Source: Macrostomum lignano
Lineage: Eukaryota
Direction: 5' to 3'
Assembly: GCA_002269645.1 (NCBI GenBank)
Contig: NIVC01001920.1
Coordinates: forward strand, 129,673-193,672
DNA: 64,000 bases
Numbering within the stretch: the first letter of the stretch is position 1; each line of letters begins with the position of its first letter. The notes under the pieces are model-generated. The model saw nothing but the letters and a program-made list of their open reading frames with translations. It had not been told where the DNA came from and ran no database searches. The position numbers and the translations under genes were made by a program. Shown one piece after another: positions 1 to 64,000 of the stretch.

Positions 1-143
1 AAAGTGGCACAGTTGATTGAAAGTGGCACAATCGATTGAAAGTGGCACAATTGATTTAAAGTGGCCCAGTTGATTGAAAGTGGCACAATTGATTGAAAGT
101 GGCACAGTTGATTGAAAGTGGCACCATCGATTGAAAGTGGCAC
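1..143. repeat. 19-bp minisatellite (AAAGTGGCACAGTTGATTG), truncated by window start
   Basis: About 7 imperfect tandem copies visible at 1-143. Confidence 0.9.
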
Positions 144-494
144 AATTGGTGCACTCAAAAAGCTCTCAACAGTACCAACTCACCATGCCAAGTACTCAAT
201 GCAAACTGGTCTCCACGTGGCTCGCTGCCTCGAGTTTTCGGGCTTTGCACAGTTGCTGTCCGGTCCAGACTGTTACGGCGGCTTTTCAGGTCCCCTGTGG
301 TGGGGTGGGGGTTGTGAGCTCGGGCTGTAAAAACTCTGTTGTGGGCTTCATTGTTCTGAGCAGAGAGCGGGAAGAGAGAGAGAGTGAGACTTTAGAAAAT
401 AGTGAGTCAGGCTGGAGGGGCAGAGAGCCAGTCAGAGGTCGGCAGCCTCCCTCACTCCAGCTGCATCTGTAAAGTGCCATAGGCGTGATAAAAA

Positions 495-1101
495 ACCTCT
501 TCTCTTACCGCTTAACCTTTTCTCTTACCGCTTAACCTTTTCTCTTACCGCTTAACCTTTTCTCTTACCGCTTAACCTTTTCTCTTACCGCTTAACCTTT
601 TCTCTTACCGCTTAACCTTTTCTCTCACCGCTTAACCTTTTCTCTCACCGCTTAACCTCTTCTCCTACAGCTTAACCTCTTCTCCTACCGCTTAACCTCT
701 TCTCCTACCGCTTAACCTCTTCTCCTACCGCTTAACCTTTTCTCTTACCGCTTAACCTCTTCTCCTACCGCTTAACCTTTTCTCTTACCGCTTAACCTCT
801 TCTCCTACCGCTTAACCTCTTCTCCTACCGCTTAACCTCTTCTCCTACCGCTTAACCTCTTCTCCTACCGCTTAACCTTTTCTCTTACCGCTTAACCTCT
901 TCTCCTACCGCTTAACCTCTTCTCCTACCGCTTAACCTCTTCTCCTACCGCTTAACCTCTTCTCCTACCGCTTAACCTCTTCTTCTACCGCTTAACCTTT
1001 TCTCTTACCGCTTAACCTCTTCTCCTACCGCTTAACCTCTTCTCCTACCGCTTAACCTCTTCTCCTACCGCTTAACCTTTTCTCTTACCGCTTAACCTCT
1101 T
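495..1101. repeat. 20-bp minisatellite (CTTAACCTYTTCTCYTACCG)n
   Basis: Exact 20-nt periodicity, about 30 copies. Confidence 0.97.
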
Positions 1102-1462
1102 CACTAACCGCTGTATCTGCCGCTTGCCTTTTTATGAAAAGAGGCAGCTCGTACTTACCAAGTCAAGTTTTCTTAACCCAAAATTGCTGTTCTGAAGCCT
1201 GCGGTTCCTCTCCTCTTTATCCAAGCCATAAAAACGGCCAAATTCAGTTTTATGGAGTTCGCCTGCCAACGTTTCAGCGGGGCTGGAAGTGTTTATTTAC
1301 AGCATGTAAAGTAGAGTTTTTAATAAATTAATAAATATTGGCGTGTTTCAACTCGACATAATAACCGGCGACCGCTCGGAATGCTTGCGGCACCCACTGC
1401 CTGTTACTGGTTTCAACTGGAAACGCTTAAAATGGGTATTTGACAGTTTTACAGTTTAGCGA

Positions 1463-1880
<418 letters not shown>

Positions 1881-3167
1881 TAGAAGAGCAAGCGGAGTGC
1901 GATGTGACCGCTGAGTTCCCGCAGCTCGCAGCCCGCCGGCCCGTGAGAAAATTGATCCCACAACCGCAGGCGGAGGCGGGCGGCTGTCAGCATAAAACGA
2001 GGTGCCTTTGCAGGGCATTAAAATGCATGAGCTCGCCCCATTTGGCAACAATTCTGCCGCCCGAAAGCAGTTGGACAGCAAAAATGCTTCGCCTCGGGCG
2101 GGCCGTGGACCAGCTTGGGGGAGGAGACTGGATCGGCGGCGAAGCACGCCCAGAGAATAATTCTCCCTGTCAAATGACTGATGGGCTGCGGCTGTCAGAG
2201 GCACGCGGATGAGTCGCATCACAAGCTCTCCGGGTCCTCAATTTCCTTGGCTTCGAGTGTCCCCTACCCAAATATGCCATGCACCTGTATTAGCTCAGCA
2301 TTCACCAAAGTACAAAGCGTCTTAAGATCATTGCTAAAAGTCTATTAGAATTGGGTTTTGTTAGGGCCATGGAGGCCAACAAGCGCATGCAGGCTGATCG
2401 TCCTTCAGCCCGTAGCCAGGGGAGCCCAGCGCTGCTTATTCCCACTTCAAACAGCAGTTGGGGAGCGGCGGGCCCGGGCTGGGCAAACACGGCAGGCCAC
2501 ACTGGGGTGAGATGATGCTCCTCTGCTCAGGCTGGAGCAGTGCTCAAGTGAATTGGAGGAGGTGGCTGACAACAGATGGTCGCCCGCAGCTCTGGTCGCA
2601 GGCCGCTTGCACTTTCCCCTCTTCCCGCCGGTGTCCCACTTGCGAGACCGGCCAGGCCGCTGCTGCTGCGAAAATGGAGCTGTCCGAGACCGCCTGTCCG
2701 GCTACTCGGCCAATAATCTGAAGAGCTTCGCCCAGAATCTGAGCGCCATCAATTTGAGTCTCCGATCTCTCACAGTTTATTTATTGCATTTTCGCTGATG
2801 GAGCTCTTCGCTTTGAGAATTTTTCAAATAGAGACGCGAAGAATCAAGATAACAAAAGTACATCGCGGACAGCTAGCTGGGTTTACATGGGCTGGCCAAG
2901 TGCGAGCTCTCAGAGGCATCACCTCAGCTCAGTCGAACTCAAACTGCCGCACGACAGGCCTGACAAAAAAGGTTGAAATGGGACTCGCACAGGAGTAAAA
3001 TTTAACACAGGGGAATGACAACTGGGCTTGCAACAGGCTGCCTGTGACAGCTATGGGCCCCGGTTGACTCCGCTCTGGCCGATGTCGCTCCAATCTCGAA
3101 TATCTCGCCTCCCTCTTGTTCCCTTCTCCATTATCCAATTCCTGATTGCACTAGTTTCCCTGCCGCT

Positions 3168-3560
3168 ACTTCTAACCCGTCTACTTCTCACCCGTCTACA
3201 TCTCAACCCTCTACTTCTCAACCATCTACTTCTCAACCATCTACTTGTCACCCATCTACTTCCTAACCCTCTACTTCTCACCCGTTTACTTCTCAACCCT
3301 CTACTTCTCACCCGTCTACTTCTCAACCCTCTACTTCTCACCGTTTACTTCTCAACCCTCTACTTCTCACCCGTTTACATCTCAACCCTCTACTTCTCAC
3401 CCGTCTACTTCTCAACCCTCTACTTCTCACCCGTCTACTTCTCACCCGTCTACTTCTCAACCCTCTACTTCTCACCCGTCTACTTCTCACCCGTCTACTT
3501 CTCAACCCTCTACTTATAACCTGTGTACTTCTCCCCTTCTGTTTCTATTTCTCACCCCTC
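3168..3560. repeat. 15-bp minisatellite (CTACTTCTCACCCGT / CTACTTCTCAACCCT)
   Basis: Two alternating 15-mer variants in tandem. Confidence 0.93.
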
Positions 3561-3892
3561 TACTCCTTACCCCATGGATAATGTATTCTAGATAGAACAT
3601 AGAAAGTCAGCTCGTAGACAATCTTTGATTTGGGATCCACGCTTCCTCGCTCAGCTTAAAACACCGCCTTCATACTTCAATTTACTTGTACATACCTCTC
3701 TCTACCCTCCTCCAGTTCCCCAGAATCTCACCCTTAACTCCAACCTGTCTAACTCTTCAATCCTTCAAGTTCTCCTACATAGAAAAAACCCGACGCAGCA
3801 AAAGGTATCCGCAACGTCAGTAAAATTGCAGTCCTCAGAATTCAAGCAGAAATGAAACGGCAACTCAAATCCCGAACGCGATGGCTGAGCGC

Positions 3893-6601
<2,709 letters not shown>

Positions 6602-7178
6602 GGCCAAGGAAGTCTTCGGGCAGCGGAGCTTTTCCAGGAATCGGGGCGCAGTGAGGAGGTTTTGTCGCAGTGAGGGCAGCGAGGGGCGGCGGCCCATTTA
6701 TGCGGGGACTGGGCTGAGAGGATCGCGTGGGCGATGCGGATTCAGAGACTGCAATTGGCTGGGCGACCGTGGAGTTTGAAATGCAGCATCTGGAGGGGAA
6801 ACTGGCAGCTTCATCATATGCAGTCTCAAAACTTATCACAGCTACACGAAGCATCCTATCAAGAAGTCCTCGAATATAGTAAATTAGGCAACTCAATCTC
6901 GTGACTCAAGCAGCGCAAGTTCTTCCGCACTCGCAAATATCCGACTCGAATGCAGTACCTGCCATGCCTTCCTGATACGAAGCTCATAATTTCGACCAGG
7001 TCTCGTTAATCTTTGTTCGCCATCTCTAGTCTCTCAATTTCCTTGCCCATCCCTCTATTATGGATGAATTTTCGACCCCCTGAAGTGATTGATACCGGCC
7101 AGCTGTCCGGCCAGCTGTCCGGCCAGCTCTCGCCTGTCCGAAATGCAGCGCCGGGTTTTGCTTTCCCGTAAAAGCCCC

Positions 7179-7546
7179 CCCCCCTCAGATCCTGAGCCCC
7201 CTCAGATCCTGAGCCCCCCTCAGATCCTGAGCCCCCTCAGATCCTGAGCCCCCCTCAGATCCTGAGCCCCCTCAGATCCTGAGCCCCCTCAGATCCTGAG
7301 CCCCCTCAGATCCTGAGCCCCCCTCAGATCCCGAGCCCTCCCCCAGATCCCGAGCCCTCCCCCAGATCCCGAGCCCTCCCCCAGATCCCGAGCCCTCCCC
7401 CAGATCCCGAGCCCTCCCCCAGATCCCGAGCCCTCCCCCAGATACCGAGCCGTCCCCCAGATCCCGAGCCCCCCTCAGATCCCGAGCCCTCCCCCAGATC
7501 CCGAGCCCCCCTCAGATCCCGAGCCCTCCCCCCAGATCCCGAGCCC
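7179..7546. repeat. 17-19-bp minisatellite (CCCCTCAGATCCTGAG / CCCTCCCCCAGATCCCGAG)
   Basis: Tandem copies; the unit changes from the 17-mer to the 19-mer along the array. Confidence 0.93.
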
Positions 7547-8366
7547 GCACCTCCCTTCTCATGGAGGGAGCTGGGCTGTCTCGGGCGATGCGGGCAAGCG
7601 GTAAATTTGGGCCGAGCAGCGAGCGGCCCTCAGCCCGCAGGAAGTGGCGGCGGCTGGTGCACTTTGGCCGACTCTCCCGGCCCATGGCGGCTTTCAGCTG
7701 CACTCAGCCTCATGGCTGGAAAACTCACTCTCATTAGTCTAAGCGGCCCGGCACTTAAAAAATTAATTTTACAAGCGGGACGAAAATAAAATTCAATTTC
7801 TAGATGGCGCGCCATCGGAACGATGAAAATGCTTGACAAACTGTCAATTTTCCAATCCATTTTATTTCGCAAATTGTAGTTAGAATTTTACAGTTTTATA
7901 AACAGCTCCAACTGGCTGAGACGGCTTCTTTTCTGTCTGTTTCTGTGCCGTCTTCACAGACTGTTGTGAAGGATTCTTGAGAGCGCGCTTGAACTCCGCT
8001 ATGGATTTCCATTGAGCTGCAGCATCCCCCCCCGCAACCTCGGAGCCTGATTGAGTCTCCCGGGAGCCCGGCCTGAATATCAATGCCGTCTCAGCCGCCG
8101 CTAATTGGCATCGAGCTCGAGCTCCTCTGCTGCCGCTGACTTTGTTCTTTGTAGAAACCTGCGGCCTCAGCTGCCGGAGCCCCCGGACCTGGCGGCACCC
8201 CAAATTCGGATTTTTTGTTTCAAAAAACCGCTACCATTCCTGCCGCCGTGACGTTTTTCACTTTCTCCTTTCCTTTTGTCTGTCCTTCTCTGTACCTCTG
8301 TCTAATGCATAATTTGCTGCTGAGACCCGCACTCACCTCTAGCATTGACGTGCTCTGTGAAGTCCT

Positions 8367-9730
8367 CTGGCTCCGCCTCTCCCTCCGCCTTCTGCCTCAG
8401 CCTCTCCCTCCACCTTCTGCCTCCGCCTCTCCCTCCGCCTTCTGCCTCAGCCTCTCCCTCCACCTTCTGCCTCCGCCTCTCCCTCCACCTTCTGCCTCAG
8501 CCTCTCCCTCCGCCTTCTGCCTCCGCCTCTCCCTCCGCCTTCTGCCTCCGCCTCTCCCTCCGCCTTCTGCCTCCGCCTCTCCCTCCGCCTTCTGCCTCAG
8601 CCTCTCCCTCCACCTTCTGCCTCCGCCTCTCCCTCCACCTTCTGCCTCAGCCTCTCCCTCCACCTTCTGCCTCCGCCTCTCCCTCCACCTTCTGCCTCCG
8701 CCACTCCCTCCGCCTTCTGCCTCAGCCTCTCCCTCCACCTTCTGCCTCCACCTCTCCCTCCGCCTTCTGCCTCCACCTCTCCCTCCGCCTTCTGCCTCCA
8801 CCTCTCCCTCCGCCTTCTGCCTCCACCTCTCCCTCCGCCTTCTGCCTCCACCTCTCCCTCCGCCTTCTGCCTCCGCCTCTCCCTCCACCTTCTGCCTCCG
8901 CCTCTCCCTCCACCTTCTGCCTCCGCCTCTCCCTCCGCCTTCTGCCTCAGCCTCTCCCTCCACCTTCTGCCTCCACCTCTCCCTCCGCCTTCTGCCTCCA
9001 CCTCTCCCTCCACCTTCTGCCTCAGCCTCTCCCTCCACCTTCTGCCTCCGCCTCTCCCTCCACCTTCTGCCTCAGCCTCTCCCTCCACCTTCTGCCTCCG
9101 CCTCTCCCTCCGCCTTCTGCCTCAGCCTCTCCCTCCACCTTCTGCCTCCACCTCTCCCTCCACCTGCCTCCACCTCTCCCTCCACCTTCTGCCTCAGCCT
9201 CTCCCTCCACCTTCTGCCTCCGCCTCTCCCTCCACCTTCTGCCTCCGCCTCTCCCTCCACCTTCTGCCTCCACCTCTCCCTCCGCCTTCTGCCTCCGCCT
9301 CTCCCTCAACCTTCTGCCTCCGCCTCTCCCTCCACCTTCTGCCTCCGCCTCTCCCTCCACCTTCTGCCTCAGCCTCTCCCTCCACCTTCTGCCTCCGCCT
9401 CTCCCTCCGCCTTCTGCCTCCGCCTCTCCCTCCGCCTTCTGCCTCAGCCTCTCCCTCCACCTTCTGCCTCAGCCTCTCCCTCCACCTTCTGCCTCAGCCT
9501 CTCCCTCCACCTTCTGCCTCCGCCACTCCCTCCGCCTTCTGCCTCAGCCTCTCCCTCCACCTTCTGCCTCCACCTCTCCCTCCGCCTTCTGCCTCCACCT
9601 CTCCCTCCGCCTTCTGCCTCCACATCTCCCTCCGCCTTCTGCCTCCACCTCTCCCTCCGCCTTCTGCCTCCGCCTCTCCCTCCACCTTCTGCCTCCGCCT
9701 CTCCCTCCACCTTCTGCCTCCGCCACTCCC
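8367..9730. repeat. 25-bp pyrimidine-rich minisatellite (CCTCTCCCTCCRCCTTCTGCCTCMG)n
   Basis: About 54 copies with 25-nt period. Confidence 0.96.
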
Positions 9731-9739
9731 CACCCCCTC

Positions 9740-9970
9740 CTCTCTCCACCTCTCCATTCTCTCTCCACCTCTCCATTCTCTCTCCACCTCTCCATTCTCT
9801 CTCCACCTCTCCATTCTCTCTCCACCTCTCCATTCTCTCTCCGCCTCTCCATTCTCTCTCAACCTCTCCCTTCTCTCTCCACCTCTCCATTCTCTCTCAA
9901 CCTCTCCATTCTCTCTCAACCTCTCCATTCTCTCTCAACCTCTCCATTCTCTCTCAACCTCTCCCTTCTC
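9740..9970. repeat. 19-bp minisatellite (CTCTCCACCTCTCCATTCT)n
   Basis: About 12 copies adjoining the 25-mer array. Confidence 0.9.
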
Positions 9971-10402
9971 TCTCGACCTCTCTCCAGCCCTCCCTTTTCT
10001 GCCTCCAGCTCTCCCTCTCTCCCTCTAGCCCTCACCCTCTTAGCAGCTGATTTCCTGAATCCAAGCCACTTTTGATTTTCCAGTCTGTTAACAGTTTTTC
10101 TGTCTCCAATTCAAAATTGCTCACTGTTCCGGAACCTTTCTCACAGATTGAGATTGCTTGTGCTCAAATATGTCAGGGATGCCGCGTCAGCCTCCCTGTC
10201 ACATGCTGCCACCACGTGACAGCGAAGTGAAGTGGCAGTCAGGCACAGACCGGCCCTGTTCAGTGGCAAAAACGAGCGCGGGTGAGGCAGCAATTTGCCA
10301 TCAGCACCGGACCGGCTGGGAAGCCGATTCACTGGAGCGGGACGCTGCTGCACTGCGGCTTGAGTTGACAGTGCTGTGTACCTGTCTCAGATATATACCT
10401 CA

Positions 10403-16430
<6,028 letters not shown>

Positions 16431-17590
16431 AGGTATAAAATCACATCACTGTGAGCCCCCTTGAGAAGTAGCTGAGACGAACAGGCGAGCTAGCAGACCC
16501 TGAAGAAGAGCATCCAGCTGCATTGAGCTGCATCGGAGGCCTGCTGAAAAACAGCACAAGCCGTGACTTTTGTGAATTCCTACTAATTGAGCCAGTAATT
16601 ATTGCACTTAGCTTGACACGGAGCTGGCCTCGGGAGCGGAACCGAGATTCAGGTCAGCCGACAGCGATGGTTGCTATGAAGATGGAGTGAGCAGACTGTG
16701 GGTACATTTCAAAAATGAATTAGCAAGACTCTCCGAGAAAATTCAGACCAAATACCAACCAGTGAACTCCGATGCGATGACTAGCCAGATCCTCATCTTC
16801 TACTGTCAGTAGCTGTAACTGCATGTGCATGTTATTTCAACACAGAAAAATAACAGTACAGGACTTGGAATTGGTGCGGCATGTCTCGCATGGCTCCGGC
16901 CGATGCAGCTTTGGCAAGCCAGTAGAAGTCACAGAAGCAGCTGTTGTGTATTGTGTGCTTACTCTGCATCCGGGTGTTAAAATCCACCATGTCACCACCC
17001 CAGACGTCAACCATGGGAGTGACGGTCACACGCCAATATTGTCGCCATCAGAGGCTTGAATGGCTGTCCTGTTTGAATCGGGCATTAGATATGCATGTAA
17101 TTGAAACCAAATGTTGAAAACACAATAGTTGTGCGCGGAATTTCAATGCGCGCTCGTTGCAGACGGATCGAACGAGCAAATGACATAGTTTGAGCTTGAA
17201 AAGGGGCAGCTAGGAGAGACCATAGGTCTTATATTCCCTAGATAGGCCGCTTTGTATTGCGGCAATAGGGAAATCGCGACCGCTGTTTTTCGTCACTTGT
17301 GCGAAAAAAGCCGATATGAGTTGCTTAAATTTTGAGTTCAGTAGCTTAGGGACATAGACGCTATTTTTTGAGAATTAAGTGGCCCATCTGGTGTATACGA
17401 GCGTATATGATCTTTGGGAGAGGCGAGTTTTCTTGGGTGAAATTTCTATACGATCTGACTACTTTATACCACAGACAAGATCGGAAAGTTTGCGACACTG
17501 TAAAACTGATTACATACTATAGCAGTTTAGACTGCGGGAGTCTAATGAGTCTAGAACGTTGCAAGCTCAGAACTTTCTGCTCGCGCAAAA

Positions 17591-18703
17591 ATGATGAGAA
17601 CAAAGAAGCAATTATTATCGCTAGCCGGCGCAGCAGCTGTCTTACTGACTGTAGCATACCTCGTTCGGCCCAGAAACTTGCCTGATTCTGACACACTGCC
17701 AGTTTTGAGCGATGTGCAGTTGATCAAAAACTGTCCCGCCTACAACGAGCTCCGCAGCGTCGACTTCACGAACCCCAGCCTGCGGCACCGGCTGTGTCAG
17801 GAGACGCCGGCCTACCAGTTAGTCAGGGGCAAATTTCCCCTGTGCGAGCTGAACAGGAACTTACCGCAGCAGATGTACACCATTGTCAGACAAGGGTCTC
17901 CTGTGGCCAATGTGACCCGAGCGATGGGTGGCGGCCGAATGCCGATATTCACCTTCGGCGCGGAAGACTTCATTTCTGGGGAGATGCTGAAGAAGAACGC
18001 CTGGGAAACTGGTGAAATTCGGACGATGCTCAACCTGTTAAAGCAGTTTCCGACAGACTCGGTGACGTTCCTTGACGTCGGCAGCAACGTCGGGATCTAC
18101 AGCCTGCAGGCCAGAGAGCTCGGGTATCCCGTGGTGGCCATCGATGCAAACATTCGTGCATTGGCCAGGTTGCAGATGTCAGCAAAGAGGCTGGGTTTGC
18201 TTGATGACAAAATGAAACTTTTCTGGGGCTTCATCAGTGACGACGTGGCGGTCAAGCGGATCAGCTATAACGCCGACGACTTTGGCTGCCACGCTGGAAG
18301 CGGCTCAGTCGGATTGGCTGACTGGAAACGGCAGGTCACGAAGTTAATCGAGGACACGATTCCCGTGACCACTGTCAAAGCGGACGAGCTTCGAGCGCAC
18401 ATCGGCACCAAGAATGTGGTCGTCAAGATGGACATCGAGTCCGGTGAGCACCTGTTCATGAAGACTGGCGAGAGGCTGTTCAGCGAGCTCAACATCATGG
18501 CGCTGCAGATGGAGTTCTGGCGGAAGCTCGGTCAGCGACCGCAATCTTCTAACTATTACGAGTTTGTGACGCAATTCATGATCTCGAGGAACTTCTCTTT
18601 GCTGTCCATGGGTAGCTTCCAAGTGCAGCAAATTGCCACATTTGGTGAATGGGACGGAATATGGATTAGAAACGACTTTTTGCCACGAGTTAAGAAAGAG
18701 TGA
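17591..18703 (+). CDS. Intronless FkbM-family (Methyltransf_21-like) SAM-dependent methyltransferase with N-terminal signal anchor, 370 aa
   Basis: SAM motif I 'TFLDVGSNVGIYSL', 'VVAIDAN', and FkbM C-terminal signature 'VVVKMDIESGE'. N-terminus is basic MMRTKK plus hydrophobic 'LLSLAGAAAVLLTVAYLV'. Confidence 0.85.
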   Translation: MMRTKKQLLSLAGAAAVLLTVAYLVRPRNLPDSDTLPVLSDVQLIKNCPAYNELRSVDFTNPSLRHRLCQETPAYQLVRGKFPLCELNRNLPQQMYTIVRQGSPVANVTRAMGGGRMPIFTFGAEDFISGEMLKKNAWETGEIRTMLNLLKQFPTDSVTFLDVGSNVGIYSLQARELGYPVVAIDANIRALARLQMSAKRLGLLDDKMKLFWGFISDDVAVKRISYNADDFGCHAGSGSVGLADWKRQVTKLIEDTIPVTTVKADELRAHIGTKNVVVKMDIESGEHLFMKTGERLFSELNIMALQMEFWRKLGQRPQSSNYYEFVTQFMISRNFSLLSMGSFQVQQIATFGEWDGIWIRNDFLPRVKKE

Positions 18704-18862
18704 TGGGTTTGACAAAGATGACCAATGGTCCACTTTTACTGGGCTATGAAGTTTTCACTGGGCTATGCATGCATGTAGGTGATATCTTTGAACTCTTGTG
18801 AGGTACTTTTTGTAGCATTCATAGTGCTTGTCTAGCCTGACAGGCCGGGCATGTCGCTAAAT

Positions 18863-21800
18863 TGTTATTTGAATGAGTGCGCCTGCACTTGCTCCCCTCT
18901 CTGCCTAACCATCCACCGTATTCTTAATTGATCAGCGCCTCGGCCCCCATGTACGCCAACCCCCCGTCGTCCATCGCTTATCTTTCTCTTTAAATGTGTA
19001 CGTTCAACCCCCCACTTTTCTTATCTAAGCAAATGAATAAATCGGCAAATCAGTTATTTAGGCTCGCGCACGGGGACTCTAGCTCCTCAACCTCTCTCGT
19101 TAATTACAAACTTCAATTAAGCGTTTTCAACTCTACTTTATTTGCATTAAAATTCACAACATGGCGCCCAATGTGGGGAGCTAGTTCAACGGAGAGCTGT
19201 TGTTCGTTCGGGTATTACGAAGGCAAGGCGGAAGCACTTCTAGATAAGGGTGGAACACCGGTGGCTAAGACGTTAGCAGAGGCAGACTCACTGCTGGAGC
19301 TTTTAAAGACCAAGATGAATCAGCTGGAAAAATGGATGATGAGTTAGAATTTGGAATTCCGGATGAGAGTTTGGATGAAGAGCAGGATTCTGTTCAAGAA
19401 TACTCCCTCAAATGTAAGCAGACGATCAAATTGTTAGAAAGGTTTTCTTCGAGAGATCAACCTGAAATGCAGACCAGTCCAGCTCCGGGACTGAGGTCAA
19501 CTGAACCCAGCGTCCGGCTGCTGAAGCGTCAGATCCCGACATTTCATGGTACAGTCGCGACCTGGTAATCATTCTGGGACCAATTTTCGTCCTCGATTGA
19601 TTCGAATAGCTCATTGTCTGACATAGATAAATTTAATTATCTGCTAGATTGCCTTGGTGATTCGGCTCGTTCTTGCATCCGAGGTTTTTCCGTTACATCG
19701 TCAAATTATCGAGCTGCTGTGAGTACTCAAGGACCGCTATGGCAAACCCGAGAGTATTATTCGTGACCTTATGACTCAACTGTCCGACCTCCAACTCGTA
19801 GACACCACACTCATTGGGTTGCAGCACTTTCGTGATGATGTAGCTGCGCTTACTCAAAGCCTTAGTAACCAGGGTGTCTCTTCCTCGTCGTATGAGGCTC
19901 TGCTGCTTCCATCTCTGCTGCGTCGCTGCCGGACTGAACTTCGACTCGAACTGCACCGTTCAGCCAACCTGGCTGGTAATGAGATTGATTCCATTGAGGC
20001 TCTATTAGAGTGCCTGCAGAAAGAGATCGACATCCGAGAAGCAGCTGGTATGACTGCATCGCAGAAGCTTCCCGCTCGAGAATCCGAAAAGGGAGGCAGC
20101 ACCTCAACGATTCCTAAACTCGCTTCTGCATCTACTCTGGTCTCAAACAAGACCACAGCTTCACATTCGAGTCAAAAGCAGACAGATTTTCGGCCAGCGT
20201 CCTCCTTCAAGGTGTTCTGCACCTATTGTGGGTCCGGCCACATTTCTGAGAAGTATTCTACGATTTCTTCCGTGGCTGCCAGGATCAAATTCTTGAAGAA
20301 CAATGATCGTTGCTTCAGGTGCCTTCGAACTGGTCACTTATCAAAGGCGTGTAGCGATCGCCGCTGCTGCCGAATCTGCTCTGGCAATCATCACTCCAAT
20401 ATTTGCACAGCTTCTGAACAATCGAACACCAAGGACGGTCCAACCACAAAATCTAAGAGACCACCTCAGCTTCTCTCACGGAAGGACCGATGTTTGACTG
20501 TCTCTTCTCAGCGCCTTTTGCAGGACGCTCAACCCGCTCCTCGAAAGGAGCACTCGAACATCGCAACCATGGATGAAACGACTCAGAGTACTACGTGCCT
20601 AACTCAAATCGACTCCGATCTGACCACTCATCACCATCAGCAGGCAGTTCTCCCAATGTTCATTCAGCGCAATCCGCGTCTGTCGTGCTGCCCGCCGCAA
20701 AGGCAATTTTGCTAAGCTCTGGAGGGGATCGCGAGTTGATGGTACGCGTGTTGCTCGATACTGTAGCAATCGAACCTATATCCGCGAAGATGTTTGCCAG
20801 CTTCTCGGCCTCCAGTCGACGAAGTCCGAAAGGCTTCAAATATCAGCCTTTTCAGGCCTCACCTCAGTGGTCGACTCGGGCAAGGTCACGCTGACTCTTC
20901 AGAAAATCGACTCGCCGCAAGTTATCCGACTCGACGCCAGTATCGTCAAAGATATCTGCCAACCGCAACGTTCGGTCATTGTTACCAACTATGACCATCT
21001 CGGTGGCCTAGATCTTGCTGATCCCTTTGATCCACGTGACGCTTCAACGCCAATTTCCATTCTCATTGGATCCGATCAATACTATCAAATCGTCACAGGA
21101 AATTTAGTCCGTGGTGCCTCCGGTCCAGTAGCTATGGAAACGAAACTCGGCTTTGTTTTGTGCGGACCACTGACTTTCGACCGCCTAGCCAAAAGTATGA
21201 TCAAGCAGATGATAACGCTGCTTGCACAGCAGTTCAAACACGGTGCTGCTCAGTCAGAGAAGAAGCTGCAGATGAACTCACAAGCTTCTGGAAGCTAGAA
21301 ACTCTAGGAATCACCGATCCCTTCTCAAAACCAGAGGAAAACTCGTTCGATTGCGCTCCTCGACTATTCGATTCCAGGTATTCCGTCAAGCTACCTTGGA
21401 AGCAACTAGACAATACTCGTTCACTCGACAGTCACTTCGATCTCGCCTGAGTCGCCTTCGTTCGACGATGCAACGTTTGCACAAGTCTCCGGAGCACCTG
21501 AAGAAGTACAGTGACATCATTGAGGAGCAGGAGCAGACCGGCGTCATTGAGAGAGTTCCATCCGCGGACTTATGCAAACCATTGATATCGATCGGTTCAT
21601 TATCTGCCAAATTCTTACGTCGTGAAGTCAAACAATGAATTCACCAAGCTCCGAGTTGTCTACGATGGATCCGCCAAGCTGCACAAAGACGATCTGTCCA
21701 GTAACGATCTTTTGCAAGTAGGACCAGCAGAACAGCAGAGTTCCCACAGATTCCAGCTCTACTAATCCATCCAACCAGCCATACTGGTCGATATCGAGAA

Positions 21801-22300
21801 GGCATTTCTGCAAGTCGGAGTCGACCTGGAAGATCGAGACTTTTTGCGCTTCCTGTGGTTCCATTCAAGGGATTCGGAACTAGATCACAACCAGATAATC
21901 CACTACCGATTCTGCAGAGACCCGTTCGGATTGACCTGCTCACCGGCTCTCTTGAAGATCACCATCCTGCAACATCTCCAGAATCTCCAAGCCGCCTTCG
22001 GCGATAGAACTAAAATCCTCTCACGCGATATGTATGTCGACAATCTGGCAACCAGCTGTGACACTGTGAAAGAAGCCGCAGTTCTCTACCACGATGCTCA
22101 AGAGTTGTTTCGACTGGCCGTTATGAATATTAGACAATGGCAATCTAACTCTGAAGAGTTCCAATCCATTCTGCCACCGAACAGTATCGGTCATGCTGAG
22201 AAAGTACTTGGTCTGACGTGGGACTCCAAGAGAGACGTGTTTCTGCTCGACTTTCGCCGTTGTCTGGGCACTCTTCCACCCTATTTAAAGTTTCTGGATG
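18863..22300 (+). mobile_element. Decayed BEL/Pao LTR retrotransposon (5' LTR + gag + protease + RT), 3'-truncated
   Basis: Putative LTR TGTT...AACA at 18863-19161, then PBS TGGCGCCCAATGTGGGG (19162-19178), one mismatch from the tRNA-Lys(CUU) PBS. DUF1759-like gag 'IPTFHGTVATW*SFWDQFSSSID...DKFNYLLDCL'. Three zinc knuckles (CTYCGSGH.., CFRCLRTGHLSKAC, CRICSGNHHSNIC). Broken protease 'VRVLLDT', RT motifs 'DIEKAFLQV', 'FLRFLWF', 'MYVDN'. Several stops/frameshifts; no integrase or 3' LTR found. Confidence 0.9.
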
Positions 22301-23899
22301 CTTCATTGTCTGCACCCGCTGCCAAGAGATATGGAGAAAAACGTTTCTACCACCATTCACCCCTCGAATCACCCTCAATCACGAGTTCGATTCACCCCTC
22401 GAATATTGTGTGTGCCTTTGTGTACTTTCTTCCTTTAAACTTTTTGGCTGCTTATGTGCTTAAAAAGCAAATGAAATGATTGCAAATCCATCAAGCCACG
22501 CGATGTAATTCAATCCCAGTGTTTTGATTGCTCAGCTCAATGCAGCTAAAATTTGTATAAGTTTTGTGAATTTTTTTACTCAAGTAAAGCTGATAGGCAG
22601 AATAATTTTAACGGTTGTGTAATAAAAAACTACATGCTTCTATTTTCTATGCCGTGCATAGCAATAGTCGTCCGCCACAATGAGTTATTAGGTAACCTTA
22701 ATCCCTGTAAGACATCGTATCCTGCACCAATGCGGCGGAGAGGACTTTTGAGAAAAATTAAGGGATTTTAAGTTCTTCTTTTGCTTTTTGTTACAGCCAA
22801 ATACTTTTTCAGTTGGCTTTCCAACCCTGGGAAATGAGGTTTGTTTCACGGCCAATAAATGTTGTCTCGTGTCGTTAAACTAATTTTATTTTCAATTAAT
22901 ATTACAACTTTTGATATCCTTTTTCACTATCTATGATGCAGTTAAGCACTCGAAAATGTGTTTTGCGGAAAAACGTTTGTTCAAAGAACATATAATCGAT
23001 CTAATTTTTATCTATCTATGTATATGATCTATTTATTTAATTATCTCTTAGCTAGTATAATTTCATCGCGTCCTTCGTGTGGCTTTCTTTTTTTGCTTCC
23101 AGAAATCAATTAAGCATTGCACGACTACCATCTGCTTAGCATACAGATAGCATACCTGTAGTAGTGAACATGGGTTTTACTGGCAAAGTTGCCAACTGGG
23201 TAGAGAGCAGGCAGTGTAACCGGGTAGAGCAGAACACATCGGAAGAGTCATCCTACGTATCAGGCCGTCAGTAAAATTCCGCTGCATGATCACTATATGA
23301 CCCATCAATGATTTTAAAAAGTTGAAAGAAAAGTGTCACCAGAGGCTGGCTTGTCACCATCTGCACTCCTTTAAAATTCAAATTTAAGTTATTGTTTCCA
23401 GAAATGTAGTGCGCGTACATGAAGTTTCTCTTAAAGCTAGCGCGAATGTACGTTATACAATGTATTATATGTACGTACGTACAAGCTAGCGTTTATACTT
23501 AAGGGAAAGAAAAATATCAGCCCTATAAGCAGTCTTGATTTTCCACAGGCCAACAATAATCACCACCTACGTGTACTGACTACCTAACCCAGGAGTTGAC
23601 TCCTTGTTTCATGTTCGAACGGCATCGATGCAGCTGCTTCCTTTGCATTGTCTGCAAGAGCTACACGTCACAGGTCTTGCACATTGAAACCGCCTGCGAC
23701 ATCGAAATCGAACTGATGAAAGAATTCCGGGCATCCGGGTACCTCTTGGCATCATGAAGATCGAGTCCCTTCATGCTCATAAACCTGATTCACTATCTCA
23801 ATTATTCACAGCTGTATTATCTCCAAAACAGAAAGTGAGCACAAAACTTCGCATTCTGTTTTTGGGTAAGCTATAGAACTCATGCACTCAGCGGACTTT

Positions 23900-24400
23900 A
23901 ATTTGCAAGCAAGACCAGCTACTTCAAGTTGGTCCGATCAATTTCCACAAAGGTTCCGATGATTGGAGCCGATCGCAGTTTTAGCAGACACTGAAAAGGC
24001 GTTCTGCAGCACATTCGATTGGCATTAGAGGAGGTAAACGGCCGGGATTCACTTCGTTTTCTCTGGGCTCAGAGTCGTCGGTCTCAGGTACATTCAGGAT
24101 GTTCTTCATTATCGCGCTTTCATCCTGCACCATCTGGGAATTTAAAACGATCGAACTGACTTCACTGATGTCGCTGGCATTTTAAATCATGACAAAGTGT
24201 GACAATTTCGCCGACGATCTGGGAACTAGCTGCGACTCAGTAGAAAAAGCTCGCCTTTATGACCCATAAAAACAAATTTTCAATTTTAGCTGGGATGACC
24301 ATCCTAAAGACAATGGCAGTGGAACTCAGAGTCGTTTACAGCTAGTTTGTCACCGTCAGAAGTACTACAGCTCTTGCCGGCTGTGACTTTTAGTCAAACT
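23900..24400 (+). mobile_element. Second, more degenerate BEL/Pao RT remnant
   Basis: Frameshifted fragments read 'QVGP', 'ADTEKAF', 'RDSLRFLW', 'FADDL' and 'AGM..', in the same order as the RT at 21700-22150. Confidence 0.6.
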
Positions 24401-27400
24401 ACTTTTTCAGCAGCTGTGCAGACAGGAAATTGCGGGAGATGAAGAGCTTCCCAACGAAGTTGCTGAGCAGTGGTCCCACTTAAGTCGGCTCACATCGAGT
24501 TTGGTATAAATGAAAGCCGAGCTGTAAGTTAGTTGTGCAATTATTTAATTACTGTACAGGAATTGCGCGGTAAAGATAGCCAGTAGCGTTGTGTATAAAG
24601 AAATACATGTACTTTTAGGGCCACCATTCAGCTTTTTGAAAGTGGCGTGGCTGGAGTTTTTCTTAATCTGCATCGTGAATTTTCAGGTGCTAGTGCTAGC
24701 ACTTGTTAGAATGGTTCGGCTTCGGCCGGACTGACGAAATGTACATAAGCAGATGAACGCGAAGTGTGTCACGGTGGCAAATTTAAATTTACCCAAAAGC
24801 TTACCTAATAGTTCGCTCAAAGCCTCAAAGTAACAAAGTTTAATGTTGAATTATAAAAAATAAAGCTTCGAGCAAATAAAGCTTTCGAGTTTATAATTTT
24901 ATTCTTCTGTCAAGTTCCTGCATGAACGTCATTTAAATAGCAGTGGCCTAACAGTCGTGCCGTCAGACTCAGATGGTGCCACTGCCACCACCAGTAGTCG
25001 ACACGCAGTGCTGCTTACTGCTAGTACTGTACCATTTGGTTATTACAGTAATAAGTTTAATAACCATTTGCAACTTGCATTGGCTGATAGGCTTAGGCCA
25101 CATATTTTGCACTCAGCTTGCTTGGCTAATTGGCTTGAAAGTTACAGGCCCGTGCAGCCCTATATGTAGTAGAAATACGTACATTCTGTTGCAAAATAGA
25201 CTTTTTAAAGCAAATTAGGCCCCCTAAACTTGCTAAAGGCTTTTATCGAGCCTATGGCCTAATCGCTACTTAACTTTAGTGGTCAATATGGCCCTATGCT
25301 AGGCCCAATATTATGTTTTATATTTATATATAATATTCCTAGTGTATAGGCCTAGACTAGCCTAGATGTCACTTGTTTGAGTACAAATTAGACAAGACAT
25401 CTACCTTTGTCATTTTGAAAATTGGTCAAATATAGAGAATCGCTTTAAAGTATTATATTGCCTACAAATCTGAAACAACTGGACAATAAGTTACCAAACT
25501 TTTTGTATCTTTTTTCAAAATTTTTGTAAAGCATTTTTCTTGGATTGGATAGCCTAGGGCCTACTATAAAATTGTTCATTAAATTATTTTTGCTTGAATT
25601 TGATTTTTTTGTTCCAAAATATGAAACAAGTTAAAGTTTAACATATATTAGCACTTAGCAGCTAAATTGTTTATTAGTGTCTATCACTATATCACAACAC
25701 AAAAGTACTATTTTAATGTTTAGTAATAATTTGACTAGGCCTATGTAATTTTATGCAGAATATATCTCCATAATATTTGAATTTATACTGATATCTTAGG
25801 AACTCTTAAAATAGTTTTATATGCATAAAGCATGAAGATATCTATGGTCAAAAGGTTATAATATGTAAAAGGACCTTTAAAAAGAGATGCATAAGATTGA
25901 AAAATTAGTTGCCAAGCTACTAATATTGGGATTCAAGTTAAGCCATTGCTTATTTTTGTAGAGATGGCTATTCCTACAAAAAGTTTTTAATAACTTTTTT
26001 CTAGGTTATATACTATTATCCTATTTAAACTTCAAGTAGGCCTAGTATTTTTGCATCATGGTATAGCAATTAATTATAATAAACAAATTAATTATCAATA
26101 CATTTAGATATTTAACTGTTATTGTTAATTTGTTTTACATTTTTGGGCTCTAAGAAAGAAAAGAATCAGACTATTCAATGCAAAAATTATTTAACAAATA
26201 ATTCTATTATAATTTATAAGTAGACTTCAATGAGGTTTTGAAATTTTTTTGAATTCAGTTTTGTTTATAACAAAAATAGGCTAGGCCTATGTTATTATGA
26301 GCAGGTAAAGCAAGTGGGCTTTACCCAGTTTTAATGGCAGAGTGACCTGCCTTGCTGCCCTCTTTTTTTATTGCCTTGTACTTATACTGGTTTTATATGC
26401 TATATACATGCTGACTAGCACCCCTAACCCCTAGGTGTGCATGTGCTTTATAAGTGTATTTATATGTTGCTCAGCTCAGTGCATGAGGGCACTGTTGCCA
26501 CTCAAAATTTGTCTTTTTTTATTTCTCTAATCAATTGTAATCAATCAATTTTCAATTCTAATCAATACACTCGAACAATGCGTCCCCAAATCGCTTTGGG
26601 GCCTGCCTCGCGTTGATCGCCACTTGCCCCATCTTTGCCTTATCACTCCGGACATTAGGCCCTAATCAATATAAAATTAAAAAATATTTAGGCCCTACTT
26701 TAAATATTTGGTTCAGTAATAAAAAGTTAATAACATTTTTGTTAGGGCCTAAAAATCACTTTTTTAATAGCCAAAATGTATTACAGAATGTGACCTTTTT
26801 GATAAAAATGAGAATTTTTTGTTTTTATATGAAGACCTAGTTAGAGCCTAGCTAGAGCAATAAATAAAATGATAGATAGGGCAATAAAAATACCTAGCTA
26901 CTAGCAATTGAATAGATAGAATGGCAGATAAAGCAGTAGATACCCTAGAGCAAAGCTAAGCCCAAGAGCATTTTCTGATATTATGTATATCTATTTTTTA
27001 TCCCTTTTGGCTATATAATTTTCTAATATGGCATGTTGTATGGCATGTTGTATGTTGTAAGCCTTGTTAGTAGGCCTATTGATTCAAATTTAAAAATAAT
27101 ATTGAAAAACAAACTAGGGCCTAGAATATTGGCATTGCTACTACTATAATTAATAGGCTAGGCCCTAGTATTTTTATAAGCCCTATCCAGTATCCCACAC
27201 TTCCAATAATGAAATTGAATGCACTATACTGTATATATACAAGTGTTCTTATTTCTCAATAATGAAAGAATTCACTAATTTTAGATAAGAGATGCTATAG
27301 AGAAAATTGTTTTAATTCACATTTGTTAAAATAGAATTTGAAAAACAAGGTACTATATAACATTGTTTTTAAGACTTGGTAACATTTTAAAGACTTGTGC

Positions 27401-27569
27401 ATATCTCAATTTTACTTTAATAAACTCTATTACTTTTTTAAGTTTATTGTCAAAATAATTTATTATAGAAAACTTGAAAATTGCTACCAAAACCTTTGCA
27501 ACCTTACAAATATTAGTCTTAGACCTAAAATACATAGGAAGATTGTAGAAAAATGTTTGCCATTTTTGC

Positions 27570-28240
27570 TATATCCTGTGATGAGTGCCGTACTGATTAG
27601 CTCCTCGGAAGGGCTTCTGCATGCCTTGAGGTTGTCGAACTTGCAGTCAGTGGCCGCCTGGCGGAGACGACTGACGAAATCAGAAATGCTTTCTCCTTGC
27701 AGTTGTTGCGTCTTGAAGAATCGCGCGCGCTCAGCGATTATCAGTTTCTCTTTGGGGCGCAGATACGTGACAAATGTCGTCTGAATATCCTCGAATGAGA
27801 GCTCCGTGAGTGGGCGTGGCGACACCAGACTCTGCAGCTTTTCAAGCGCGGTGAGTCCACAGATAGCGAGAAAGTTGTCAGCGATCGTTTTTTTTTCGGT
27901 TGAATCAGACCAGCCTTTCGCTCTGGCCAGCGCTTGAAAGGCAGTCAGCCAAACCTGTGCTCGGTCAGGTTTATCCAGCGGCAGTTCGCTGAGCTGCGAC
28001 GCCATTGTTGTGAATTGAACTCCGGCTGAAGTATTTAACTCATGAGCTTAAGATTCTTTATATTTCTTATTTGAAAGAGATCAGAAGGGTGAGCTCTAGG
28101 AACTTTGGGCTGGGTTAATTACCATAGAAGAAACTGTAGCGATAGAATGCTTAGAGGCGATTAGTGCAAACAAACGGCATAGAATAAGGAACTTGAACTT
28201 ATATAAACTATAGTGCATCTCAGTGTGCGATACAGCACAA
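27570..28240 (-). mobile_element. Truncated Ty3/gypsy (K02A2.6-like) element: gag N-terminus with possible 5' LTR
   Basis: ORF from 28005 reads 'VWLTAFQALARAKGW...FLAICGLTALEKLQSLVSP..TELSFEDI...YLRPKEKLIIAERARFFKTQQLQGESISDFVSRLRQAATDCKF', a typical gypsy gag. Coding character stops near 27575 in AT-rich DNA. The upstream segment 28006-28240 has TGT...ACA ends (LTR call is tentative). Confidence 0.75.
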
Positions 28241-28483
28241 TTTTCCTCTTGAAATATTTACATAGTTGAACATATTAAAAATTGTTTTCTGATTGGGGGC
28301 AACAATTCTAACCTATTGAAAAAGTGAAAAAAATGAGAATTTTGTCAAAATTTCAATTATATCTAATATCTAATATTAGTTAATTATAAAAAAGGTTTTA
28401 GATTTCGAGTTTAAATTTTAAAGACTTTAAAAAGTCCTTATTTTTATAAATGTCAGTTTTTTTAAGCTTGTCTTTTTATATTT

Positions 28484-29304
28484 GGCAGTTGTTATTTGTC
28501 TGGTGACTGAACGAATAGTGATGTGGTTATTTGTCTCTACTAGATAATGGCCATGCTTTCCTATTCATCCAGTTAATACTGGAAAATAGGCATTTTGTTA
28601 TTTGTCCAGTTAAATTGATAATGCTGAAATATCTATTTTATAGAAACTACAAGGGTGAGTATTCCTAGACTTCAAAGACTTTTTACTTGTATCTTGATTA
28701 TTATGTTGTTATACTAGTGTGTGTCTACACCAAATTATGCCAAATTGAATACACTGCTTTGCTTACACTAGTATACAACAAAATATGAATCAGTATATGA
28801 GAAAAGGGATGGGGGGCCGTAGCCCAGCGGTAGCGCAGCTGCTCTGGTGTGCTGCGACCCAGGCTCGATTCCAAGTGCAGCCACATTAATTTGGGGCTGG
28901 ATTGGAATCTTGGCTTGGCTTGCTTGTGCAATTAACGGCCTTGAGAGCCAACCCCCCCCCCCAAGGCGCAGTGAAGTGTACATGCCTAACAATTGATAAA
29001 AGTTAGGGCCGCTGTACACTCCTATGTGAGTGTGTGCCTGTGTAACGTATCCGCGCGCTTGTATGCCTGCTCAGGGGAGTTGGCGGAATGGGCAGTAATG
29101 CCTCTCACTGGTTGTGTGCCAATGACGCTTAAATTGCGCCAGGGTGCACACAACCCCCCTGCCTCTAAAAAAAATATGAGAAAAGGTCTTAAAAAATCTA
29201 GAATATTCATCACAAAACAAATAGATACAAGTTTGTGTTAGCAATTTAACTGGACAAATAGCAAAAAGGCTATTTTTCCAGTCACCAGACAAATAACAAC
29301 TGCC
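28484..29304. mobile_element. Non-autonomous TIR DNA transposon (Mutator/Merlin-like) with 9-bp TSD, carrying a SINE
   Basis: Perfect 26-bp TIR GGCAGTTGTTATTTGTCTGGTGACTG (28484-28509 / 29279-29304); TSD TTTATATTT at 28475-28483 and 29305-29313. Confidence 0.85.
28808..29173 (+). mobile_element. tRNA-derived SINE, copy 1
   Basis: A-box TAGCCCAGCGG, B-box GGCTCGATTCC and a short A tail. 13-bp TSD ATATGAGAAAAGG at 28795-28807 and 29174-29186. Colinear with the copy at 56922. Confidence 0.88.
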
Positions 29305-30156
29305 TTTATATTTATAAAACATAGTTTTGAAAATGTCTAACTAATAACTATACTCATTGCTGGAAGCACATGGTATGTGTATTCAGTATCTAGCCCTATT
29401 TTATTTAGTTGACCTTAAACAATAGACCTGCATCTTCTTGTCTAATAAGTGTGCTCAGACCAAATGCCATCTCTGAGTTTGTGGTAATCAGTGCTCCCAA
29501 ATCCATGTTCCATAAACTTGATTCTTAATGTTTCACATACATGCGCAACAGTCGGTTGGCCAATCTGGCTGACCAATTTGGCAGCCAACCAAGGAAATCA
29601 CAAAAATGCCCACCCGAATAAATACCCCAAGTAGTACTAAGTAGATGACGAGGCATTTTGCCTTTATAAGACAGTCATAGTTACTCCTGCCGTCTACCCA
29701 AAGTTGCGTTATTTATGCTTTAGGCTTTCTTTTACATGTAAGTCGCATTTTTAGTCAAAAACTGTCGCATTTTTTGTTAAAGCTAAGTCGCACGGCCGAC
29801 CGAATTTTGGAGGTTGCGCATGTATGATGTTTCACTTCTCCTAAAGCCTCAGTACTCAATCTGAGCACAATGTGCTTTCAACTTGGCTCTCTTAAATTTT
29901 TACTTAGTAACAATGAATAGTCCTAAATTAAGGATAATGATCAATATGTAATTTTATACTAGGCTAATGCATTATGACTAACTGACTGGAGCCTATATTC
30001 CTTTCTGTTTGCAGTTGCAGCAGTTGTCTCCCTCAATTGCAGTTCATTCTTCCGCCCATTGGCATCTAGCACTGAGCACTCAGCAGCACTCTCCCGCCCT
30101 GCCCCTACACCAAAGTCACTGAATCTCGCATTCTTCAAAGTTATCTCCAATCATCA

Positions 30157-32319
30157 ATGGGAAACTCGGACAGTCGATCTCGGACACCGTCCGCCCGCAT
30201 GGACGATGGCGGCCAGCTGCCCGGCGGGGGTCCACGCCGCGGCGGCTCTCTGGACCTGCCTGACGAGGCTGTTGATTATCCTGCGCTGATCAAGGTGAGC
30301 CTGGCCTGGGGCTTCTGTGCTGCTTGGCCTACTCATGAGTAGCGAGAGACGAATGTGAAACGAATTTCTCTGGGCACTGGTAGCTAAACACGAGGGTAAA
30401 GTCGTTAATGTCATTTGTAAGGTCGATCCGCCATTGGCAGATAAAAATTGGCAGATTGGCACTCTACCCCATGTTTCCGGGATCGAGACGAGTGATGCCA
30501 AATATGTGATCCGTGCATCAATATGAAATATACATCGTTTAAAGCAGGAAATAAAATTTTGAAAGGTAATAAAAATTGCTGTCTGTTGTTTGAAAAACAA
30601 ACAAAGGCCTGAGCGCCAACATAGCCGACTAAATCCCGGGCGCCGGCGTCAGCCAGCGGGCAGTGGACGAAACGGCGAGTGAGCGCCTGTCCTCGGCGGT
30701 AGGGTGCCTGCAGCGTCAGCGGGGATGATGTGGCCTGCCAGCCGGAGTCGCTGAGGGCGCAGCAGGTCGCTTTGATAAACGAGCCCGGTGCGACGATGCA
30801 GTGCCGTGTTGGTCACTTGCTCTTCGGCTCGATCTTGAAGGCTGCGCTAAGCTGGCGAGCGGCCGCCGCGGCAGCTTGCCGTTCGGACGAGTCCGTGAGC
30901 GTACAGGTCTCGGCCACGTCAGCATAGTGGCGGACAGATGGTTAATGCCATTTGGCATGACACCGGGGAACCGCAGTAGCCAGTTCCGATTACTAGAGCA
31001 TTATTTGAAGGCTCGCAAGGATGCAGCCAGAGTATTTTCAATTTAATCCCCTCAGCAAAGCAGCGTGGAGCAGGAATACGGATTTCGCATTCGGGCTGAG
31101 ACAATCAGCGAGCAGCCGGGCGATCACGTGACGGCCAGCAAGCTGCCCACCGTGTTCAAATGGAGCGGCGCTGGCAAGGAAGTCTTTCTTAGCGGGAGCT
31201 TCAACAACTGGCAGGCCAAGATCCCCCTGGTGAAGAGGTGGGTAAACATTAAGGGAATGACCGGGCCTTGGCGTTTGATAGGGAGGCTTGAGTAATGGTG
31301 GGGGTCGTTGTGAGCCCTGGAAATTTCTGGTGCGGTCACCTAGGAATCCAGGACATCATAACTTCAGGTGGGGACATCATGACCCCGGGGAATCCGGATG
31401 GGACATCATGAACCCAGGGAATTCAGGTGGGCATCCCATCTTGGCCAGCTACTCGAACCCTGTTCCAGCTGCAGTAATCAGTATTACAGTACTCGCACTG
31501 CATTCCCGCCCAATTGCAGCCAGGACCACTTCTACACCATTGTGGACTTGCCCGAGGGCGAGCACGAGTACCAGTTTATTGTGGACGGCAAGTGGCAGGC
31601 CAATCCGAAAGAGGTAAGCATGCTGTTCGCTTGTTATACGAAAATGTTAGGAACTCTGCTTTTACATCTTTGGCACACGTTCTTCAAACCCCCGGTCAGT
31701 AGCCCCTCTCCCGGCGGTTCATTCCATCGCTAAGCTGCTCTGCATTGATAATCCTGGATTTGGTTAGCTTGCATGGAGCTGTGCCATTCTATCCCTACTG
31801 TTGACAGTCGAAGGGCTGCATGCTCCATTCTACTTACTAAGTAGTTCACACACAATTCCGCCTCGACAGCCGACCCGTCAAAATGCCGGCCGCGGCGGAC
31901 CGCTTAACAATGTCCTCGAGGTGAAGTCCTCGGATTTTGAAGTGTTCGAAGCTCTGGCCATGGACATCGCCGAGAGCACGCAGTCCAAGGAGCACGGTCA
32001 GTCTGAGGTGTCCGAGCGCCTGCGGCACCGGTCTGGCAGCCCGCCGGGCCGCTACACCAGCCAGGTGCCTTCTGGCTCCGCCAGGCAGCCGGCCGGGCCG
32101 AACCGGGCGCCCCCGGTGCTGCCGCAGCAGCTGCTGCAGGTCATCCTGAACCGGCCCACCGACTCGCGGCTGGACCCCAACCTGCTGCCCGAGCCCGAGC
32201 ACGTCATGCTGAATCACCTGTACGCGCTGAGCATCAAGGATGGCGTCGTGGTGCTGTCAACTATCCACCGGTATCGCAAGAAGTTTGTTACCACCGTCAT
32301 GTACAAGCCGTGCGACTGA
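30157..32319 (+). CDS. PRKAB: 5'-AMP-activated protein kinase beta subunit, 4 exons (30157-30294, 31056-31237, 31520-31613, 31870-32319), ~287 aa
   Basis: Myristoylation start MGNSDS. Glycogen-binding domain 'LPTVFKWSGAGKEVFLSGSFNNW..KIPLVK|SQDHFYTIVDLPEGEHEYQFIVDGKW'. C-terminal 'PPVLPQQLLQVILN...DPNLLPEPEHVMLNHLYALSIKDGVVVLSTIHRYRKKFVTTVMYKP'. All junctions GT-AG with phases 0, 2, 0. Confidence 0.96.
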
Positions 32320-32924
32320 GCTCCGCCTGGGTGTGCCAGTAATAAGCGCTGCGTTTTGGTGGCTGGTCCAGTAGATCAGTGTTTTAACCAGATAGATTGG
32401 CAAATGTTTTATACTTGCATTGAACTTGTATCCAGATTGTCTTCGTGTATTGTCAGTTGCTCGAGTCACAGTTGCTTTATCTGGCATTAGTCTTATCTGT
32501 GTACAGCTTACATAATTGCGAGTGGGAGCTATTGTGGAGTATTTTGGAGAATAGGGTGGCTTCTTGCTATGCTATTAAATAGTATCACTAATTTACCTAA
32601 CGTTGAATTTTTAGTCTGTAACCAAACTCAATTATTTTTTTCTTGCGCTTCAACAACAATAAGACGAAATGGACGCAATCCAAGTGCTGCAGGGTTATTC
32701 ATCTCCAGTCAGTTTGCCTGCTGTTTTTCTGCCATTATATCACCGAAGCGTAATTGTTTTTGCTGGTGCTGTGTTCTCTGCCCATTAGTATTCTATGCTC
32801 ATATTTCTGTCAATTAATTCCCGAGATCAATGCCTTCTAAATTGCCTGACTGCTGACATCTTCACTCAGCCTCCTCTTAATGAATACTCTGCTATCGGAT
32901 ACTATAAAGATGTGAGCATATGGC

Positions 32925-33772
32925 TGCTCCGAGGGTAGGAAGTTGGAGGGGTGGCTGCTCTCCGTGGGTAGGAAGTTGGAGGGGTGGCTGCTCTCCGTGG
33001 GTAGGAAGTTGGAGGGGTGGCTGCTCTCCAGGGGTAGGAAGTTGGAGGGGTGGCTGCTCCGGGGGTAGGAAGTTGGAGGGGTGGCTGCTCCGGAGGTAGG
33101 AAGTTGGAAGATGGCTGGCTTGGGGTAGGAATTTAGGGGGGGGGGCGGCTGCTCCGGGTAGGAAGTAAGTTGGAGGGGTGGCTGCTCCGGAGGTAGGAAG
33201 TTGGAAGATGGCTGGCTTGGGGTAGGAATTTAGGGGGGGGGCGGCTGCTCCGGGTAGGAAGTTGGAGGGGTGGCTGCTCCGGAGGTAGGAAGTTGGAGGA
33301 TGGCTGGCTTGGGGTAGGAATTTAGGGGGGGGGCGGCTGCTCCGCGTAGGAAGTTGGAGGGGTGACTGCTCTCCGGGGCTAGGAAGCTGGGGGGTGGCTT
33401 CTCCGGGGGTAGGGAAGTTGGAGGGGCGGCCGCTCCGGGAGTTGGAGGGTGGCTGTTCCGGGGTAGGAAGTTGGAGGGTGGCTGCTCCGGGGGTAGGAAG
33501 TTGGAGGGTGGCTGCTCCGGGGGTAGGAAGTTGGAGGGTGGCTGTTCCGGGGGTAGGAAGTTGGAGGGTGGCTGCTCCGGGGGTAGGAAGTTGGAGGGTG
33601 GCTGCTCCGGGGGTAGGAAGTTGAGGGTGGCTGCTCCGGGGGTAGGAAGTTGGAGGGTGGCTGCTCCGGGGGTAGGAAGTTGGGGGGTGGCTGTTCCGGG
33701 GGTAGAAAGTTGGAGGGGTGACTGCTCCGGGGGTAGGAAGTTGGAGGGGTGGCTGCTCTCCGGGGGTAGGAA
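32925..33772. repeat. ~30-bp G-rich minisatellite (GGTAGGAAGTTGGAGGGTGGCTGCTCCGGG)
   Basis: About 27 imperfect tandem copies. Confidence 0.93.
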
Positions 33773-34267
33773 ACGGATGCGCTGCAGTTGGTTGTCGCTG
33801 ATTGAAAATGTACGATCATAGCTCGTGTATAATCATGTCTTGTACATGTATAATCGTACACTATTCTGGATACTTTGAAAGTCTTTTGTGCCTATAAGTA
33901 GTGTTATCTGTATGTAAATTTTGCGTAAACTTAGCTTGATCACGCATCCCCACACTCTATCGGTGACATCATTGAAGAGCCGCTGTCCTATTTATAAAAA
34001 TTTTTACTCAAAAGCCTAGCCTAGTTTTATCTGTCTAACACTTTTGGTATCTGAAATGTCATTTTGTTATACAATAAATTCGCTATTTTTTGAGTCCTCC
34101 TGCTCTGCTAGCACTTCTAATAAGCTTTGGAGCAAAGCCACGGAAGCATAAAACCTTTGAAGAATGGTGATGTTGAAGAATCAGTTCTGGAACAGAGAAG
34201 TTCTAGTAAATATTGTAATATATTCTGGTAAACTTGAGGGGGTGTCTGATAACGTTTAGAGCAAAAC

Positions 34268-34737
34268 GCTCGGAAGAAATTCTTGTAATATTGATGGATT
34301 GGGTCTTGTAACTCGGGAAATTCTTGTAATATTGATGGATTGGGTCTTGTAACACAGGAAATTCTTGTAATATTGATGGATTGGGTCTTGTAACTCGGGA
34401 AATTCTTGTAATATTGATGAATTGGGTCTTGTAACACGGGAAATTCTTGTAATATTGATGAATTGGGTCTTGTAACTCGGGAAATTCTTGTAATATTGAT
34501 GAATTGGGTCTTGTAACACGGGAAATTCTTGTAATATTGATGGATTGGGTCTTGTAACTCGGAAAATTCTTGTAATATTGATGGATTGGGTCTTGTTACA
34601 CGGGAAATTCTTGTAATATTGATGGATTGGGTCTTGTAACACGGGAAATTCTTGTAATATTGATGGATTGGGTCTTGTAACTCGGGAAATTCTTGTAATA
34701 TTGATGGATTGGGTCTTGTAACACGGGAAATTCTTGT
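34268..34737. repeat. 41-bp minisatellite (GGGAAATTCTTGTAATATTGATGGATTGGGTCTTGTAACWC)
   Basis: About 11 copies with 41-nt period. Confidence 0.95.
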
Positions 34738-35112
34738 ATCGGAGGAGGAACTCTAAACTACTGTAAGTAGCACTACGTTAAAGCCATTGATCTGCCAGTA
34801 TCGCATAGGCAGCTGCAGCAGTATCAATGGTAGTGCTTCAGGCCGAAGGATGGGAGGATGACGGAGCAAATAAATGAAGCTCGCAAAACTGGTTCGCCAA
34901 CTTGATGCTGCTTATGCAGCATATCCGCCAGTCATTGAATGCGCTGGGCATCGGCAAGATGACTTCCGCAGCTGCTGTTTGGCTCAGGCTCTGAAGTAAA
35001 ATCTGTAATATATATTTCTGGGCGCGGGTGCTGTTTCAAAATAGTCCAGCTAGTGCTGGCATAGTGACTGACAGTCCATTTTTCAGTTACTGCAGCCGCT
35101 GGTGCAGTTCCG

Positions 35113-35406
35113 CTAATTTCCACGGCTCCGGTGGCGCCGCTTCAGCCTGAAGATGGACGACGAGGCTCCGTGTTGCTGCGCGAGCTGCTTGCTCGGCGCG
35201 ACGTCCGGGCCCAGGCGCTGCAGGTCCTGCAGCAGCAGCAGCTGCTCCAGCTCGGAGCTGTCCAGGTCGGCACCGCCGTTCAGCAGCTCGGCCAGCCGCT
35301 TCATCATCTGGACTTCGTCGTCGGCGGCTGCCGGGGCCGCCTGGCCAACTGACGCGAAACTGCAGAGCAGCAGCGCCAAGGCGGCGATCGCTGAGCGGAT
35401 CGGCAT
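35113..35406 (-). CDS. Small secreted protein, putative neuropeptide prohormone, 97 aa
   Basis: Signal peptide MPIRSAIAALALLLCSFASVGQA; dibasic KR after 'DDEVQMM'; C-terminal 'QQHGASSSIFRL-KRR-HRSRGN*'. GC-rich coding-like composition matching the other genes here. Confidence 0.65.
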   Translation of the reverse strand: MPIRSAIAALALLLCSFASVGQAAPAAADDEVQMMKRLAELLNGGADLDSSELEQLLLLQDLQRLGPDVAPSKQLAQQHGASSSIFRLKRRHRSRGN

Positions 35407-35564
35407 TCTGGTTGAGGAGGCTGTCGGTCTGCGAGCGTGGGTGGGCAGCCATGCTAGGTTATCCGTATAGAGAAGCACCGGAAAAGCTGCAGATGGCACA
35501 CAGACACTGTGCTAAAAGTATTCGCTCCAATCTGCTTCAGAAACTGTTAGGGCCAGGCAGTCCC

Positions 35565-35762
35565 GGACCAAGTATCTGCATTGGAAGCACCAGGCCAGGG
35601 ATTCTTGGACCAAGTATCTGCATTGAAAGCGCCAGGCCAGGGATTCTTGGATTAAGTATCTGTATTGGAAGCACCAGGCCAGGGAGTGTTGGACCAAGTA
35701 TCTGCATTGGAAGCACCAGGCCAGGGATTCTTGGACCAAGTATCTGCATTGGAAGCACCAGG
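35565..35762. repeat. 42-bp minisatellite (~5 copies)
   Basis: Unit GGACCAAGTATCTGCATTGGAAGCACCAGGCCAGGGATTCTT. Confidence 0.9.
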
Positions 35763-36507
35763 TTGATTTAGAAACTCGTTGATCACTCGATCGCGATATT
35801 AGAAGTCAGCGTCCAAGTGCGCACGCCTCTAATTTTAAGGACTTCAGTATTTAAGTTAGCTGCACCCATGTGCTTTCTTTGTAATCCTACGTAATTTTGC
35901 AAAGCTATTGGGAGACCAAATTCGTGCTAAAGCTGGGAAGCCGCGGCCTCGGCACCTGAGGACTTCTTTGTCAGGCAGCTGAGCAGCCTCACGTTCGGCT
36001 CAAGCAGGCCACCATTGTTCTCGCAGTTAAACGCAGCAATTACCGCACGCACTCGGGTAAGGCCTGCGATTTCCGCTGGGGTGTTGAAAACTTGAAAATA
36101 CGGAGGCTGAGGCTCCGCATGGCAGCGGGGCTGCAGCAGCCCCTGGGGCAGCGAGGCCTGCAATTGCGAGCCGCGAATTGCAGTGGCGCTTCAGGCAGCT
36201 GGGCGTCACTCCTTTGTTCCCAGAGTCTGCTTCCTGTACGAGGCCTCCGTGAAAGCTGACACTTTCTTTTTCTCTTTGCCGTGACAGCTGCTGCGTACCT
36301 TTGACTTGAAGCTGCTTTTGAGCGAAAAATAGGAGTAAATGTTTCACTGACTTCTCTGCGGGGTATGGGATAGCCTGGCTGAACAAAAAAAGAATTATCT
36401 TTGTGACGAATTATCTTTGCTTGGTGGACTCGAAGGGTCATGTTCGAAGTTTATACTCTTTAGCCTAATCGTTTATTCAGTCTGCCCTGCAATGATTACA
36501 AATTTCA

Positions 36508-36706
36508 GTAGGCAGGTAGGTAGGTAGGTAGGTAGGTAGGTAGGTAGGTAGGTAGGTAGGTAGGTAGGTATAGGTAGGTAGGCAGGTAGGTAGGTAGGTT
36601 GGTTGGTAGGTAGGTAGGTAGGTAGGTAGGTACAGTGTAGGTAGGTAGGTATGTAGGTAGGTAGGCACAGTGTAGGTAGGTAGGTAGACATGTTTAGGCA
36701 GATAGT

Positions 36707-36764
<58 letters not shown>

Positions 36765-36827
36765 GGCAGACAGACAGACAGACAGACAGACAGGCAGTCA
36801 GGCAGACAGGCAGGCAGGCAGTCAGGC

Positions 36828-36864
<37 letters not shown>

Positions 36865-36947
36865 GGCAGGCAGGCAGACAGGCAGGCAGTCAGGCAGACA
36901 GACAGGCAGGCAGTCAGGCAGACAGACAGACAGACAGACAGACAGAC

Positions 36948-36987
<40 letters not shown>

Positions 36988-37298
36988 GGCAGACAGGCAG
37001 ACAGACAGACAGGCAGGCAGACAGACAGACAGACAGACAGACAGGCAGGCAGGCAGGCAGACAGACAGGCAGGCAGGCAGACAGGCAGGCAGTCAGGCAG
37101 ACAGACAGGCAGACAGGCAGACAGACAGGCAGGCAGGCAGACAGACAGGCAGGCAGACAGACAGGCAGACAGGCAGGCAGACAGACAGGCAGGCAGGCAG
37201 ACAGGCAGACAGACAGACAGGCAGACAGGCAGGCAGACAGACAGGCAGACAGACAGACAGACAGGCAGGCAGGCAGGCAGACAGGCAGGCAGACACAC
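36508..37298. repeat. Compound microsatellite: (TAGG)n at 36508-36690, then (CAGA/CAGG)n at 36707-37298
   Basis: Direct inspection. Confidence 0.96.
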
Positions 37299-39070
37299 AC
37301 AGAGGCTCTCACCTCAAAGCTGCAAAGGCTCGGGTGCTGCCAGTGAATGCCTGCCTGTGCGCGGTGATTTTGCCAATTTTCGTCTCCGACGCCAAGTAGC
37401 GCGGAAATCTTTCATTTGCTGCTCAATTTATCCCACTAGTCTCATCTCGCATCCCCTACCGATAGGCGAATTTCCAGTCCCCCCTGCTGGGCAGAGGTGA
37501 GCTGTGGGATTGGGCCAAGAGGGGAGCGGTTGCTAGGGGCAGCATACGGGAGACTGGGGAGAGGCCTCAGAGCGGGCGTGTCATTTCGGGCGAAGGCGAG
37601 CATCAGATGGGGCGCATGGGGCTGTTTGCCTGCGGCTGTGGGGACAAGAAGGCCGGTGAAGACATATGCTGGATATTTATGACTCAGATGTGCTCCGTTC
37701 GCGCTCTTCCTGCATGGACATCATCAGCTAAAGGGACGTAGTAGAGACGGGAAAAACAAAAGCATAAATAAAACTGAAAGGGATGGCGAGAGATGGAGAG
37801 AGGGTGGAGAAAATGAGAGATTAGAAAAGAGAAGAGATTAGCCGGTAATGTTCGGCTAATATATTAAAACACAAATCAATAAATGAATGAATTAAAATTG
37901 CAAAAGCAGATGGCGGCACACGTGGGACTTCAAATTATTTACGGATTCTTCAAAGCAGTCAGCCAGTGCAGCTGCTGAATGCCAAATCTGAGCTGTAAAA
38001 TTCATTCCTGCCGCATCTCAGCGGCAATCAGCAATCAAAATCGGGAGCACAGCTTCAGTTGCAGCTTTCCGAGGCACAGAGTAACCATGAGTTTGCGGTA
38101 GATTTTTATCCAAGCTCGCCTCATTCCGCTAGCGCCCGTCTCCCCATTCAGGCTGGGATATCTGGCACAGGCCTATCTGCTCCATGTTCATTTCCCATTC
38201 TCAACAGGCTCCGAGAGGCTGTGGGGAGCGGAAAGTTGGAGCCGACAACGCTTGCGCATCCCGGCAGCCCAGTAACAACATCCGCATTGCGTCATTAATT
38301 ATTAATGACGCCCCGTCGCTGCCTCTGAGCTGGCGGGCCGTATTTTAAGGACGAGAGGAGACTTTCGCCTCTGCCGCGCGGCTCAGCCGCTTACACCTGG
38401 ACAGGTCTCGGCTCTTCGGATTCACTGCGTTGCGTTGCCAATAGCAACCGGTAGGTGAGTGTAGCTGCCGCTGCTATCCATTGACTTGCCTATAATTCTT
38501 ATCTGCCCGGGGCATCGCTGAGCCAGGAGATGTTTGACTTGCCTCTCGAAGCAGTGTTGACAAAAACATTTGTTTAAACAGCAGCGTTTCCGCTATTGAA
38601 GTTGAAAATCAATTTGCTGGAAGACAGCGAGAGCCGCTCTCGCTTTGCTAGCGCGGAGGACAAGCGGAGGCCACAGGCGAGTGCTCGAATTGCTAATCCC
38701 CAGACTGGTAATCCCTAGGATTAGGATTGCAGGCTCTCTTGCAGACAGCCAATGCGCCAGCTTAACGGTTTATCCTAATAGAAGCTTTGTGCAGGCGGAG
38801 GAGCTGACTGAATACCTGAGCAACTGAGGATCTGGGAGGGTGTCCCAGCAGCTGAGAATCTGGGAGGATAGCCCAGAAACTGAGGATCTGGGAGCGTGGC
38901 CCAGCAACTGAGGATCTGAGGGGGAATGGTGGGCCCGGCTAGATTAGCTGAGAAGTCCGACTGACAGCCGAATGCCAGACGAGATCACGTGACCATGTCC
39001 CGGCATGACAGCCGGAAATTCGCATTTGCAGTCTCCGCCATTAACCATCTGGTCCAGCAGCATCGTCCCC

Positions 39071-39688
39071 ATGGCAACAGTGGAGCAGCTGCTGCGGGCC
39101 TGCCGCTCCGGCCGCCTGTCAGCGGTGACGCAGTGCCTGCAGCTCGGCGCCGACGTTAACGCAGCCTGGCCAGGCGACCAGACGGACCGGACGCCGTTGC
39201 TGGCCGCCCTGGAGGCGGGGCACCAGGAGGTGGCGGAGCACCTGGTCGCCAAGGGCGCCGACGTCGGCAGGCCGGACAGGAGGGGCTCCACGCCTCTGCA
39301 CGTGGCCGCCCGCGGCAACAACGTGGCGGGCGTCCGGCTGCTGATCGGCCGCGGCGCCGACCGGAACACGCAGGACGCGGCCGGCCGCAGCCCGCTGATG
39401 CAGGCGGTGCAGTCGGGCGCCCTGGCCGCGGCCACCGAGCTGGCGTTGCGCAGCGGGCCGGGGCTGCTGCTGGAGCTCGAAACCCGGCCGGGCGGCGACA
39501 CGGCCTTCACGCTGGCCGCGGCCACCGGCAGCGTGGCGATGCTGGGCCTGCTGGTGCGGGCGGGCTCCGACATCCGCCGGGTGAACGGGCGGGGCCGGGA
39601 CGCGCTGGCGGTTGCTGGGGACCTCGGCAACCAGGCGGCCGAGCGGTTCCTGGCTGAGCTGTACATCCGCAGCGGCCGCGGCACTTGA
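39071..39688 (+). CDS. Ankyrin-repeat protein (single coding exon, ~205 aa from MATVEQ; frame open from 39005)
   Basis: Ankyrin consensus repeats 'TPLLAALEAGHQEVAEHLVAKGADV', 'TPLHVAARGNNVAGVRLLIGRGAD', 'SPLMQAVQSG', 'TAFTLAAATGSVAMLGLLVRAGSD'. Acceptor TTTGCAG| at 39031. Confidence 0.9.
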   Translation: MATVEQLLRACRSGRLSAVTQCLQLGADVNAAWPGDQTDRTPLLAALEAGHQEVAEHLVAKGADVGRPDRRGSTPLHVAARGNNVAGVRLLIGRGADRNTQDAAGRSPLMQAVQSGALAAATELALRSGPGLLLELETRPGGDTAFTLAAATGSVAMLGLLVRAGSDIRRVNGRGRDALAVAGDLGNQAAERFLAELYIRSGRGT

Positions 39689-39983
39689 AGCTGCATGGTC
39701 CGGGAGCTCTTGCTGACGGACCGGAGCAGCGATGAGCCGCTGCAGGAACTCAGGCTCTTCTGTCTCTACTGCGCTCTTACTGTACATGTATTCCAAATTG
39801 CTCTGTTTATGTATCGATTTTTTGCGTGTATGTTTGAGACCGTCTGCGCGCCACCACTCTTCCAACCCCTATTCTGTCCGCCTCTCGAACTCTGTAAGTG
39901 TTCCAACATCCCATTTTTATTGTCTGGCCCCGTGATCTGAGGAGTCATCTACTAGTAGAACTAGGGCCTGAAACAATTAGTTA

Positions 39984-40640
39984 TACAGTCTGCTGTGTTC
40001 AATTCTACAGTCTGCTGTTACAATTCTACAGTCTGCTGTTACAATTCTACAGTCTGCTGTGTCCAATTCTACAGCCTGCTGTGTACAATTCTACAGTCTG
40101 CTGTGTACAATTCTACAGCCTGCTGTGTACAATTCTACAGTCTGCTGTGTACAATTCTACAGTCTGCTGTGTCCAATTCTACAGCCTGCTGTGTACAATT
40201 CTACAGTCTGCTGTGTACAATTCTACAGTCTGCTGTGTACAATTCTACAGTCTGCTGTGTCCAATTCTACAGCCTGCTGTGTACAATTCTACAGTCTGCT
40301 GTGTTCAATTCTACAGTCTGCTGTGTCCAATTCTACAGCCTGCTGTGTACAATTCTACAGTCTGCTGTGTACAATTCTACAGCCTGCTGTGTACAATTCT
40401 ACAGTCTGCTGTGTACAATTCTACAGTCTGCTGTGTCCAATTCTACAGCCTGCTGTGTACAATTCTACAGTCTGCTGTGTTCAATTCTACAGTCTGCTGT
40501 GTACAATTCTACAGTCTGCTGTGTTCAATTCTACAGTCTGCTGTGTACAATTCTACAGTCTGCTGTGTTCAATTCTACAGTCTGCTGTGTACAATTCTAC
40601 AGTCTGCTGTGTTCAATTCTACAGTCTGCTGTTACAATCT
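39984..40640. repeat. 22-bp minisatellite (ACAATTCTACAGTCTGCTGTGT)n
   Basis: About 30 copies. Confidence 0.96.
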
Positions 40641-41383
40641 ACAATTTACTATCTACAGTCTTCAATTTAGTCTGTTCAGTTGAATTTCTCGGAATCTCAC
40701 TGGGAAAAATTTCATAATCTCGAAATTTCAGAGTCGATAACTCTTATTAGTCTTTTCTTACGCCAGCTCACAACTTAAACGTAAACGATACGAATTTTCG
40801 AGCTTGTGAAGTTTCGCTTTAGTGTGAAAGTAACAGGATTGAAATTTAGAAGATATGCAAAGTTCCGAGCTGATGAAGTTTACTATGAAATTTTGAGATT
40901 CTACAAAATCTTTATGAAAATTCTAACAAAAAACTTGTAGAATTTCAGATAAGCCAATAACTGTATTAATTATTTAACGCCTTGTATTAGGACAAATCTA
41001 ACGCTATATTGACACTCTAATAGCTAATCACTAGCTACATGTGCAACTACTACACAGCAATGCATCAATCAGCTTTACAACGCCGAACTGAGATGACGCA
41101 AACACGCCAGAAAAGAAGCAGCCAGGATTAGAACAATAAAGCAAATAAAGCCGGTTAGGAAAAGCACTGGCCACCTTAGCTAGGGAGGAAGGCAAATGTA
41201 GCTAATCTGATCCCAATTAGGAGAGCGCAGGTGCCCAGCAGCGCATACTTGAATGGAAATAAAAATCTAAATATAGATCTGTCAGCCAGCGGCATAAACA
41301 GCGATTGAATCGGCTATTGACTAAGCAAATATTCAACCAAAACAGCGCCCAGAAAATATCGCATCTGAACTGCAGGCGGCCAG

Positions 41384-42529
41384 CTACAGGGACTGCAGAA
41401 CCTCATCCGCCAGCGTGCAGGTGGCCTTGGTGGGGTCCGGCTCCACGTCCAGCTGCTTCACCACACCGTCCTCGATCACCATGACGAACCGCTTGGCCCG
41501 GAGGCCGCCCAGCAGGTGGCTGAGGTCCAGCGACAGGCCGGCGGCCTCCACAAAGATGGCCTGGGTGTCGCTGAGCATGCGCACCTGAGAGTTGGGGGGG
41601 GGGGCAGCTCGGGAAGGTCACGGCGATTTCAAATCTGGCAAGATATTTATGATTGTTCATTAGCAGCCACTTTCCACAGCTTCAGTCCCCAATCCCATTG
41701 TGTCTGTCAAAACTTGGCCGATTGCATTACCGAGGTAATACCGAATGCCAAGCACCTGAGTGCATCCAGTTCAATGAATTTAAGAAAACTTTGGAGACTC
41801 AGGAATTAAGCTGTGAAAATGTTGGCAAGGCACTCTGCCTAGCTGTGAGAATCCAGTCAATGCAGTGACTGGTAATCCAGTCAAGACAGTGACAACTCCC
41901 AGTCAAGACAGTGACAATCCAGTCAGGACAGTGACAATCCAGTCAAGGCAGTGACAATCCAGTCAAGGCAGTGACAATTCCCAGTCAAGGCAGTGACAAT
42001 TCCCAGTCAAGGAAGTGACAACCCAGTCAAGGCAGTGATAATCCAGTCAAGGCAGTGATAATCCAGTCAAGGCAGTGACAATCCAGTCAAGGCAGTGATA
42101 ATCCAGTCAAGGCAGTGACAAGAGCCAGACGTGTTTATCGCTGAGCTGCTCTGCCCAGCTGCTCACCTTTCCCTCAGCTCCGTTCGCGTCAGACCAGGCC
42201 TGCATGACGAACGGGTCGTTAACTGCCAGACAGAACACCTGGCTGATTCCCTTGGCCTTGAGCTTGTCGTAATCCCGCACGTAGCTGGGCAGGTGCACCC
42301 GGCTGCAGGTCGGCGTGAAGGCGCCCGGCACGCCGAACAGAATGCTGCGCTGGCCGGCGAACAGCTCCTGAAGGTTGACCTTCTTCATCTCGGGGCCCTC
42401 CACCAGCTCCATGGCTGGCAGCTTGTCGCCAACCTTCAGCGACATGGCGCGGGCCGGCAGCAGCTGGCCAGCCAGCCGGAGCCGCAGGGAGCCCAGCTGG
42501 CCTGCACAGAAGCCCAGACGGTGCATCAT
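41384..42529 (-). CDS. PRDX5: Peroxiredoxin-5 (atypical 2-Cys), 2 exons (42529-42167, 41584-41384), ~187 aa with mitochondrial presequence
   Basis: Peroxidatic motif 'FGVPGAFTPTCSRVHLP', 'CLAVNDPFVMQAW', 'KRFVMVIEDGVVKQLDVEPD' and resolving Cys 'ATCTLA'. Junction AAG|GTGAGC...CTCAG|GTG, phase 0. Confidence 0.96.
41866..42120. repeat. 20-bp minisatellite (CCAGTCAAGGCAGTGACAAT) in the PRDX5 intron
   Basis: About 12 copies. Confidence 0.93.
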
Positions 42530-42722
42530 CGAGCTGGCTGCGGGGGTGGGGCTGCAGACCAAATTAAATCTTATAGCACTTATTGACTCTCCTCTGTAAT
42601 CTAATTTTTATCTGAGAAGGAGCTGTCATACCTTTACAACCTAATTCGTCTTCAATAATTTTCGTTACCATGTCTTTTACATGTTTAATCAACTCTTTTA
42701 TTGCCCAGCTAATGCACATGTG

Positions 42723-43075
42723 ATCCAACTCACTCCCCAGTGACCCAACTCACTCCTCAGTGACCCAGCTCACTCCTCAGTGTCCCAACTCACTCCCAGT
42801 GACCCAACTCACTCCCCAGTGACCCAACTCACTCCCCAGTGACCCAATTCACTCCTCGTTGACCCAATTTACTCACCAATGAGCTAATTTACTCATCAAT
42901 GAGGTAATTTACTCATCAATGAGGTAATTTACTCATCAATAAGCTAGTTTAGTCGTCAATGAGCTAGTTTACTTATCGATGAGCTAATTTACTCACCAAT
43001 GATCTATTCTACTCATTTAATGACCCATTTTACTAATCGGTGAGCCAACTTACTCATCAATGACCAAGTCACTCC
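42723..43075. repeat. Two adjoining 20-bp minisatellites (GTGACCCAACTCACTCCCCA; ATGAGCTAATTTACTCATCA)
   Basis: The unit switches near 42870 while the ~20-nt period is kept. Confidence 0.85.
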
Positions 43076-43787
43076 TCTAACTGCACTGTCCGAAACCTGG
43101 GATCCAGGAGTATGCACCCTGAAAACCTGACTAAGTAAACTTTCCCGCAATGCCAAAAGAAAAAGACAGCAAAGACAGCTCAAATTTATACAGATGCTGG
43201 AGAACATTGTTTCAGAAAATTCACATCAGGCCCGGTGACAGCCAGATTAAGCAACTACTCAGACATCAAGGTGCTGAACGGTCATTGCAGTCAGTGCACG
43301 GCTAAACACAGGAAAAGCCTGGGTCAAGCACAAACCACTGGGACGCAGGGCGAGAGCAAAGCGATAGAAGGGAGTTAAAACACAGGATCGATGAGTAATA
43401 GAGATAGATGGCTTAGCGTTACAAATACAGCAATAATAGGTCCACATTCAAGTACTACTACTGACAGTTCATAACAGTAGTTAATGAAGCAGGTGCAATA
43501 TATAACTAGCCATAAATAAAACTTATAGGGATGCAGAGGAGAAACGGGGACTGAAAAACAACAGCAAACAGTGAGCCGCTGGGTTCACAGTGCAATTATA
43601 TTAATAAACAATGACTCGCCTATCCAGCAATCTAGATTAGCTATGATACACCGGCAGTGGCTGCTGCTCACGCACTCACAAAAGTGTCTTCTATTCAATG
43701 CCAATTTGAGTCTAAATGATGCTGCATCGAATAAAATCCGCACTATACTACTAGCCAGCCGCTGCACTATGAGTAGTAAGCCGCAGC

Positions 43788-46700
43788 TCAGCCCGTGTAG
43801 TTGCCGCTCTCAAACAGCTGCTCGTCGTAGAAATCGGCTCCAACTCGGCGGCCGCCGAAGTACCGACCATCCAGGCCTTCGATGGCCCTGACGGCCTCGG
43901 CCGGCTCGGCGAACCGGACAAATACAACGACGGTGCCGCCGGTCTCCGGAGCAAAAACCACCAGGTTGGCCACGGTGCCGAACTTGGCGCACTCCTCGGT
44001 GACGTCCTCCTGGAACTGGTCGTCCAGCTCGCTGGCCGAGCCCACCAGGTTGCGCAGGGTTACCACCCGGCTGGGCCGCTGCAGGCGCTGCGTGAGCACC
44101 TGCCGGGCCTCGGAGCCGCGCACTGTCGGCTCGGCCTCCAGCATCTGCTCCGTGCCCGCCGTCTGCCGATCGGCCGCCGCTCCCTGCTGGTTGGCTGCTG
44201 CGGACTCTGAGGGGATTCGAATTCGAGCCGGGAACCGCATAGCAACCAATTTTGAGCAGATATGGACTTACCTGATTGCCTATGGTATGCGGACCAACCA
44301 GCCTGCCTACTATCGAGTAACAAGTAAGGGATTATTTAGAGCGAATCTATGCACTACTTTGCTCAGTAGCTTATAGCTGCATAGACTATCAAGTCCACTT
44401 CCACTGATATTTTAAACCTGCTTATTATGGAAATATCGACTATTAGCCTTCTTTCTGGTGTAGCAAAAGTAATTCTCAGTGCGATTCTCCTGACTGCTCA
44501 ACTACACATGTACATGATGTACTTCCGTGATTCCTGACTGCTCAACTACACATGTACATGATGTACCTCCGTGGTTCTCCTGACTGCTCAACTACACATG
44601 TACATGATGTACCTCCGTGGTTCTCCTGACTGCTCAACTACACATGTACATGATGTATCTCCGTGGTTCTCCTGACTGCTCAACTACACATGTACATGAT
44701 GTACCTCCGTGATTCCTGACTGCTTAACTACACATGTACATGATGTACCTCTGCGATTCCCCTGACTGCTCAACTACACATGTACATGATGTACTTCCGT
44801 GGTTCCCCTGACTGCTCAACTACACATGTACCTTCGTGATTCCTCTGACTGCTCAACTAAATGTTCTCGTACCTCTGCGACCGACCACGCGGCTTATTGA
44901 CCGACAAACCGATAGACAGCTACACGCAGACTTCAGAATGCGAGCGGGCTGTGGACGGGGGTGCGGGAGGGGCAGCGAGTGGAGACGCGACAGGCTGGGG
45001 TGAGAGGAGAGGGCGGGCCTGCGGGGGTCTCAGTAAAAAGTGCACCGACAGACGCCAAGTGCGGCGGGCGGCAACGCCTTCGAATTGAAGACTCAGACAG
45101 CCTTGAAGCGGCCAGAGAGGCTGAGCGCGGGCCCACTGGCTCATCAATCTCTCCAAGTCTGAGCACTGCTAAAATTGGAAGTCGGTCAGGATAGGAGAGA
45201 ATAGCCAGTCGGAGTCTGAGCTGAGCATGACGAGCAAAAGGCCAGAAGTTTTGTAAAATAATCAATTCAGCGAGACTCTAGCTTGGCCTTTGAGCAAGCT
45301 GAGAACAGACAAGAAGCAGAAATCCGGCTTAGAAAGATGAGGCAGGTGGCTTAATGGATAGAAATTTAGAAAAGCAGAAACAGGATTTATGGAAGTGATT
45401 CCAGAAACGGAAATGCAACAAGATATGACTAAAAAATTGCAGGAAGCCTCGATGTAATTGAAAAGTGCAGAGTGAGATGACTGTGGCAGGCATCCGGATC
45501 TGGGATGGCGGTGGCCCAGCAACTGAGGATCTGGGAGGGCGGCCCAGCAGCTGAGGATCTGGGAGGGCAGCCCAGCAACTGAGGATCTGGGATGGCGGTG
45601 GCCCAGCAACTGAGGATCTGGGAGGGCGGCCCAGCAGCTGAGGATCTGGGAGGGCAGCCCAGCAACTGAGGATCTGGGATGGCGGTGGCCCAGCAACTGG
45701 GGATCTGGGATGGTGGTGGCCCAGCAACTGAGGATCTGGGAGGGCAGCCCAGCAACTGAGGATCTGGGAGGGCGGCCCAGCAGCTGAAGATCTAGAAGAT
45801 CGGCCCAGCAGCTGAGGATCTGGGAGGGCGGCCCAGCAGCTGAAGATCTAGAAGATCGGCCCAGCAGCTGAAGATCTGGGAGGGCGGCCCAGCAACTGAG
45901 GATCTGGGAGGGCGGCCCAGCAGCTGAAGATCTGGGAGGGCAGCCCAGCAACTGAGGATCTGGGAGGGCGATTGTCCAGCAACTGAGAATCTGGGATGGT
46001 GGCCCAGCAACTGAGGATCTGGCAGGGCGGCCCAGTAACTGAGGATCTGGGAGGGCAGCCCAGCAACTGAGGATCTGGGAGGGCAGCCTAGCAACTGAGG
46101 ATCTGGGAGGGCAGCCCAGCAACTGAGGATCTGGGAGGGCAGCCCAGCAACTGAGGATCTGGGAGGCTGGCCCAGCAACTGAGGATCTGGGAGGGCGGCC
46201 CAGCAGCTGAAGATCTAGAAGATCGGCCCAGCAGCTGAAGATCTGGGAGGGCGGCCCAGCAACTGAGGATCTGGGAGGGCGGCCCAGCAGCTGAAGATCT
46301 GGGAGGGCAGCCCAGCAACTGAGGATCTGGGAGGGCGATTGTCCAGCAACTGAGAATCTGGGATGGTGGCCCAGCAACTGAGGATCTGGCAGGGCGGCCC
46401 AGTAACTGAGGATCTGGGAGGGCAGCCCAGCAACTGAGGATCTGGGAGGGCAGCCCAGCAACTGAGGATCTGGGAGGGCAGCCCAGCAACTGAGGATCTG
46501 GGAGGGCAGCCCAGCAACTGAGGATCTGGGAGGGCAGCCCAGCAACTGAGGATCTGGGAGGCTGGCCCAGCAACTGAGGATCTGGGAGGGCGGCCCAGCA
46601 ACTGAAGATCTGGGAGGGCGGCCCAGCAACAGAGGATCTGGGAGGGCAGCCCAGCAACTGAGGATCTGGGAGGCTGGCCCAGCAACTGAGGATCTGGGAG

Positions 46701-49700
46701 GGCGGCCCAGCAACTGAGAATCTTACACCAGGAATGGTTGACACCATTGGATAGAAGAGTCAATACAAATGAAACCGTACAGTTGAAGGCTGTACAGCTG
46801 CTCATCATATTCTACGCAATAATGTCTAGTCATGACGTCATAAAATAAGCAATTAAAGCTCAGAAAATCCACAGCGAACAGCGTGTGTCTCACCTTGAGC
46901 TGGCGGAGGCTGACCCGGCTCCGCGGCCTGGGTCCCGGTGGCGGCAGCCGGCTTGGCGGGCTGGTTGGCCAGGGCGGCGGCGAGGCCGGGCATGAGGGTG
47001 GTGGGGTTGGTGATGGCCCGGCCAACGCGGAGCAGCTGGCCGCCCAGGTCGAAATTGTTCATGCTGCCCATGGCGTCAGTGGCGGCTTGGTTCTGAGATT
47101 CAGGCGCGGAAGCAGGGGCGGTGTGCAGCGAATAAAACTGTAGGCTGGCACGTTCGTGGACTGGTCTCTTGGGTCCTTTGGTGGACTGGTCTATTGGGTC
47201 CTTTGGTGGACTGGTCCCCTGGGTCCTTTGGTGGACTGGTCTCTTGGGTCCTTTGGTGGACTGGTCCCCTGGGTCCTTTGGTGGACTGGTCTCTTGGGTC
47301 CTTTGGTGGACTGGTCCCCTGGGTCCTTTGGTGGACTGGTCTCTTGGGTCCTTTGGTGGACTGGTCCCCTGGGTCCTTTGGTGGACTGGTCCCCTGGGTC
47401 CTTTGGTGGACTGGTCTCTTGGGTCCTTTGGTGGACTGGTCCCCTGGGTCCTTTGGTGGACTGGTCCCCTGGGTCCTTTGGTGGACTGGTCTCTTGGGTC
47501 CTTTGGTGGACTGGTCTCTTGGGTCCTTCGGTGGACTGGTCTCTTGGGTCCTTTGGTGGACTGGTCTATTGGGTCCTTTGGTGGACTGGCCTCTGGGTCC
47601 TTTGGTGGACTGGTCTATTGGGTCCTTTGGTGGACTGGTCTCTTGGGTCCTTTGGTGGACTGGTCTCTTGGGTGCTTCGGTGGACTGGTCTCTTGGGTCC
47701 TTTGGTGGACTGGTCTATTGGGTCCTTTGGTGGACTGGTCTCTTGGGTCCTTTGGTGGACTGGTCTATTGGGTCCTTTGGTGGACTGGTCTCTTGGGTCC
47801 TTTGGTGGACTGGTCTCTTGGGTCCTTTGGTGGACTGGTCTATTGGGTCCTTCGGTGGACTGGTCTATTGGGTCCTTCGGTGGAATGGTCCCCTGGGTCC
47901 TTTGGTGGACTGGTCCCCTGGGTCCTTTGGTGGACTGGTCTCTTGGATCCTTCGGTGGAATGGTCCCTTGGGTCCTTTGGTGGACTGGTCCCTGGGTCCT
48001 TTGGTGGACTGGTCCCCTGGATCCTTCGGTGGATTGGTCTCTTGGATCCTTCGGTGGAATGGTCCCCTGGGTCCTTTGGTGGACTGGTCTCTTGGATCCT
48101 TCGGTGGAATGGTCCCCTGGGTCCTCTGGTGAACTGGTCTCTTGGGTCCTTTGGTGGACTGGTCTCTTGGATCCTTCGGTGGAATGGTCCCCTGGGTCCT
48201 CTGGTGAACTGGTCTCTTGGGTCCTTTGGTGGACTGGTCTATTGGGTCCTTCGGTGGAATGGTCTATTGGGTCCTTTGGTGGACTGGTCTCTTGGGTCCT
48301 TTGGTGGACTGTTCTATTGGGTCCTTTGGTGGACTGGTCTATTGGGTCCTTTGGTGGACTGGTCTCTTGGGTCCTTTGGTGGACTGGTCTCTTGGGTCCT
48401 TTGGTGGACTGGTCTATTGGGTCCTTTGGTGGAATGGTCTCTTGGATCCTTCGGTGGAATGGTCCCCTGGGTCCTTTGGTGGACTGGTCTCTTGGATCCT
48501 TCGGTGGAATGGTCCCCTGGGTCCTCTGGTGAACTGGTCTCTTGGGTCCTTTGGTGGACTGGTCTCTTGGATCCTTCGGTGGAATGGTCCCCTGGGTCCT
48601 CTGGTGAACTGGTCTCTTGGGTCCTTTGGTGGACTGGTCTCTTGGATCCTTCGGTGGAATGGTCTATTGGGTCCTCTGGTGAACTGGTCTCTTGGGTCCT
48701 TCGGTGGAATGGTCCCCTGGGTCCTCTGGTGAACTGGTCTCTTGGGTCCTTTGGTGGACTGGTCTCTTGGATCCTTCGGTGGAATGGTCCCCTGGGTCCT
48801 TTGGTGGACTGGTCTCTTGAATCCTTCGGTGGAATGGTCCCCTGGGTCCTTTGGTGGACTGGTCTCTTGGATCCTTCGGTGGAATGGTCCCCTGGGTCCT
48901 CTGGTGAACTGGTCTCTTGGGTCCTTTGGTGGACTGGTCTGTTGGGTCCTTCGGTGGAATGGTCCCCTGGGTCCTCTGGTGAACTGGTCTCTTGGGTCCT
49001 TTGGTGGACTGGTCTCTTGGATCCTTCGGTGGAATGGTCCCCTGGGTCCTCTGGTGAACTGGTCTCTTGGGTCCTTCGGTGGAATGGTCCCCTGGGTCCT
49101 CTGGTGAACTGGTCTCTTGGGTCCTTTGGTGGACTGGTCTCTTGGATCCTTCGGTGGAATGGTCCCCTGGGTCCTCTGGTGAACTGGTCTCTTGGGTCCT
49201 TTGGTGGACTTGTCCCCTGGTCCTTTGGTGGACTGGTCCCTTGGTTCATGTTAACCTAGTCCACTTGCCGCCCCCCACCCAATGACCCACCCACCCAATC
49301 ACCCAATGACCATTGAGGTCTTCTAATAACTTTTTTAAGACAGGCCGCTCAAAGTGCATAGCAACAGACTAAAGCTCTCACCGTCTCATACTGGATGTAG
49401 CCATAGCCCCTGTGCCGCTCCGGCCTCTTGGGGTCGGGCACCAGCGCACAGTACTTGACCGGGCCGAATGCCTCGAACACGGACCGAAGCTCGCTCTCGG
49501 TGAGATCCATGTGCACATTGCACACGTACACAGTGGATTGAAGGCCGCCTTGTTGCACGAGATCTTCAACTAGCTGGGCAGGCTGGGGCACGTTGCTGGG
49601 CCGGCTGACCCGCAAGGTTCGGCCTGTTAGCACCACGCCGTTCATGCTGTCTATGGCCAGGGTCGCCGCCTCGGGCAGGTCGTACTCCACGAAGGCGAAT

Positions 49701-50596
49701 CCCTTGTGCCGTTGCTGCACGGGGTCCCAGCCGACGTCCAGGCTGCGCATCGGGCCGAACGGCATGAAGGCGCGGCGGAGGGCCTCCTCGTTGGCGTCCG
49801 AGCCGATGCCGCCGACGTATACGCGACTGAGCAGCAGCTGGGCCTGCGCTCTGCGGGAGGTGGCGACATGGGATTCAGGGAGCGGTCAGAGAGGATCTTA
49901 GGCTGGGTCAGAGATGATCTTAGGGTGGGTCAGAGATGATCTTAGGGTGGGTCAGAGACGATCTTAGGGTGGGTCAAAGAGGATCTTAGGGTGGGTCAGA
50001 GACGATCTTAGGGTGGGTCAAAGAGGATCTTAGGGTGGGTCAGAGAGGATCTTAGGGTGGGTCAGAGAGGATCTTAGGGTGGGTCAGAGAAGATCTTAGA
50101 GTGGGTCAGAGAGAATCTTAGGGTGGGTAAGAGAGAATCTTCTCTCTGGGTCAGAGAGGATCATGGGGTGCTGGGTGCCTGTGAGTCAGTGAGGATAATG
50201 CTAAATGAAGTGGGTCAGCAAGGATAATTGGGGTAATGAGTCAGAAAGCCATAAATACAATTTGATGTCTGTAAATATTTTTATGTTGATGAGGACACAG
50301 AAAAATTTATACCTTCTCATATTAAGCATCTGCTGGTCCTGGTTATGCTGCGACTGCTTCTGCAAAGCCCGTTGAATGCTGAGCTCCAAAGCGAACCTTT
50401 TGGCGGCCTCCAGCCGGACGGCCTCGTCTCCAGTTGGCCGCTGCACAATGGCGCAGGGCCGGTGCCGCCTGCCGCAGCCAGAGCCGCGGCCCAGCAGAGT
50501 TTTCTGCTCCCACTGGTTGTGCAGGGCGTTGGTGGCTGGCAGGCCGTTGCTGGTCAGCAGGCTGTCTATGGCTGACCTGGCCGGCCGGTCGGCCAT
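43788..50596 (-). CDS. PUF60: Poly(U)-binding splicing factor PUF60 / half-pint, 4 exons (50596-50313, 49850-49382, 47092-46894, 44206-43788), ~456 aa
   Basis: RRM1 'SRVYVGGIG...AFMPFGPMRSLDVGWDPVQQRHKGFAFVEYDLPEAA'. RRM2 'VYVCNVHMDLTESELRSVFEAFGPV...HRGYGYIQYE|NQ...MNNFDLGGQLLRVGRAIT'. C-terminal UHM 'VVTLRNLV...EDVTEECAKFGTV...RYFGGRRV.ADFYD'. Phases 2, 0, 1 are consistent and the total of 1371 nt is in frame. Confidence 0.93.
44489..44860. repeat. ~45-46-bp minisatellite (CCTGACTGCTCAACTACACATGTACATGATGTACCTCCGTGGTTCT) in PUF60 intron 3
   Basis: About 8 copies. Confidence 0.92.
45495..46722. repeat. ~25-bp minisatellite (CCCAGCAACTGAGGATCTGGGAGGG[C]) in PUF60 intron 3
   Basis: About 47 copies; includes an internal 367-bp higher-order duplication. 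Confidence 0.95.
47156..49245. repeat. 25-bp minisatellite (CTGGTCTCTTGGGTCCTTTGGTGGA)n in PUF60 intron 2
   Basis: About 83 copies; source of the spurious Trp/Gly-rich ORFs. Confidence 0.97.
49882..50160. repeat. 22-bp minisatellite (GGGTGGGTCAGAGAGGATCTTA) in PUF60 intron 1
   Basis: About 12 copies. Confidence 0.92.
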
Positions 50597-51645
50597 CACC
50601 CGGACTCGGTAATTATCCACCTGCTGCGGAGGCAATCAGCGTTGGCAGATCATACATTAATATACTGGCATGTGGTATAAATAGGATAAAAACATAAAAG
50701 ACCTGCCAACTAGAGCTTCTAGTTGAAACTGCAATAGCAGGCTTAAAGTGCACAAGCAAAAAAAATGAGCAAACTAATGGCTAATATTTTGACTTTCATT
50801 TGCATAAAACAAAGTCATCATAAGCCTATGCCAAGAGCCTCTTAAGAATTTGTCTGAAGATGCAAAGCTTTCTAGACTTGCAAGACAAAAAGAATGTCAA
50901 AATGAATGGAAATTTGAGTCATAATAAGTCTGCTCTAAAAACCTGAAAATTGGTTTGAAATACTAAGCAAAACTTGAGCAGAACAATTGCATTTGAAGCA
51001 AATTTTAAGATTGCAAAAGTAATCAATTATCTTTACATATACTACAATTAAGAGATAATAGATATATAATCTGCAATTCTGCCAACTCTGCCATCTCTAT
51101 TTAAAATTGGCACATTTATCTTTTTCCTTAATTGTACTTTGATACAGTTGACACAATTATGAAAAATAGTATATTATTATGCCAAACAGAACAAATGATA
51201 GTTGTAAAATAGATTATAATTATGCTACAACTAGGTCAAAATATTCAATAAAGTTCATTTTTGTTACTAATCAACAAATATTTTTTCAATTTTTTTCTAT
51301 GTTTTTATGTGCAATTTGATATAGTTAAGGGACAATTATTATATGATAGGACCCTATTTCAATCAATATATTTAGTACAGAACAGACTTCTTTCTATTAT
51401 GTATTTATTTCTATACAACAAGGCTATTAGCAAACTATTTGTTAGGAACAATGCTAAGGCAAATCAAGATTTTTTTGTATAATAATTAAGTTTTTTTTTC
51501 AAGGGTATCCTGAAAATCATATTATGTGATAGTTGCAAGTGCTGGCTGCTCTCTTAGTATGTTTATTTGCTTTTGTAGATTGACATCAGCTAGCAAAGAA
51601 ACTACAAAAGAAAGGAACTGCAAAGGATTCTGAAAAGTCAGCTGC

Positions 51646-52622
51646 CTATAGTCCGGATCATGCTAGGTACACACTCGAACAAAAATTAAATAATTACAAA
51701 TGCACGCAAAAAATGTTGTGCATGCCCATTCTCAAAAATATGCCGGTGTTTGCAACAATAAATGACCTTTTTTATGTTGTGACAATACAATACCTTTTTT
51801 AAATTGCATAAAAGACCCTTATTATTAGATAATTTGGTTGCTTTTTATGCTTTTTTGGTGATACTATTTATAGCGGAAAATTTAAACACACAAAGACCAT
51901 AGTCAGGATCATGTCATGGTATACACTGGAATAAAAAGTCCCCTAAAAATCTATGCCATTTCATACTGAAATGTATGCCAAGGTTCTAGGAACTTACGCC
52001 AGGTTTTCTAGGCTTTGCGGCAATAAATGACCTTTTTTGCATTACACGGTTTAAAATTTTTTTTATAAATTATTTAACAAATGTGTGGTTTTCATTTAAA
52101 GTAAACTTTCATCTTACAAGTTTTATGGTTTTTATGATTTTATAATAAGATTCTGAGGTTATGGCATTATACCAAAAATTGTTAATATTAACTTTGGCGT
52201 GAAGGTTGGAGTTGGCGTAGGCTGCTTGGCGTATTTACGCCATGGCGTCACGCCAAAAGGTATGCCAAATATATTTTGCCTCATTTTTTATGCCAATTGT
52301 ATGCCAAAAAAAGTAAAATTTTCAATTATACGCCAGAAATTTCTGACGTAATGTACATCATCCTGACTATGGCACAAAGATTTGTTTAAATGCTCTTTTA
52401 CAAGCTTGAAAAAATTGGAAAGCTTGAAATTTGCACTTAAAAATTAATTTTTTTCATCTTTCACAATGACTCTTATGCATGATTCTATAAAGTGCATACT
52501 AGATATGCACATATACTATTCTCTCAGGAGTGATGCACACCAACTGTGCATACCTAATTTTGGCATGCAAGGCCAATGCATACCTGAATTTTTAGGCACA
52601 TACTACATGATCCGGAGTGTGG
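51646..52622. mobile_element. MITE with 8-bp TSD (outer element of a nested pair)
   Basis: Imperfect 17-bp TIR CTATAGTCCGGATCATG / CATGATCCGGAGTGTGG; TSD TCAGCTGC at 51638-51645 and 52623-52630. Confidence 0.8.
51897..52372. mobile_element. 476-bp MITE with 8-bp TSD, nested in a related MITE
   Basis: TIR CCATAGTCAGGATCATG / CATCATCCTGACTATGG; TSD CACAAAGA at 51889-51896 and 52373-52380. Confidence 0.88.
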
Positions 52623-53327
52623 TCAGCTGCATGAATAGGCCTACCCAAGAATTATAGGCCTAAAACTATGATATTGATAAGGTTGATAAAAGCAATTTTA
52701 AATAGATGTTGAGGATAGCTATATTACCTATAAGCCAAGGAGGAAAATTGTGATAAGATGAAAAACACTGAAACATGGCACTCTAGATTGTGCTTGGTGC
52801 ATAAAAACATAAAAACAGGATATAATTCTTCTAATAACCATATAACATAAATAAAACTTCTATACTATACATTATAGAATATGATAGAAAGCAGAGAAAG
52901 ATAAAAAACAACTCATTAAAAAAGCACTCAAGACCAGGATAGAATCTTTGCATTGCATGGCAATTTTGGAATTGAAACTTGTAAAAAGATTAGGCCCTAG
53001 ACTAGCCTAACTATAGGCCTTACCAGCAACTTTTCTACTTTCAAATGGAGTCAACTTGTCTACAAGTTGACAAGTTGGTAGCAGGCAAAGTGATTGGAAT
53101 CCTTCTGAGTTCTGATAGGCCAATGCAATTGCATACTTTAACTTTGTCTTGTCATGTAGTAGGCTAGATGGGGAAAAAGCTTAAAAAATCTCCCATCTAG
53201 CCTAGAAAAAGCTCATCTATTGAGCTTTTTCTTATAGACTAGTCCGACACCCGAAGGCAGTAGGCTAGATGGGAAAAAAGCTTAAAAAATCTCCATCTAA
53301 TGTTTTGAGGGTTGACTTAGTCTTACT

Positions 53328-54791
53328 GGTTCCTGGACACTTCGTCATCTTACTACTTCATCATCCACTTATAAGGCTTATTTCTAGACACTTTGTCATC
53401 TTACCATTTTGTTATCTATGATTCTATTGTGGAAACATCATCATCTAATCCCTGGACACTTTGTCATCCACTTTGTCTGAAAAACTTATTGAATAGCTAT
53501 ATGTAACTTTGTCCACTAAGTTCTATCAAATAGCCTAGTCATAAATATAGGTGGTTACACTGGGGATTAACTAACTGATAATTAATGAGGATTAACTACA
53601 ATGAGGGAAGAGCTGGAAAAGAGAAGGGATCGCGATCAGTACAAAATTGAATTCTACTTGCAGTTTGAATACCATGGCATACAATATCTTGGAATTATAT
53701 AGTAAAACAAAAATAATTAAAAATTATAAATATGCATACCTAAATAGCAAAATTAAATATAACTTAAAAAATAGTACTGTGGTAAAGTTTCATGTCTGAG
53801 AAAAAGTAAAATTAAGAAGGTGAGCGCTATCATTTTTTATGTGACATGTTTTGCCTTACGTCAGGCATTGTCAGGCTCTTAAAATTAGTAACGATTTATT
53901 TGTTCATTATTATTTAACAATTAAGACTAAGAACTGGTCAATAAAGAGTCCTTACCTTAGAGTATTCTAGGTGTACACTTGTGCTCATCTCACACTCTCT
54001 CTCTCTCTCTCCCCTCATTGCAACTCTGAGCGCTCCATCGGACTGTACAATCTACTATTAATTTATATACATTTCTGTTTTTATCGACCCGTTCTTAGTC
54101 TTAATTGTTAAATATTAATAAGCAAATAAATCATTACTAATTTTAAGAGCCTGACGATGCCTGATGCGAGGCAAAACATGTTGCATAAAAAATGATAGCG
54201 CTGAGAACTTTCTTAGTTTAACTTAAAAATACATAATAATAAATACACAAAAATACACTATTCATAAACATAATTAAATCTACATCGTTACAACTCCACG
54301 ACAAGGACGACTAAGTCGTCCTTGCTCCACGCATTGTTGTGGAAGCGAAGCTATAATAAAATTAGGTTATCTTCAAGTTTCGTTCGTTTAATTCCAACAC
54401 CCACCCCCACCACCCTTGAATAGAGGGCGAAATAATTCCGGAAATAATTAAACGAACGAAACTTGAAGATTGCCTAAAATTACAATGAACACTTGTACAC
54501 ATACAGCGTGCATTTAGATGCCAATTATAGCGAGAAGTTGAATTCCTAAGCATGTATTTAATCCTATATTTTACAGACTATTGATTGAGAAACAATTTAC
54601 ATGTATAAAAAAACAATCGAATAACTATTTTACAGCTTCGCGAAATCTTGGGATGACGAAGTGTCCTCAAAATTTGGTCACTTTGTTATCTAGATTTCTA
54701 AAAAAATTTTTGTATGACGAAGCGTCCAAAAACCATGGTCACTTTGTCATCTGGATGACGAACTGGTAAGATGACGAAGTGTCCAGGAACC
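53328..54791. mobile_element. 1464-bp non-autonomous TIR element (GG-start TIR, 8-bp TSD; Merlin/Mutator-like)
   Basis: Perfect 26-bp TIR GGTTCCTGGACACTTCGTCATCTTAC (53328-53353 / 54766-54791); TSD GTCTTACT at 53320-53327 and 54792-54799; no transposase ORF. Confidence 0.88.
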
Positions 54792-55960
54792 GTCTTACTT
54801 AAGTAGTAAGTTAGCGGTTTAGCCTACCAAAATAATTTTTTAGGAACTTTGGCCAAAGTTTATATGGGATCTGTAAGCTTATTAGTCATATTATAGTTGC
54901 GCAGTTTTCAACTGGTAGCTGTTCTTTTCACCTAACAGACATGAATCTCAAACTGTTAATCATGCTTTAAGAAGAAAGCAGAACACTGCCTTTGTTTATT
55001 TCAAATAAAGTGAATTCGAACAATTATAAAAAGAATCGATTGACACTTTAAATAAAAGTGTAAGCAGCTTAAAGACTAAAACAAAAAGGCACTTTTAAAT
55101 TTAAATAACCCTAGCGTTACACAACTTCTACCAACCAAAACTTTTCTAATTAAAAAATAAACTTTTAACAGTAAAACTAATAGCAATTTTGTTGCGGCTC
55201 TATAGACTCAAATTACCGTTTCAGAAACTTAAACGGTTCAGATTTTTATACTTGATTACACTCTTGACATACGAGTACAATTGCAACTGCTGCGTTTCAC
55301 ACGGTTTTTAAGCAGGGGTACTTATTTTTTGTTTTGGTGCAAAAAAGTTGTACCTAAAACTGCCATTATACCTTGATCATTACTCTTGTGATTAGGGGCG
55401 AGAAAAATGCAGTTTCGTATTAAGCATTGAGTTTTTAATAGGTATTTGAGTTTGAAGCTACTGCCTACTGCATGAGTGAAATAAATTATTTATTACGTTA
55501 TGTTGAATTTGTATTTTATTTTTAATTGATAAGTTTACTGTTTTGCCCTAATGATGCATAAAAATTATAATTTAGTAAACTATCATTTCATTAATTTAAT
55601 TAGTGTAAGTAATTGCAACATTATTGTCGTTTTAAATTATATACCATGGAGTCTAGACTTATGTTTAAATTAGCCTGCATCAGCTTCGTGGTTTTATAAT
55701 AATATTGTATACCGAAATCGTATTGAAAATAAATATTTTCAATGAAATAATGCAATATTAAAAATCGTTCATAATTTTATGAATAAATTTCCCTTCTCAT
55801 TTCACTTTTTAAGAAATAATTAACTTATGGAACCAAAAGAAGTTAAGCCAACTGCCATTTGTTTACTATAATATAACTTCATAAAGACACGTCTCTTGAG
55901 TATGATCACTTCATTTAATATCATTTAATTTCTTTCTAATAAACTAGTCAAGTTTTTTAG

Positions 55961-58463
55961 CAAACTAATGTTACATTCAAGGAGCATCTGACATCACACA
56001 TTGGGCTGTGCGAGCTTCCGCAGCCGGCTCTGGATCTGCTGACACGCCAGCTGGACTGGCGAGACCTCCTCAGCCTGGGTCGCGTTTGTCGCCGCCTCCG
56101 CACTGCTGCCTCGCGCGACTCGCTGTGGTTCGCAATCTGCGCGCGCCGCGGGTGGACAAAATTCGGTCTACCTGGTGCCGAGTCGCTCCTCTCGCCAGCG
56201 GACGCCGACGCCGCTAGTGAAGGTCGCTTTGGTGGCTGTAGCAGCGGGGGTGCTTTTGGCACGTCGCCAGTTTTTCCTGGGCCGTCGAGTGCCGAGGAGG
56301 AGCTGCTTTGGGGCCGGTGGAAGATGGTGTTTCTCAAGGCAAGGTGAGAGGATTTGCTCAACCCAGTCAACTGTCAATATGCCAATCTGGCAAGGTGAGG
56401 TGGCCCCCATTTCTTGCCAACTATTCAAGAGGTTATAACTCAAAGGATTCTGAAAGGAGCCATCAAATCACATGGCTGACGTACATGCCGAGAATTACAC
56501 CGCGTGACAACATAAAAACTGCTAATCTGCTAATTTTACCGTAGACTTGTAGGGCGTCAGTTCCCCAGGAATCCCCAGGCTACAAAGCCAACACCCTTAG
56601 GCCTGGCTTTGTGTCCTGCCACGACTCTTTCGCTTTCGCAACGCGCAGATACTTAAAGAAGAGCTGGTCAACAGGCAGATACTTGGTCTCGCCGCCGTTG
56701 AGGCCTCCAAAATCAGCGAATCCCTCTGGCTGCGACAGCGCCATCAGCGCCTTCGCTTGCAACTCCAGCGTGGCCGTCACCGGCACTGGCGAGGGCCTGC
56801 TTTGCGTGTGGCACTGCCGCAGGGCTCAGCTGATGGCCCTGCGGCTGATGGACGATCCGGTGAGGGCTGGAGCTTCTTGGATGCTGCAAAAATTTAGTCT
56901 AGACTTTATACGAGTACTTCAGGGTTGCGTAGCCCAGTGGTCCAGCGCGGCGCTTTGATGTACCAGCGGCCCAGGCTCGATTCCAAGTGCAGTCACATTA
57001 ATTTGGGGCTAAATTGGAATCCCCACTTGGGTCTGCTCGTGCAAACTAACGGCCTTGAGGGCCAACGACCAAGGCACAGTGGAGTAATGTACAGTACATG
57101 CCTAACGATAAATAAAGTTAGGGCCGCTGTACACTCCTGTGTGAGTGTGTGCGTATGACTGCGTACTTACGCTGCGTACTTATCTGCGCGCTTGTGTGCC
57201 TGCTCAGGAGAGTCGGTGGAATGGGCAGTAATGCCTCTTGCTGGATGTCGTTTAAAGTGCGCCAGGGTGTACACGGACAGCCCCTGCATCCAACCTCTAC
57301 CTACCTGTACGAGTACTTCATTCCGCTGTGTTCCCCGCACAGATCTGCTCCATCTGCATCGGCTCCGCTGGCAGTGGCAGCAGCGGTGGCAGCTGCTTCG
57401 TCTATATTGGCTGCGACAATGGCATCGCGTACGAGATGGAGCTGACTGGTGCAGCTTCGTGTGATAAGGCAGCTTCGGAATGGAATCTACAGCAGCTGAC
57501 GGTGCGCAGGTGCTTTCGCTGCTGCTCCGAGTTCGACAGCGAAGGCGGTCTTGAAGTTCAACTGCTGTGCTTTGTGCGTTGCGAGGACTTTCTGCAGCTG
57601 TCTGGGTCTGGTAAGCAATACTTTGCTACTTACAGTAGCTAGGCAAGATTGAGTGTCATTTTTAGAATATTTTCAAAGATCTGAAAGTGCTCGGGCTTGA
57701 GTTAAACCCATCCCACACAGAGCCCTCACCGGACGCCAGCCTGCTGCAGTCCAACATGCTTATTGCCTACACGAGCAGCGGCAGCCTAAGCTCCTGGCGC
57801 CTCGACACGGGCGCTCGCATCGGCGCCTGTCTGAGCGCAGGGCAGTCAGCTGGAGGCGGCGACTGTGACACCCTGGCTTCCAGCTCCGTCTCGCATCAGC
57901 TGCTGGCTGTGGGCTCCTGGGATTGCGCCGTGCTGCTGTTTGACTGCCTCGCCTGCAGGCAGCTAGCAGCTCTGGCTGGCCACAGGGAGGCTGTGTCCTG
58001 CATCTGGCTGGAGGCATCGACAGGCCGACTGGCCACGGGCAGCCTCGATGGCAGCGTCCGTCTTTGGCGATTCAGCTTTGGCGACGGCCGGTTTTGCAGC
58101 GCAGGCGCGCCGACGATCATGCGGGACTGCCACCCGGAGGTGTACTGCCTGGCCAGCCACGCCCACCTGCTGGCCAGCGGCGGCTCCGACTCCGAAATAC
58201 TCATCAGCGACTGGTCCGGCCAGCAGCTGCACCGTCTCTGCGGTCACGTGGGCGTGGTGCGCAACCTGAGCATGAGCCGCCTGCGGCTGGTGTCCAGCGG
58301 TGACGTGCGCAAAGTGATGGTCTGGGACTACAGGAGAGGCAAGCAGCTCAGCGTGCTACACCGGAACCCAACTCTGGTGCAGTTCATGCACGCCTGCGAC
58401 ACTTTGCTGGTCTTGGCGGCTCCCGGCAAGGCCGGCTGTCTGGTTTGCATCGCCTACTGGTAG
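55961..58463 (+). CDS. F-box/WD40-repeat protein, 4 exons (55961-56343, 56553-56859, 57343-57610, 57721-58463), ~566 aa lacking a genomic initiator ATG before the F-box
   Basis: The open frame from 55961 (absent from the ORF track) encodes F-box 'LCELPQPALDLLTRQLDWRDLLSLGRVCRRLRTAASRDSLWFAICARRGW'. WD40 repeats follow: 'LLAVGSWDCAVLLFD', 'LAGHREAVSCI...LATGSLDGSVRLW', 'LLASGGSDSEILISDW', 'LCGHVGVVR...LVSSGDVRKVMVWD'. GT-AG junctions with phases 2, 0, 1. Confidence 0.85.
56922..57307 (+). mobile_element. tRNA-derived SINE, copy 2, in intron 2 of the F-box/WD40 gene
   Basis: A-box TAGCCCAGTGG and B-box GGCTCGATTCC. Body shared with copy 1 (e.g. AAGTTAGGGCCGCTGTACACTCCT, GGAATGGGCAGTAATGCCTCT). 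13-bp TSD TACGAGTACTTCA at 56909-56921 and 57308-57320. Confidence 0.9.
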
Positions 58464-58619
58464 GCGCCGCAGCTTGGACTGGTGGGCGAATTCGTCAGGA
58501 GGCTGCCGCCTTGATTCGCATGAGGGCACTGGAAACAGTTGATGGTCTGGTCTTCCGGCAACCGAGCTGCTTCATTAGATTCCTTTTTAGTTCTACCGAA
58601 AGGAACTCTCTTTCATTAT

Positions 58620-60897
58620 CTGCCGTCAGTGTCTAATTGTAGAGCTCTCTATCATTAGTGGCCGTCAGTGTCTAATTGCAGAGCTCTCAATCATTAGTGG
58701 CCGTCAGTGTCTAATTGCAGAGCTCTCTATCATTAGTGGCCGTCAGTGTCTAATTGCAGAGCTCTCAATCATTAGTGGCCGTCAGTGTCTAATTGCAGAG
58801 CTCTCTATCATTAGTGGCCGTCAGTGTCTAATTGCAGAGCTCTCAATCATTAGTGGCCGTCAGTGTCTAATTGCAGAGCTCTCTATCATTAGTGGCCGTC
58901 AGTGTCTAATTGCAGAGCTCTCAATCATTAGTGGCCGTCAGTGTCTAATTGCAGAGCTCTCTATCATTAGTGGCCGTCAGTGTCTAATTGCAGAGCTCTC
59001 AATCATTAGTGGCCGTCAGTGTCTAATTGGAGAGCTCTCTATCATTAGTGGCCGTCAGTGTCTAATTGCAGAGCTCTCAATCATTAGTGGCCGTCAGTGT
59101 CTAATTGCAGAGCTCTCTATCATTAGTGGCCGTCAGTGTCTAATTGCAGAGCTCTCAATCATTAGTGGCCGTCAGTGTCTAATCGGAGAGCTCTCTATCA
59201 TTAGTGGCCGTCAGTGTCTAATTGCAGAGCTCTCAATCATTAGTGGCCGTCAGTGTCTAATTGGAGAGCTCTCTATCATTAGTGGCCGTCAGTGTCTAAT
59301 TGCAGAGCTCTCTTTCATTAGTGGCCGTCAGTGTCTAATCGGAGAGCTCTCAATCATTAGTGGCCGTCAGTGTCTAATCGGAGAGCTCTCTATCATTAGT
59401 GGCCGTCAGTGTCTAATTGGAGAGCTCTCTATCATTAGTGGCCGTCAGTGTCTAATTGCAGAGCTCTCTATCATTAGTGGCCGTCAGTGTCTAATTGCAG
59501 AGCTCTCTATCATTAGTGGCCGTCAGTGTCTAATTGGAGAGCTCTCTATCATTAGTGGCCGTCAGTGTCTAATTGCAGAGCTCTCTATCATTAGTTGCCG
59601 TCAGTGTCTAATCGGAGAGCTCTCTTTCATTAGTGGCCGTCAGTGTCTAATCGGAGAGCTCTCTTTCATTAGTTGCCGTCAGTGTCTAATTGCAGAGCTC
59701 TCTTTCATTAGTTGCCGTCAGTGTCTAATTGCAGAGCTCTCTATCATTAGTGGCCGTCAGTGTCTAATTGGAGAGCTCTCTTTCATTAGTTGCCGTCAGT
59801 GTCTAATTGCAGAGCTCTCAATCATTAGTGGCCGTCAGTGTCTAATTGGAGAGCTCTCTATCATTAGTGGCCGTCAGTGTCTAATTGCAGAGCTCTCTTT
59901 CATTAGTGGCCGTCAGTGTCTAATCGGAGAGCTCTCAATCATTAGTGGCCGTCAGTGTCTAATCGGAGAGCTCTCTATCATTAGTGGCCGTCAGTGTCTA
60001 ATTGCAGAGCTCTCAATCATTAGTGGCCGTCAGTGTCTAATTGGAGAGCTCTCAATCATTAGTGGCCGTCAGTGTCTAATTGGAGAGCTCTCTATCATTA
60101 GTGGCCGTCAGTGTCTAATTGGAGAGCTCTCTATCATTAGTGGCCGTCAGTGTCTAATTGCAGAGCTCTCTATCATTAGTGGCCGTCAGTGTCTAATTGC
60201 AGAGCTCTCAATCATTAGTGGCCGTCAGTGTCTAATCGGAGAGCTCTCTATCATTAGTGGCCGTCAGTGTCTAATTGCAGAGCTCTCTTTCATTAGTTGC
60301 CGTCAGTGTCTAATTGCAGAGCTCTCTTTCATTAGTTGCCGTCAGTGTCTAATTGCAGAGCTCTCTTTCATTAGTTGCCGTCAGTGTCTAATTGCAGAGC
60401 TCTCTTTCATTAGTTGCCGTCAGTGTCTAATCGGAGAGCTCTCTTTCATTAGTTGCCGTCAGTGTCTAATCGGAGAGCTCTCTTTCATTAGTGGCCGTCA
60501 GTGTCTAATCGGAGAGCTCTCTTTCATTAGTGGCCGTCAGTGTCTAATTGCAGAGCTCTCTTTCATTAGTTGCCGTCAGTGTCTAATTGCAGAGCTCTCT
60601 TTCATTAGTGGCCGTCAGTGTCTAATCGGAGAGCTCTCTTTCATTAGTTGCCGTCAGTGTCTAATCGGAGGGCTCTCTTTCATTAGTGGCCGTCAGTGTC
60701 TAATCGGAGAGCTCTCTTTCATTAGTGGCCGTCAGTGTCTAATCGGAGAGCTCTCTTTCATTAGTTGCCGTCAGTGTCTAATCGGAGGGCTCTCTATCAT
60801 TAGTGGCCGTCAGTGTCTAATCGGAGAGCTCTCTTTCATTAGTTGCCGTCAGTGTCTAATCGGAGGGCTCTCTATCATTAGTTGCCGTCAGTGTCCT
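58620..60897. repeat. 39-bp minisatellite (TCATTAGTGGCCGTCAGTGTCTAATTGCAGAGCTCTCTA)n
   Basis: About 58 head-to-tail copies with no unique spacers. Confidence 0.97.
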
Positions 60898-61440
60898 AAT
60901 CAGGGCACACCAAAGATTTGCGGTTTTGACTTCTAATAGAATAACTTTGTAACTTTTTTTACCTATATGTGTTTTTTCCCGTGTGCTCAGAGCATATGAA
61001 AATTATGAAATCCTGCGGTGCCACGCTTTAAAGAAAGAAATATTGATAAAAACTAGCATTTACATGTACATGTGCTTCGACAGTGACAAATCAGTGCTTG
61101 TAATGTTTTACATAATGTTTACAACGAATTAGATTCACAGGCTAAATTTCCATTAATATTTATCCACGCAAAATGTTTTCCAAAGATCTTAATTTCGTCT
61201 TCCTGTCTTTGCCGGCCCAAGACCTGTCGTGAGCCGCGCAGCTTTAATCACCTTGGCGTAATCTGGTTCTAGTAGTTGAGGCCTAATCCAGATTCCAAAG
61301 GCCAAAATTGTCTGTCAGCCAAGATGACATGCAGCAGTCACTCGTCTTAATGAATTCACAAGGGATGCGTGGAGGGGTTGGCAGGCACCCTGGAGGCGAA
61401 CGTCAAGAATGGCACCACGGAGGAAATGAAGATTGAGATA

Positions 61441-61443
61441 CTG

Positions 61444-61537
<94 letters not shown>
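61441..61537. repeat. (CTA)n trinucleotide microsatellite
   Basis: About 32 units. Confidence 0.97.
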
Positions 61538-61735
61538 CGAGACTTTTTTAGTACATTAAAATACAAAGATTAAAATGAAACAGGTTGATAATCTATGGTT
61601 GGTCGGATTTCCGAAGTCTGTATAGGAATGACTCGGCTGTAACAACAAATGATACGTACATGTAATTGAATCTTTACTTCATGTAGAAGTTTTCAATTTT
61701 CCTTCCTGGCAGTACAAAGTCCCGTCACTCAGCCT

Positions 61736-63860
61736 TCAGAACTCCAGGCACGGGTTGCTGGGAGCATCCGATGCGGTGCCGCAAATCGAGGGGCTCCCGG
61801 CCTCGCTGGCCTCGACTGGCTGGTCGGCGGTGGTCTCGCAGCGCCAGGAGGCCCGCAGGCTCAGCCGGATCGGCTGTGCCCGCGCCTGAGCCGCCCGCTG
61901 GGAGGCGCCACCTTCAATGCGGCTACCCAGCCGGGAGCTGCCAGCCTGCAGGCACTGGCGCTCCGACCGCGCGCTCTCCTGACCCGCGCGCTTCCGGCGC
62001 AGCAGGCGCCAGAAGCCGAAGGTGGCGCTGAACGCCTGGCGGAACTGCTTGCTCATGCAGCAGTACAGCACGAAGTTCACCGAGTTGTTCACCAGGGCCA
62101 AGGTGTTGAGCAGCGCTGCGTAGGCACCCATGAAGCACTGGACCGCCGGCAGGCCCAGTTGCTCGTCCTCGAGGATGTTCAGCATGCTGACCGGGATCTC
62201 GTAGACGATGTACAGCACAATGATGACCATTAGGAAGGCGGTGGTGCGCCTGTGGCGCCGGGACCTGCGCTCGTGCCTGGCCGACCCGGGCTTCGGGTTC
62301 GCCAGCGATTCGCGACGGCGCTCGGTGCGGCGCAGACAGCGGATGATGCAGCAGCAGAGCCCCGCCATCAGCAGGCAGGGCAGCGCCTTCTGGGCCAGGC
62401 AGTTGAACAGCCGGATCTTGAAGGCGTGCCGCTGCTCCATCGACACCTGATCAGGCGATTGGGGTCGTCAAGCCCTCAGCTGAGCACAAAGCTACATGTA
62501 TACCCTTTAAATAAGCCCCAGATTGCACTCAGCTGAGCAGCAGATTACACTCAGCTGAGCAATAGATTACACTCAGCTGAGCACCAGATTACACTCAGCT
62601 GAGCACCACATTACACTCAGCTGAGCATCAGATTGCACTCAGCTGAGCATCAGATTACACTCAGCTGAGCATCAGATTACACTCAACTGAGCATCAGATT
62701 ACACTCAGCTGAGCATCAGATTACACTCAACTGAGCAGCAGATTACACTCAGCTGAGCACCAGATTACACTCAGCTGAGCACCAGATTACACTCAGCTGA
62801 GCACCACATTACACTCAGCTGAGCATCAGATTACACTCAGCTGAGCATCAGATTGCACTCAGCTGAGCATCAGATTGCACTCAGCTGAGCATCAGATTAC
62901 ACTCAACTGAGCAGCAGATTACACTCAGTTGAGCACCAGATTACACTCAGCTGAGCACCAGATTACACTCAGCTGAGCACCACATTACACTCAGCTGAGC
63001 ATCAGATTACACTCAGCTGAGCATCAGATTGCACTCAGCTGAGCATCAGATTGCACTCAGCTGAGCATCAGATTACACTCAACTGAGCAGCAGATTACAC
63101 TCAGCTGAGCACCAGATTACACTCAGCTGAGCACCAGATTACACTCAGCTGAGCACCAGATTACACTCAGCTGAGCACCAGATTACACTCAGCTGAGCAC
63201 CAGATTACACTCAGCTGAGCACCAGATTACACTCAGCTGATGGGGATCCAGGTACCAAAAACAAGTTCACAACGGTACCCACAGCCCCCCCCAGCTCACC
63301 TGGTAGGCGGTTTCGTTTCCGGCCACGCTGCCTCCCTGCTGCCTCAGCGGCTCCACCCTCAGATTCGCCGCGTACGGCGCCAGCGCGGCGCAGTTCGCCA
63401 GAAAGGCGAGCAGCAGCGCCAGGCGCGCCCTGGCCAGGCCGAACCAGACCTTCGTGCGCGGCGCGGCATAGTACTGCAAGTAGAAGAAGCGAAACAAGGC
63501 CAGCAGGACTCCGCACCAGAGAGCGAAGGCGTGCATCAGGTACATGACGACATTGCAGACAAGCAGCGCCGCCTGCCAGCCGTAGCTGCTGGCCGCCCGC
63601 TGGAACTGGGCCTGCAGAACTGCCGCAGCCAGGAAAATGAGCACCTTGCTGAGGTCGCTGACCGCGATGCCCAGCAGGATGCTGTTGGTCGGCGTGACCA
63701 TCTTGCGCTGGCTGAACACGGCGATGTTGAAGCAGTTCATCAGCACCGACAGCAGCGAGATGCTGCCGATCACCGGGACGCTGACGGCCGCAAAGCTCAG
63801 GCTGAGGGAGCTCTCCGGGCAGGTGGGGCCGGTTGAGTTGTCGAGGCCGACGCTGGACAT
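61736..63860 (-). CDS. Class A peptide GPCR of the myosuppressin/sex-peptide/FMRFamide receptor-like group, 2 exons (63860-63300, 62446-61736), ~423 aa
   Basis: TM1 'SVLMNCFNIAVFSQRKMVTPTNSILLGIAVSDL'; TM3 end 'GVLLALFRF' replacing DRY; TM5 'KALPCLL'; TM6 'TTAFLMVIIVLYIVYEIP'; TM7 'LVNNSVNFVLYCCMSKQFRQAF'. Junction CAG|GTGAGC...TCAG|GTG, phase 0. Confidence 0.88.
62518..63240. repeat. 22-bp minisatellite (CAGATTACACTCAGCTGAGCAY)n filling the GPCR intron
   Basis: About 33 copies; each unit contains the palindrome CTCAGCTGAG. Confidence 0.96.
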
Positions 63861-63910
63861 TCTGCTTGCTGCTGGAGTAGCGCGGGTGTGTTGCGGTGCG
63901 AGCCCTGCCC

Positions 63911-63912
<2 letters not shown>

Positions 63913-64000
<88 letters not shown>
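63913..64000. repeat. (TCTG)n microsatellite running off the window end
   Basis: Direct inspection. Confidence 0.97.

What the first reader, a model, noticed from the sequence alone, without database searches (positions are those of the whole stretch)
55950..56345. F-box exon with no start codon: initiator Met may come from a trans-spliced leader AUG
Seen: the F-box of the F-box/WD40 gene lies in an open frame with no in-frame ATG until 56324, which is after the F-box. The frame begins exactly at the first base after a T-rich acceptor (AAGTTTTTTAG|CAAACT, 55960/55961); the acceptor's TAG is itself an in-frame stop. A second possible acceptor (TTCAAG|GAG, 55981) is also phase 0. The 5 kb upstream is AT-rich MITE DNA with no convincing coding exon, and the next gene (PUF60) points away. 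Established: flatworm spliced leaders end in AUG and can supply the initiator Met. Inference: SL trans-splicing yields M-QTNVTFKEHLTSHIGLCELP..., so the F-box, and hence SCF coupling, would depend on trans-splicing. Unspliced RNA would hit an out-of-frame ATG at 55968 or give an F-box-less WD40 protein.
Basis: partly seen in the sequence, partly recalled or inferred. Interest (0 to 1): 0.8.

Follow-up and report, generated by a model that had tools for sequence, protein, structure and literature searches.

The report
F-box gene lacking its own start codon
A Macrostomum lignano F-box/WD40 gene has no genomic start codon before its F-box, so the AUG that ends this flatworm's spliced leader probably starts the protein; that mechanism is already known, and no RNA data could be reached to prove it here.

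Summary
The frame opens at 55961, directly after TTTTTTAG, whose TAG is an in-frame stop. It holds a Pfam-significant F-box (56009-56143). The first in-frame ATG is at 56324. An out-of-frame ATG at 55968 opens only a 7-codon ORF.

The organism is Macrostomum lignano: two UniProt models match the window's product at 99-100% identity. Its 35-nt spliced leader ends in ATG, and 30-39% of its genes are trans-spliced.

One UniProt model (A0A1I8HP31) starts, without Met, at the very same residue (QTNVTF...). A related transcript from another organism starts with Met only 6 residues before the F-box LP motif, so a short N-terminus occurs in this family.

The leader-supplied-AUG reading is therefore the best explanation (about 0.5), but it is not shown, because no leader-containing reads could be reached.

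Rivals remain:
- a phase-compatible cis exon exists (ATG 55551/55554 to 55604, GTAAGT donor), at chance frequency and with non-coding composition;
- translation may start at 56324 and give an F-box-less protein;
- the 5' end may have been truncated by the AT-rich DNA.

A leader AUG acting as initiator has been established in flatworms since 2006 and is noted in Macrostomum annotation papers. If true, this is an ordinary new instance.

The parts
55935..55960 (+). 3' splice acceptor region: branch-like CTAAT, a T6 tract and AG (TTCTAATAAACTAGTCAAGTTTTTTAG). Its TAG (55958-55960) is an in-frame stop. Proposed trans-splice acceptor.
   Evidence: Sequence read and translation. It does not match the top M. 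lignano trans-acceptor motif [T/C]TNCAG, which is found at 44% of sites.
55961..56343 (+). Exon 1 of the F-box/WD40 gene. Phase 0 at its 5' end, donor CAAG|GTGAGA. The first 14 codons are AT-rich (GC3 0.36 against 0.75 in the rest).
   Evidence: UniProt A0A1I8HP31 starts at the first codon and is 95/96 identical over residues 1-96.
55968..55991 (+). Out-of-frame ATG opening a 7-codon ORF (MLHSRSI*). It would be met by ribosomes on RNA that carries no in-frame upstream AUG, or by leaky scanning.
55980..55984 (+). Two further AG dinucleotides (AAG|GAG at 55981/55982 and GAG|CAT at 55984/55985). Both are phase 0 and are alternative acceptor candidates without a pyrimidine tract.
   Evidence: Sequence and phase count.
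56009..56143 (+). F-box domain (residues 17-61 of the exon 1 frame).
   Evidence: PF12937, 29-34 bits against a cut-off of 24.3. It aligns with the F-boxes of relatives.
56324..56326 (+). First in-frame genomic ATG, downstream of the F-box. It is the start of UniProt model A0A1I8F382 (MVFLKAR...).
56649..56859 (+). Exon 2, which encodes the conserved W..GRY..PPLR motif. A tandem alternative acceptor at 56678/56679, 30 nt downstream, removes YLKKSWSTGR.
57343..57610 (+). Exon 3.
   Evidence: identical to P0060 and P0210.
57721..58463 (+). Exon 4 (WD40 repeats, stop TAG 58461-58463). The CACAG acceptor is taken from the UniProt models.
   Evidence: WD40 families.
55551..55604 (+). Rival feature: a candidate cis-spliced 5' exon (ATG 55551 or 55554, MMHKNYNLVNYHFINLIS). 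Its donor is AGT|GTAAGT, it is phase 0, and it would leave a 356-nt intron ending at 55960. GC is 15%.
   Evidence: Candidates with a GT[AG]AG donor number 3 in phase 0, 0 in phase 1 and 3 in phase 2, which is chance level.
50640..55960 (.). AT-rich block (31-38% GC) between the divergent PUF60 and F-box genes. It must contain the promoter and outron, or any upstream exon. One MITE-like inverted repeat lies at 53823-54202.
50313..50596 (-). First coding exon of PUF60, the divergent neighbour. Its own ATG is at 50596-50594.

Best explanation
This is the 5' end of a Macrostomum lignano gene for an F-box/WD40 substrate receptor (534 codons in four exons, 55961-58463).

Shown: the genomic ORF has no start codon ahead of its F-box, and the frame opens at a T-rich 3' splice site.

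Inferred, step by step:
1. A primary transcript starts somewhere in the AT-rich DNA upstream.
2. Its 5' part (the outron) is removed, and the 35-nt spliced leader is joined at 55960|55961, or less likely at 55981|55982.
3. The leader's terminal AUG becomes the first AUG of the mRNA, in frame with CAA ACT AAT...
4. Scanning ribosomes then start there and make M-QTNVTFKEHLTSHIGLCELP..., which carries the F-box.
5. RNA that is not trans-spliced would yield only the 7-codon ORF at 55968 or, by re-initiation at 56324, a WD40 protein without an F-box.
For: - Organism: the window's product is 99% identical to UniRef100_A0A1I8F382. It is 95/96 and 216/216 identical to the in-frame parts of UniRef100_A0A1I8HP31. 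Both are M. lignano.
- Leader: the M. lignano spliced leader ends in ATG. 30-39% of genes are trans-spliced, and conserved genes are enriched among them (PMC8629364, PMC5730564). From the numbers I estimate that about 45% of conserved genes are trans-spliced.
- Start codon: there is no in-frame ATG from the upstream stop (55958-55960) to 56324, although a significant F-box lies at 56009-56143.
- Frame: the leader AUG would be in frame at every AG between the stop and the F-box.
- Public model: A0A1I8HP31 begins, without Met, at the codon right after the acceptor.
- Upstream DNA: no homologue of the family's N-terminal region was found anywhere in the window. The longest + strand ORF in the 5.3 kb upstream is 73 aa, in 31-38% GC DNA.
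- Family: a related transcript (L001) starts M-DFVEVLP, with Met 6 residues before the F-box LP. A minimal N-terminus therefore occurs in the family.
- Precedent: the leader AUG is in frame in 28% of trans-spliced S. mansoni mRNAs, and more than 40 cDNAs need it. Macrostomum annotators call the final ATG a likely translation start.
Against: - No RNA evidence was reachable: no leader-containing read, cDNA or assembled transcript of this locus.
- The acceptor is TAG, not the CAG of the commonest M. lignano trans-acceptor motif.
- The start of A0A1I8HP31 is ambiguous. The codon after the acceptor is also the codon after an in-frame stop, and that model is a draft with a frameshifted stretch.
- A phase-compatible cis exon with a good donor exists 356 nt upstream.
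- Several relatives carry about 55 residues before the F-box, so upstream coding sequence could have been expected.
- The first 14 codons are compositionally unlike the rest of the CDS.
Confidence: 0.5

Rival explanations
1. This is an ordinary cis-spliced gene. A short 5' exon in the AT-rich DNA carries the real ATG and is spliced to the acceptor at 55960|55961. The best candidate is ATG 55551/55554 to 55604 (MMHKNYNLVNYHFINLIS) with donor AGT|GTAAGT and a 356-nt intron. Some other exon with a weaker donor is also possible.
For: - The candidate is phase 0, open, and has a consensus GTAAGT donor. Its intron length lies within the range of this gene's other introns (68-483 nt by my first model; 110-483 nt with exon 4 starting at 57721).
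- Flatworm acceptors are widely shared between cis- and trans-splicing (PMC12582326).
- More than half of M. lignano genes are not trans-spliced.
- Relatives often have extra residues before the F-box.
Against: - Candidates occur at chance frequency: 3 in phase 0 (two share one donor), 0 in phase 1 and 3 in phase 2.
- The candidate is 15% GC with GC3 0.22, against GC3 0.75 for the gene.
- It has no similarity to the N-terminal region of relatives.
- The public model A0A1I8HP31 has no such exon.
Confidence: 0.27
2. This locus makes no F-box-bearing protein. Either translation starts at ATG 56324 and gives an F-box-less WD40 protein, as in UniProt model A0A1I8F382, or this is one of the many duplicated M. 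lignano copies whose original 5' coding end was cut off by insertion of the AT-rich DNA and is decaying.
For: - The change from AT-rich to GC-rich sequence falls at about 55995-56002, inside the ORF and just before the F-box.
- The first 14 codons look like the flank.
- Several relatives have about 55 more N-terminal residues.
- M. lignano is highly duplicated: 79% of BUSCO genes are duplicated and 180 Mb lies in duplicated blocks.
- Both UniProt models end at ...GGGD, which suggests a truncated or erroneous second copy.
Against: - The F-box frame is intact for 121 codons upstream of 56324. It has high GC3 and a Pfam-significant domain, which is unexpected for untranslated sequence.
- The whole 534-codon ORF is open.
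- WD40 receptors without an F-box cannot join SCF (established knowledge), so conservation of the F-box argues that it is translated.
Confidence: 0.15
3. Translation starts at a near-cognate codon in the exon, on an mRNA whose 5' end lies just downstream of the TAG. The candidates are the in-frame CTG at 55988 and the in-frame CTG at 56006.
For: In-frame CTG codons lie before the F-box. Non-AUG initiation is documented in leader-bearing taxa (PMC9851317).
Against: - The CTG at 55988 has C at position -3, a poor context.
- The out-of-frame ATG at 55968 lies upstream of both CTGs and would capture scanning ribosomes.
- A transcript start inside a 27-nt window would be needed.
Confidence: 0.05

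Closest known systems
Schistosoma mansoni mRNAs that take their initiator Met from the 3'-terminal AUG of the spliced leader (Cheng, Cohen, Ndegwa and Davis, J Biol Chem 2006; cited in PMC9851317 and PMC12582326)
   Same: A flatworm spliced leader ending in AUG, a recipient ORF open from the acceptor with no AUG of its own before essential sequence, and a leader AUG that is in frame and first in the mRNA.
   Different: In S. mansoni the junctions were seen in cDNAs and translation from the leader AUG was tested. Here the junction is inferred from genomic sequence and from one Met-less public gene model only.
slORFs: reading frames created by start codons inside spliced leaders (slORFfinder, PMC9851317)
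   Same: The same concept: the leader supplies the start codon of the recipient ORF.
   Different: slORFs are called from leader-containing reads and ribosome footprints, and many are new or alternative ORFs. Here the ORF is the gene's main, conserved ORF, and no reads were available.
SL trans-splicing in Macrostomum lignano (PMC8629364; PMC5730564; PMC10468722)
   Same: Same organism and same leader. Conserved genes are enriched among recipients. Repeat-rich DNA upstream of trans-spliced genes is common, and annotators note that the final ATG is a likely start codon.
   Different: The commonest trans-acceptor motif is [T/C]TNCAG, whereas this site is TTTTAG. Whether this gene is among the 21,754-28,273 trans-spliced genes was not checkable here.
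Metazoan F-box/WD40 proteins auto-named 'F-box/WD repeat-containing protein 7-like' (Styela clava XP_039248417, Rhopilema esculentum XP_065065321)
   Same: Homology over the whole length: the F-box, the W..GRY..P.LR linker motif, the WD40 propeller and the C-terminal HRNP...SP...YW. Identity is 23-31%.
   Different: Several of these relatives have a region of about 55 residues before the F-box that is absent here. One related transcript (L001) also lacks it and starts with a genomic ATG. The window protein also has a Gly/Ser-rich insert and an extra segment in the propeller region.

Membership tests
Flatworm mRNA whose initiator Met comes from the spliced-leader AUG | The organism has a spliced leader that ends in AUG. 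| tested here: met
   The organism is identified as M. lignano by 99-100% identity to two UniProt entries. The leader sequence ends in ATG (PMC8629364).
Flatworm mRNA whose initiator Met comes from the spliced-leader AUG | The leader is physically joined to the mRNA at the acceptor in front of the ORF. | not testable with these tools
   No reads or transcripts of this locus were reachable. Exact look-ups of 10 full-length variants and 3 partial products failed. There is no SL RNA gene in the window.
Flatworm mRNA whose initiator Met comes from the spliced-leader AUG | The leader AUG is in frame with the main ORF, with no intervening stop. | tested here: met
   The acceptors at 55961, 55982 and 55985 are all phase 0, and the frame is open to 56343.
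Flatworm mRNA whose initiator Met comes from the spliced-leader AUG | There is no genomic in-frame AUG upstream of essential coding sequence in the recipient exon. | tested here: met
   The first in-frame ATG is at 56324, and the F-box lies at 56009-56143.
Flatworm mRNA whose initiator Met comes from the spliced-leader AUG | There is no cis-spliced upstream exon supplying an in-frame AUG. | tested here: inconclusive
   One phase-0 candidate has a GTAAGT donor (55551/55554-55604). It occurs at chance frequency and has non-coding composition. There is no homology hit upstream.
F-box/WD40 (FBXW-type) SCF substrate receptor | An F-box domain. | tested here: met
   PF12937, 29-34 bits against a cut-off of 24.3.
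F-box/WD40 (FBXW-type) SCF substrate receptor | A C-terminal WD40 beta-propeller. | tested here: met
   PF00400, 33.9 bits against 27. There are matches to the FBXW7 and beta-TrCP propellers in the PDB at E about 1e-10. It aligns with FBXW7-like proteins.
F-box/WD40 (FBXW-type) SCF substrate receptor | Binds Skp1 and assembles into SCF. | not testable with these tools
   Needs biochemistry. No structure prediction was run.
   One hairpin-like pair with 123-nt arms lies at 53823-54202, and there are shorter inverted repeats. The 5.5-kb block has no other copy in the window. No genome-wide search was possible.

The most novel reading that the evidence does not exclude
The gene's ancestral 5' coding end was cut off by insertion of the AT-rich DNA. 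Several relatives have about 55 residues before the F-box, and the AT/GC boundary sits inside the ORF just before the F-box. On this reading, a chance acceptor in the inserted DNA plus the spliced-leader AUG rescued an F-box-proximal start. The leader AUG would then act as a buffer that lets flatworm genes survive 5' truncation. The choice between trans-spliced and unspliced RNA would switch the product between an SCF-coupled receptor and an F-box-less WD40 protein.
Probability: 0.12. Interest if true: 0.5.

Novelty: new member of a known kind. Interest (0 to 1): 0.22.

Why it matters
If confirmed, this gene is a clean example in a free-living model flatworm of a conserved domain, the F-box, whose translation depends entirely on trans-splicing.

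That has a practical consequence for annotation. Pipelines that trim the leader, including its ATG, produce Met-less or N-terminally truncated models. The two UniProt entries show exactly this: one starts at Q, and the other starts at the downstream Met and loses the F-box.

Biologically it adds little. A leader AUG acting as initiator has been established since 2006. It is expected to apply to many of the more than 20,000 trans-spliced M. lignano genes.

Tried and rejected
- All three word-indexed protein searches found no close relative, neither with exon 1, nor with the full protein, nor with PUF60. They evidently do not return M. lignano proteins, because P0210 exists in the collection but was not returned.
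- The HMMER scan of cluster representatives found the M. lignano entry P0060, and that settled the organism.
- Exact look-ups failed for ten full-length variants: with or without a leading M, both exon 2 acceptors, the T/A variant, and the start at 56324.
- Contig look-ups for P0060 and for two last-exon ORFs also failed.
- The 5' ends of four related Logan/JGI transcripts (L001, L002, L003, L007) were read to look for a leader-derived start codon. None shows a flatworm-type leader, and their organisms are unknown.
- The M. lignano leader sequence is not in the window. Rfam and ARAGORN found nothing.
- A profile of the family's N-terminal region against the six-frame window gave a best E-value of 0.53.
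- blastn of the AT-rich block against the rest of the window gave no hits.
- I considered that the 12-mer AGCAAACTAATG, at 50768 and 55959, might be a target-site duplication flanking the whole AT-rich block. I rejected this: the flanks are unrelated, there is no poly(A) or terminal-inverted-repeat signature, and 3% of shuffles give such a match.
- The bacterial promoter/terminator scan is not meaningful for this eukaryote.
- My first exon 1 end (56345) and exon 4 start (57679) were wrong. They were corrected to 56343 and 57721.
Full report
**Observation.** In the frame of the F-box, TAG at 55958-55960 is followed from 55961 by QTNVTFKEHLTSHIGLCELPQPALDLLTRQLDWRDLLSLGRVCRRLRTAASRDSLW.... The first in-frame ATG is at 56324. 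The only other ATGs between 55900 and 56345 are 55902 and 55968, both in frame +1, and 55968 opens MLHSRSI*. Pfam finds F-box-like PF12937 above its curated cut-off at residues 17-61, which is 56009-56143, and WD40 PF00400 above its cut-off further on. TAG 55958-55960 is preceded by a T6 tract and a CTAAT, so it reads as a 3' splice site. I corrected one detail: the exon 1 donor is CAAG|GTGAGA, so the exon ends at 56343.

**Gene model.** The exons are 55961-56343, 56649-56859, 57343-57610 and 57721-58463, giving 534 codons and a stop. The donors are GTGAG, GTGAG and GTAAG, and the internal acceptors are all CAG. These fit the M. lignano cis motifs GT[G/A]AG and CAG. The start of exon 4 and a tandem alternative acceptor in exon 2 (56679) come from comparison with the UniProt models. 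The upstream exon 2 acceptor keeps the motif W..GRY..PPLR, which is conserved in all relatives.

**Organism.** The word-indexed protein search returned nothing close. The exhaustive HMMER scan found P0060, which is 99% identical over 199 residues. P0060 is UniRef100_A0A1I8F382 of Macrostomum lignano, and its 90% cluster also holds UniRef100_A0A1I8HP31, named 'F-box domain-containing protein', also from M. lignano. The latter is 95/96 identical to exon 1 and identical to exons 2-4 as far as it goes. In between it has a stretch read in the +1 frame plus part of intron 1, so it is a draft model over an indel. The window is therefore M. lignano or a near-identical line. [quoted passage not shown]

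**What is known about the mechanism.** M. lignano has one 35-nt spliced leader, CGGTCTCTTACTGCGAAGACTCAATTTATTGCATG. Between 30% and 39% of its genes are trans-spliced, with enrichment among conserved genes. All reported flatworm leaders end in ATG. [quoted passage not shown] 2006, as cited in PMC9851317).

**Evidence for it at this locus.**
- The F-box lies upstream of the first genomic Met, so the start must come from upstream of 56009.
- The leader AUG would be in frame at 55961, 55982 and 55985. It would also be the first AUG of the mRNA, because the leader holds no other ATG (my reading of the sequence).
- The public model A0A1I8HP31 starts at Q of QTNVTF without Met. Its builders therefore found neither an ATG nor an upstream exon.
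- The 5.3 kb upstream is 31-38% GC, and its longest + strand ORF is 73 aa. It has no match to a profile of the relatives' N-terminal region.
- A related transcript from another organism (L001) begins M-DFVEVLP, with Met six residues before the LP of the F-box. A protein that is little more than Met plus F-box at its N-terminus therefore occurs in this family.

**Why it is not proven.**
- No RNA data for the locus could be reached.
- The in-frame argument is weak. All five AGs from 55959 to 56023 are phase 0, against 36% elsewhere in the CDS, and NAG codons are common.
- The N-terminus of A0A1I8HP31 is ambiguous, because the first codon after the acceptor is also the first codon after a stop.
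- The acceptor is TAG rather than the CAG of the top trans-acceptor motif, which is present at 44% of sites.
- A scan for ATG-initiated open segments ending at GT[AG]AG found a phase-0 candidate, ATG 55551/55554 to 55604 with AGT|GTAAGT, that would leave a 356-nt intron. Such candidates occur equally in a wrong phase (3, 0 and 3). This one is 15% GC with GC3 0.22, against 0.75 for the gene. I rate it unlikely but not excluded.

**An unexplained feature.** Base composition changes from AT-rich to GC-rich at about 55995-56002, which is inside the ORF. The first 14 codons have GC3 0.36, below the 5th percentile of 14-codon windows in the rest of the CDS. Four relatives have a conserved region of about 55 residues before the F-box, and the window protein's first residues align only with its end. 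This fits a history in which the original 5' coding part was lost or displaced by the AT-rich DNA, with the present start, whatever it is, being secondary. It could equally mean that this copy no longer makes an F-box protein. I keep that as a rival at 0.15.

**Verdict.** A cis-spliced 5' exon follows at about 0.27, an F-box-less or truncated locus at about 0.15, and non-AUG initiation at about 0.05. Even if right, this is a further instance of a mechanism known since 2006 and expected to be frequent in this species, so interest is low. Its main practical value is as an annotation warning. The two UniProt models of this gene are respectively Met-less and F-box-less for this very reason.

Noticed in passing
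window 56645-56688: There is a tandem duplicated acceptor, GCAGATACTT, at 56645 and 56675. The two acceptors are 30 nt apart and in frame. UniProt A0A1I8F382 uses the downstream one, which removes YLKKSWSTGR, a motif (W..GRY) conserved in all relatives. This is either alternative splicing or a model error.
   Followed up: partly
window 57857-57875 (…GGCGGCGACTGTGACACC…): Both UniProt models of this gene end at ...SAGQSAGGGD, whereas the window ORF continues for 199 more codons. A 2-bp slip in the TGTG here would create GAC TGA. This suggests a second, truncated copy or an error in the older assembly.
   Followed up: no
window 56920-57000 (intron 2): A tRNA-like stretch carries box A- and box B-like motifs (TAGCCCAGTGGT ... 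GGCTCGATTCC). It may be a tRNA-derived SINE fragment. ARAGORN and Rfam find nothing.
   Followed up: partly
window 50596-50630, minus strand: The 5' end of PUF60 shows an acceptor-like TTGCCTCCGCAG|CAG 27 nt before its own ATG. The frame is open in between, so a leader AUG joined there would also be in frame and would add 10 residues (M-QVDNYRVRV-MADRP).
   Followed up: no
window 50768-50779, 51425-51435 and 55957-55970: The 12-mer AGCAAACTAATG, which spans the acceptor and the first codons of exon 1, recurs at 50768 next to the PUF60 end of the AT-rich block. An 11-mer, TTAGCAAACTA, recurs at 51427. About 3% of shuffles give a 12-mer match. The flanks are unrelated.
   Followed up: partly
window 1400-2000, 4700-5400, 10400-16450, 36700-37300: There are very long tetranucleotide arrays. 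One runs for about 6 kb with no G on the + strand (GC skew -1.0 at 12-16 kb), reading as SIYL/SINL repeats. There are also (CTGT)/(ACAG)-type arrays.
   Followed up: no
window 45260-46750 and 47150-49260: Two large GC-rich minisatellite arrays lie inside or next to PUF60 introns. They give long spurious ORFs on both strands, with repeats of the types PPRSSVAGPPSQILSCWAALPDPQLLG and LGPLVDWSLGSFGGLVSWVLWWTG.
   Followed up: no
window 19770-22480 and 27480-28005: There are retroelement-like ORFs. One has a CCHC zinc knuckle (CFRCLRTGHLSKAC), and there are protease/RT-like pieces on the + strand and a gag-like ORF on the - strand.
   Followed up: no
window 3890-6900 and 61730-63860, minus strand: There are rhodopsin-type GPCR-like ORFs at both ends of the window. 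They were not analysed.
   Followed up: no
tools (vs 37, 40): The word-indexed protein search did not return the two M. lignano UniRef entries, which share over 95% identity with the query. The exhaustive representative scan did return one of them. Negative results from the word-indexed search for this organism are therefore not informative.
   Followed up: yes
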